From: Minisyncoccia bacterium | GTDB taxonomy: Bacteria > Patescibacteriota > Minisyncoccia > Phycocordibacterales > UBA9973 | DNA: 39,627 nucleotides | NCBI GenBank assembly: GCA_039809245.1 | Contig: JBDHUP010000005.1 | Coordinates: forward strand, 1 to 39,627 | Direction: 5' to 3' | The notes under the pieces: model-generated | Database searches by the model: none | What the model was told of the DNA's origin: nothing | The model's input: the letters and a program-made list of their open reading frames with translations, nothing else | Made by a program: the position numbers and the translations under genes | In this document: piece by piece, positions 1 through 39,627 of the stretch | How the letters are laid out: each line of letters begins with the position of its first letter | Numbering within the stretch: the stretch's first letter is position 1

Positions 1-3000
1 AGCTCTGGTGATGCTCTTGTTGTTTATTCTGCCAATGCAAGCGGTAGTGATGAGTTATTGTATCAAACTTGGGATGGAGTTACTTGGTCTGGAGCACAAA
101 CCCACAGCACATTAAGAACGAATGGAACAATATATGGAATTAAAGGAGCAGAAAGAAGTAGTTCAAATGAAATCGGAATTGTGTGGGTAGATACGAATTT
201 AAATATGTCGACAGATCTTTGGGATGGAAGTGCATGGTATGGAGAACCGAGTGCTAGTTTATGTTCAGGTGCACTCTGTACTATTGCGCGTACCGGGGGT
301 GCATCACCATCATCTGTTCCTACCCAAAGAGGTTATGACCTTGCTTTTGAATCACAGTCAGGTGACCTTATGGTGGTATGGGGAAATGATAGTTTAAGTA
401 CTACTCAAACTGATCCAAGATATATTATTAAAACAGCTGGTGGTTCATGGGGAGCTGCAGCTGGAACTGCTATTGCTAAATTAACAGAAGATGGAGAAAT
501 GCTCGATATATCTCCAAGTCCTGCTTCAGATAGAATTGCCCTAACAACTTGTGCTGTCGACTCTGGAGCAGATTGTAACTTCATTGTTTGGAGTGGAACT
601 GCATGGGGGACAGTTGCAAGTGATACAACATCAGGGACTATGATCGCCGGTGAAAGTAGTAACAATACCGAGTGGCTAGTCGATGGCGCAAATGAAGTTG
701 CGATCATGACTTATGGAGACGCTGCCGCTGCTGGTATCGACTGGTACACATCGACAAATGGAGGAACTCCTGTTGCTCAAACTGACAACAACGTCTCGCC
801 AATCATGGGAGCGGTTGCTGAACGTGCTGGGTTTTCGAAAGCATTTCCAAATGATCCATCCAAAGCCTTATTCATATTTGAAGACAACAACTCTGATGTT
901 TGGGTAAAGATTGCAAGATTACGCGGAACTCTGGTTTCTTGGTTAACTCCAGCTGGTGTTTCTGCTGCAATAGAAACAAACGCTTCAGTGATTGGTTTCA
1001 ATCCTGTTGGTTTTGGATTTAATAGATATGTATATGTGGCTCCTTCCATTTGTACATCTCAAGTGTCATCTGGAAACTGGAATACTGTTGGTACTTGGGA
1101 TTGTGGACACGTTCCTACATCTTCTGACGACGTAGTTATTGATGTCGGAGATTCTATAACAATGGATATAAATTCCGACTCTCTTCCATCTCTGACTGTA
1201 AATGGTACTCTAAATACTTCCGGTACAAACTATGATCTAACATCAGCTAGTATAAGTATAGGAAGTGCTGGATCTCTTATTGCCAATAATTCTGCAATTA
1301 ATATCACTGGAACTTCTGGAACACTTTTTACCAAGGATCCTAGTGGTACATTTACTGCGGGTGGCTCAACTTTGACTTTATCTGGGAACGGAACAGCTAC
1401 GGTAAACTCTGGAAATATTACTTTGAATAATTTAACTTTATCTGGTACAGGGACAAAGACACTAGGAGGTGATTTAACACTAGGAGGTGATTTAACTATT
1501 TCTGCAGGAACTTTCAATCCTTCTACATATGTACTAATAGTAACTGGAAATAGTTCTATTACTGGAACATTTAATGATAGTTCTGCAACTGGATCAAATA
1601 CTTTTATCGACACTGTTACTATTAATAATGGGGGAACATGGGGAACAAATACTGCAAACTCTGCTTATACATTTAGAGGAGGACTAACGGTTAATTCAAC
1701 ATCTACTTTTACATCTGGTAGTGGTACTTATACTTTTGATACTAATGCTCAAACAATTGGCGGAACACAATCTTTCACAATTACAAACTTAACTAATAGT
1801 ATTACAACAAGCACAGGTTTAACTTTCTCTTCAAACAATCCAACCGTTACTACTCTTACTCAAGGGACAAGTGCTGTTATAACATTCTCAGGAACTATTC
1901 CAACTATTACAACACTTACTGCAACCGCAAGTCCAAACACGGTTAATTACTCTGGTGCAAGTCAGACTGTTAAGGGTACAACTTACCATAACTTAACCTT
2001 ATCCGGTACAGGAGCAAAAACTACAACAGGTATAACTGTAAATGGAACATTTACAGTTGGAGGAGATGCTAGTGTAACAGTCTCCGACGTTCCAACCTAT
2101 GGATCTTCTGCAGCACTTAAATATGACAAGTCAGCTTCATTTACGACAGGAGTAGAATGGCCTTCGACTTTCTCTGCAAGTGGTGGAGTAAACATTAATT
2201 CAAATAGTGTCACTTTAGGTGGAGCTAAAATTCTTGATGATGGAGTACCGCTTCTGATTAGCTCAGGTGCTACACTCGACACTTCAGGATCAAACTATCA
2301 ATTAACTTTAGGTGGTAACTTTACTAAAACAGGGGCAACATTTACTGCGAATGCTTCACCAATAGTTATCTCCGGCACCTCCGCTCAATCCATCGCAGGA
2401 TTTACCACTACAGGTGCAGTTACATCAACAAAAACAGGAGGTACTGCAACACTTCAAGGAGCAGTTAGTGCAGGAACACTTACTGTAAATGGAGCAGGTG
2501 GAACATTAAATTTAGGATCAGGTCTCACCCACACAATTTCAGGAGCAATAACATTAACCGAAGGTACACTCGATGGTGGATCAAGTAATATCAATGCTGA
2601 TTCATTTTCTTCTTCAAACACAAACACTAGAACTCTTAATATGGGTAGTGGAACTTGGACGCTTAGTGGTACTGGAGGCTCAATTACTTACTCTGCATGG
2701 AACCCTTCAGACAAATCTGTAAATGTATCATTATCTAATAATGATTTAACTGCAAGTAGAGGGGGAGGTGTTGGTAATGTAAGAGCAACTCAAGGGGTAT
2801 CTAGCGGTAAATGGTATTGGGAAATAAAAAATATTTCCACAGGATTTAGTTATGACCAATGGATGGGTATTGCCAATTCTTCTGCTAGTTTATCTAATGC
2901 TCCAGGTCAAGGAGATGTAAATAGTTGGGCTATTGCAGTAGATGGTGGGGATTACTATCATAACGGATTTCTAGGACTTGCAAGTAATGGTACATGGCCT

Positions 3001-4005
3001 TCAGCAACTTCAGATACTTTTGGTTTTGCTCTAGATATGGATGCGGGTACATTAAAAGTTTATCAAAATAATAATATTATAATTCCACAGTCTGGAGTTT
3101 CTGGTGACCCATTATTTACTGGTATAAATGGTACTATTTATCCAATTATGTTTGTTAATGGTGAGAATACTGTTTCTACTGCTAATTTTGGTCAATCTCT
3201 AACTTATTCTCCACCAGCCGGATATAATCCTGGTCTCTATGCCGGGTCTAGTGGTCCTGTTTGGGACGCTTCAACCTCAACTGGCCTAACAGTAAATGGT
3301 GGTACCTCAACTATAAAATTAACAGATTCTTCTTCAGCAGATAAAACATTCTCTGGAGGAGGTAAGACATATAACAATTTTTGGTTTGCACCAGGATCAG
3401 GAACTGGAAGTCTAACTATAGTAGGAGATAACACTTTCAATGACTTCAAAGATGATGGATCAGTTGCTCATTCAATACTGTTTACTACTGGATCGACTCA
3501 GCATTTTGGGTCTTGGCATGTTTCAGGCCATTCTGGCCAACTTATATCAATAAATAGTACGACTACAGGTACTCACTCCCTATATATGGATGGATCAGGT
3601 GCTTCGAATGTAGATTATTTAAATATACAACACTCAGTTGCTAGTCCTTTTGGTAAATGGCTTGCTGGAGATAATAGTGTAGATAATAACTCTGTAGCAA
3701 CAGCGGGAAGTGGATGGTTGTTTAAGACACTGACTATTTATCGAGGTGGCGGAGGTAGTACTGAAACAGATAATGGTACTGGTTCTGGAAATTGTGCCGA
3801 TGGAATTCAGAATGGAAATGAAACAGGAGTAGATACCGGAGGAAGATGTTCTAATACTGGCGGCGGCGGCGGTGGTGGTACTGGCGGCGGCGGTGGTGGA
3901 GGTGGAGGTGATACTGGATTTTTGTATGGTAGAGGTAGAATGCTCGCTTCTGTTGGATACTTTAGTATTCCAGATATTTTAAGATATCTTTTTAAAATTT
4001 TTTAA
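1..4005 (+). CDS. Giant secreted/surface repeat protein with an embedded SPRY domain and a poly-Gly tail. It is 5'-partial: the frame is open from base 1, and the listed TTG at 58 is probably internal.
   Basis: Frame 1 has no stop from nt 1 to the TAA at 4003-4005. The N-terminal part repeats W-x-G-x-x-W-type motifs (YQTWDGVTWSG, LWDGSAWYG, FIVWSGTAWG). The middle ~500 aa are Thr/Gly/Ser/Asn-rich short repeats of the kind seen in beta-helix adhesins (TLSGNGTATV, LTLSGTGTKTLGGDLTLGGDLTISAGTF). The SPRY signature GKWYWEI is present, and the C-terminus carries GGGGGGGTGGGGGGGGG followed by a short hydrophobic/aromatic tail. Confidence 0.85.
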   Translation, partial: SSGDALVVYSANASGSDELLYQTWDGVTWSGAQTHSTLRTNGTIYGIKGAERSSSNEIGIVWVDTNLNMSTDLWDGSAWYGEPSASLCSGALCTIARTGGASPSSVPTQRGYDLAFESQSGDLMVVWGNDSLSTTQTDPRYIIKTAGGSWGAAAGTAIAKLTEDGEMLDISPSPASDRIALTTCAVDSGADCNFIVWSGTAWGTVASDTTSGTMIAGESSNNTEWLVDGANEVAIMTYGDAAAAGIDWYTSTNGGTPVAQTDNNVSPIMGAVAERAGFSKAFPNDPSKALFIFEDNNSDVWVKIARLRGTLVSWLTPAGVSAAIETNASVIGFNPVGFGFNRYVYVAPSICTSQVSSGNWNTVGTWDCGHVPTSSDDVVIDVGDSITMDINSDSLPSLTVNGTLNTSGTNYDLTSASISIGSAGSLIANNSAINITGTSGTLFTKDPSGTFTAGGSTLTLSGNGTATVNSGNITLNNLTLSGTGTKTLGGDLTLGGDLTISAGTFNPSTYVLIVTGNSSITGTFNDSSATGSNTFIDTVTINNGGTWGTNTANSAYTFRGGLTVNSTSTFTSGSGTYTFDTNAQTIGGTQSFTITNLTNSITTSTGLTFSSNNPTVTTLTQGTSAVITFSGTIPTITTLTATASPNTVNYSGASQTVKGTTYHNLTLSGTGAKTTTGITVNGTFTVGGDASVTVSDVPTYGSSAALKYDKSASFTTGVEWPSTFSASGGVNINSNSVTLGGAKILDDGVPLLISSGATLDTSGSNYQLTLGGNFTKTGATFTANASPIVISGTSAQSIAGFTTTGAVTSTKTGGTATLQGAVSAGTLTVNGAGGTLNLGSGLTHTISGAITLTEGTLDGGSSNINADSFSSSNTNTRTLNMGSGTWTLSGTGGSITYSAWNPSDKSVNVSLSNNDLTASRGGGVGNVRATQGVSSGKWYWEIKNISTGFSYDQWMGIANSSASLSNAPGQGDVNSWAIAVDGGDYYHNGFLGLASNGTWPSATSDTFGFALDMDAGTLKVYQNNNIIIPQSGVSGDPLFTGINGTIYPIMFVNGENTVSTANFGQSLTYSPPAGYNPGLYAGSSGPVWDASTSTGLTVNGGTSTIKLTDSSSADKTFSGGGKTYNNFWFAPGSGTGSLTIVGDNTFNDFKDDGSVAHSILFTTGSTQHFGSWHVSGHSGQLISINSTTTGTHSLYMDGSGASNVDYLNIQHSVASPFGKWLAGDNSVDNNSVATAGSGWLFKTLTIYRGGGGSTETDNGTGSGNCADGIQNGNETGVDTGGRCSNTGGGGGGGTGGGGGGGGGDTGFLYGRGRMLASVGYFSIPDILRYLFKIF
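1462..1497 (+). repeat. Tandem 2 x 18-nt duplication inside the giant gene (encodes LGGDLT LGGDLT)
   Basis: ctaggaggtgatttaaca is followed directly by ctaggaggtgatttaact, with 17 of 18 positions identical. Confidence 0.9.
2704..3235 (+). other. SPRY (B30.2-like) domain embedded in the giant surface protein
   Basis: The translated segment is NPSDKSVNVSLSNNDLTASRGGG..RATQGVSSGKWYWEIK...SWAIAVDGGDYYHNG...SDTFGFALDMDAGTLKVYQNN...IYPIMFV...STANFGQSLTYSPPAGY. It follows the classic SPRY pattern (GKWYWEV core, D-x-D-x-GTL strand, NFG..F.Y.PP.GY end). Confidence 0.75.
3859..3909 (+). repeat. GGC/GGT simple-sequence tract encoding poly-Gly
   Basis: ggcggcggcggcggtggtggtactggcggcggcggtggtggaggtggaggt, read in the frame of the giant ORF. 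Confidence 0.95.
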
Positions 4006-4023
4006 TTGAAAAATAAGATTTAA

Positions 4024-4052
4024 TTGCTGAAATCCCTTGTTTGACTTATAAT
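4024..4052 (+). promoter_or_regulatory. Candidate sigma70-type promoter (TTGCTG - 17 nt - TATAAT)
   Basis: ttgctg lies at 4024-4029, followed by a 17-nt spacer and tataat at 4047-4052. This is 15 nt upstream of the ATG at 4067. Confidence 0.45.
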
Positions 4053-4066
4053 ACATAGAGCACTAT

Positions 4067-4492
4067 ATGATCCCCATGACTAAGCGTAAATTTATAAATA
4101 TTGTTACGTCAGTGATAGTCATTACTTCACTCCTATTTGGCGGCTATTTTTATTACCAGTTTCATAAGCTTAAAAGTAGTCCTAATCTTCAAGTCCAGAA
4201 AGAAGCTCAAGATTTACTCTCAAAGGTTGCTCAAATATACCTTATTCCAACAGGTGAAGAGCCAACCATCGCAACAGTTTCTGATCCAAATGCTCTAAAG
4301 AATCAATCATTCTTTACACAATCTCAAAAAGGTGACAAAGTTCTAATATTCTCACAAGCTGGTAGAGCTGTTCTTTATCGTCCAAGTATAAATAAGATTA
4401 TAGAGACAACCCCAATTAACAATAATAAAAATGATCAAAATACCCAACCACCTGAAGAGACTTCAAGTCCACTCAAAGATAAGAGTTTCTAA
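4067..4492 (+). CDS. Small N-terminally membrane-anchored hypothetical protein
   Basis: The 141-aa ORF has a basic N-terminus followed by a TM segment (INIVTSVIVITSLLFGGYFYY), then a soluble domain and a low-complexity N/Q/P tail. I do not recognise a family. Confidence 0.6.
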   Translation: MIPMTKRKFINIVTSVIVITSLLFGGYFYYQFHKLKSSPNLQVQKEAQDLLSKVAQIYLIPTGEEPTIATVSDPNALKNQSFFTQSQKGDKVLIFSQAGRAVLYRPSINKIIETTPINNNKNDQNTQPPEETSSPLKDKSF

Positions 4493-5516
4493 ATATTTTT
4501 TACCGAGCTTAATCATAGTCTCTGTACTTTTGCCTGCTTCATATATATATGCAGCTCTTTCTTGTAGTGTTACTACTCAGACTTCTTGCAATACTAGTGG
4601 TTACACTACGCTCTTGCGCATGTCTGGTTCAACTAATGGTCACGCAGAACTCCCAAGTCAATCAAACAGTAATTACGACGCGAATGTAGTTTGTTGTTCG
4701 GGTATTTCCTCTCTCGGGAATTCATGTTCAGGTAATTATCAAATTTTTAATAAAATCTCAGCAGTAACAAATGCTCATGTTCAAGAAACAAGTGTAAATA
4801 CTTATGGTACAAATGCGTGTATATCTGATTCAATAGGGAATGATACGATAACTGTTGGTTATCAGAACACAAATTGTTCAGGTTACGATACGACACTTTT
4901 ATCAATGTCAGCATCTGATAATGCTTCTGTTGGCGATGGATCAGCTTACACAAGAAAAGTTTGCGCTACAGTGACTCAACCAACTCTAACTTTCGATTTA
5001 GATACTGCATCAGATTTTCATAACGGTGAATCAAGTGCTCCTTACTCAGTCGCTCTTGGGACTTTGACTACAGGGTCCGTAGCTGTTTCAGATGACTCAT
5101 CTATAAGAATGATAGTTGCGGAAGGTGATACAAATGCTGCTGGTGGAATGATTGTTACAGTTATGAATACAAATGGTGCAAGTGGACTAAAATCTGTGTC
5201 TGTTCCAGCCGACACAATCCCAAGTGCTACTGCACCAATGGCTGCTGGTACTGCAAACTATGGACTATGTGTAGCATCTTCAGGTCTAACTGGATTTTCA
5301 AGAGCCACAGCTTATAACACAACATGTGCTCTAGCTTCTGGTACGAATAATGTCGTAGGATTAACTTCAACTCCAGCAGATATTCTAAACTCAGCTGGCG
5401 CTCCGGTAACATCTGCTCATGCTGAAATAGTGGTAAATGCAGCTATAGATTCTGTAACACCAGCACATTCAGATTATGAAGATAAGTTGACATTTATTGC
5501 GACAGGTACGTTTTAA
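4431..5516 (+). CDS. Secreted surface protein, paralog A: Cys-rich variable N-domain plus conserved C-terminal module
   Basis: The signal-like N-terminus is YFLPSLIIVSVLLPASYIYA/AL. The N-domain has 11 Cys with repeated motifs (TLLRMSGSTNGHAE, KISAVTNAHVQE, TLLSMSASDNASVGD). The C-terminal ~176 aa are about 88% identical, by hand alignment, to the C-terminus of 5623..6789. The start overlaps the previous ORF by 62 nt, so the start is uncertain. Confidence 0.7.
   Translation: MIKIPNHLKRLQVHSKIRVSKYFLPSLIIVSVLLPASYIYAALSCSVTTQTSCNTSGYTTLLRMSGSTNGHAELPSQSNSNYDANVVCCSGISSLGNSCSGNYQIFNKISAVTNAHVQETSVNTYGTNACISDSIGNDTITVGYQNTNCSGYDTTLLSMSASDNASVGDGSAYTRKVCATVTQPTLTFDLDTASDFHNGESSAPYSVALGTLTTGSVAVSDDSSIRMIVAEGDTNAAGGMIVTVMNTNGASGLKSVSVPADTIPSATAPMAAGTANYGLCVASSGLTGFSRATAYNTTCALASGTNNVVGLTSTPADILNSAGAPVTSAHAEIVVNAAIDSVTPAHSDYEDKLTFIATGTF
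4987..5516 (+). repeat. Copy 1 of a ~530-nt direct repeat (3' module shared by the two paralogous genes)
   Basis: It aligns without gaps to 6260..6789. The alignment includes long identical runs, such as actttcgatttagatactgcatcagattttcataacggtgaatcaagtgctccttactcagtcgctcttgg and cttcaactccagcagatattctaaactcagctggcgctccggtaacatctgctcatgctgaaatagtggtaaatgcagctata. Confidence 0.9.
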
Positions 5517-5569
5517 TGTTATATAAGTTATCCCCAGCATTAATTTATATATCTTTTCCTTGTTTTTTA

Positions 5570-5578
5570 TGTTAAAAT
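5570..5578 (+). promoter_or_regulatory. Candidate extended -10 element (TGtTAAAAT) upstream of paralog B
   Basis: tgttaaaat sits at 5570-5578 in the 106-nt AT-rich spacer. I found no convincing -35. Confidence 0.3.
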
Positions 5579-5622
5579 ATAGGTACATTAGTTAAAAATT
5601 TATTATTAATTATTTATTTTTT

Positions 5623-6789
5623 ATGAGTATATATAAGTCAGAAAGGTCTGTTCTATCAAAGTTTATAAGTGCTATTACAATTCTCTCTCTTGTAGCTGTT
5701 TTAGTTGCTCCTGCTAAGATCGCAGTTGCTGCCTCTTTGACGACTTTATACGATGTTCAATCTAGAATGGAAGCAAGTACTGCAAGTGATCATACTATTT
5801 ACTTTAAAACTCCTTCAGGAGTGGCAAGTGGAGGTACAATCACTTATACATTCTCGGCTGGATTTACAGGTATAGGTTCAATGGTTGGTGCAGATTTTGA
5901 CCTCGCTGTTGCTACCACAAACGCTGCTTGTACATCTGCTTCATATACAGAACAAAGCGTAGTTACATCTTCTCCTTCTACATCACAATTCAGTATAGCT
6001 GGTTCAGGTCAAGTAGTTACAGTTACTTCAGGAGGCGCCAGTGCAACTATTGCCGCTGATCGCTGTGTTAGATTGAAAGCAGGTTTAAATGCTACTGATA
6101 CAACAGGTTCTGGTCCAGGTACTCATCAAATAACAAACGGTGCTATTGGTTCTACTGATACTATTACTATCGCAGGAAGTTTCGGTGATACAGGTTCAAT
6201 CACTGAAGATATAATAGATAGTGATCAGGTTAGTATTACTGCAGATGTTGGACAATCTTTGACTTTCGATTTAGATACTGCATCAGATTTTCATAACGGT
6301 GAATCAAGTGCTCCTTACTCAGTCGCTCTTGGAACTTTGACTACAGGATCAGTTACTCACTCTGATGATACAGCGATAAGAATGATAGTTGCGGAAGGTG
6401 ATACAAGTGCATCAGGTGGTATGGTTGTAACAGTTAGGAATACTAATGGCGCTAGTGGGCTAGTTTCAACTGGAACTCCAGCCGATACAATCCCAAGTGC
6501 TACAGCAACTATGGCTGCTGGAACTGCAAACTATGGACTATGCGTAGCATCTTCAGGTTTAACTGGATTTTCAAGAGCCACAGCTTATAATACATCATGC
6601 GCTCTAGCTTCTGGTACAAATGCTGTAGTAGGTCTAACTTCAACTCCAGCAGATATTCTAAACTCAGCTGGCGCTCCGGTAACATCTGCTCATGCTGAAA
6701 TAGTGGTAAATGCAGCTATAAGTACTGCGACTCCTGCTCATCCTGATTATACTGATCGTCTTACATTTATAGCGACAGGTACATTCTAA
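5623..6789 (+). CDS. Secreted surface protein, paralog B: different N-domain plus the same conserved C-terminal module
   Basis: The signal/anchor is FISAITILSLVAVLVAPAKIAVAAS. The N-domain (SLTTLYDVQSRMEASTASDHTIYFKTPSGVASGGTITYTFSAGF...) is unrelated to paralog A. The C-terminal module, from LTFDLDTASDFHNGESSAPYSVALGTLTTGSV to LTFIATGTF, is shared with 4431..5516. Confidence 0.8.
   Translation: MSIYKSERSVLSKFISAITILSLVAVLVAPAKIAVAASLTTLYDVQSRMEASTASDHTIYFKTPSGVASGGTITYTFSAGFTGIGSMVGADFDLAVATTNAACTSASYTEQSVVTSSPSTSQFSIAGSGQVVTVTSGGASATIAADRCVRLKAGLNATDTTGSGPGTHQITNGAIGSTDTITIAGSFGDTGSITEDIIDSDQVSITADVGQSLTFDLDTASDFHNGESSAPYSVALGTLTTGSVTHSDDTAIRMIVAEGDTSASGGMVVTVRNTNGASGLVSTGTPADTIPSATATMAAGTANYGLCVASSGLTGFSRATAYNTSCALASGTNAVVGLTSTPADILNSAGAPVTSAHAEIVVNAAISTATPAHPDYTDRLTFIATGTF
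6260..6789 (+). repeat. Copy 2 of the ~530-nt direct repeat
   Basis: See 4987..5516. Confidence 0.9.
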
Positions 6790-6814
6790 TTTTAACTAAG
6801 GTAACTTATTAGTA

Positions 6815-7843
6815 ATGAAATCTTACTTCCACAACAGGAATATTCTGATAATTTTCGTAATGATACTAATAGGTGTTTTCTATGGTTCAAATCATGTTTA
6901 CGCTCTAACTATAAGCCCTGTCAGAATTGAAGTTAGTGGTAATCCAGGGGAAACAATATCTGAAGATATTTTAATAAAGAATGAGAGTGAATCTACCATG
7001 ACTTACTATTCTTCGTTCTCAAACTTTCAATCACAAGGTGAATCAGGAACTCCTTCTTTTGTTGATGCAAAAGATGATTTAGGTACATGGATGGATACAG
7101 CTACATCCATTGTCTTGAAGGGAAGTGAGTCAAAGTATATAAAATTAAATATTACTATTCCAAATAATGCAGAACCAGGTGGACATTTCGCTGCTGTTTT
7201 TTGGGGTACTAATCCTAATGATACCAAAGGAGTTTCTATTGGTGCAAAAACAGGTACTCTGATTCTTTTGTCTGTTAATGGAGATGTGAAAGAAAGTGCA
7301 GGGTTAGTCGATTTCTCTACGAAGGATAACAAATTTTGGTACAATACATTACCGGTGTCATTTACTTATAGATTCAGGAACGATGGAGGTGATCGTATTA
7401 AACCAGTAGGTAAGATTACGATGCGAGATCTAGTCTATCTTCCAGCTGCTCGTATAGATGCAAATCCATCAAATGGTAACATTCTTCCAAACAGTACTAG
7501 GAGATTCGATGTAGATTGGGTAAAACATCCAAGACCTAAAGATTACATTTCACCAACAGGTACAATAAATAAATTCTTCGATCAAGCATTGTATCAATGG
7601 AGAAATTTTGCTATGGGACCATACTTTGTAAAAATGAGCTTACTCTATGGAACAGAAGCAAGTAGGATATCAAAAAATGTTTTCATTTTTGTATTTCCAT
7701 GGCAGTTAATTTTATGCCTTCTTATTATATTTATAATAGTATTCTGGGGTGGAAAGAAACTCATCAAACGCTACAATAGGCATATTATAAAGAAGGCACG
7801 CGCTGGTATGAACACACCAAACGATTTGCCTTCTCATGTATAA
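6815..7843 (+). CDS. Membrane-anchored surface protein with two Ig-like/PapD-like domains (architecture resembles DUF916/DUF3324 proteins of Firmicute WxL loci)
   Basis: It has a signal peptide (ILIIFVMILIGVFYGSNHVYA/LT) and a beta-rich ectodomain (ISPVRIEVSGNPGETISEDILIKNESESTMTY...NITIPNNAEPGGHFAAVFWGT). A C-terminal TM segment (WQLILCLLIIFIIVFWGG) is followed by a basic tail (KKLIKRYNRHIIKKAR). The family assignment rests on architecture only. Confidence 0.7.
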   Translation: MKSYFHNRNILIIFVMILIGVFYGSNHVYALTISPVRIEVSGNPGETISEDILIKNESESTMTYYSSFSNFQSQGESGTPSFVDAKDDLGTWMDTATSIVLKGSESKYIKLNITIPNNAEPGGHFAAVFWGTNPNDTKGVSIGAKTGTLILLSVNGDVKESAGLVDFSTKDNKFWYNTLPVSFTYRFRNDGGDRIKPVGKITMRDLVYLPAARIDANPSNGNILPNSTRRFDVDWVKHPRPKDYISPTGTINKFFDQALYQWRNFAMGPYFVKMSLLYGTEASRISKNVFIFVFPWQLILCLLIIFIIVFWGGKKLIKRYNRHIIKKARAGMNTPNDLPSHV

Positions 7844-8726
7844 AAAATATATAGTAAAAATTTTATATTCTTTCCTGTTTGCGACTCTACTTTTTTCGCA
7901 ATCTGTTTATGCTGGGACTATAGTTAGTTCACCTATAGATGTAAGTGTATCCGCAAAAGTTGGTATAGATATAATAGTTCCACCAGATGATGGAGGAGGT
8001 GGAGGTAGTGGTTTCCCTACGGGAGTTATATTTTCTGGTTGGGCTTATCCAGGAGCCAGTGTGCATGTTTGGAAAAATGGTGCCCCTAAAGATACCACAA
8101 TAGCAAGGCCGGATGGTTACTTTACAATAAGACTAAATGAAATATATAATCCGAATATATTCTACACTCTGTATGCTATAGATAAGGACAGTAGAAGATC
8201 ATTACTTTTGAATTATCCAATCGTTGTAAAAGCTGGATATTTAACGCAAATAAGTGGAATTAGATTTGCTCCTACAATAGAGACAGATAAGACTGAAGTA
8301 AAATTTGGAGATAGTATAACTGTCTTAGGCTATGCTTTACCTAGCACTCCTATTGTTCTAACTGTAGAAAAATTTCAAGATAGAGTATTTCACTTTATGA
8401 GTAATAGTGACGGTACTTATAGTATAAACCTACCGCTTGATGGTCTAAAAAAAGGCGATTATAAATTGTATGTTAATTATGAAAATGATAATAGAATAAG
8501 TAAGGTCATACAGTTTACGATAGGAGATGTGAATGTTCCAAGCGTTCTTCTTACTAATAATATTCCAGGGGACTGTAATGCTGATAGCATTATCAATATT
8601 ATAGATTTCTCTGTTGCGGCTTTTTGGTATGGAAAGAAGAATCCTCCACGATGTATAGATACAAATAATGATAATAAGATAGATTTGATAGACTTCTCTA
8701 TATTAGCGTTCTATTGGACTGGTTAA
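7836..8726 (+). CDS. Secreted protein with Ig-like (carboxypeptidase-regulatory-like) domains and a C-terminal type-I-like dockerin
   Basis: The signal peptide is ILYSFLFATLLFSQSVYA/GT. The last 52 aa contain two 12-residue F-hand loops, DCNADSIINIID (8571-8606) and DTNNDNKIDLID (8658-8693). Both have D/N at positions 1, 3, 5, 9 and 12, and each is followed by a DFS-helix (IIDFSVAAFWYG, LIDFSILAFYW). The ATG overlaps the stop of the upstream gene (ATGTATAA). Confidence 0.8.
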   Translation: MYKKYIVKILYSFLFATLLFSQSVYAGTIVSSPIDVSVSAKVGIDIIVPPDDGGGGGSGFPTGVIFSGWAYPGASVHVWKNGAPKDTTIARPDGYFTIRLNEIYNPNIFYTLYAIDKDSRRSLLLNYPIVVKAGYLTQISGIRFAPTIETDKTEVKFGDSITVLGYALPSTPIVLTVEKFQDRVFHFMSNSDGTYSINLPLDGLKKGDYKLYVNYENDNRISKVIQFTIGDVNVPSVLLTNNIPGDCNADSIINIIDFSVAAFWYGKKNPPRCIDTNNDNKIDLIDFSILAFYWTG

Positions 8727-8748
8727 TGGTATAATAATATATAAGATT

Positions 8749-9606
8749 ATGAAGAAATTCCTACTTATTATCGCTATATTTTTAACTAACATACTTATTG
8801 CAAATGCGGCAAGTATTTCTGTATCGGCGCCAAAATCTTCTGATATAAACCAGAATATAAGTGTCTTGGTAAATCTTGATACTGATAGTACTTCAATAAA
8901 TTCTTTCGATATAACACTTTCTTATCCTAACGATTTGGTTAGTTTTAAGGGTTACAAAGAGGAAGGTTCTATTAATAAGTTATGGATATCTCAACCAAAA
9001 GATATTGGTGGGGCTATTAACTTTAGTGGAGTTATTCCAGGAGGTGTGGATGGTGTTTATGATCCAGAAAAAGGAGGGATCCAACCTATTCCATTGATTA
9101 CTTTACTTTTTTCTACAACAAATGAAGGGAGTGGTGATTTTATTATTAAAAACTCAAATGTTCTAAAGAATGATGGGTTAGGGACAACTCTTTCTTATGA
9201 AGTAAATAATTCTTCTATCGTTATCTCTAAACTTGAAAGCAAAAATTCTGATGAGAGTAAAGTTGATATAAATCCACCAGAACCATTCGAAATTCAATAT
9301 ATACCAGCTGGTTTGTTTTAAAAAACCCCGCCAATAATTATTTTCTCTGCAACAGATAAAGAGTCTGGTATAGAAAAATATCAAATGAAAACTCTTGGTC
9401 ATTGGAAAGAGGTTACAAGTCCTAAAGCCGTCTCTAGAAACTTATTAAAGAAAGATATTCGAATTAGAGCGATAGATTTTAGTGGAAATATTCGTGAATC
9501 TAGCATCGATATACCAGGATTTATATCAAATACACAGTTATTACTTATAGTTTTAGGTATATTAATTTGTTACTATATTTATATTACAGTAAAAAGAAAA
9601 AGATGA
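8749..9606 (+). pseudogene. Cohesin-like, C-terminally membrane-anchored surface protein interrupted by a single in-frame TAA at 9319-9321
   Basis: ORFs 8749..9321 and 9385..9606 are in the same frame, and the only stop between them is the TAA at 9319. Read through, the protein is ...PPEPFEIQYIPAGLF*KTPPIIIFSATDKESGIEKYQMKTLGHWKEVTSP...IRAIDFSGNIRES, followed by a TM anchor (LLLIVLGILICYYIYI) and KRKR. The N-terminal part (ISVSAPKSSDINQNISVLVNLDTDSTSINSFDITLSYPNDLVSFKGY...) is cohesin-like. The terminal TGA overlaps the next ATG (ATGA at 9603-9606), which is typical of a genuine upstream gene end. Confidence 0.7.
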
Positions 9607-10742
9607 AATTATCGATAAAAGTCATATTATTTAATAGTATTTTGGTTTATATGTTGTGTGCTAGCACCGCAGATGCTTCTTCTTCTCTTTTCATGACCAA
9701 ATCAGCATCCAATATATCAGAAGGAGATCAAATTACACTAAACGTAAAAGTGAAATCTACCGATCAAGCTATTAATGCAGTCACAGGCTCAATTAATTTC
9801 CCTGGTGATATGTTAAAAACCGTTTCAATATCTAGGGATAGTAGTATTTTAAATATTTGGACACATGACCCTAATATACAGAGGAATAAGATAAATTTTG
9901 AGGGAGTTATACTCAATCCTGGTTATCAGGGTAGTGATGGTGAAATATTACATGTAACTTTTGAAGCGATAAAAAGGGGTACAGCTACTGTAACTTTTGG
10001 AGAAGGAGCTCTTCTTGCAAATGATGGATTAGGTACAAATATAATCACACAGCTTTCCCCGATAAGTTTTAATATAACATCTCCTGGATCTCTTGATTTA
10101 ATTGATAATAGTAGAAATGTTGCTACTTCAAGAATCCCATCTAATAAGCTTGCCTTACCTGTTATTACTGACTACTCACAATCTATATTTTCTAAAGATG
10201 TTGCATACCTGAAGGGAAAAGGTGAACCGAGAGCTTTAACGAAGATAGTTTTTGAAGATGTTTCTCATAAGTCATTTGGGGAACAGTTCATGGATTTCAT
10301 CCAATCAAAGAAAAAAAGATTAACAGATGTTCTTGTTAAGAATAAAGAAGATGGCTCATTTGAGTATACAACATCTAATAATCTCGTTGCTGGAGTCTAT
10401 AATGCTACACCATTTTTGGTAGATGACAATACAAATACCGACAAGCCAGGCTTAGGGGTACAACTATTTATTAAAGATAGTAAGGTTATAAAGTGGCTGA
10501 TAGTATTCATTAATATCCTCATACTATTAATACCTATAGCTGGGCTTATAATGATTGTCTATTTCATACCTTGGTATTCTTCTCGTAAAATGCGTATTTT
10601 AAAGAGAAAGATGGGTCTTGAGGAAGAGAAAATTGAGATTACTCAGCATCAATTAGAAAGGCAAGACCAGATGATGGGTAGAGTAAATGAGGTTAGTCAA
10701 GCTAATAAATATACACAGGATTCTATAGGTAATAATAGCTAA
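9603..10742 (+). CDS. Cohesin-like, C-terminally membrane-anchored surface protein with a cytoplasmic coiled-coil tail
   Basis: The likely start is the ATG at 9603 (MKLSIKVILFNSILVYMLCASTADA signal), not the listed 9567. The cohesin-like module is SEGDQITLNVKVKSTDQAINAVTGSINFPGDMLKTVSISRD...GEILHVTFEAIKRGTATVTFGEGALLANDGLGTNI. The TM segment is WLIVFINILILLIPIAGLIMIVYFIPWY, followed by a charged tail. Confidence 0.75.
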   Translation: MKLSIKVILFNSILVYMLCASTADASSSLFMTKSASNISEGDQITLNVKVKSTDQAINAVTGSINFPGDMLKTVSISRDSSILNIWTHDPNIQRNKINFEGVILNPGYQGSDGEILHVTFEAIKRGTATVTFGEGALLANDGLGTNIITQLSPISFNITSPGSLDLIDNSRNVATSRIPSNKLALPVITDYSQSIFSKDVAYLKGKGEPRALTKIVFEDVSHKSFGEQFMDFIQSKKKRLTDVLVKNKEDGSFEYTTSNNLVAGVYNATPFLVDDNTNTDKPGLGVQLFIKDSKVIKWLIVFINILILLIPIAGLIMIVYFIPWYSSRKMRILKRKMGLEEEKIEITQHQLERQDQMMGRVNEVSQANKYTQDSIGNNS

Positions 10743-10760
10743 TGTTATATAATTATATCA

Positions 10761-11861
10761 ATGAAACGTATATACCACGGTCTGGTTTCCCCTATACTGA
10801 TTCTTATAATAGCGACCATTCCGTTCTCAGGAATGGCTGATAGTAGTATATTGAGCCCTCAAGAGAATTTGTGGCTGAAGTCTCGTAATAATACTATTAT
10901 CGTTTATCCTGAAAAGAACCACCCACCATATTCTTACCAAAATTCTTCAGGAATACCACAAGGACTATCAATAGATTATATAGAATTAATTGGTCAAAAA
11001 ATTGGAGCAAAAATTGAATACCTACCGGCTAGACCTCTTTCACAGATACTCGATGATGTAAAACAGGGTGACAAAGGGGATGTTATAACTTCACTGGCTG
11101 ATACAAAAGAGAGAGAAGAACTTTTATATTTTTCTGATACATATGTAAACGTACCAGCTGTCATTGTTGTACGTAAAGATTCTGATATCGGTAATGCTCT
11201 GACACTCAGTAGTCTATCTGGTAAAAGAGTAGCAATAGGAAGTAAATATGCAGTTGAGGAATTCGTAAGAGTTACAAATCCAAGAGTTATTATTGAATCA
11301 GTCATAGACGATGAATCAGGTTTGCAACAGGTAGTACTAGGTGAAGTTGATGCAGCTATAATGGATGTAGCTTCTTTGTCCTACTATCTATCGAAGCAAG
11401 TTTTAAATAGTGTAAAAATTGTAGGAAGTACAGGCTTTGAGTACAAGCTTGCTTTTGCTGTCCCAAAGAGTAAGGAAATATTACAATCAATCTTAGATAA
11501 AGGGTTACAGCAAGTAAGCGAATCTGACCGTAATGCTTTAAATGATAAATGGATTAATATATCAAATTACGATGGTGGTACAGCTCAATCAATATTCTCA
11601 GATATAAGTAAAAATACAAGTACAATAGTTATGTATATATTATTATTATTATTTATTGTAGTAATAATTTTGTTTTTAAAACGAAACCATTATTCAGGAT
11701 ATATACCTATGAGATATACAAGGAAGGTCTCAGATATAGATGATCTAAAAGAAGAAATTGCAGAGCTCGAACATACAAGTGAGAGTTTGATTGAAGAGTT
11801 GAAAGACGTAAAGAATTTAGAGCAAGACATCAAAGAGAAAATACATAATATAGAGAAGTAA
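10761..11861 (+). CDS. Membrane protein with an extracytoplasmic family-3 solute-binding (SBP_bac_3) domain, one TM segment and a short coiled-coil tail; no output domain
   Basis: It has a signal/anchor, then PPYSYQNSSGIPQGLSIDYIELIGQKIGAKIEYLP...LYFSDTYVNVPAVIVVRKD...LSGKRVAIGSKYAVEEF...VDAAIMDVASLSYYL. This is the typical periplasmic amino-acid-binding/sensor fold pattern. The TM segment is IVMYILLLLFIVVIILFL, followed by a ~60-aa charged heptad-like tail. Confidence 0.7.
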   Translation: MKRIYHGLVSPILILIIATIPFSGMADSSILSPQENLWLKSRNNTIIVYPEKNHPPYSYQNSSGIPQGLSIDYIELIGQKIGAKIEYLPARPLSQILDDVKQGDKGDVITSLADTKEREELLYFSDTYVNVPAVIVVRKDSDIGNALTLSSLSGKRVAIGSKYAVEEFVRVTNPRVIIESVIDDESGLQQVVLGEVDAAIMDVASLSYYLSKQVLNSVKIVGSTGFEYKLAFAVPKSKEILQSILDKGLQQVSESDRNALNDKWINISNYDGGTAQSIFSDISKNTSTIVMYILLLLFIVVIILFLKRNHYSGYIPMRYTRKVSDIDDLKEEIAELEHTSESLIEELKDVKNLEQDIKEKIHNIEK

Positions 11862-11930
11862 TTGCTCCTAATTTAGCTAAAATAACCTTAATATATATAG
11901 CTCTAAGGGCTTTCTTTTGGTCTTAAATTT

Positions 11931-11939
11931 TGCTATAAT
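11931..11939 (+). promoter_or_regulatory. Candidate extended -10 promoter element (TGcTATAAT) upstream of gyrB
   Basis: tgctataat sits at 11931-11939, 24 nt upstream of the gyrB ATG. The -35 region is weak. Confidence 0.4.
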
Positions 11940-11962
11940 AATAGGGTAATTAAAATTATTTC

Positions 11963-14068
11963 ATGGCCCAAAAAGAAGAAAAAAAGACAAAAAAAGAGGG
12001 TAAATACGGTGCAGATGAAATATCAGTTCTAGAAGGTCTTGAACCGGTACGACGTAGGCCTGGAATGTATATTGGATCTACTGGTATAGATGGACTACAT
12101 CACTTGGTCTGGGAGATTTTTGATAACTCACGTGATGAAGCCATGGGTGGTTTCTGTGATCATATTGAAGTCGTTTTACTGCCAGGTAATTCTGTTCGCG
12201 TCTCAGATAACGGAAGAGGTATACCAGTAGACACACATTCAAAAACAAAAGTCTCTGCTCTAGAAACTGTCATGACCACACTCCATGCTGGAGGTAAGTT
12301 CGGAGGTGATGATAGTGGTTATAAAGTCTCAGGTGGTCTTCATGGAGTGGGAGCTTCTGTAGTTAACGCTCTTTCTATATATACTAAAGCTGAAGTCCAT
12401 CGTGATGGTGGCAAATATGTCCAAGAATACTCTCAAGGTAAAAGAAAAGCAGCTGTAAAGAAAGTAAGTTCATCAAAAGAGCATGGAACTATAATTTCAT
12501 TTGAGCCAGATGAAGAAATATTTAAGCAAGTTAAATTTGACTTGAACACTATTGTGAACCATTTACGTCAGCAAGCATATCTTGTAAAAGGTCTACGTAT
12601 CGATATTATTGATGCCCGAGAATGGGACCCACTGACTGGAAGTAAAGAGAAGAAAAATTTCGAAGATATCTTCTGGTTTAGGGAACTTGGTTTAGAAGTT
12701 CCTTCAACTACATTTTATTTCGAAGGGGGTCTTGTATCATTGGTAAAATTCTACAATAAACTTATTAAGCCAATACACCCAACTGTATTTTACGTAGAAC
12801 GTGAACAAGATAAGGTCGGTGTAGAGATAGCACTACAATATGTAGATGATATAAATCCTCATATTGTTCCATTCGCAAACAATATTTATAACCCAGAAGG
12901 AGGTACTCATGTTACCGGTTTTAAAACTGCACTCACCCGTGTATTAAATACATACAGCAAAAAGAACAACTTAGTCAAAGAAGCCGATGGAGCTTTCACT
13001 GGAGATGATGTTCTGGAAGGACTCATGGTTGTTATTTCAGTAAAACTTCGAGAGATTCAATTTGAAGGTCAAACTAAAGCAAAATTGGGTTCAACTGAAG
13101 CTCAAGGAGCAGTGGCTTCTGTCTTCGGAGACGCTTTCAACGCTTTCCTTGAAGAGAACCCAGATGAGGCTAAATCTATTATAGGTAAATCACTTCTTGC
13201 GCTTCGTGCTCGTAAAGCTGCCAAAGCTGCTAAGGATTCAGTGTTAAGAAAAGGTGCTCTTGAGGGTATGACTCTTCCTGGTAAGCTTGCTGACTGCCAA
13301 ACTAAAAGTGCAGATGAAGCAGAGCTCTTCATTGTGGAGGGAGATTCTGCGGGAGGTACAGCTAAGATGGGCCGTGATAGAAAGACCCAGGCAATTCTTC
13401 CACTTCGAGGTAAAATTCTAAATGTTGAACGCGCTCGTCTTGATAGAATGCTCGGTTCAGAACAAATAAAAAATCTAGTTATCGCTATGGGGACATCTAT
13501 TGGAGATACGTTTGATATTGAAAAAATGCGATACCATAAGATAATTATTGCGACTGATGCCGATGTGGACGGAGCTCACATTCGTACCCTGATACTTACA
13601 CTTATGTATAGGTATTTCAGAGCAGTACTTGATATTGGTTATGTATATATTGCTCAACCACCACTTTTTAAGATTAAGAAGGGTAAAGAAATACTATACG
13701 CATACTCAGATGAAGAGAGAGACAAGATACTTGGTAAAGACGCTCCATCATTAGAGGAACTTCTATCTGAATCTGCGCAAGAAGACGGAGCTCAAGAAGT
13801 AGAGCTTGAAGTTGAAGAAGAGGATGAAAAAACAAAGTCAAAAAAGACAACAAAGATTCACATCCAGCGTTATAAAGGTCTTGGAGAAATGAATGCCGAA
13901 GAACTTTGGGAAACCACAATGGATCCAGAGAAACGCATACTAAAACAAGTAGCAGTTAACGACGCTGAGGAGGCAAATAAAGTATTTGATATGCTTATGG
14001 GATCAGAGGTTCCACCACGTAAAGCTTTCATTCAATCTCATGCTAAGATGGCAAGACTAGATATCTAA
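11963..14068 (+). CDS. gyrB: DNA gyrase subunit B
   Basis: GHKL ATPase motifs are present (LHHLVWEIFDNSRDEA, DNGRGIP, GGLHGVGASVVNA), as are the TOPRIM motifs (ELFIVEGDSAGG, ATDADVDGAHI) and the C-terminal QRYKGLGEMN. An acidic insertion (EELLSESAQEDGAQEVELEVEEEDEK) lies near the C-terminus. Confidence 0.97.
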   Translation: MAQKEEKKTKKEGKYGADEISVLEGLEPVRRRPGMYIGSTGIDGLHHLVWEIFDNSRDEAMGGFCDHIEVVLLPGNSVRVSDNGRGIPVDTHSKTKVSALETVMTTLHAGGKFGGDDSGYKVSGGLHGVGASVVNALSIYTKAEVHRDGGKYVQEYSQGKRKAAVKKVSSSKEHGTIISFEPDEEIFKQVKFDLNTIVNHLRQQAYLVKGLRIDIIDAREWDPLTGSKEKKNFEDIFWFRELGLEVPSTTFYFEGGLVSLVKFYNKLIKPIHPTVFYVEREQDKVGVEIALQYVDDINPHIVPFANNIYNPEGGTHVTGFKTALTRVLNTYSKKNNLVKEADGAFTGDDVLEGLMVVISVKLREIQFEGQTKAKLGSTEAQGAVASVFGDAFNAFLEENPDEAKSIIGKSLLALRARKAAKAAKDSVLRKGALEGMTLPGKLADCQTKSADEAELFIVEGDSAGGTAKMGRDRKTQAILPLRGKILNVERARLDRMLGSEQIKNLVIAMGTSIGDTFDIEKMRYHKIIIATDADVDGAHIRTLILTLMYRYFRAVLDIGYVYIAQPPLFKIKKGKEILYAYSDEERDKILGKDAPSLEELLSESAQEDGAQEVELEVEEEDEKTKSKKTTKIHIQRYKGLGEMNAEELWETTMDPEKRILKQVAVNDAEEANKVFDMLMGSEVPPRKAFIQSHAKMARLDI

Positions 14069-14071
14069 ATT

Positions 14072-14096
14072 AAAAACCGCACTATGTGCGGTTTTT
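14072..14096. terminator. Bidirectional rho-independent terminator between convergent gyrB and thrS
   Basis: aaaaaccgcac (14072-14082) pairs perfectly with gtgcggttttt (14086-14096) around a tat loop, with A/T runs on both sides. The hairpin overlaps the thrS stop codon. Confidence 0.8.
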
Positions 14097-15833
14097 AATT
14101 TCTTGTTTAATATGAGCGATGAAATCTTCTTGAGACATTTGGACTTTTTCTCCACCTCTTTTCTCTACTGTTAGTAGACCTGATTCTTTTTCTTTATCAC
14201 CGAGGATTATTACATAAGGAGTGTTCATTTTCTTAGCTTGGTGAATTCTCTTACCAAGAGAGTCGTTACCAGAAATCTTTTCAACTCGTATGAATTCACT
14301 ATGCAGTGCATTGAAAACTTTCTCTGCTTCACCCTCATGATCTTCTTTAACTGGAATGATAGATACTTGAACAGGTGATAGCCAAGTAGGGAATACGCCA
14401 GCATAGTGTTCGATAAGGAATCCAGTAAATCTCTCATGTGTTCCAAGGGGCGCACGGTGGATACAAAGTGGTGTTTCTTCTTTTCCTTCTTTTGAAGTAT
14501 AGACAAGATCAAATCGTTTTGGAACCGCAAAATCTACTTGGTTGGTTGCAAGAGTAAATTCTCGGCCGATAGCACTCCAAACCTGGACGTCTATTTTAGG
14601 ACCATAGAATGCTGCTTCATCTGGGATTTCTACATAAGGTATCTTTGATTCAATAAGAACATTACGAACCATATCTTCAGTTTTTTTCCAGAGTTCTGGC
14701 TGGTCTACATATTTCTGACCAAGTTTTTCAGGGGCATGGGTAGAGAAGCGCATTACGTATTTATCTATGCCGAAAATTTTAAAGTATTTCAGATACATGT
14801 CATTTACAGCTCGGAATTCATCACCGAATTGTTCTTCTGTGCAGTATATGTGCGCATCATTCATCGAAAGTGATCTTACTCTCATAAGTCCGAATAATTC
14901 TCCAGATTTTTCGTGGCGATAAACTGTACCGTACTCAGCAAGGCGAAGTGGTAGGTCTCTATAACTCTTTCCTCCAGCAGCAAAGACCTGATGATGGTGA
15001 GGGCAGTTCATAGCTTTAAGGTAATATTTACCACCTTCATATTCCATAGGAGGGTACATTGATTCTTCATAGTACGGTAAATGACCAGAAGTTAGATACA
15101 TGGATTCTTTAGCAATATGTGGAGTACGTACTTGTTTATAACCAGCCAAGAATTCTGTTTCTTTAGCAAGTTTCTCAAGCTCTTCAGTTATAACAGTTCC
15201 ATTTGGAAGCCATAATGGAAGGCCAGGACCTACATAATCAGAGAATGAGAATAAGTCCATTTCTGCCCCTAGTTTTCTATGATCTCTCTTTTTAGCTTCT
15301 TCTTGTTGTGTTCCATATTCTTCTAAATCTTTTTTATTTAAAAATGCTAGTCCATATATACGTGTGAGCATTTTGTTTTTTTCATCACCACGCCAGTATG
15401 CTCCAGCAATACGCTCAAGCTTGAATGAATCAGGTTTAATGTCTTTACTTGGGTGTTCTGAATGTCCACCACGACATAGATCAGTAAACCCACCGCAGGT
15501 ATAGAGGGTGATCTTCTCTCCTCGTTCACTTATTTCTTCTATTAATTCTTTTTTATAAGTATTACCTTTGAATATTTCTAGTGCTTCATCTTTAGATACT
15601 TCTTTGTGTGAAAATTCTGTCCATTTAGGAAGATTTTCTATCATAGTTTTCTCAATCTTATTTAAATCTTCATCTGTTACTTTTTCTGTCCCAAAGTCGA
15701 AATCATAGTAAAATCCGTTATCAATTGCTGGCCCTAATGTAGGTAATGTTTTAGGATAATGTGCCATCACAGCTTGGGCAAGCAGGTGGGCTAGCGTGTG
15801 CCTGATATGTGTTAGTTTGTCGGTGTTTTCCAT
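14082..15833 (-). CDS. thrS: Threonyl-tRNA synthetase lacking the N-terminal TGS domain (editing, catalytic and anticodon-binding domains retained)
   Basis: Editing-site motifs are HIRHTLAHLL and TDLCRGGH. The class II core shows CPHHHQVF and YRHEKSGELFGLMRVRSLSMNDAHIY. The protein begins directly at the editing domain. I prefer the ATG at 15833 (MENTDKL...) over the listed 15848. Confidence 0.93.
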   Translation of the reverse strand: MENTDKLTHIRHTLAHLLAQAVMAHYPKTLPTLGPAIDNGFYYDFDFGTEKVTDEDLNKIEKTMIENLPKWTEFSHKEVSKDEALEIFKGNTYKKELIEEISERGEKITLYTCGGFTDLCRGGHSEHPSKDIKPDSFKLERIAGAYWRGDEKNKMLTRIYGLAFLNKKDLEEYGTQQEEAKKRDHRKLGAEMDLFSFSDYVGPGLPLWLPNGTVITEELEKLAKETEFLAGYKQVRTPHIAKESMYLTSGHLPYYEESMYPPMEYEGGKYYLKAMNCPHHHQVFAAGGKSYRDLPLRLAEYGTVYRHEKSGELFGLMRVRSLSMNDAHIYCTEEQFGDEFRAVNDMYLKYFKIFGIDKYVMRFSTHAPEKLGQKYVDQPELWKKTEDMVRNVLIESKIPYVEIPDEAAFYGPKIDVQVWSAIGREFTLATNQVDFAVPKRFDLVYTSKEGKEETPLCIHRAPLGTHERFTGFLIEHYAGVFPTWLSPVQVSIIPVKEDHEGEAEKVFNALHSEFIRVEKISGNDSLGKRIHQAKKMNTPYVIILGDKEKESGLLTVEKRGGEKVQMSQEDFIAHIKQEIKNRT

Positions 15834-15855
15834 ATGTAGACATATCATATCATAT

Positions 15856-15883
15856 TTGCATTTTAGGTGAAAATCGGTATACT
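15856..15883 (+). promoter_or_regulatory. Candidate promoter for rpmF (TTGCAT - 16 nt - TATACT); the -10 ends 6 nt before the ATG
   Basis: ttgcat lies at 15856-15861 and tatact at 15878-15883. The ATG is at 15890, where a transcription start would be expected. Confidence 0.4.
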
Positions 15884-15889
15884 AGCTAT

Positions 15890-16114
15890 ATGGTAATACG
15901 AATGCGACATACACGTGCTCATACAGGTAACCGCCGAAGCCACCACGCGCTAAAGGCCAAAGGTTTTGCTACATGTTCAAACTGCAAGATGCAGAAAGAG
16001 ACACATGTGGTTTGTACTCACTGTGGATTTTACCGCGGACGAAAAGTTCTAGATGTGGTGAAGAAAGTAGAGAGAAAGCAAGCTAAAAAGAAAGCTATCG
16101 CTAAGACTAAATAG
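15890..16114 (+). CDS. rpmF: 50S ribosomal protein L32
   Basis: MRHTRAHTGNRRSHHALK matches the L32 N-terminal signature, and a CxxC...CxxC zinc ribbon is present (CSNCKMQKETHVVCTHCGFY). The start is 15890 (MVIRMRH) or 15902 (MRH); the listed 15809 start is implausible because it overlaps thrS. Confidence 0.9.
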   Translation: MVIRMRHTRAHTGNRRSHHALKAKGFATCSNCKMQKETHVVCTHCGFYRGRKVLDVVKKVERKQAKKKAIAKTK

Positions 16115-16115
16115 T

Positions 16116-16158
16116 TTTTAGCGCCTCTTTGTAATATGATTACAGTGAGACGCTAAAA
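16116..16158 (+). terminator. Long imperfect hairpin after rpmF (possible terminator or processing site)
   Basis: The arm ttttagcgcctctttgtaat faces attacagtgagacgctaaaa across an atg loop, with 17 of 20 positions pairing. There is no clean U-tract afterwards. Confidence 0.4.
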
Positions 16159-16177
16159 TCTATCTACCTATATTTTT

Positions 16178-17080
16178 ATGGCAAACAGGCACCTTTCACG
16201 TTCAATTGTTCTTCAAACACTCTTCGAGTGGGATTTTGCTGTTGAAAAAGGCACAGAACCAAAAGATATGCTTGAACGTAATATTGTAGAATTCGGCCCA
16301 GGCTTGAATGATTCTTCTTTTATGTCTGAGCTTTTCTTAGGGATCATAAAGAAGCAAACTATAATAGATGAAATCATCGAGAAGGCTGCTCCAGATTGGC
16401 CAATCGATAAAATATCGGTAGTTGATAGAAACATCTTAAGAATAGGTCTATATGAACTTCTTTTCGGAGATCGCTCCCAAGTACCTCCAAAAGTGGCTAT
16501 CAACGAAGCCATAGAACTTGCTAAAAGTTTCGGCGGTGAAAACTCAAGTAAATTTATAAATGGAGTTCTTGGTGGAGTTTATAAAGAGCTTGGTGAACCT
16601 GGTAAAGACGATGTCAGTAAAAAGAAAAATAAACATTTCGAGACTGATCCAGCTAAATTCCCAATTGAGAAGAAAGCTGGTGCTGTCGTCTACTCTATGC
16701 ACGAAGGCAAGATATACTTTGCTTTTGTCCATGATGTGTTTGGGTATTGGACGCTATCTAAAGGTGGAATAGAAGAAAATGAAGAAGAAAAAGAAGGAGC
16801 AATCAGAGAGATAAAAGAAGAGATGGGCCTTGATATAAAGATTAAAGAACTTCTTGGACGCAATGAATATATCGCCAACCATCCAGAGAAAGGTAAAATT
16901 CGCAAGCAAGTAGTTTTCTTCCTAGGAGAATCAGAATATAAAGATATTGTACTTGAGAAAGGTACAGGGGGACTTGATGATGCAAAGTGGTTTGAGCTAG
17001 AAGAAATACCAAGCTTAAAGATGTATGACAATATGATTCCTCTATTAACAAAAGCCGTAGAAATACTAACTAAGAAATAA
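16178..17080 (+). CDS. nusB: NusB antitermination factor fused to a C-terminal NUDIX hydrolase domain
   Basis: Residues ~1-138 are NusB-like (RSIVLQTLFEWDF, DRNILRIGLYELLF, PPKVAINEAIELAKSFGGENSSKFINGVLGGV). After a K-rich linker comes a complete Nudix box, GGIEENEEEKEGAIREIKEEMGL (16763-16831), which fits GX5EX7REUXEEXGU. Confidence 0.88.
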   Translation: MANRHLSRSIVLQTLFEWDFAVEKGTEPKDMLERNIVEFGPGLNDSSFMSELFLGIIKKQTIIDEIIEKAAPDWPIDKISVVDRNILRIGLYELLFGDRSQVPPKVAINEAIELAKSFGGENSSKFINGVLGGVYKELGEPGKDDVSKKKNKHFETDPAKFPIEKKAGAVVYSMHEGKIYFAFVHDVFGYWTLSKGGIEENEEEKEGAIREIKEEMGLDIKIKELLGRNEYIANHPEKGKIRKQVVFFLGESEYKDIVLEKGTGGLDDAKWFELEEIPSLKMYDNMIPLLTKAVEILTKK

Positions 17081-17090
17081 TTTAAATAAT

Positions 17091-17786
17091 ATGGTTGATT
17101 TCTCATCATTCGAAAAATTAACAGGGATTACGTTTAAAAATAAAAAGCTTCTAGAGCAGGCTTTTATTCATCGTTCTTATATAAACGAGAGTAATGGATC
17201 AAATTTATCTCACAATGAAAGATTAGAGTTTCTTGGAGATGCCGTTCTTGAACTTATAATCACTGACTATCTATATAATAAATACCCAGACAGAGATGAA
17301 GGAGATCTGACAGCTTACCGCTCAGCACTTGTGAATGCTGTGACTATCGGTGAATCAGCATTAGAACTTGGTATGAATGATTACTTACTGCTATCTAAAG
17401 GTGAAGCCAAGGATTCTGGCCGCGCTCGCAGTTACATACTTGCTAATACTTATGAAGCTTATGTTGGAGCTGTTTATATAGATCAGGGGTATGAAGTTGC
17501 GAAGCAATTCATATCTAAAACACTCTTTGGGAAAATAGATACAATCGTAGCCAAGAAGTTATGGCGTGATGCCAAGAGTCTAGTTCAAGAAAAAGCACAG
17601 GAATACCTAAGTGTAACTCCTTCATATCGCGTTATAAGTGAAGTTGGGCCAGATCATGATAAGCATTTCACCATAGGCGTATTTTTTGGAGATGAGAAGA
17701 TAGCAATAGGAAAAGGTAAAAGCAAACAAGAAGCTGAACAAGCTGCTGCTCGTTCTGCATTAGAAATTAAAGATTGGCTCGACTAA
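17091..17786 (+). CDS. rnc: Ribonuclease III
   Basis: The catalytic signature NERLEFLGDAVLEL is present, with a C-terminal dsRBD (GPDHDKHFTIGVFFGDEKIAIGKGKSKQEAEQAAARSALE). Confidence 0.96.
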   Translation: MVDFSSFEKLTGITFKNKKLLEQAFIHRSYINESNGSNLSHNERLEFLGDAVLELIITDYLYNKYPDRDEGDLTAYRSALVNAVTIGESALELGMNDYLLLSKGEAKDSGRARSYILANTYEAYVGAVYIDQGYEVAKQFISKTLFGKIDTIVAKKLWRDAKSLVQEKAQEYLSVTPSYRVISEVGPDHDKHFTIGVFFGDEKIAIGKGKSKQEAEQAAARSALEIKDWLD

Positions 17787-17787
17787 T

Positions 17788-20043
17788 ATGACACTCAAAG
17801 GAATCGAACTTGTAGGATTTAAATCATTCGGTAAAAAAAGTACGGTTTCTTTCTTAACACCTATTACAGCAGTTGTTGGACCAAATGGTTCAGGTAAATC
17901 AAACATAGTTGAATCTATTAGGTTCGTGTTAGGGGAGCAATCAATGAAGTCGCTCAGAGGAAAGGGTGGAGTTGACCTTATCTTTAAAGGTTCTAAAACT
18001 CTCTCTCAGTCAAATCGTGCTACTGTAACTATAACTTTTGATAATAGCAAAAAGATTTTCTCTTTTACGAATAGTGGTCTTGGTGTTTCTCTTGATTATG
18101 ATGAGATATCAATATCTCGTGAAGTTTTCACAGATGGAGCTAATGTCTATCGTATAAATGGGACAGAGGTAAGACTCAAAGACGTTGTTGATCTACTTGC
18201 TTCTGTAAACATAGGAAGTTCAGGCCACCATATAATATCTCAAGGTGAAGCTGACCGCGTTCTAAATGCTTCAAATAAAGATAGGCGAGCAATGATTGAA
18301 GATGCCCTAGGTTTGAAAGTATATCAATATAGAATTAAAGAATCTGAACGCAAATTAGAAAAGACTCAGATAAATATGAAAGAAGTTCAGGCTCTTCGTC
18401 GTGAGATTGCTCCACATTTAGCATTTCTGAAGAAACAGGTTCAAGTAGTGGAAAAAGCTCGTGCTATGCGTGAAGAACTTGGCAGTCTTTATAAAACTTA
18501 TTTCTCATCTGAATCAACATACATTCAAGAAGAAACAAAGAGACTTACCCATAACAGAAGAATTCTTGATGAGAAAGCTGTTTCTTTAGATGAACGTATA
18601 TCTTCACTTCAATCTGCGAAAGATGAAAGTAAAACAGAAAGTGAACATTTAAAGAAGATAAAAGATTTTGAATTTGAGCTTAGTAAGATAAGAACAATGA
18701 AGGATGATCGAGCTCGTTCGCTTGGACGAATCGAAGGTATAATCGAAGGTCTTGAAAGGGAAATATCTAGAACTTCAAAACAAGAAGAAAAGCTGATCCC
18801 TCTTTCAGAATGGAAATCGGCTATTTCAGATATCGAAGAAAATATTGATAGAGCTTTAGCAGCAGAAGATATGCCTGGAGTCATAGCTATATTGAAGGGA
18901 ATGAAAGAAAGATTGAAAAATTTCAATCTACAATCCAGTCAAACTCCAAAAGTAGATGATGAATTACAACAACAGTATAACGATCTAAAAAGTGAACACA
19001 GTAATCTTTCAGCTGAGCTCGATAAGATACAGTCACAAGAGAGAAATATAATAAAAGAAATAACAGACCTTAGAAACCTCGAAAACGAAGCTCAAAGCGA
19101 GCTTAGAGATAGTGAAAGGATGCTCTATGAACTTCTGTCACAGAAAAATGAAGTGACTTCGGATTTACACTCACTTGTTTTCGAAGAGGAAAAATTAGCC
19201 CAAATTAAAAGCGCCTTTGAGATGGAACTTGCTGAAGGTGGAGCTATTGTTGGGCGCGAAGTTCTCTCTTATGTACAGATCAAAGTAGACGGTGAGATAT
19301 TAAGAAGTACACAAGAAGAAATTAAGCGTAAAATTGAAAGAATAAAGATAAAGCTTGAAGATGCAGGTGGTGGGACAGGCGCTGAAGTTATGAAAGAATT
19401 CAAGGATACAGAGGAGAGAGATTTGTTCTTGGCTAAAGAGATAGAAGATTTAAACAAAAGTATCGAATCGATAAAGTCACTTATAAGTGAATTAAAAGAA
19501 ACTTTAGATAAAGAATTCAAAGGTGGAGTAGATAAGATAAACAAACAATTCCAAGAATTTTTCGCTCTTATGTTCGGGGGTGGCTCAGCTCATCTTTCTA
19601 TTGTGATGGATTATAAACGTCCAAAGAAATCTAGTGACACAGACGAAGAATTCGAAATAAGTGAAGAAGAAAATGAACTTGAATTTGATAGAGGTATAGA
19701 GATTAATGTGACATTACCACAGAAGAAAGTTAAAGATTTACATATGCTATCAGGAGGGGAGAGATCTCTAACATCTATAGCTCTACTATTCGCTATATCC
19801 CAAGTTAACCCACCACCGTTCTTGGTTCTCGATGAGACTGATGCTGCACTTGATGAAGCAAACTCTCGTAAGTATGGGAATATGCTAGAAAACCTATCTA
19901 AATACTCTCAGCTTGTAGTAGTAACCCACAACCGCGAGACTATGTCACGAGCTCAAGTCCTATATGGAGTAACTATGGATTCATCTGGTGCTTCAAAGCT
20001 CCTATCAATACACCTAGAAGATGCAAGTGCTTATGCAAAATAA
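17788..20043 (+). CDS. smc: SMC-family chromosome segregation ATPase, unusually short (751 aa) with no recognisable hinge
   Basis: The N-head shows FKSFGKKS...VVGPNGSGKSNIVESIRFVLGEQSMKSLRG. The C-head shows LSGGERSLTSIALLFAISQVNPPPFLVLDETDAALD and VVVTHNRETMSRAQVLYGVTM. The sequence between the heads is only charged coiled-coil-like. The gene sits directly after rnc, as in the Bacillus rnc-smc arrangement. Confidence 0.85.
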   Translation: MTLKGIELVGFKSFGKKSTVSFLTPITAVVGPNGSGKSNIVESIRFVLGEQSMKSLRGKGGVDLIFKGSKTLSQSNRATVTITFDNSKKIFSFTNSGLGVSLDYDEISISREVFTDGANVYRINGTEVRLKDVVDLLASVNIGSSGHHIISQGEADRVLNASNKDRRAMIEDALGLKVYQYRIKESERKLEKTQINMKEVQALRREIAPHLAFLKKQVQVVEKARAMREELGSLYKTYFSSESTYIQEETKRLTHNRRILDEKAVSLDERISSLQSAKDESKTESEHLKKIKDFEFELSKIRTMKDDRARSLGRIEGIIEGLEREISRTSKQEEKLIPLSEWKSAISDIEENIDRALAAEDMPGVIAILKGMKERLKNFNLQSSQTPKVDDELQQQYNDLKSEHSNLSAELDKIQSQERNIIKEITDLRNLENEAQSELRDSERMLYELLSQKNEVTSDLHSLVFEEEKLAQIKSAFEMELAEGGAIVGREVLSYVQIKVDGEILRSTQEEIKRKIERIKIKLEDAGGGTGAEVMKEFKDTEERDLFLAKEIEDLNKSIESIKSLISELKETLDKEFKGGVDKINKQFQEFFALMFGGGSAHLSIVMDYKRPKKSSDTDEEFEISEEENELEFDRGIEINVTLPQKKVKDLHMLSGGERSLTSIALLFAISQVNPPPFLVLDETDAALDEANSRKYGNMLENLSKYSQLVVVTHNRETMSRAQVLYGVTMDSSGASKLLSIHLEDASAYAK

Positions 20044-20066
20044 AACTACTCATTAAGAGTAGTTTT
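20042..20066. terminator. Bidirectional terminator between convergent smc and the CapA/VanY gene
   Basis: aaaactactc (20042-20051) pairs perfectly with gagtagtttt (20057-20066) around an attaa loop. The hairpin overlaps the stop codon of the minus-strand gene. Confidence 0.7.
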
Positions 20067-21686
20067 ATTTTCTTTTAAATATTCATTTACTGTTTGGCCA
20101 CTTTCTTTTATGGCTTTAGCATTTTCAATTCCTACATATCGGTAGTGCCATGCTTCATACATGTAACCGGTTATATCTTCTTTATCTTCTGGGTAGCTTT
20201 CTGAGAATCCATAAAGATAAGCATTTTTCCTAAGCCATTTATCTTCTACTGTTCCCTTAAACCTAGTCGTAGCTGACATGTTATCAATAGATGAACCTGT
20301 TAAATCTACAGCAACTCCTAGTTGGTGTTCAGAATGTCCAGGCTTTGCAACTGCAATAGATGCATTCTTATTTCCTTCTGCTATATTCCTCTCAAGTATA
20401 CTTTTCTGAGTTGCGTAATCTCTGAATCCAGAAGATACCTTTATTTTTACACCTTCTGTTTTTGCTTTCGTTATCATTTTCGTTATCGCTTCAGCTGCTT
20501 CTTCCTTTATACATACAGGTATAGTAGTAATTTTTTTATCCAGTAACTTTAAATCTGAAGGTATATAATGTTCGTCAGGTATAGCTACTTCTTGCCCGAC
20601 ATCTAGGTATGAGTAATCTGGATACTTTTTATCTGGGACTGGGCAAGGGTTTGGCACAGGCTTTTCTTCTGGAAATTCAAATATTCCTTCAGGTTGATAT
20701 TTTTTATTTAGAGTTATTAACTTTTTATTTGTTTCTATTAAGTCTTTACCTAAAAATGTAGCTTCAAATAACATTCCTTTCATTGTATCTTTTGAGAAAT
20801 ATTGGTCAAAAATAAAGTTCCCAAGAGAATATACAATTGGATGTTCTTTATATATTTCTATATCTTGCATTGTATGAGGGTGATGACCTACTACAATATC
20901 TGCTCCATTATCTATAGCTGTGTGGGCAAGAGCCTCCTGTTTTTTATTATGAGTTTTCTCATATTCAGTGCCCCAATGGAAAGAAACTATTAATACATCT
21001 ACTTGTTGTTTTGCGTTTTTGATAATTTCTCCAAGTCTCGGATCGCTTGCAAGAAGAATACCAGCTGATGTATCGGTAGCTTTAATCCAGTCAGGTCCTA
21101 CATCAGAGAATCCGATGAATCCGAATTTTACTCCATTTTTCTCTATTATCTTTGGAATTTCTGCTTCACTTTTATTCATACCTGCTCCTGTTTGTAAGAT
21201 TCCAGCATTGTCTAACCTATTGAGAGTATCTTTAAAAGCGCCAATATTCCAGTCTCCAACATGATTATTTGCAAAAGAGACTATATCAAAACCTGCATTA
21301 TTAATAGCTTCTAAAACAATAGGATCCATCCTGAATGAGTATTTACTCCCAACATTATTCCCAATATCTGAGACAGGACCCTCTAAATTTCCAAATAAAA
21401 TATCAGCATTTTTTAGTTCTCTTAGATTTGTAAAAAGTTGATTATAATCGCCTCCAAAATTTTTTACTACAGAAGTTTTTACACTTCGATCAAGCATCAT
21501 ATCGCCAACAAAATATATTTTAGTTTCTTTTGCTGGTATTTCTTCTACAATAGGAACTTCATTAACAGCAGCTGTCTGTGTTTCAGATTTAACACTCTCT
21601 ACTGTTTTTGAAATTGAGTATCCTAGGTTTACCCATATAATAGCTATAAATATAGCAAGTATTGTAATTGTTGTTTTTCTTCTCAT
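20046..21686 (-). CDS. Membrane-anchored fusion of a CapA/PGA_cap metallophosphoesterase-type domain and a C-terminal VanY/M15B D-Ala-D-Ala carboxypeptidase domain
   Basis: It has an N-terminal TM segment (TITILAIFIAIIWVNLGY). CapA-type motifs are YFVGDMMLDRS, FANNHVGDW, SFHWGTEYE and VVGHHPH. The M15B motifs at the C-terminus are SSGFRDYATQ, KPGHSEHQLGVAVDL and EAWHYRYVG. Confidence 0.85.
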   Translation of the reverse strand: MRRKTTITILAIFIAIIWVNLGYSISKTVESVKSETQTAAVNEVPIVEEIPAKETKIYFVGDMMLDRSVKTSVVKNFGGDYNQLFTNLRELKNADILFGNLEGPVSDIGNNVGSKYSFRMDPIVLEAINNAGFDIVSFANNHVGDWNIGAFKDTLNRLDNAGILQTGAGMNKSEAEIPKIIEKNGVKFGFIGFSDVGPDWIKATDTSAGILLASDPRLGEIIKNAKQQVDVLIVSFHWGTEYEKTHNKKQEALAHTAIDNGADIVVGHHPHTMQDIEIYKEHPIVYSLGNFIFDQYFSKDTMKGMLFEATFLGKDLIETNKKLITLNKKYQPEGIFEFPEEKPVPNPCPVPDKKYPDYSYLDVGQEVAIPDEHYIPSDLKLLDKKITTIPVCIKEEAAEAITKMITKAKTEGVKIKVSSGFRDYATQKSILERNIAEGNKNASIAVAKPGHSEHQLGVAVDLTGSSIDNMSATTRFKGTVEDKWLRKNAYLYGFSESYPEDKEDITGYMYEAWHYRYVGIENAKAIKESGQTVNEYLKENKTTLNE

Positions 21687-21699
21687 TTTTAAATTTTGT

Positions 21700-23643
21700 T
21701 TAAACTATTGCGTAGTCAATCGTTTTCTTATTTCTATCAGTACCTTTGACTTCAAACTTCACACGGTCTCCTAAAGTATATTTACGGTGAGTTTTCTGGC
21801 CTTTGATACTCATATATTTTTTATCAAATACATAGTAGTCATTTTTCAAGTCACGCATTCTAACCATACCTTCACATTTAGTTTTCAGGTCTTCAATATA
21901 AAGACCCCATTCAGTTACTCCAGTTATAATACCATCAAATTTCTGTCCGATTCTTGTAGACATATATTCTACTTGTTTGTATTTAATAGATGCACGTTCT
22001 GCTTCAGCCGCTTCCTTCTCACGATTAGAAGCTTCAGTACTCATATGTTCGTATTCAAACCAACGTTCCTTTGGAATTACTTCATCTTTTAAGAATGAGT
22101 TCAATAATCTATGTACGATTACATCTGGGTATCGACGGATAGGTGAAGTGAAGTGAGTATAGAACTTAAATCCTAATCCCCAGTGACCGATATTTTTTGT
22201 GGAGTAAATGGCCTTAGCCATAGTTCGAATAATAGCAGTGTGGACAGTGTCGCGAAGAGGGTTGTGCTCTAGTTTACCAATAAGTGAGTTTATTTCTTCT
22301 GGTGGAATTATGCCATCTTTAAGTCTCATATTGTAGCCGAGCTTTTTTAGGAACATTACTAAGTCCTGCATTTTTTCCTTGTTCGGAGTGTCGTGTACAC
22401 GGTATAAGAAAACTCCCGGAGTTCCTTTCTTTTTACTAGACATAAACTCAGCCACTCGTCTATTGGCCATTAACATAAATTCTTCTATTAATTTATGAGT
22501 GTCTCCACGTTCTTTTGTATAAACTGAGAGAGGGACACCGTTTTCATCTAACTTGAACTTCACCTCTTCTTGTTCTAAAGAAATAGCTCCTTCTGCGAAT
22601 CTTTTTTTTAGCAATTTCTTAGCTATAGCATTAAGAGTTTTCAATTCTTCGAAGAAAGTTCCATGGCCATCATCTAGAACTTTTTGAGCATTTTCATAGG
22701 TAAATCTTTTATCAGAATGTATTACTGTTCTACCGAACCATTCTTTATGAATATGCCCGGTTCCATCAACTTCAAAAATAGCTGAGAAGGTGAGCCGATC
22801 AACATTCGGATTTAGACTGCATAGTCCATTAGAAAGCTCTTCTGGAAGCATAGGAATAGTGCGATCGACAAGGTAAACAGAAGTCCCTCTGCGTCGAGCT
22901 TCTTCATCTAATGCTGTGCCATCTCTGACGTAGTAAGACACGTCGGCAATATGAATGCCAATTTCAAAGTGCCCATGATCTAACTTCTTGAAAGATAAGG
23001 CATCATCGAAATCTTTTGCATCTTCTGGATCAATGGTAAAAGTAATAGTATCGCGCATATCACGGCGATCTTTTAAATCTTTTTCTTGGATTCCATCTTG
23101 TGCAATTTTTTTTGCTTCTTTATCTACAGCAGGAGGGAATAGTGCGTCGAAGCCTTTCTCAAGAGCGATAGCTTCCATTTCTGCGTTGTGTTCCATAGGC
23201 ATACCAAGAATTTTTGCGACTTCACCTATAGGGGCTTTCTTGGCATCTTTCCATTCAGTTATGATTACGAATACTTTCTGGCCGATTTTTGCTCCATTTA
23301 ATTTATTCTCTGGAATGACAATATCGGAATACATTTTTAGATCACTTGGTATTAAGAAATAGGTATCATGCTCTTTCTCTATAATTCCAGAGAATCCTTT
23401 TTTTGATCTACGTAATATTTCAGATACTTCACCGACAAGTGATCCATCTTTTGCTTTTGGATGCATTAGGATCTTTACAGTATCGCCCTGGCAGGCAGTA
23501 TGTAGGAATGAGTGATCTACCTCTATTACATCATTTGTATGGGGTATACGGACAGTTCCAATACCTTTGTGGGATATATGCATAATACCCTCCATATATC
23601 TATTAGTAGTCTGCTTGGATTTTACTTTCTTAGGTTTTTTCAC
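21700..23643 (-). CDS. rnr: Ribonuclease R / RNase II family 3'-5' exoribonuclease
   Basis: RNB-domain motifs are FTIDPEDAKDFDDALS, VYLVDRTIPMLPEELSNGLCSL and FTSPIRRYPDVIVHRLL. A C-terminal S1 domain is present (GQKFDGIITGVTEWGLYIED). The listed start is a GTG at 23643. Alternative ATG starts are at 23595 and 23583; the latter is preceded by GGAGGG (23593-23588 on the minus strand). Confidence 0.93.
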   Translation of the reverse strand: MKKPKKVKSKQTTNRYMEGIMHISHKGIGTVRIPHTNDVIEVDHSFLHTACQGDTVKILMHPKAKDGSLVGEVSEILRRSKKGFSGIIEKEHDTYFLIPSDLKMYSDIVIPENKLNGAKIGQKVFVIITEWKDAKKAPIGEVAKILGMPMEHNAEMEAIALEKGFDALFPPAVDKEAKKIAQDGIQEKDLKDRRDMRDTITFTIDPEDAKDFDDALSFKKLDHGHFEIGIHIADVSYYVRDGTALDEEARRRGTSVYLVDRTIPMLPEELSNGLCSLNPNVDRLTFSAIFEVDGTGHIHKEWFGRTVIHSDKRFTYENAQKVLDDGHGTFFEELKTLNAIAKKLLKKRFAEGAISLEQEEVKFKLDENGVPLSVYTKERGDTHKLIEEFMLMANRRVAEFMSSKKKGTPGVFLYRVHDTPNKEKMQDLVMFLKKLGYNMRLKDGIIPPEEINSLIGKLEHNPLRDTVHTAIIRTMAKAIYSTKNIGHWGLGFKFYTHFTSPIRRYPDVIVHRLLNSFLKDEVIPKERWFEYEHMSTEASNREKEAAEAERASIKYKQVEYMSTRIGQKFDGIITGVTEWGLYIEDLKTKCEGMVRMRDLKNDYYVFDKKYMSIKGQKTHRKYTLGDRVKFEVKGTDRNKKTIDYAIV

Positions 23644-23671
23644 AGTCGCAGTATACCATAAATAAGGATAC

Positions 23672-23700
23672 TTGATTCATATAATCCTTTATGGTAGGAT
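23672..23700 (+). promoter_or_regulatory. Candidate rpsP promoter (TTGATT - 17 nt - TAGGAT); the -10 ends 6 nt before the ATG
   Basis: ttgatt lies at 23672-23677 and taggat at 23695-23700. The ATG is at 23707. Confidence 0.35.
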
Positions 23701-23706
23701 AGCCCT

Positions 23707-24012
23707 ATGTTAATGATTCGACTACAAAGAACAGGACGCAAGAACGACCCGAGCTTTAGGGTTGTTTTAACTGATTCAAAGAACGCAGCTAAGAGTGGAA
23801 AGTTCAAAGAGATTCTAGGGTCATACAATCTAAAAAGTGGGGAAGTACTATTTAAGGCTGACCGTATTTCTTATTGGATAGGTCATGGTGCTCAGACATC
23901 TGATACTGTCCACAACTTCCTTGTACAACAGAAACTAGTTGAAGGAAAGAAAAAGAATGTTCTAGCTAAGAAATCTCCGACAAAAGCTCGAAAAGAACTT
24001 AAAAAAGCTTAA
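23707..24012 (+). CDS. rpsP: 30S ribosomal protein S16
   Basis: MLMIRLQRTGRKNDPSFRVVLTDSK matches the S16 N-terminal signature. The protein has a basic C-terminal extension. Confidence 0.95.
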   Translation: MLMIRLQRTGRKNDPSFRVVLTDSKNAAKSGKFKEILGSYNLKSGEVLFKADRISYWIGHGAQTSDTVHNFLVQQKLVEGKKKNVLAKKSPTKARKELKKA

Positions 24013-24014
24013 TT

Positions 24015-24041
24015 AAAATCCTCCATAATATGGGGGATTTT
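24015..24041 (+). terminator. Rho-independent terminator after rpsP
   Basis: aaaatcctcc (24015-24024) pairs with gggggatttt (24032-24041) around a 7-nt loop, with one G-U pair. The stem ends in a T run. Confidence 0.7.
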
Positions 24042-24043
24042 AA

Positions 24044-24073
24044 TTGCACAAGATTTAGCGTATGTGATATAAT
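24044..24073 (+). promoter_or_regulatory. Strong candidate sigma70 promoter (TTGCAC - 18 nt - TGaTATAAT) for the KH-domain gene
   Basis: ttgcac lies at 24044-24049. The extended -10 has tg at 24065-24066 and tataat at 24068-24073. About 55-60 nt of leader precede the ATG at 24137. Confidence 0.6.
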
Positions 24074-24136
24074 TTACAGACAGGCAGGTTGTAGTCGATA
24101 CACTGCAAAGATTACGAGTAATATGAAAAAGACTAT

Positions 24137-24484
24137 ATGGCAGATGATAAAGCTTTTCTAGAATATATTGTAAAAGCGTTGGTTGATAACCCAGACGATG
24201 TCAAAATTGACCGTACTGTAGATGAAATGGGGGTCCTCATTACTATGACAGTAAATGCGGCAGATATGGGTAAGATAATTGGAAGACAAGGTAATACAGC
24301 AAAAGCGATTCGTACACTATTACGTGTAATAGGTATGAAGAACAATGCTCGTGTAAACCTAAAGATTAATGAACCAGAAGGTGGGTCAACTCATCATGAG
24401 CACTCTGCGTCAGCCCCACAAGCTTCAGCTAGTGAAGCTTCACGAAGTGTAGATTCAGCATTAGAAGATTTGAAAGGAATTTAA
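24137..24484 (+). CDS. khpA: KH-domain RNA-binding protein (KhpA/YlqC, UPF0109 family) with a low-complexity C-terminal extension
   Basis: LEYIVKALVDNPDDVKIDRTVDEMGVLITMTVNAADMGKIIGRQGNTAKAIRTLLRV contains the GxxG KH motif. Its position after rpsP is the conserved one. Confidence 0.85.
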   Translation: MADDKAFLEYIVKALVDNPDDVKIDRTVDEMGVLITMTVNAADMGKIIGRQGNTAKAIRTLLRVIGMKNNARVNLKINEPEGGSTHHEHSASAPQASASEASRSVDSALEDLKGI

Positions 24485-24917
24485 TAAGAGATATAAAAAA
24501 GCCAGTCACATCCGTGACTGGCTTTTTGCTAAAAATTTTAGCTTCGTCTTCTTCATTGTCCAAAGGTTTTGATACTCTGTAGTTTACCGCCCATTCTGCC
24601 CAATCACTGAAATAGAAAAATATTTTATGAGTACATCTCATTTGATGCTCAATATCAATTTCAAATTTCACTGTTAGGAACTTTAGGAACTCAATCCACC
24701 CAAACTCAATTTCTTCCCGGTCCTCTTCTGACTCCATTTTTTTCAGGCTTTTTTCAATGGATTGCATATACGTTCCTATTTTTGGAATTATGCTCTCTCC
24801 AATTTCGGCAAGTTCGGAAGCATTTTTAGATTCCTTATAAGAATCACGATTTCCTGTTACAAAATCCTCTGTTAAGAATGTAAATAAATCTGCGGTGGTT
24901 ATTTTTTTGGTCGACAT
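24429..24917 (-). CDS. Hypothetical acidic protein, antisense-oriented between the KH gene and trmD
   Basis: This is the only long ORF in the 525-nt gap between the KH gene stop and the trmD start. The sequence is non-repetitive and protein-like (..FGWIEFLKFLTVKFEIDIEHQMRCTHKIFFYFSDWAEWAVNY..). The 3' end is doubtful because it runs through the terminator hairpin and overlaps the KH gene by 56 nt. Confidence 0.5.
   Translation of the reverse strand: MSTKKITTADLFTFLTEDFVTGNRDSYKESKNASELAEIGESIIPKIGTYMQSIEKSLKKMESEEDREEIEFGWIEFLKFLTVKFEIDIEHQMRCTHKIFFYFSDWAEWAVNYRVSKPLDNEEDEAKIFSKKPVTDVTGFFISLIKFLSNLLMLNLHFVKLH
24495..24527. terminator. Bidirectional rho-independent terminator (9-bp GC-rich stem flanked by A6 and T5)
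   Basis: The sequence reads aaaaaa gccagtcac atcc gtgactggc ttttt. The stem arms are 24501-24509 and 24514-24522. The hairpin lies inside the 3' part of the minus-strand ORF 24429..24917. Confidence 0.8.
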
Positions 24918-24974
24918 AGTTATAAGTTTTAAGGTTAGAGTTGTTTATTTTTTATATTACATCTATTTACAAAA

Positions 24975-25003
24975 GTGTCAAATTAGAGACTTTGTGCTAT
25001 ATT
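24975..25003 (+). promoter_or_regulatory. Candidate trmD promoter (GTGTCA - 17 nt - TGcTATATT); the -10 ends 6 nt before the ATG
   Basis: tg lies at 24995-24996 and tatatt at 24998-25003. The ATG is at 25010. Confidence 0.35.
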
Positions 25004-25009
25004 AGCCTT

Positions 25010-25699
25010 ATGAATTTTCATATAGTGACTCTTTTCCCAGAAATGTTCGACTCATATATAAATGAGTCTATTTTAGGGCGGGCAATTAAGGAGAAGAAGA
25101 TATCTGTCTCTTTTGTAAATCCTCGTAATTTTGTATCTGGTAAGTATAAGAAAGTCTGGCCGGATGGAAATGTATCACTACAGGTGGATGAACGACCATA
25201 TGCTGGTGGTCCTGGAATGGTTATGATGGCCGAGCCGATAATAAAAGCTGTTGAATCAATAACTAAAAAATTAAAAAAGAAAAAGAAAGCAAAAATTCTT
25301 ACAATCAACTTTATACCAAGTGCTGAGAAATTTAATACAAAAGCTGCCAAGAATATTTCGAAAAAGTATACAGATATTATTATGATTTGTGGACGCTACG
25401 AGGGCATCGATGCACGTGTAGATAAAATTCTTAAAACCAAAAAGTATTCAATAGGGGATTACGTTCTCACTGGTGGAGAAATCCCAGCGATGGTTCTAAT
25501 AGATTCAATTTCACGCCAAGTTGAAGGAGTCCTTGGGAACTTCGATTCTCGCGAAGAAGAACGCACCTCATCTAGCGAAGTCTACACTCGCCCAGAAGTC
25601 CTAATACACAATGGCAAGAAGTACAAAGTCCCAAAAGTTCTTCTTTCAGGGAACCATAAAGAAATAAATAAGTGGAAGTTGACAAAGAAAGCCATATAG
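25010..25699 (+). CDS. trmD: tRNA (guanine37-N1)-methyltransferase
   Basis: MNFHIVTLFPEMF matches the canonical TrmD start, so 25010 is preferred over the listed 24941. Further motifs are CGRYEGIDARV and SIGDYVLTGGEIPAMVLIDSISR. A Lys-rich insertion (KKLKKKKKAK) is present. Confidence 0.93.
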   Translation: MNFHIVTLFPEMFDSYINESILGRAIKEKKISVSFVNPRNFVSGKYKKVWPDGNVSLQVDERPYAGGPGMVMMAEPIIKAVESITKKLKKKKKAKILTINFIPSAEKFNTKAAKNISKKYTDIIMICGRYEGIDARVDKILKTKKYSIGDYVLTGGEIPAMVLIDSISRQVEGVLGNFDSREEERTSSSEVYTRPEVLIHNGKKYKVPKVLLSGNHKEINKWKLTKKAI

Positions 25700-25862
25700 T
25701 ATAAGATAATACCCAGTGAATATCGATTGAGTTATGGCAGATCAATCACTACTTAAGTTAATAAACATAGAGCTTGTGTTTAAAATAAATAACTGCCAAT
25801 TTTAATAGCTACGAACAGTAAGGTTTGGTCACCTTAGTGTTTTTTCATTTTAATATTTTCGT

Positions 25863-28800
25863 ATGAAAAAAACAGCAACCCGCGAGAAGAAGTATTTTAG
25901 TAGTTACAAGAAGCCTCTAGTCGAATTCCCAAACCTAATCGAGAACCAGCTCGTTTCTTTCAACTGGTTGATTGAGTCTGGTCTTAAAGAAGTTTTCAAA
26001 GAATTTTCTCCAATCAATGATTACTCAGAGAAAAAGTTCCAACTTGATTTCACATCATTTTCTCTTGGTGAGCCAAAGTTCGATGAAGAGTATACAAAGA
26101 TAAACAAGTTGACTTACGAAGGTCAGCTTAAAACTCGCGTTAAGCTTCTAAACAAAAGCATAGGGACTTCAAAAGAACAGGAAATATTTATGGCCGATGT
26201 ACCACTCATGACCAAGCATGGTACTTTCATTATAAACGGAGTAGAGCGTGTAATAGTCCCACAATTAACACGTTCTTTCGGTGTATTTTTCACTGAGCAA
26301 GAACTCAAAGGTAAGCGCTATTTTGGAGCAAAGATCATACCTGCTCGCGGTGTATGGATTGAAATAGAGTCTGATCCTGACGGTGGAGTATATGTACGTA
26401 TAGATAAGAAGCGTAAGTTTTCTGTAGCTTCTTTGCTTAGAGTTCTAGGTCTTAATACTGACGAAGCGATAATGAAAGCTTTCGGTAAAGATGAAGAACT
26501 AGTTAAAGCTGTTAAAGTTTGCCTAGAAAAAGACCCAGCAAAAACACTTTCTGACTCATTTATCGAGATATACAAGCGTTTACGCGATGGTGACCTTGCG
26601 ACGGCTGACAATGCTCGTGAATTTATAACAATATTACTATCAAGTGAGCGTTATGACCTTTCTCCAGTTGGACGATTCCGCTTTAACAAGCGATTCGAGA
26701 AGAGTATGGATACAAAGGAAATGGATAGACGCACTATCTCATCTGATGACGTAGTAGCTATCGTTAAGCACATTGTAGAATTAAATAATACTCCACATGC
26801 GAAAGCTGACGATATCGATCATCTTGGCCAACGCCGTGTTCGTTATGTTGGTGAAATGCTACAACAGAAAGTTCGTATGGGTATGGCTCAGATAAAGAGA
26901 AACATACAGGATCGTATGTCTACTATCGATGTAGGTACAACACTTCCAATCCAGATCATCAACCAGCGCCCACTTCAAGCTCGTATTAAAGAATTCTTCA
27001 CAGCCAACCAGCTTTCACAATTCATGAACCAGGAAAATGTTATGGCTGAAGTTGAGCACTTGCGTACACTCTCAGCACTTGGTCCAGGAGGTCTTACTCG
27101 TGAGCGAGCAGGTCTAGAAGTCCGCGACGTGCACACTTCTCACTATGGTCGTGTCTGTCCGATCCACACACCAGAAGGTCCAAACATTGGTCTTATCTTA
27201 CACTTATCTACATATGCCAAGATTAATGAATTCGGAATAATTGAAACTCCATACATAAAAGTAAAAAATGGAAAAATAACTTCTGAAGTTGTCTATTTAA
27301 ACGCACTTGAAGAAGAGAAGTTTAACATTGCTCACGCTGGTATTCCATATGACGAAAAAGGAAATATCTTAGAAGACAGAGTTGAAGCTCGTCTATCTAC
27401 AAAGCCAGGTATGATTTCAAAGAATGAAATTGACTATATTGATGTAGCAACAAACCAAGCATTCTCTGTGGCAACAAGCATGATCCCATTCCTAGAACAC
27501 GATGATGCTCACCGAACACTCATGGGAAGTAACATGCAGAAACAAGCTCTACCTTGTATTATTCCTGAAGCACCACTAGTCGCGACAGGTATGGAAGAGT
27601 TAGCATCTCGCGACTCAGGACGCCTAATAGTATCTGAAGTTTCAGGTACTGTGTCATATGTTGATGCAAAGAAAATCACAGTTAAAGATGATAAAGGTAA
27701 GGAACATGTATATCCACTTATCAGCTTCTCTAGAACTAACAACTTCTCAGTATTTCACCAGCGTCCAAGTGTATCAATGGGAGAGCATGTGAAGAAAGGT
27801 CAGGTTCTTGCTGATACAAGTACAACAGATCGTGGTCAGATCGCTCTAGGTCAGAATGCTCTAGTTGCATTTATGTCATGGGGTGGAGCAAACTACGAAG
27901 ACGCGATCATCCTTTCAGAAAGATTAGTTAAAGAGAGTAAATTTACTAGTATTTATGTTACAGAGTTTATCTGTAATGTTCGTGATACTAAGCTTGGTCC
28001 AGAAATAACAACACGTGATATTCCAAATGTTGGTGAGAATAAATTAAAAGATTTAGATGAAGATGGAATTGTTGTTGTAGGAGCTGAAGTTCGCGAGAAT
28101 GACATCTTAGTTGGTAAAATTACTCCAAAAGGTGAGACTGAGCTTACTCCAGAAGAGCGTCTACTACGTTCAATCTTTACGGAAAAAGCTCGTGATGTGA
28201 AAGATACATCACTCAGGCTTGAGCACGGTAAGCGTGGTCGTGTTGTAGGTGTGAAGATCTTCTCACGAGATCAAGGTCATAATCTAGAATCAGGAATCAT
28301 AAAGAAGATTGTTGTTGAGATTGCTCAAATCAGAAATATCTCAGTAGGAGATAAGCTTGCTGGACGTCACGGTAACAAGGGTGTTATCTCGGTTATTCTT
28401 CCAGAAGAAGAAATGCCATTCATGGCTGATGGAACTCCTGTTGACATTATTCTTACTCCACTCGGAGTGCCATCTCGTATGAACCTAGGACAGGTTCTCG
28501 AAATGCATTTAGGATATGCAGCGAATGCTCTTGGTTATCAAGCCATTGTTCCTCCTTTCTCATCTGCGACAGTTCCAGAAATTAAAGAAGAGCTTGTAAA
28601 AGCAGGTCTACCAGAGAATGGTAAGGTAGTTCTATATGATGGCCGTACAGGAGATGCTTTTGATCAAGATATAGCTATCGGTTATATGTATATGTTGAAA
28701 CTTCACCACATGGTGGAAGACAAATTGCATATGCGTTCAATCGGTCCTTACTCACTTATTACACAGCAACCACTTGGAGGTAAAGCTCAAGGAGGAGGAC

Positions 28801-29033
28801 AGAGATTCGGAGAAATGGAGGTCTGGGCGCTTGAAGGTCATGGAGCTGCATACACGCTTCGCGAAATGTTAACAATAAAATCTGATGATATTATGGGTCG
28901 ATCTCAGACATTCGATGCAATCATTAAGGGTCAAACAATAGGTGAACCTAATGTCCCAGCATCATTTAATGTATTACTCAACTATCTCCGAGGACTTTCT
29001 CTAGATGTTGATCTTAAGAAGTCAGAAGAATAA
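25863..29033 (+). CDS. rpoB: DNA-directed RNA polymerase subunit beta (compact, 1056 aa)
   Basis: Motifs present: GDKLAGRHGNKGVIS, NLGQVLEMHLG, RFGEMEVWALEGHGAAYTLREMLT and MGSNMQKQALP. Confidence 0.98.
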   Translation: MKKTATREKKYFSSYKKPLVEFPNLIENQLVSFNWLIESGLKEVFKEFSPINDYSEKKFQLDFTSFSLGEPKFDEEYTKINKLTYEGQLKTRVKLLNKSIGTSKEQEIFMADVPLMTKHGTFIINGVERVIVPQLTRSFGVFFTEQELKGKRYFGAKIIPARGVWIEIESDPDGGVYVRIDKKRKFSVASLLRVLGLNTDEAIMKAFGKDEELVKAVKVCLEKDPAKTLSDSFIEIYKRLRDGDLATADNAREFITILLSSERYDLSPVGRFRFNKRFEKSMDTKEMDRRTISSDDVVAIVKHIVELNNTPHAKADDIDHLGQRRVRYVGEMLQQKVRMGMAQIKRNIQDRMSTIDVGTTLPIQIINQRPLQARIKEFFTANQLSQFMNQENVMAEVEHLRTLSALGPGGLTRERAGLEVRDVHTSHYGRVCPIHTPEGPNIGLILHLSTYAKINEFGIIETPYIKVKNGKITSEVVYLNALEEEKFNIAHAGIPYDEKGNILEDRVEARLSTKPGMISKNEIDYIDVATNQAFSVATSMIPFLEHDDAHRTLMGSNMQKQALPCIIPEAPLVATGMEELASRDSGRLIVSEVSGTVSYVDAKKITVKDDKGKEHVYPLISFSRTNNFSVFHQRPSVSMGEHVKKGQVLADTSTTDRGQIALGQNALVAFMSWGGANYEDAIILSERLVKESKFTSIYVTEFICNVRDTKLGPEITTRDIPNVGENKLKDLDEDGIVVVGAEVRENDILVGKITPKGETELTPEERLLRSIFTEKARDVKDTSLRLEHGKRGRVVGVKIFSRDQGHNLESGIIKKIVVEIAQIRNISVGDKLAGRHGNKGVISVILPEEEMPFMADGTPVDIILTPLGVPSRMNLGQVLEMHLGYAANALGYQAIVPPFSSATVPEIKEELVKAGLPENGKVVLYDGRTGDAFDQDIAIGYMYMLKLHHMVEDKLHMRSIGPYSLITQQPLGGKAQGGGQRFGEMEVWALEGHGAAYTLREMLTIKSDDIMGRSQTFDAIIKGQTIGEPNVPASFNVLLNYLRGLSLDVDLKKSEE

Positions 29034-29060
29034 TTAGTAACCTAACTATAAACATAATTT

Positions 29061-32000
29061 ATGAAAACAATTGATACAACAGATTTTGATTCAATAACGC
29101 TCAAACTAGCTTCCCCTGAGCGTATTCGCGAATGGTCATATGGTGAGGTTACAAAACCAGAAACAATTAACTACCGTACTGGGCGCTCTGAGAGAAGCGG
29201 ATTATTCGACGAACGTATATTCGGACCAGAAAAAGATTATGAATGTTACTGTGGTAAATACAGACGTATTCGTTATAAGGATATAATATGTGAGAAATGT
29301 GGAGTTGAAGTTACTCGCTCTATAGTTCGCCGTGACAGAATGGGTCACATAGAGCTTGCTTCTCCAGTTGCTCATATATGGTTCTTACGCGGAGTTCCTT
29401 CTCGTATGTCTATATTACTCAATATTCCAGTTAGCGATCTTGAGAAAGTTATCTACTTTGCTGGATATATAATTACAAATGTTCACGAAGAAGAAAAGCA
29501 ATCAATAATTAAAAACCTAGAGAGTGAATTCAAGGCGAAAGTTAAGAGTGCAGGAGATGAAGAATCAAAAGAAAAACTAAAAGAACTTCTAACTAATACA
29601 AAGCGTGAGATCAATGATATCGTCCCGGGTAAAGTATTAAACGAGATCTCATATCATCACTTTGGTTTGAAGTATGGAGCTTGCTTTGAAGCAAGTATCG
29701 GAGCTGAAGCTATATTTACACTCTTCAAGAATCTTGATTTAGAAAAGCTAAAAGCAGAAACTCTAGCTTTAATTCCAAAGGCAAGTGCAATAGAAAAAGA
29801 GAAACTAGAGAAGAGAATGTCACTTATCCGTTCTATGCTTCATTCAGGTATTCGCCCTGAGTGGATGTTCTTGACTGTCATCCCAGTTATACCACCAGCT
29901 CTTCGCCCTATGGTTGCTCTTGATGGAGGACGTCATGCGACTTCTGATCTAAACGATCTATATCGTAGAGTGATCAACCGTAACAATCGTCTAAAGAAGC
30001 TAAAAGAAATAGGCGCTCCAGATGTTATTCTTAGAAATGAAAAGCGTATTCTACAAGAAGCTTGCGATGCTCTTATCGATAACTCAATTGCAAAGCAAAA
30101 TGATTCACAAGCAATCTCAGCTTCTCAGAAGCGAGCTCTTAAATCTCTTTCAGATAATCTAAAATCTAAACAAGGTTTGTTCCGTCAGAACTTGCTCGGT
30201 AAACGTGTTGACTACTCAGGACGTTCAGTTATTGTAGTGGGTTCACAGCTCAAGCTTAACCAGTGTGGTCTTCCGAAGCATATGGCTCTTGAACTATTCA
30301 GACCATTTGTTATCTCAAAAGTTCTTGAAACAGAACTCGCTTTCAACATTCGTGGAGCAAACAGATTAATAGAAGAAGGAGTTCCAGAAGTCTGGGCAAT
30401 TCTTGAAGAAGTTATCCGTGGTAAGTATGTTCTTCTAAACCGCGCTCCGACTCTTCACCGTCTTGGTATTCAGGCTTTCAATCCAATTCTTATCGAAGGT
30501 AATGCTATTCAAGTTCATCCATTAGTTTGTACAGGATTTAACGCTGACTTCGATGGAGACCAGATGGCTGTTTATGTACCACTTTCTGATATGGCTCAAA
30601 GCGAAGCAAGTGATTATATGGCTTCAAACAAGAACCTTTTGAAACCACAAGATGGAGCACCAATTGTAATGCCAAAGATGGATATGATTCTTGGGTGTTA
30701 CTGGATGACTAAATCTGTTGATGGAGAAAAAGGGGAAGGTATGGCATTCTCAAGTCCTAACCAAGCTATTACAGCTTTTGATCTAGGAGTCATTACATTC
30801 AGAGCTAAGATTAAAGTTCTAGGTAGTGATAAGGCTCGCTACTCTGTCTTTGAAGGTAAACCATTCGAAACAACAGTAGGAAGACTATTCTTTAATAGTA
30901 TTTTCCCTGATGATTTCCCATACATGAATGAAGAAATAACCATCAAGCGTATGTCTCTACTTGTTGATGAACTTATAATGCACTACGGTATTGATGCTAC
31001 TCCAAAAGTCCTAGATAAGATAAAAGATTTCGGATTCCAGTATGCTACTTATTCAGGTGTTACTTGGGGTATAGATAATGTACGTGTCCCAGAAGGTAAA
31101 AAAGATATCGTAAGTAAGGCTCGTAAAGAAGAAGCCGTTGTCCGTGAGCAATTCAGTGATGGTTTGCTTTCAGAAGATGAACAATATCAAAAAGTTATTG
31201 AAATATGGGAGCGCGCTAAGAAAGAAATAGAAAAGATAATTCCAGCAACACTAGATACAAAAGGTTCTACTTATGATTTGATCACATCAGGTGCTCGTGG
31301 AAACATGGGATCACTTGTGCAGATGTGTGGTATGAAAGGTCTGATTGTTAACACATCAGGTGCGACTCTCGATTTCCCAATTATTCCATCATATATAGAA
31401 GGTCTTTCTCCTCTTGAATACTTCATCACAACTCACGGTTCACGTAAGGGTGCAGCCGATACTGCTCTAAATACAGCTAAAGCTGGTTACCTAACTCGTC
31501 GTCTTGTTGATGTTGCTCAGGATGTTGTTGTTACAGAAGAAGATTGTGGAACAAAAAATGGTAAGAAGATATTAGCTGTCGATGGAGCCTTTGCTAAGTA
31601 TATTCATGGAAGAGTTTTACTTTCTGACATAAAAGGTGAAGATGGAAAGGTGTTGTTTAAGAAAGGCTCACTCATAATGAAAGAAGATGGTAGATTACTT
31701 GAGAGTCTAGGAATCAAAGAAGCTCTAGTTCGAACTCCACTTTCTTGTGAGACGACACATGGTATTTGCCGAATGTGTTATGGTCTAGATCTTGGAAGAA
31801 ACTGTATGATTGAACGCGGCCAAGCCGTAGGTATTATTGCTGCTCAAGCGATTGGAGAGCCTGGAACTCAGCTTACTCTACGTACATTCCACGCTGGAGG
31901 TGTGGCTACTGTGGATATTACTACAGGTCTTCCTCGTGTTGAAGAAATATTTGAAAGAAGAATTCCTAAGAATCCAGCTATTATTTCTGTGACAGATGGT

Positions 32001-32693
32001 GAAGTTATAGATATAAAAGATAATGGTAAGGAAAAATTAATAAAAGTTTTGTCTGATTCTAAAAATGATGGCAAGAATAATGAGATGGAATACACTGTAG
32101 CTTTCCGACGTCAGCCATTAGTTAAAGTTGGTAGCAAAGTTAAGAAAGGGGATCTGCTTACAGATGGATCAGCTGATATTAATGAAATTGTTAAATATGG
32201 AGGTAAGGAAGTAGCTGAAGAATACATCGTGGATGAAATAAACAAAGTTTATGATTTACAGAGTGCTTCTATTTCAAGAAAGCATATTGAAATTATTATT
32301 CGCCAAATGTTCTCTCGTAAGAAGATTAAAGATGCAGGTGATACTACATTCTCTCCAGGTGAGATAGTTGAAGCTATTGAGTTAATAGAAGAAAATGATC
32401 GAGTAGTAAAAGAAGAAAAAGGTAAACCGGCAGAAGCTACTACTATCGTTTTGGGTATTACCGAAGTTTCTCTAACAACAAAGAGTTGGCTCTCAGCCGC
32501 ATCATTCCAGAATACAAACCGTGTCCTTATTAACAACGCAGTTCGTGGAGGAGTTGATAATCTAAGAGGTTTGAAGGAAAATGTAATAATAGGAAACCTT
32601 ATACCTGCAGGTACTGGCTTTGGAGCAAAGCGCGTAGAAAGAGTTAAAAAAGAAGAAGTATCACAAGAAGGAAACACTGAGGAGTCATTATAA
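29061..32693 (+). CDS. rpoC: DNA-directed RNA polymerase subunit beta'
   Basis: The Zn-binding segment [23 protein letters not shown] is present, with the catalytic [11 protein letters not shown] and [16 protein letters not shown]. The trigger loop/bridge region shows [17 protein letters not shown]. Confidence 0.98.
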
Positions 32694-32714
32694 GTAATCT
32701 TTACAGGGGATATT

Positions 32715-34445
32715 ATGAACTCACCTGTTGAAAAAATAAAAGATAAGCTCTCTATTGTCGATGTGATTTCATCGTACATATCTATAGAGCAGTCTGGCAA
32801 GAACTATAAAGCTCGTTGCCCTTTTCACAATGAGAAAACTCCCTCATTCTTCATTTCTCCAGACCGAAATAGTTACTACTGTTTCGGTTGCGGGGAAAAG
32901 GGTGATATATTTTCCTTTGTAGAAAAATTTGAAGGAACTGATTTTTTAGGATCTTTGAAATTATTAGCATCAAAAGCTGGTGTTTCTTTGTCTGATTATA
33001 GAAATAATAAAACAAATGATAGAAAAGAAGTTTGGTACGAAATAATGGAAGAAGCGACTAGCTTCTTTGAGACTGTTCTAAGTCAGAAACCAGAAGCAAG
33101 GTCATACTTACTTAGTCGTGGAATTAAAGATGAATCTATTTCAAATTTCCGTATTGGATATGCAGAAGATAAATGGCGTTCTGTTTCTGATCACCTTATA
33201 AAAAAGGGTTACAAAAAAGAGGATATAGAATCCGTAGGTTTAATTAAGACTAAGGAAGATGGTTTCTATGATAGGTTCAGAGGAAGAATAATGTTTCCTA
33301 TTAGTGATTCAAGTGGAAGAGTCATCGCTTTTTCTGGAAGAATTTTCGGTAAAGCTGACTCGGCTGAAGAAGCGAAATATCTAAACAGCCCTGACACACC
33401 TTTATTTAATAAATCTAATGTATTATTTGGAATTGATAAAGCCAAAACAGCTATAAGGACAAGAGGTTACAGTATTGTGGTAGAAGGACAAATGGACTTA
33501 ATATTGTCTCACCAGGTTGGTTTTAGTAATACGGTTGCAGTTTCAGGGACAGCTCTCTCTGATAGCACAACTGATAATTCTCTAGAGAAAATAAATAATT
33601 TAGGTCTAATCCGTAGATTGTCACAAAATATTATATTTGCCTACGATGGCGACGAAGCTGGTATTAGGGCTGTTAGTAGGTCTGCGGTTATAGCTCTTTC
33701 GCTTGATATGCAAGTTAAAGTCGCAGTCTTACCAGAAGGTAAAGACCCAGCAGACATAATTAAAGAAGATCCAAATTCATGGAAAGATTATATTAAAGAC
33801 TCAGTTAATATTATAAGCTTTCATATAGATAGAATTTGTAAAAGTACAAATGATATGAGAATTAGAGGTAAGAAGATTAGAGAAATTATTTTCCCCTTTC
33901 TGTCTATGATTAAAAGTTCAATTGAAAGGTCGGCTTATGTAACTGAAATAAACAATAAAACTGGCTTACCAGAGAAAGCCATAATTGAAGATTTTGAATC
34001 ATATGATAGAACCCATGAATCAAACAAAAGTAGTACGTCTCAAATAAATCCTCAAGCATCTTCCAGTAAGCATTCAAGACGAGATTATTTAGAACGTAGA
34101 CTTTTCGGTATTATATTCTGGCAAGGTGACGATGGTTCAGAATCTCCGAAGATAAAAGAATTATGTAATGAATTTGAGAGAGATATAGGGAAAGAAGTCT
34201 TTGAGAATATGATCAAAACACACGAACCATTCAAAGATTCTCTCGCATTCGAAGCCGAAATGTGGTATGGTAGCAAGACTGATACTCTCAGCAAAGATAT
34301 AAAAGAGGTCTTACTCAATATAGAAGAGGAGATTCTAAATGAACAAAAAATATCTTTAAAACCTTTAGATAACGAAGAAAAGCTTAAAAAATTTAATAAT
34401 ATATCAAAGCGTATTGAGGAGATTAAAAAGCAACGTTCAATATAA
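32715..34445 (+). CDS. dnaG: DNA primase
   Basis: It has the CHC2 zinc finger ([30 protein letters not shown]) and TOPRIM motifs ([17 protein letters not shown]). An SD-like AGGGGA lies at 32705-32710. Confidence 0.95.
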
Positions 34446-34456
34446 ATAATAAAAAT

Positions 34457-35734
34457 ATGAGTAAAAAAACAAAGCAAAAACCAAAAAAGAAAGTAGTTAA
34501 AAAAGTTTCAAAGAAGAAACCTATAAAGAAGGTAAAAAAAGCCAAGAAAAAAATAGTTAAAAAAACTATCAAGAAAAAGGTAGTCAAGAAAGTTAAAAAA
34601 GCTTTACCTAAAAAGAAAGCTCTAGTTAAGAAGCCTGCAAAACAGACATCCGCAGAAAAGAAATCTCTTGAACTTGAACAAAAGTCACAAGAGATGATAG
34701 AAAAGGGTAAGAAAAGAGGCTTTGTCACTTATGATGAAATAATTAAAGTTTTCCCAGATATTGAAAACAATATCCTTTTCTTAGATGAATTGTATGAAAA
34801 ATTATCAGCTTCAGGTATCGATGTGCTTGAAGGTGGAAATCTACTCGACTCTGATGGAGAAACAGAGAAAGCTGCTTTAAAATACAGTAAAGATGCTGCA
34901 GCTTATGATTCAATCCAAATATACCTAAAAGAGATAGGGCAATATCCTCTAATTACAGCTTCAGATGAAAAGGATTTAGCTCGTCGTATTGAGAAAGGTG
35001 ACCTTGAAGCTAAGAATTTGCTTGCTCGTGCTAACCTTCGTCTTGTGGTTTCTATTGCCAAGAAATACGTAGGACGTAGTTCAGACCTTACCCTACTTGA
35101 TCTTATTCAAGAAGGGAACTTAGGTTTATTTAAAGCTGTAGAAAAGTTCGATTGGACAAAGGGTTACAAGTTCTCAACTTATGCGACTTGGTGGATACGT
35201 CAGTCTATTACACGCGCACTTGCTGATCAATCTCGCACTATTCGTATTCCAGTTCACATGGTGGAAACTATTTCTAAGTATAAACAAGTAGTACGAAGAC
35301 TTTCTCAGGACCTCGGTCGTGAACCACTTGTTGAAGAAATCGCTACTGAGATGAACTTGGAAGTTGAAAAGATTCACATAATAGAACAGATCAATCAAGA
35401 GACAGTTTCTCTAGAACAACCAATAGGGGACGATGATGAGAAATCAACCCGTGGTGAGTTTATCCCTGATGATAAAATATTACGCCCAGACCAAGATGCC
35501 TCACGTCGTATACTCTCTGATCAAATAAAAGAAGTCCTAGATACTCTAACTCCTAAAGAGCGCAAAATATTGGAACTTCGCTACGGATTAAATGATGGTA
35601 TACAACATACTCTCGAAGAAGTAGGAACTGAGTTTGGTGTTACTCGTGAGCGTATTCGTCAGATTGAAGCAAAGGTTCATGAAAAGCTTCGTAGTAATGA
35701 AAAAATCGCAAGACTTAAGAATTACTTTGACTAA
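34457..35734 (+). CDS. rpoD: Primary-type sigma-70 factor with a Lys-rich (histone-H1-like) N-terminal extension
   Basis: Region 2 shows [29 protein letters not shown] and [16 protein letters not shown]. Region 4.2 shows [22 protein letters not shown]. The first ~62 aa are [61 protein letters not shown]. Confidence 0.95.
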
Positions 35735-35736
35735 AT

Positions 35737-35764
35737 AAAAACCTCCTTATAAAGGAGGTTTTTA
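35737..35764. terminator. Bidirectional rho-independent terminator between rpoD and the DsbA-like gene
   Basis: aaaaacctcctt, tata, aaggaggttttt form a perfect 12-bp palindromic hairpin. Confidence 0.85.
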
Positions 35765-35766
35765 TT

Positions 35767-36465
35767 TTATAATTGTTCTGAGATTGATTCATCACCGGTT
35801 TTTAGAAGACTAAACAAAAGGTCTCCATATTTCCAGTATGCATCATTACCTTTTATTTTTGCAACACATTCAGCTGCTACAAGTTTCTCAAATGAATGTT
35901 GATGGAGAGGGTAGTTACGGTAGATCCAACGTACATCACCATTTGATTCTTGAACTATCTTTTTTAGAGTTGGGTGGAACTGTTTACAGTAAGGACACTC
36001 ATAATCAGAGTATTCGACAATAGTTACAGTAGCATTAGGATTTCCCAATATGTGTTCGTCAGAAGTTACTTCTGGTAAGTTACCTGTATATGGCTTGGAA
36101 ACTTTACCAACAAGTGCATCAGCTACTACTTGTTTTACATAATCATATGATTGAGCACCCAAGACTTCAGTTTTCACTCCATCTTTCCCTATAACTACAC
36201 TGTAGGGAGTTCCTCTTTGATCTACTTTAACCATAGCTTCATCTACGCTTTTATTGATACTTGTATTTAGTGCATCTAAGTCAGTCTCTTTGATACAAGC
36301 ATTTAATGCATCTTTAGATACTCCAACTTGTTCTGATATTGTTTTAGGAGCTTTGGCTGGTAGACCACCTTTACTTACTATTACACCTACCATAATAAGA
36401 ACTCCAGCTAAAATAATGGCTGTAGGGGTAGATATCTTTTGTTGTGAATTTGTGTTATTTTCCAT
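35767..36465 (-). CDS. Membrane-anchored DsbA-family thiol:disulfide oxidoreductase
   Basis: It has an N-terminal TM segment (PTAIILAGVLIMVGVIV) and a thioredoxin fold with a CPYC active site (IVEYSDYECPYCKQFHP). I prefer the ATG at 36465; the listed 36468 is a TTG one codon upstream. Confidence 0.88.
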   Translation of the reverse strand: MENNTNSQQKISTPTAIILAGVLIMVGVIVSKGGLPAKAPKTISEQVGVSKDALNACIKETDLDALNTSINKSVDEAMVKVDQRGTPYSVVIGKDGVKTEVLGAQSYDYVKQVVADALVGKVSKPYTGNLPEVTSDEHILGNPNATVTIVEYSDYECPYCKQFHPTLKKIVQESNGDVRWIYRNYPLHQHSFEKLVAAECVAKIKGNDAYWKYGDLLFSLLKTGDESISEQL

Positions 36466-36471
36466 CAAGTT

Positions 36472-36480
36472 ATTATATCA
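36472..36480 (-). promoter_or_regulatory. Extended -10 element (TGaTATAAT on the minus strand) ending 6 nt before the DsbA-like ATG
   Basis: The minus strand reads tgatataat aacttg ATG. The hexamer occupies 36477-36472 and the ATG starts at 36465. Confidence 0.45.
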
Positions 36481-36491
36481 TACAGGCTTAC

Positions 36492-36521
36492 TTGTATACT
36501 ATAACTCTAAGATGGTATAAT
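36492..36521 (+). promoter_or_regulatory. Candidate promoter (TTGTAT - 18 nt - TGgTATAAT) for the DUF378 gene
   Basis: ttgtat lies at 36492-36497, tg at 36513-36514 and tataat at 36516-36521. About 60 nt of leader follow. Confidence 0.5.
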
Positions 36522-36586
36522 GTGAGAGTTAGAAGGTCTATTTATTATTTAATTTTCGATTCTGCCACTTGGTAGATGATTTATAT

Positions 36587-36874
36587 ATGATGACATGTAA
36601 TTGTGGTAAAGGGGGTTGTGGTTGTGCAAAATTTGCATGGGTTCTAGTTATTGTAGGTGCTCTTAACTGGGGTCTTGTAGGAGTTGGAATGCTCGCAGGT
36701 TCTGACTGGAACGTTGTGAATATGTTGCTTGGTTCATGGCCAACTGTTGAGGCTATTGTATACCTATTAGTGGGTATCTCAGCTTTAGTTAAAGTTTTTG
36801 GTTGTCCTTGTAAAAAGTGCAAAGACTGTAAAGTTTCTGCTCCATCAGCAGGTTCTCCAAATCAATCAATGTAA
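36587..36874 (+). CDS. DUF378-family small membrane protein with Cys-rich N- and C-terminal extensions
   Basis: The core VLVIVGALNWGLVGVGML...VEAIVYLLVGISALV matches the DUF378 two-TM pattern (GALNWGLVG). It is flanked by MMTCNCGKGGCGCAKF and GCPCKKCKDCK, giving 8 Cys. The likely start is the ATG at 36587. Confidence 0.75.
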   Translation: MMTCNCGKGGCGCAKFAWVLVIVGALNWGLVGVGMLAGSDWNVVNMLLGSWPTVEAIVYLLVGISALVKVFGCPCKKCKDCKVSAPSAGSPNQSM

Positions 36875-36885
36875 TTTATCTCTAT

Positions 36886-36913
36886 AAAATAGCCCTCTTG
36901 TGAGGGCTATTTT
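36886..36913 (+). terminator. Rho-independent terminator after the DUF378 gene
   Basis: aaaatagccctc, ttgt, gagggctatttt form a perfect 12-bp stem with a T run. Confidence 0.85.
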
Positions 36914-36917
36914 AGCT

Positions 36918-36945
36918 TTGAATATATAGCTATTTATGTTATAAT
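36918..36945 (+). promoter_or_regulatory. Candidate promoter (TTGAAT - 16 nt - TGtTATAAT) for the GT2 gene
   Basis: ttgaat lies at 36918-36923, tg at 36937-36938 and tataat at 36940-36945. The ATG at 36957 implies a very short leader. Confidence 0.55.
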
Positions 36946-36956
36946 GGTGAAACTAT

Positions 36957-39627: not shown

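Follow-up and report, generated by a model that had tools for sequence, protein, structure and literature searches.

A conserved gene string of Patescibacteria that probably anchors surface proteins by two non-covalent plug-and-socket pairs

The WxL (Csc) gene clusters of Firmicutes, whose definitions are taken here from Hassan and Williamson (PMC10599100) and from PMC9772566, encode a WxLIP of ~320-380 aa consisting of a signal peptide, a DUF916 (PGBD) domain, a DUF3324 (HBD) domain and a C-terminal transmembrane (TM) helix (PMC10599100). Further components are two adjacent WxL proteins, one small and one large, with a paired Trp-x-Leu motif as well as, frequently but not obligatorily, a small LPXTG protein (PMC10599100). 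WxLIP is on record as binding the C-terminal domain of its partner, since the title of entry 9i25 names the E. faecium locus A WxLIP bound to long WxL. A different way of holding proteins at the cell is represented by the cohesin-dockerin systems, known from cellulosomal scaffoldins and from NagJ of Clostridium perfringens. A dockerin (PF00404, type I-like) is recognised by two tandem segments of ~22 residues with EF-hand-like Ca loops (D1, N/D3, D5, D12). In the Saccharibacterium Southlakia epibionticum the dockerin surface protein SEML1_0315 is reported from Tn-seq to be essential for epibiotic growth (PMC10633639). A publication describing a WxL-like set combined with a cohesin-dockerin set was not found in the literature, in line with an earlier note on the DNA discussed here, whose author did not recognise the combination as a described one.

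The locus lies at the left end of a contig of a Minisyncoccia bacterium (GCA_039809245.1, JBDHUP010000005.1:1-39627), whose host group would be the ultra-small CPR/Patescibacteria (class Paceibacteria/Minisyncoccia-like); the window is this whole stretch of 39,627 nucleotides. Positions 1-10742 are occupied by eight consecutive ORFs on the + strand, g1 to g8, and the eight co-oriented genes claimed by the earlier note are thereby confirmed. Their tight spacing, with several overlaps, was likewise seen correctly: the intergenic gaps from g1 to g8 are 61, −62, 106, 25, −8, 22 and −4 nt. A signal peptide or membrane anchor, claimed there for all of the genes, is present in every window gene that can be checked. 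The products of g2-g8 each start with a hydrophobic segment, C-terminal TM helices exist in g5, g7 (with a stop codon read through) and g8, and for g1 the statement holds through complete orthologs, which possess an N-terminal signal peptide or TM segment. Searches of Pfam and NCBIfam revealed no enzyme domain in g1-g8, as had been claimed, and in the locus neither a glycoside hydrolase nor a CBM nor a transporter permease; a motif scan detected no C-terminal LPXTG motif in g1-g9.

The limits 1-10742 are probably too narrow. On the left the unit probably reaches beyond the window. On the right the boundary is probably 11861, because a ninth co-oriented gene, g9 (10761..11861, + strand), starts 18 nt past g8 and is syntenic in the sub-lineage of the window. 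Its product is an SBP_bac_3-type protein (domain E 5e-23), anchored in the membrane by a TM helix at residues 288-306 and provided with a cytoplasmic coiled coil, and it is a probable extra member of the unit. Many related loci have g9 between g8 and gyrB, and a terminator-like hairpin follows 3' of g9 at 11899-11911. The genomic setting is core genome, with gyrB, thrS, rpoBC, dnaG and rpoD around the locus.

The gene order is conserved beyond chance: the arrangement g2-g3-g4-g5-g6-g7-g8, beside gyrB, occurs in 80 species-level genomes of Patescibacteria, and the locus was found in every related genome sampled. In all 84 related loci compared, the set is kept in order and on one strand. The earlier note had asked for synteny across related MAGs as a check, and the outcome is strongly positive: a gene with the constant module (CM) of g3 and g4 stands directly upstream of g5 in 75/75 testable loci, and downstream of g5 a dockerin gene and then cohesin genes are seen in 66/73, three of the seven remaining loci being artefacts or rearrangements. 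A typical locus comprises two CM genes, one g5, one dockerin gene and two cohesin genes. L079 and L080 show joint duplication of CM+g5 cassettes, and the distant relatives L080, L083 and L084 have such cassettes with no dockerin/cohesin genes nearby.

Conservation within the locus is highest for g5 (6815..7843, + strand), which has 749 homologs in Patescibacteria at 53-70% identity. Its 342-aa product begins with a signal peptide, followed by two Ig-like domains of the beta-sandwich type and a C-terminal TM helix (aa 291-309); the cytoplasmic tail is basic, and both helix and tail are near-invariant. Like the other window copies from g6 to g8 it stays below the curated Pfam cut-offs, so that the identities of g5-g8 were assigned via orthologs and profiles. 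The window copy reaches 13.6 bits against Pfam WxLIP_PGBD (cut-off 27.3), and sub-threshold matches to this family were obtained for 22/28 orthologs. By tblastn g5 leads to annotated DUF916 proteins (E 2e-7 and 6e-6), which themselves lie above the WxLIP_PGBD cut-off, and hhalign against a Clavibacter DUF916 protein gave a probability of 98.1% (E 1.1e-13) over 270 columns that comprise both domains and the TM helix. The AF2 model of g5 (pLDDT 80.6) has the WxLIP chain 9i25_C as its top fold match (E 7.9e-11), followed by 9i1y (1.4e-10); the TM-scores to WxLIP are low (0.29-0.38), owing to a different domain orientation, and pilus chaperones score much alike. Judged by orthologs, profiles and predicted fold, g5 is a member of the WxLIP/DUF916 family and corresponds to the WxLIP of the WxL clusters. 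By analogy it is predicted to be the membrane receptor for CM, a pairing derived from adjacency and analogy since CM has no detectable homology to WxL. The conserved cytoplasmic tail hints at a role beyond passive anchoring.

The two putative partners are encoded directly upstream. The 361-aa secreted protein g3 (4431..5516, + strand) consists of a signal-peptide-like segment, an N-terminal head that is variable and rich in Cys, and a CM at about nt 4960-5513, and g3-type genes are syntenic. In the 388-aa secreted protein g4 (5623..6789, + strand) a variable beta-sandwich head (aa 38-200) precedes the CM (aa ~205-388, nt 6235-6786); the AF2 model (mean pLDDT 87.9) shows two beta domains, and the protein has a pI of 4.2, ~30% Ser+Thr and zero Trp. 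That both are paralogs sharing a constant module, as the earlier note had recognised, is evident from 158/185 identical C-terminal residues (85%) and from a 525-nt direct repeat (4979-5503 vs 6252-6776) with 86-88% identity. The CM family counts 558 representatives. The module is found at the extreme C-terminus in 147/148 locus ORFs and in all of the best 150 of the 558 representatives, and the carriers span 123-2955 aa. Their heads are free of enzymes and show FG-GAP domains, Ig-like ones or nothing known. Some carriers are encoded away from g5, and giant ones of 840-2955 aa ending in CM are located upstream of g5 in eight loci (L034, L037, L044, L052, L064, L070, L078, L091). By its position CM thus behaves as a C-terminal anchoring tag.

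An identity of CM with the WxL domain was considered and rejected. Trp and the W-x-L motif are absent from g3 and g4, a Pfam WxL match at E≤0.1 was obtained for 0/32 CM family members, and the WxL chain of 9i25 is not among the best 50 fold matches of the g4 model; CM is therefore not WxL by definition. The CM profile retrieved no PDB entry with E≤10 as the limit, and hhalign of CM with a protein encoded beside an actinobacterial DUF916 gene gave a probability of 0.4%.

The description of the locus as WxL-like, put forward in the earlier note, accordingly holds for one part and fails for another. It applies to g5, which is homologous to DUF916/WxLIP, has a WxLIP bound to WxL as best fold match and agrees with WxLIP in size and layout (342 aa vs 337-365). 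It also applies to the stoichiometry of one WxLIP with two adjoining partner proteins, to the C-terminal position of the partner module on small as well as giant adhesin-like carriers, and to the small anchored protein that accompanies the set in both cases. It does not extend to CM, which is without Trp-x-Leu, Pfam WxL match or detected likeness to WxL in fold or profile, nor to the second domain of g5, for which DUF3324 matched none of 28 orthologs. Moreover, the small companion is an LPXTG protein there, whereas the anchor of g2 is an N-terminal TM segment, and the clusters of Firmicutes are contrasted by a CPR host, a core-genome site and a cohesin-dockerin set in the same gene string.

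This second set starts with g6 (7836..8726, + strand), a secreted protein of 296 aa in which a signal peptide, a short conserved strand, poly-Gly, two Ig-like domains (Big_6/CarboxypepD_reg-like) and, at the C-terminus, the dockerin (aa 244-296, nt 8565-8723) follow each other. According to translation and alignment both Ca-binding loops, DCNADSIINIID and DTNNDNKIDLID, are intact, and their Asp/Asn positions show no variation across 30 orthologs. Against PF00404 the window copy reaches 16.3 bits, below the cut-off of 22.9; Dockerin_1 was detected in 26/30 orthologs (best 1.5e-8) and Big_6 in 29/30, and the ortholog profile matches the PDB dockerins 2y3n_B (9.3e-7) and 5nrm_B (3.6e-4). Conservation peaks in the dockerin (62% vs 35-41% elsewhere), and each of 71 loci has exactly one dockerin ORF, with the domain C-terminal every time. 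The dockerin assignment of the earlier note is borne out by loops, orthologs and profiles, and g6 ends in a true dockerin. Like g6, SEML1_0315 is a dockerin-bearing, Ig-domain protein of the cell envelope of a Patescibacterium; it differs as a lone gene product of 927 aa with unrelated neighbours, outside such an operon.

Downstream, g7 (8749..9606, + strand) encodes a cohesin-like protein with signal peptide, linker and C-terminal TM helix, assigned by its similarity to g8 and by orthologs. The cohesin module lies at ~nt 8812-9243, and g7 shares 25% identity with the N-terminal part of g8 (E 6e-10). In the window the gene is interrupted by a single in-frame TAA at 9319-9321, a C-to-A nonsense change from the TCA (Ser) found at this codon in two other assemblies of the same organism; orthologs of ~290-300 aa are uninterrupted. 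The Pfam Cohesin family (PF00963) matches 5/25 g7 orthologs (best 2e-4), and 7/8 best PDB matches of the g7 profile are cohesins, though at E 0.06-0.15. The next gene, g8 (9603..10742, + strand), has its ATG overlapping the g7 stop (ATGA), and the longest g8 ORF begins at TTG 9567. Its product comprises a signal peptide, the cohesin module (~nt 9678-10082) and a middle region of Ig-like type that resembles Ig repeats in Bap (7dm0_A, 1.2e-4), and closes with a TM helix and ~60 aa of cytoplasmic tail. Pfam Cohesin was found in 11/27 g8 orthologs (best 2.2e-16) and Big_13 in 7/27, and the syntenic ortholog of one related locus (L001) carries a precomputed PF00963 match, whereas the window copies of g7 and g8 had no match to Pfam Cohesin. 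By transitive homology through their orthologs g7 and g8 are assigned to the cohesins at the family level. Of the two anchored cohesins postulated before, the cohesin assignment therefore stands at this level; because of the nonsense codon g7 is without its TM anchor as encoded here, and g8 alone is anchored.

With the known cohesin-dockerin systems the set shares a C-terminal dockerin with duplicated Ca-binding segments and cell-bound cohesins facing a secreted dockerin protein, from which, supported by conserved adjacency, a Ca-dependent holding of g6 by g7/g8 is implied. The differences concern the absence of enzymes, CBMs and multi-cohesin scaffoldins at this locus, the anchoring by C-terminal TM helices instead of SLH or sortase, the single dockerin cargo per locus with its two Ig-like domains, and the permanent linkage of the pair to a WxLIP-type module.

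Two conserved companions, the giant protein g1 and g2, which is small and membrane-anchored, make up the rest of the eight genes. The reading frame of g1 (1..4005, + strand) is open from base 1 in frame 1, so that at least 1334 aa, the C-terminal part of a giant secreted adhesin-like protein, are encoded inside the window; the gene runs off the left edge and its N-terminus lies outside. Its regions are W-rich repeats, a G8 domain (nt 1093-1302, E 7e-8), long Thr/Ser/Gly-rich repeats, a SPRY domain, poly-Gly (3855-3903, a tandem repeat) and a conserved aromatic tail of ~30 aa. The SPRY domain named in the earlier note was recovered at nt 2809-3195 (PF00622, E 1.9e-6) with 28.4 bits, above the cut-off of 26.3. 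The tail has the form 'DxGFxY...', common to the giant orthologs of ten loci (L003, L007, L013, L015, L016, L038, L042, L046, L047, L053). A signal peptide or PATR repeats are present in orthologs with lengths of 1600-3000 aa, and g1 of the window's lineage is without CM. The 141-aa protein g2 (4067..4492, + strand) has a TM anchor at residues 9-27 and an extracellular part with a conserved domain of ~55 aa, 'PTIATVSDPxxLKxQSFF..KGDKVLI..A.KAVLYRPS', for which no significant Pfam match exists; it is conserved and syntenic, with 42 ORFs among related loci.

Gene content, homologies, domain positions and synteny taken together suggest that the locus is probably a conserved operon-like surface-anchoring module with two non-covalent plug-and-socket pairs. 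In one pair the membrane-held g5 would capture secreted proteins ending in CM, here g3 and g4 and in relatives also adhesin-like giants and CM proteins from other sites of the genome, parallel to the WxLIP of Firmicutes, which binds the WxL domain at the C-terminus of WxL proteins, small as well as large. In the other the cohesins g7/g8, held by their C-terminal membrane helices, would capture g6 via its Ca-binding dockerin. As a net effect, variable, enzyme-free, adhesin-like heads may be displayed on the surface by a locus without LPXTG sorting signals. Host contact, for which the earlier note had nominated the locus as one joint system, is the inferred role, and a joint action of the two pairs as one physical system is likewise putative.

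Other readings of the same genes deserve consideration. SlaA and SlaB of Sulfolobus are the model for an S-layer subunit with a membrane stalk. An envelope coat of this kind, with g4 (and optionally g3) as abundant self-assembling subunit, g5 as membrane stalk and the cohesin-dockerin trio as a second layer component, would make the locus structural rather than adhesive. The core-genome position, the presence in every related genome sampled, a conservation of g5 (53-70% identity) that is unusual for a surface protein, and the composition of g3/g4, which are acidic (pI ~4.2), contain 28-30% Ser+Thr and few Cys like many S-layer proteins and combine a variable outward with a conserved inward domain, all agree with it. 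We nevertheless consider a coat improbable: Pfam and NCBIfam searches of g1-g9 and of 32 members of the g4 family brought up neither SLH nor CWB2 nor any further S-layer domain, and the occurrence of CM on FG-GAP/Ig giants of 1000-2955 aa fits a tag for multiple cargo better than a lattice subunit. Still less credence is given to a fibre or pilus assembled by strand complementation, in which g5 would be the tethered chaperone or platform, the CM proteins donor-strand pilins and the giant the tip adhesin. The two-Ig-domain fold of the chaperones of class 5/archaic pili (CfaA/CfaB, CsuC/CsuA/B) is indeed resembled by the g5 model, which matches CfaA (3.6e-10, TMt 0.46-0.48), CsuC and FimC, and the g4 model has single-domain pilin-like matches such as CfaB, the major pilin of CFA/I (probability 0.99, TMt 0.52). 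The poly-Gly-tethered short conserved terminal peptides of g6 and g1 are candidate donor strands, and a hairpin of the Firmicute WxLIP inserts into WxL by AlphaFold2 prediction (PMC10599100). These matches, however, concern generic Ig-like sandwiches, and their TM-scores are low; a TM anchor as in g5 is absent from chaperones, nothing implies an outer membrane, and no usher, usher-like or other large membrane protein, sortase or assembly ATPase was detected in the locus by Pfam and NCBIfam.

The two halves might also be unrelated modules that share an operon and do not cooperate. They are separable, as CM+g5 stands alone in L080, L083 and L084 and the order differs in L079, and the genes of some CM proteins lie at other genomic sites. 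In a variant of this reading the locus is a nutrient-capture complex with g9 as the uptake end; carbohydrate utilisation was reportedly proposed for Lactobacillus Csc/WxL clusters by Siezen and co-workers in 2006, and the SBP_bac_3 protein g9 is co-oriented and syntenic. Against independence speak the adjacency of both sets in the same order in 66-69/73 species and the overlapping reading frames (g5/g6 by −8 nt, g7/g8 by −4 nt), while the variant is opposed by a locus devoid of glycoside hydrolase, CBM and permease, so that this explanation, too, appears unlikely.

A more far-reaching version of the preferred anchoring module, which for now seems doubtful, regards the whole string, i.e. the giant protein, g2, the CM proteins, g5, g6, g7/g8 and possibly g9, as one integrated surface organelle belonging to the core genome of Paceibacteria-class CPR bacteria and as the principal device of episymbiotic attachment. 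There g5 would act as hub for CM-tagged adhesin-like cargo, including cargo encoded elsewhere; this and a link to the cell interior are suggested by a TM helix and a cytoplasmic tail that hardly vary. The parts would be joined into one structure by the cohesin-dockerin trio, together with the terminal peptides that poly-Gly tethers in g1 and g6. If this is true, CM would be a previously unrecognised C-terminal tag, a Trp-less counterpart of WxL with 558 representatives.

The first part of the window (1-10742) carries eight reading frames in succession on the + strand. The earlier note had described them as co-oriented surface-type genes without enzymes, and reading frames, hydrophobic segments and Pfam and NCBIfam scans confirm this with two corrections, a stop codon within g7 and an additional gene, g9. 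The string comprises g1 for a giant adhesin-like protein (1-4005), g2 for a small anchored protein (4067-4492), g3 (4431-5516) and g4 (5623-6789), which have a C-terminal constant module (CM) in common, g5 (6815-7843) of the WxL-interacting membrane protein (WxLIP)/DUF916 family, g6 (7836-8726) with a dockerin, and the cohesin-like g7 (8749-9606) and g8 (9603-10742). The intergenic gaps are 61, −62, 106, 25, −8, 22 and −4 nt in this order, and the ATG of g8 (9603) overlaps with the stop codon of g7. The frame of g1 is open from base 1, so that only the C-terminal 1334 residues of this longer protein are in the window. Each of g2 to g8 possesses a hydrophobic N-terminal segment, and g5, g7 and g8 have a C-terminal transmembrane (TM) helix. 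No enzyme domain was detected in g1-g8 by Pfam and NCBIfam, and the locus proteins of the window showed no LPXTG motif. Scanning of sub-sequences of g1 confirmed a G8 domain (E 7e-8) and a SPRY domain (E 1.9e-6; 28.4 bits, exceeding the cut-off of 26.3). Direct Pfam and NCBIfam scans of the window proteins gave just sub-threshold matches for g5, g6, g7 and g8 and none for g3 and g4, and single-sequence PDB searches with g7 and g8 found nothing. Because these searches were uninformative, the work was done through ortholog alignments.

The additional gene g9 (10761-11861, + strand) starts 18 nt after g8 and encodes an SBP_bac_3 domain, a TM helix and a cytoplasmic coiled coil. This solute-binding-like, membrane-anchored protein lies between g8 and gyrB in many relatives, at times duplicated, and may belong to the same transcription unit as g1-g8. 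A terminator-like hairpin is found past g9 (11899-11911). The counts of the promoter and terminator scan were not above those of shuffled controls and therefore no operon boundaries are claimed from it. Housekeeping genes make up the remainder of the window (gyrB, thrS, nusB, rnc, smc, RNase R, trmD, rpoB, rpoC, dnaG, rpoD); neither Rfam families nor tRNAs were found in the window. A cell-envelope enzyme among these otherwise informational genes (20046-21686, − strand) consists of a PGA_cap domain (poly-gamma-glutamate capsule synthesis-like) fused to a VanY D-Ala-D-Ala carboxypeptidase domain.

Homologs of g5 are numerous (749 in the database, with 53-70 % identity), and all those with a named source are unnamed or hypothetical proteins of Patescibacteria. 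The comparison comprised 80 loci of GTDB species representatives, taken with flanks of 10 kb, plus further contigs, all ORFs of which were searched with the window proteins and the ortholog profiles. Their record titles state Paceibacteria, Nomurabacteria, Parcubacteria or Minisyncoccia, and many are MAGs with an automatic 'Saccharibacteria' label. Nearly everywhere the genes are located on one strand in the order giant gene, g2, g3, g4, g5, g6, g7, g8, (g9) and gyrB. Immediately upstream of g5 there is a gene with CM in 75/75 loci with sufficient flank, and on the downstream side come g6 and then a cohesin gene in 66 of 73. Exceptions to the latter are L033, which is masked by N bases, L040 with a split g6, L079 with the same genes in a different order, L073 with g5 and g6 only, and the distant lineages L080, L083 and L084, in which CM+g5 cassettes are repeated and neither dockerin nor cohesin genes are near them. 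An apparent g5-g6 fusion in L033 was rejected as an artefact of the masked bases. According to the domain census, 71 loci have one dockerin ORF each (C-terminal in all), 61 loci have two CM ORFs, and cohesins occur in two ORFs in 55 loci and in three ORFs in 9. The locus was found in fixed order, among essential informational genes, in every related genome sampled, which is the opposite of the independent scatter in relatives that the earlier note had named as the refuting outcome.

A Firmicute WxL cluster is defined as one WxLIP and two adjacent WxL proteins, the WxLIP having two Ig domains and a TM helix at its C-terminus (PMC10599100, PMC9772566). All WxLIP features open to testing are present in g5. 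Sub-threshold matches to WxLIP_PGBD (DUF916) occur in 22 of 28 g5 orthologs, and tblastn of g5 against plasmids revealed annotated DUF916 proteins of Clavibacter (2e-7) and Cellulosimicrobium (6e-6), both above the Pfam WxLIP_PGBD cut-off. Hhalign of the g5 alignment with the Clavibacter protein resulted in 98.1 % probability (E 1.1e-13) over 270 columns spanning both extracellular domains and the TM helix. The AlphaFold2 model of g5 (mean pLDDT 80.6) is composed of two beta-sandwiches and a long C-terminal helix. Its best PDB fold matches are the WxLIP entries 9i25_C ('WxLIP from Enterococcus faecium locus A bound to long WxL', E 7.9e-11) and 9i1y, closely followed by the pilus chaperones CfaA, CsuC and FimC and by RbmA, with low TM-scores of 0.3-0.5. 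Alone, this fold evidence is generic; its weight comes from the agreement with the sequence evidence. The g5 profile found nothing among PDB sequences even at E<=10, a result regarded as a false negative, the WxLIP link having come from fold search and hhalign. Conservation within the locus is highest in the TM helix and basic cytoplasmic tail of g5 (7685-7843, + strand; 'FFFVFPWQL...GGKKLIKRYNRxIIxKAR'), with 68 % mean pairwise identity and many invariant columns, and such conservation is unexpected for a passive anchor. The Clavibacter DUF916 protein has a similar 'PW'-TM-basic tail. The 'PGBD' proteins reported to be highly expressed in Paceibacteria (PMC10936435) were rejected as g5 orthologs since they are of the PG_binding_1 type (1lbu).

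A tblastn search on plasmids for canonical Firmicute WxL/WxLIP returned actinobacterial DUF916 loci only. On plasmids of Cellulosimicrobium and Clavibacter (L085 6046-7888, L086 6101-7915), an unannotated secreted protein of ~210 aa precedes the DUF916 protein; it has WxL-like motifs ('VTVTDTR...GWYV', '...GxYSSTLTLxLFE') and no Pfam match, and the pair is set among GH43 and LamG genes. This pair may be an unrecognised actinobacterial version of the WxL/WxLIP pair.

The C-terminal modules of g3 and g4 are identical in 158 of 185 residues and form a 525-nt direct repeat in the DNA (4979-5503 and 6252-6776, + strand; 86-88 % identity). They are 88 % alike, compared with at most 75 % between either of them and other species, and a within-genome pair closer than to other species exists also in L079 (100 %) and L069. 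For the majority of genomes, the identity between the two copies is 45-70 %. The high likeness of g3 and g4 suggests occasional gene conversion or recent duplication. An exhaustive profile search detected 558 CM representatives among 1.84 billion proteins. The module ends at the last residue in all 150 matches listed (the best 150 of the 558), and the carriers among these are between 123 and 2955 aa long. At eight loci (L034, L037, L044, L052, L064, L070, L078, L091) CM also terminates the giant protein encoded upstream of g5, and two large carriers are encoded away from g5. Scans of eight large carriers gave FG-GAP repeats or Ig-like domains for some, no domain for others and an enzyme for none. 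CM behaves as a tag.

The confident model of g4 (pLDDT 87.9) has two beta domains. Its fold search gave generic two-domain adhesin/integrin matches with TM about 0.2 and single-domain matches to TTHA1873 and CfaB, with no good match to any known fold and no WxL chain among them; the literature on TTHA1873 was not informative. No Pfam family matched the 32 g4-family members, the g4 profile found nothing among PDB sequences even at E<=10, and the protein beside the actinobacterial DUF916 gene has no profile similarity to CM. Trp and W-x-L are absent from g3 and g4. A motif-level resemblance of CM ('GTNAxSG-[YM]-x-[VIL]', 'AGxY..TLT[FY]xA') to WxL ('GTxAG-W-x-L') was not counted as evidence.

The alignment of 30 g6 orthologs consists of a signal peptide, a short conserved strand, poly-Gly, two Ig-like domains and a near-invariant C-terminal dockerin. 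The defining features of a dockerin are present, with both Ca-binding loops intact. Pfam Dockerin_1 matches 26/30 orthologs (best 1.5e-8) and Big_6 29/30, and the profile matches solved dockerins (2y3n_B at 9.3e-7). With 62 % mean pairwise identity, as against 35-41 % elsewhere, the dockerin is the best conserved part of g6. A Cys-rich insert ('CGDG..GE.CD...') follows the signal peptide in some orthologs (L069, L074, L076), and a similar motif, 'CADGIQNGNETGVDTGGRC', occurs in the C-terminal region of g1 (about 3780-3850). The window copies of g7 and g8 are below the Pfam threshold. They are related to each other (E 6e-10), 11 of 27 g8 orthologs (best 2.2e-16) and 5 of 25 g7 orthologs match Pfam Cohesin, and of the eight PDB entries that the g7 profile matches best, seven are cohesins, at E 0.06-0.15. 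By transitive homology, g7 and g8 are assigned as cohesins at family level only. An in-frame TAA (9319-9321) divides g7 into the cohesin part (190 aa) and a part with the TM anchor (95 aa). At this codon, TCA (Ser) is present in two independent assemblies of this organism (L087 and L088, from the runs SRR23083766 and SRR19427084), so that the difference is a single C-to-A at 9320; readthrough or recoding was therefore rejected, and the TAA is due either to a nonsense mutation specific to the strain or to an error of assembly. SEML1_0315, a protein with a dockerin domain, is essential to Southlakia, a cultured Saccharibacterium (PMC10633639); as a lone gene it was rejected as part of an equivalent operon.

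The C-terminus of g1 (3855-4005, + strand) consists of a poly-Gly tract and a conserved aromatic-rich tail of ~30 aa ('DxGFxY...[RN][ML]x[FA]...'). The same ending is found in giant proteins of the window's sub-lineage (L003, L007, L013, L015, L016, L038, L042, L046, L047, L053), at the position of CM in other lineages, and it matched none of the known sorting signals tested. In the related contig L091, a gene for a sortase (PF04203; 5998-6696) is found ~1.3 kb upstream of that for the giant CM protein, and in L033 a large RHS/YD-repeat-like protein with FG-GAP/VCBS-like repeats (15295-20972; 1892 aa, off the locus end) is encoded downstream of the surface locus.

Like a WxL cluster, the CPR locus has a single WxLIP homolog (g5), next to it two proteins with a C-terminal module in common (g3, g4), both large and small carriers of this module and a small anchored companion, here g2. 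Unlike WxL, the partner module has no Trp, W-x-L, Pfam match, fold match or profile match. The locus seems to work like a WxL cluster and its central component is shared by descent, but it is not filed as one because the partner module lacks the defining WxL features. Since the observed homologies, gene positions and synteny reproduce the WxL logic in these four respects, g5 would be the membrane receptor for CM. The title of PDB entry 9i25 states a WxLIP-WxL complex, and the co-duplication of CM+g5 cassettes in L079 and L080 is in keeping with cognate pairing. In addition, g7 and g8 would hold g6 through cohesin-dockerin contact, so that two non-covalent sockets would display enzyme-free variable heads, with predicted surface exposure and a putative role in attachment. 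That all genes form one attachment organelle centred on g5, with its nearly invariant TM helix and cytoplasmic tail, is a tentative and rather doubtful extension.

Other readings have to be weighed against these two sockets. An S-layer-like coat would suit the location in the core genome, the strong conservation and the acidic character of g3 and g4 with their high Ser/Thr content, but is unlikely given that CM sits on many giant cargoes and that any S-layer domain is missing. The chaperone-like and pilin-like fold matches, together with the poly-Gly-tethered terminal peptides of g1 and g6, recall a fibre assembled by strand exchange; with g5 anchored and a locus free of usher, sortase and ATPase, such a fibre is very improbable. 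Near-universal adjacency, overlapping frames and the lack of hydrolases or permeases speak against two independent modules or nutrient capture via g9, a reading with little probability even though the parts are separable in distant lineages.

Very few CPR/Patescibacteria are cultivable, and host or surface attachment of the non-Saccharibacteria lineages is largely unknown. Full-text searches revealed no paper linking DUF916/WxLIP to CPR, and the papers in which WxL, cohesin and dockerin occur together are general surface-display reviews. The novelty lies in an anchoring module that is based on WxLIP, uses a new partner tag and is permanently linked with a cohesin-dockerin trio, all within the core genome of a CPR class. 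The WxLIP/DUF916 anchoring principle therewith reaches CPR, beyond Firmicutes and Actinobacteria, with a different partner module, and the cohesin-dockerin pair is a clean natural case without link to polysaccharide breakdown. As a sequence tag, CM can be used to list probable surface cargo from genomes alone. The locus provides a defined, testable set of candidate surface-display components, the pairwise binding predictions of which are testable with recombinant ectodomains and need no culture.

Follow-up and report, generated by a model that had tools for sequence, protein, structure and literature searches.

What would a dockerin protein encoded next to two cohesin-like proteins do in a bacterium, outside a cellulosome? 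The three genes lie on the forward strand of a 39,627-nt stretch of DNA (the window). The host genome is that of a member of the Patescibacteria (CPR), in agreement with the monoderm, reduced-genome bacterium proposed in the initial annotation, and the organism is tiny and probably lives as a symbiont. The genes had been described as a minimal membrane-anchored docking system. Instead, the dockerin gene, cohesin gene 1 and cohesin gene 2 are the invariant core of a 7–8 gene surface operon. Besides the dockerin protein and the two cohesin proteins, the operon encodes a small protein with a membrane anchor, a pair of secreted paralogues and a WxLIP-like protein, and a gene for an anchored solute-binding protein is a frequent additional member. 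A glycosyltransferase (GT2) gene is located elsewhere in the window.

The dockerin gene (7836..8726, + strand) encodes a 296-aa product that consists of a signal peptide, a Gly-rich linker, two Ig-like domains (residues ~61–128 and ~136–230) and a C-terminal dockerin module (residues 244–296; 8565..8723, + strand). The duplicated dockerin recognized in the initial annotation was confirmed, with two repeats of a calcium loop and a helix. Loop 1, DCNADSIINIID (8571..8606), and loop 2, DTNNDNKIDLID (8658..8693), contain 12 residues each, with D/N at positions 1, 3, 5, 9 and 12, and each loop is followed by a DFS..AF[WY][YW] helix. This two-loop pattern is kept across ~75 orthologues, and Cys247 and Cys273 of the dockerin are invariant. 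In the AlphaFold2 model of the protein (pLDDT 82.5), the helices of the module were placed at residues 255–263 and 284–295, and Foldseek matched the Ig part to Ig domains of adhesins (Bap, SiiE and intimin).

Pfam scores were read against gathering cut-offs of 22.9 bits for Dockerin_1 (PF00404) and 24.1 bits for Cohesin (PF00963). The window dockerin protein scored 16.3 bits with Dockerin_1 (E = 0.012), under the cut-off. The same profile matched 38 of 46 dockerin-family members at E ≤ 0.01 and reached 25.8–35.6 bits, over the cut-off, in three of the four distant orthologues tested. In addition, a search of the PDB with the dockerin-family profile matched the solved dockerin 2y3n_B (E = 7e-5), together with 5nrm_B and 5nrk_B. 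Judged by these profiles, the family is clearly one of dockerins. Conservation within the protein is highest in the dockerin module, which forms the very C-terminal end of almost every one of the 150 best representatives; nearly all top carriers of this C-terminal dockerin type are ~280–510 aa long.

Cohesin gene 2 (9603..10742, + strand; 379 aa) starts at ATG 9603, not at TTG 9567. Its product comprises a signal peptide, a cohesin module (residues 27–159; 9681..10079), a second beta domain (residues 187–273), a transmembrane helix (residues 292–326; 10476..10580) and a conserved cytoplasmic helix extending to ~residue 374. The AlphaFold2 model (pLDDT 83.8 overall and >90 over most of residues 27–159) directly displays a predicted nine-stranded jelly-roll cohesin topology. 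Furthermore, ~45 of the top 50 Foldseek matches in the PDB were solved cohesins, with E-values down to 8e-10 and TM-scores of 0.72–0.77, and non-cellulosomal cohesins of C. perfringens and Archaeoglobus were among them. The Pfam Cohesin profile matched neither window cohesin protein at E ≤ 1; it recognized 7 of 48 members of the cohesin 2 family and 4 of 48 of the cohesin 1 family at E ≤ 0.01. Most cohesin relatives score under its cut-off (18.4 vs. 24.1 bits for one distant relative), and some carry the NCBI name 'cohesin domain-containing protein'. Thus, of the Pfam check named in the initial annotation, Dockerin_1 stayed under the cut-off in the window and Cohesin gave no match, whereas a cohesin fold match was obtained with Foldseek.

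Cohesin gene 1 begins after a 22-nt gap downstream of the dockerin gene. Its N-terminal part (8749..9321, + strand) encodes a signal peptide and a cohesin-like module (~8809..9228). This N-terminal domain aligned with cohesin protein 2 (BLASTP E = 6e-10), and hhalign paired the two modules with a probability of 99.7% (E = 5e-26); by this homology, cohesin protein 1 would adopt the cohesin fold as well. The cohesin-like modules annotated in both genes behind the dockerin gene were accordingly found directly, from the fold, in the third protein, and suggested by homology in the second. Both paralogues have an invariant Asn in strand 3, Trp in strand 5, Gly in strand 6 and an NDGxG motif after strand 8. 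The canonical dockerin-binding face of cohesins is the 8-3-6-5 sheet. With strands numbered by inference, the residues invariant in both paralogues would fall on the putative 8-3-6-5 sheet, and the invariant Gly and Trp could have a structural role instead of forming an interface.

In the window, cohesin gene 1 contains an in-frame nonsense codon, TAA (9319..9321, + strand), where three relatives have TCA (Ser). Therefore, the cohesin 1 product as assembled is 190 aa long and has no transmembrane helix. The remainder of the gene (9322..9606, + strand) continues in the same frame; it codes for a small OmpL47-type Ig-like domain, then a transmembrane helix (9511..9597) and finally a KRKR tail. 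The product of this part matched NCBIfam NF047446 with E = 6e-6, under the cut-off of that model. Full-length homologues span this region, being uninterrupted, 285–300 aa long and with Ser at the position of the TAA, and full-length cohesin orthologues of both kinds share a signal peptide, a cohesin, an Ig-like spacer and a transmembrane helix. Because of the nonsense codon, only cohesin protein 2 would be an anchored receptor here, unless the codon is a sequencing error. Of the C-terminal membrane tethers initially assigned to both proteins, that of cohesin protein 2 stood, whereas that of cohesin gene 1 is cut off by the TAA. Translational coupling of all three genes was likewise only partly upheld: the TGA of cohesin gene 1 overlaps the ATG of cohesin gene 2 (ATGA, 9603..9606), but ATGTATAA (7836..7843) is the stop/start overlap of the upstream gene 6815..7843 with the dockerin gene, and the 22-nt gap separates the dockerin and cohesin 1 genes.

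The codon could be either a genuine mutation or a base-call error. If the stop is real, the operon may be decaying in the present genome and the trio may be partly pseudogenised, a possibility to which we give somewhat less than an even chance. The replacement of the TCA of three relatives by TAA points in this direction, as do the contiguity of every 285–300-aa cohesin 1 homologue and the use of TAA as the ordinary stop of neighboring genes. However, a single C-to-A change in a T4-A6-C4 homopolymer context of a metagenome assembly is sufficient to create the codon, so a sequencing error or a minority variant is as possible as a real stop. Moreover, the 94 codons 3' of the TAA are still conserved and uninterrupted, and cohesin gene 2 is still coupled through the ATGA, which argues against decay.

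The gene trio recurs in relatives, the point that the initial annotation had asked to be tested, and none of the outcomes listed there as refuting was observed. Across widely diverged Patescibacteria, 63 of the 66 informative loci have the dockerin gene followed by cohesin genes 1 and 2, all on one strand, and the dockerin/cohesin order was also retained in two of the three exceptional loci. Relatives of cohesin protein 2 occur in at least 565 species genomes; at one locus (L048), a gene of this type has no dockerin neighbor. No second dockerin ORF was present in the window or, in 80 loci, at a distance of up to 8 kb from the core, and we therefore propose that the dockerin–cohesin system is dedicated rather than multi-cargo. 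A literature search returned no paper on the dockerin–cohesin 1–cohesin 2 operon.

The usual operon start is the gene of the small 141-aa protein (4067..4492, + strand), which has an N-terminal membrane anchor (hydrophobic segment at residues 9–28); many loci have a homologue upstream, and in five distant loci it immediately precedes the dockerin gene. The next two genes encode a secreted 361-aa protein with no assigned family (4431..5516, + strand) and its secreted 388-aa paralogue (5623..6789, + strand), whose alignment revealed a common C-terminal domain of ~185 aa ending in ...LTFIATGTF. Neither paralogue showed a WxL domain or a sequence match in the PDB, and a Pfam scan of the 361-aa protein gave no match. 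One or two copies of this family are conserved upstream of the trio core.

The 342-aa protein (6815..7843, + strand) has beta-sandwich domains between a signal peptide and a C-terminal transmembrane segment (residues 287–318), and its gene family adjoins the dockerin gene on the 5' side in 49 of 62 loci. Its layout and sequence matches suggest that it may be a distant relative of WxL-interacting proteins (DUF916/WxLIP). Pfam WxLIP_PGBD scored 13.6 bits on the window protein (cut-off 27.3; E = 0.069) and matched 7 of 20 relatives, with a best E of 4e-4, below the cut-off; fn3_5 matched 6 of 20, DUF3324 gave no match, and the top PDB match of the family, a weak one, was EfmWxLIP1 (9i1y). Firmicutes WxL/Csc clusters comprise WxL proteins and a DUF916–DUF3324 WxL-interacting protein (PMC10599100, PMC1534035). 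WxLIPs (~337–365 aa) are built from a signal peptide, PGBD (DUF916), HBD (DUF3324) and a C-terminal transmembrane helix, and their genes adjoin those of WxL-domain proteins (PMC10599100). Gene 6815..7843 shares the size, the layout and a weak sequence signal of WxLIPs, and both the WxL/Csc clusters and the Patescibacteria operon contain several secreted or anchored surface proteins thought to form one complex. In contrast to those clusters, no WxL domain was detected in the Patescibacteria upstream paralogues and the WxLIP signal is under the Pfam cut-off, whereas the WxL clusters are without cohesin or dockerin genes.

The analysis established which domains are present, the membrane topology, the paralogy and the conservation of gene order; dockerin–cohesin binding, its stoichiometry and the biological role, including the host attachment suggested in the initial annotation, are inferences. 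We consider it probable that the locus encodes a dedicated, non-cellulosomal, membrane-anchored cohesin–dockerin system of the Patescibacteria cell surface. The secreted Ig–dockerin protein would be retained at the membrane by plugging its dockerin into the cohesin of one or both neighbors, and both cohesin proteins would serve as bitopic membrane receptors. The WxLIP-like anchor, translationally coupled to the dockerin gene, belongs to the same operon, and the whole operon most likely builds one cell-surface assembly, which may contribute to the architecture of the envelope, to contact with a partner cell, or to both.

Alternatively, these surface proteins may share an operon without mutual cohesin–dockerin binding. 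The cohesin-like sandwiches would then take glycan, peptidoglycan, the host surface or the upstream secreted paralogues, and the dockerin would be a calcium-stabilised module only or have its partner encoded elsewhere. Such an arrangement is consistent with the weak cohesin sequence signals and with the other candidate partners in the operon, namely the WxLIP-like protein and the two secreted paralogues; many orphan non-cellulosomal cohesins and dockerins without proven partners have also been reported. Nevertheless, we regard it as unlikely, since 63 of 66 loci phylum-wide have one dockerin gene adjoining two cohesin genes, no segment of the dockerin protein is better conserved than the dockerin itself, and the Foldseek matches are specifically cohesins rather than generic Ig or CBM folds.

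It is also conceivable, though we doubt it, that two near-identical dockerin faces bind cohesins 1 and 2 simultaneously in a 1:1:1 transmembrane complex, which the cytoplasmic helix of cohesin protein 2 would couple inward through signaling or mechanical linkage. The dockerin is internally symmetric (..[LI][IV]DFS[IV]xAFWY.. / ..L[IV]DFSILAFYW..) and does not vary in this respect within the phylum, each dockerin is always accompanied by two different cohesin proteins, and in two loci (L038 and L052) cohesin 1 and cohesin 2 are fused in a natural single ORF. Moreover, the most conserved part of cohesin protein 2 is its juxtamembrane/cytoplasmic segment, YFIPWYS..RRMR..LEEEK. However, symmetric dockerins in known systems usually bind a single cohesin in alternative (dual) modes and not two at once, and cohesin gene 1 is truncated in the window. 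Extended to the phylum, the trio might be an ancient envelope organiser, in which the symmetric dockerin bridges the two cohesin proteins and the cytoplasmic helix links surface contact inward, although we think this improbable. If so, the contact partner would be a host cell or the bacterium's own surface layer, and cohesin–dockerin would be a core structural or signaling device of episymbionts, not an enzyme-scaffolding accessory.

A miniature cellulosome that scaffolds carbohydrate-active enzymes is hardly credible despite the cohesin and dockerin modules and the GT2 gene of the window: neither a glycoside hydrolase, as initially annotated, nor a CBM was found among the scanned window ORFs, which comprised all but a few small ones, the sole dockerin-bearing protein has Ig-like domains only, the vicinity of the operon contains no further dockerin in 80 loci, and each cohesin protein has one cohesin instead of forming a multi-cohesin scaffoldin, so cellulosome membership was rejected.

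The dedicated surface system favored here resembles several known ones. The glycoside-hydrolase/toxin complexes of C. perfringens (2vo8, 2jh2 and 2w1n) and Archaeoglobus fulgidus 2xdh have the same single-cohesin fold and were among the best Foldseek matches (TM-score ~0.77); these pairs also have two calcium-loop dockerin repeats and are used outside cellulose degradation. In contrast, each of the two Patescibacteria cohesins belongs to a small bitopic membrane protein and the single dockerin to a small Ig-only protein, the trio is adjacent, phylum-conserved and enzyme-free, and similarity to Pfam Cohesin is sub-threshold. The C. thermocellum scaffoldins OlpA/OlpC (type I/II cohesins; 3ul4 and 4dh2, also among the Foldseek matches) are likewise surface-anchored single-cohesin dockerin receptors. 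Unlike cellulosome scaffoldins, the Patescibacteria system relies for anchoring on a transmembrane helix at the C-terminus rather than on SLH domains or sortase, and has one dedicated cargo instead of many enzymes, with no scaffoldin and no CBM.

A dockerin annotation is also carried by SEML1_0315, an Ig-rich protein of the envelope of Southlakia epibionticum, a saccharibacterium and cultivated Patescibacterium (Wang et al. 2023, PMC10633639). It is essential and needed for growth on the host, and its authors proposed a role in glycan targeting (PMC10633639). The gene (2784 bp, ~927 aa) is located between hydrolase and tRNA genes and has no cohesin neighbors; it is no orthologue of the operon described here.

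At the 3' side of the operon, the solute-binding protein SBP_bac_3 (10761..11861, + strand; Pfam E = 5e-23) has a C-terminal transmembrane segment (residues 282–311) followed by a coiled-coil tail. Its gene lies directly 3' of cohesin gene 2 in 34 of 68 loci, an arrangement confined to the Paceibacteria subgroup, and in the window it is followed by a terminator-like site (11899..11911).

The trio of one dockerin and two cohesin genes is real, and the initial annotation read it mostly correctly, with some details wrong. It lies within a run of same-strand genes (4067..11861, + strand), which is followed by gyrB. Upstream of the trio, the run comprises three ORFs, encoding a membrane-anchored protein of 141 aa with an N-terminal anchor (4067..4492) and two secreted paralogues of 361 aa (4431..5516) and 388 aa (5623..6789), and then the gene for a WxLIP-like protein of 342 aa (6815..7843). 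The dockerin protein (296 aa, 7836..8726), the product of cohesin gene 1 (190 aa as assembled, 8749..9321) and that of cohesin gene 2 (379 aa, 9603..10742) follow, and the run ends with a solute-binding protein carrying a transmembrane helix (10761..11861; Pfam SBP_bac_3, E = 5e-23). The start of cohesin gene 2 was assigned to the ATG at 9603 and not to the listed TTG at 9567, as homologues start at ATG. All three genes had been described as translationally coupled. The ATGA overlap at 9603..9606 was confirmed, while ATGTATAA (7836..7843) lies outside the trio and links the upstream 342-aa gene, whose stop overlaps the dockerin start, with the dockerin gene; the latter is separated from cohesin gene 1 by a gap of 22 nt.

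Taken by themselves, the window proteins matched Pfam and NCBIfam models only below threshold, and family-level scans and structure prediction were therefore needed. Both calcium loops of the dockerin were recovered in place, each with D/N at positions 1, 3, 5, 9 and 12. The window dockerin protein is marginal by itself (Dockerin_1, 16.3 bits vs. a cut-off of 22.9; phmmer to the solved dockerin 2y3n_B, E = 0.016). Among its relatives, of which 264 homologues were found, Dockerin_1 was matched by 38 of 46 aligned family members and the Ig domain Big_6 by 45 of the 46. Moreover, the family profile matched solved dockerins (2y3n_B, E = 7e-5), three of four distant orthologues tested exceeded the Dockerin_1 cut-off (25.8–35.6 bits), and the module of distant lineages is a textbook dockerin, GDLNxDGxVNLVDFSI.AYWYKR...VDLNGDGKVDLVDFSIMAYYWTG. 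This family-level evidence settles the dockerin identity. The Cys pair of the window dockerin (DCN...C.D) is confined to the Paceibacteria subgroup.

In the AlphaFold2 model of the dockerin protein (pLDDT 82.5), the signal peptide is followed by a disordered linker rich in Gly, two Ig-like domains and a pair of C-terminal helices. In Foldseek searches, the Ig part resembled domains of the adhesins Bap, SiiE and intimin. Ig domains dominated the result for the whole protein and dockerins were unlisted, and support for the dockerin therefore comes from the HMMs and the helix layout of the model. With a dockerin-only profile, no other dockerin ORF was detected, either in the window or, in 80 loci fetched from relatives, at up to 8 kb from the three-gene core. 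In addition, the 56-residue dockerin module was compared with 1.84 billion representatives and matched 1482 proteins at E ≤ 1e-3. Among the best 150 of these, nearly all carried the module at the extreme C-terminus and were ~280–510 aa long, resembling the window dockerin protein; long multi-repeat matches were few and only 29–39% identical. Judged from these sequences, the partner on the dockerin side would be one cargo and not many.

Pfam Cohesin, proposed initially as the check on the two anchored proteins, was matched by neither of them in the window. Cohesin protein 2 has 286 homologues, all from Patescibacteria where named, some of which are termed "cohesin domain-containing protein" by NCBI, and 7 of 48 family members matched Pfam Cohesin (best E = 5e-7). 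Against PDB sequences, cohesin protein 2 yielded only marginal cohesin matches (E = 0.45), whether searched as a single sequence or as a profile. The AlphaFold2 model of this protein (pLDDT 83.8) shows a beta-sandwich at residues 27–159 and a second beta domain at residues 187–273, followed by a transmembrane helix and a long cytoplasmic helix. When this model was searched against the PDB with Foldseek, ~45 of the top 50 matches were cohesins, with types I, II and III represented (best E = 8e-10, TM-score 0.72–0.77, rmsd ~3 Å), including the non-cellulosomal cohesins of C. perfringens and Archaeoglobus fulgidus. The N-terminal domain encoded by cohesin gene 1 is homologous to the cohesin protein 2 module by BLASTP (E = 6e-10) and by hhalign (probability 99.7%, E = 5e-26). 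Both paralogues share an invariant Asn, Trp, glycines and an NDG.G motif. These residues are predicted to lie on strands 3, 5, 6 and 8, the sheet that forms the dockerin-binding face of cohesins in solved complexes. Residues ~292–345 of cohesin protein 2 (..YFIPWYS.RRMR.LKKK.GLEEEK..), covering the transmembrane and juxtamembrane cytoplasmic segment, are more conserved than the extracellular domains, which may point to a partner inside the cell or within the membrane.

Cohesin gene 1 had been taken to be intact and anchored. Its reading frame from 8749 extends to 9606 and is broken by an in-frame TAA at 9319..9321. Homologues are contiguous, span both halves in 285–300 aa and carry Ser at this position (consensus F-S-x-T-P), and the corresponding codon is TCA in three relatives. 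As the TAA differs from TCA by a single C-to-A change within a T4-A6-C4 run, it may be a genuine nonsense allele or may stem from an error of assembly. As assembled, gene 1 would encode a cohesin module without its anchor.

Recurrence of the three-gene arrangement in related genomes, on which the initial reading also depended, was evident. A pattern scan using one genome per species identified relatives of cohesin protein 2 in at least 565 genomes, spanning Paceibacteria (Minisyncoccia), Nomura-, Magasanik-, Wolfe-, Colwell-, Jorgensen-, Taylor-, Brenner-, Lipton- and Harrisonbacteria. Gene order was determined by profile searches on ORFs from the 80 loci introduced above. In 63 of the 66 loci with enough upstream DNA, the dockerin gene is followed by cohesin 1 and then cohesin 2; the three exceptions had cohesins 1 and 2 in one ORF (two loci) or an extra cohesin gene (one locus), and the dockerin was missing from only one locus. 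The single uninterrupted frames (7056..9092 in locus L038 and 6835..9468 in locus L052) reflect either a natural fusion or loss of a stop codon, by which both membrane cohesin proteins are joined. In 49 of 62 loci the dockerin gene is immediately preceded by the WxLIP-like gene, and in 34 of 68 the solute-binding gene, sometimes duplicated, lies directly 3' of cohesin 2. The commonest full pattern runs from the small anchored protein through the two secreted paralogues, the WxLIP-like protein, dockerin, cohesin 1 and cohesin 2 to the solute-binding protein, and the operon flanks vary among genomes.

Given the domain identities, secretion and anchoring signals, cohesin paralogy and phylum-wide gene linkage demonstrated here, the best-supported interpretation is a dedicated membrane-anchored cohesin–dockerin complex that is part of a larger cell-surface assembly. 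We infer both the binding of the dockerin to one or both cohesins and the stoichiometry of the complex they would form, and its role may lie in envelope architecture or partner-cell contact. A bolder model, in which the trio serves in bridging or signalling, can be entertained because the dockerin is symmetric, the two-cohesin pairing is constant and the cytoplasmic segment of cohesin protein 2 is strongly conserved; we consider it improbable. A cellulosome is rejected, in agreement with the initial annotation: no glycoside hydrolase was found among the window ORFs scanned, the sole dockerin-bearing protein has only Ig-like domains besides its dockerin, and a scaffoldin with several cohesins is absent.

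Non-cellulosomal cohesins and dockerins are already known, and no description of the trio operon in Patescibacteria was found in the literature. These bacteria are ultra-small and mostly uncultivated; to our knowledge, envelope building and the grip on partner cells are poorly understood in them, and their surface proteins are mostly unannotated. The operon offers a concrete set of candidate interactors in at least several hundred species, namely one secreted Ig-dockerin protein and two putative membrane cohesin receptors among other surface proteins. We propose that the operon gives the cohesin–dockerin pair a further, dedicated role, anchored in the membrane and free of enzymes, and such a small, apparently invariant pair may be of use as an orthogonal tag for protein display. 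In a saccharibacterium, an envelope protein with a dockerin domain, Southlakia SEML1_0315, has been described as essential (Wang et al., 2023; PMC10633639). Unlike the trio operon, SEML1_0315 is a stand-alone gene of 2784 bp (~927 aa) without cohesin neighbours, and it was rejected as an orthologue of the dockerin protein on its different size and the absence of these neighbours.

In size and layout, the 342-aa protein matches WxL-interacting proteins: it combines a signal peptide and beta domains with a C-terminal transmembrane helix, and its DUF916 signal is weak. Among 20 relatives, seven weakly matched WxLIP_PGBD and six fn3_5. By sequence criteria, it would represent a protein of WxLIP type outside Firmicutes lacking a detectable WxL partner. 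The 361- and 388-aa paralogues have in common a C-terminal domain of ~185 aa with the ending Y..LTFIATGTF, and many Patescibacteria keep members of this family 5' of the trio. By eye this ending loosely resembles a WxL motif, but a WxL identity is unsupported: neither Pfam nor PDB sequences gave a match, and the paralogues were assigned to no known family. The 10761..11861 product is a family-3 solute-binding protein that continues into a C-terminal transmembrane helix and, in the cytoplasm, a coiled-coil tail; its gene adjoins neither a permease nor an ATPase gene.

Housekeeping genes (rpoB, rpoC, dnaG, rpoD, trmD and RNase R) make up the remainder of the 39.6-kb window, together with a GT2 glycosyltransferase gene. 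Although housekeeping genes are dense, no tRNA gene or Rfam family was matched across the 39.6 kb, and a promoter and terminator scan gave no information, since its counts did not exceed the shuffled expectation. On the - strand, 20046..21686 encodes one 546-aa protein with fused PGA_cap (capsule synthesis, metallophosphatase-like) and VanY (D-Ala-D-Ala carboxypeptidase) domains. Running off the 5' end of the window, 58..4005 encodes the last 1315 aa of a very large surface protein, in which a G8 domain is accompanied by long repeats rich in Thr, Gly and Ser, a SPRY-like motif (GKWYWEIK, seen by eye only) and a poly-Gly tract followed by a short hydrophobic end. In close relatives, the genes occupying this position encode ~3000 aa and match the PATR repeat.
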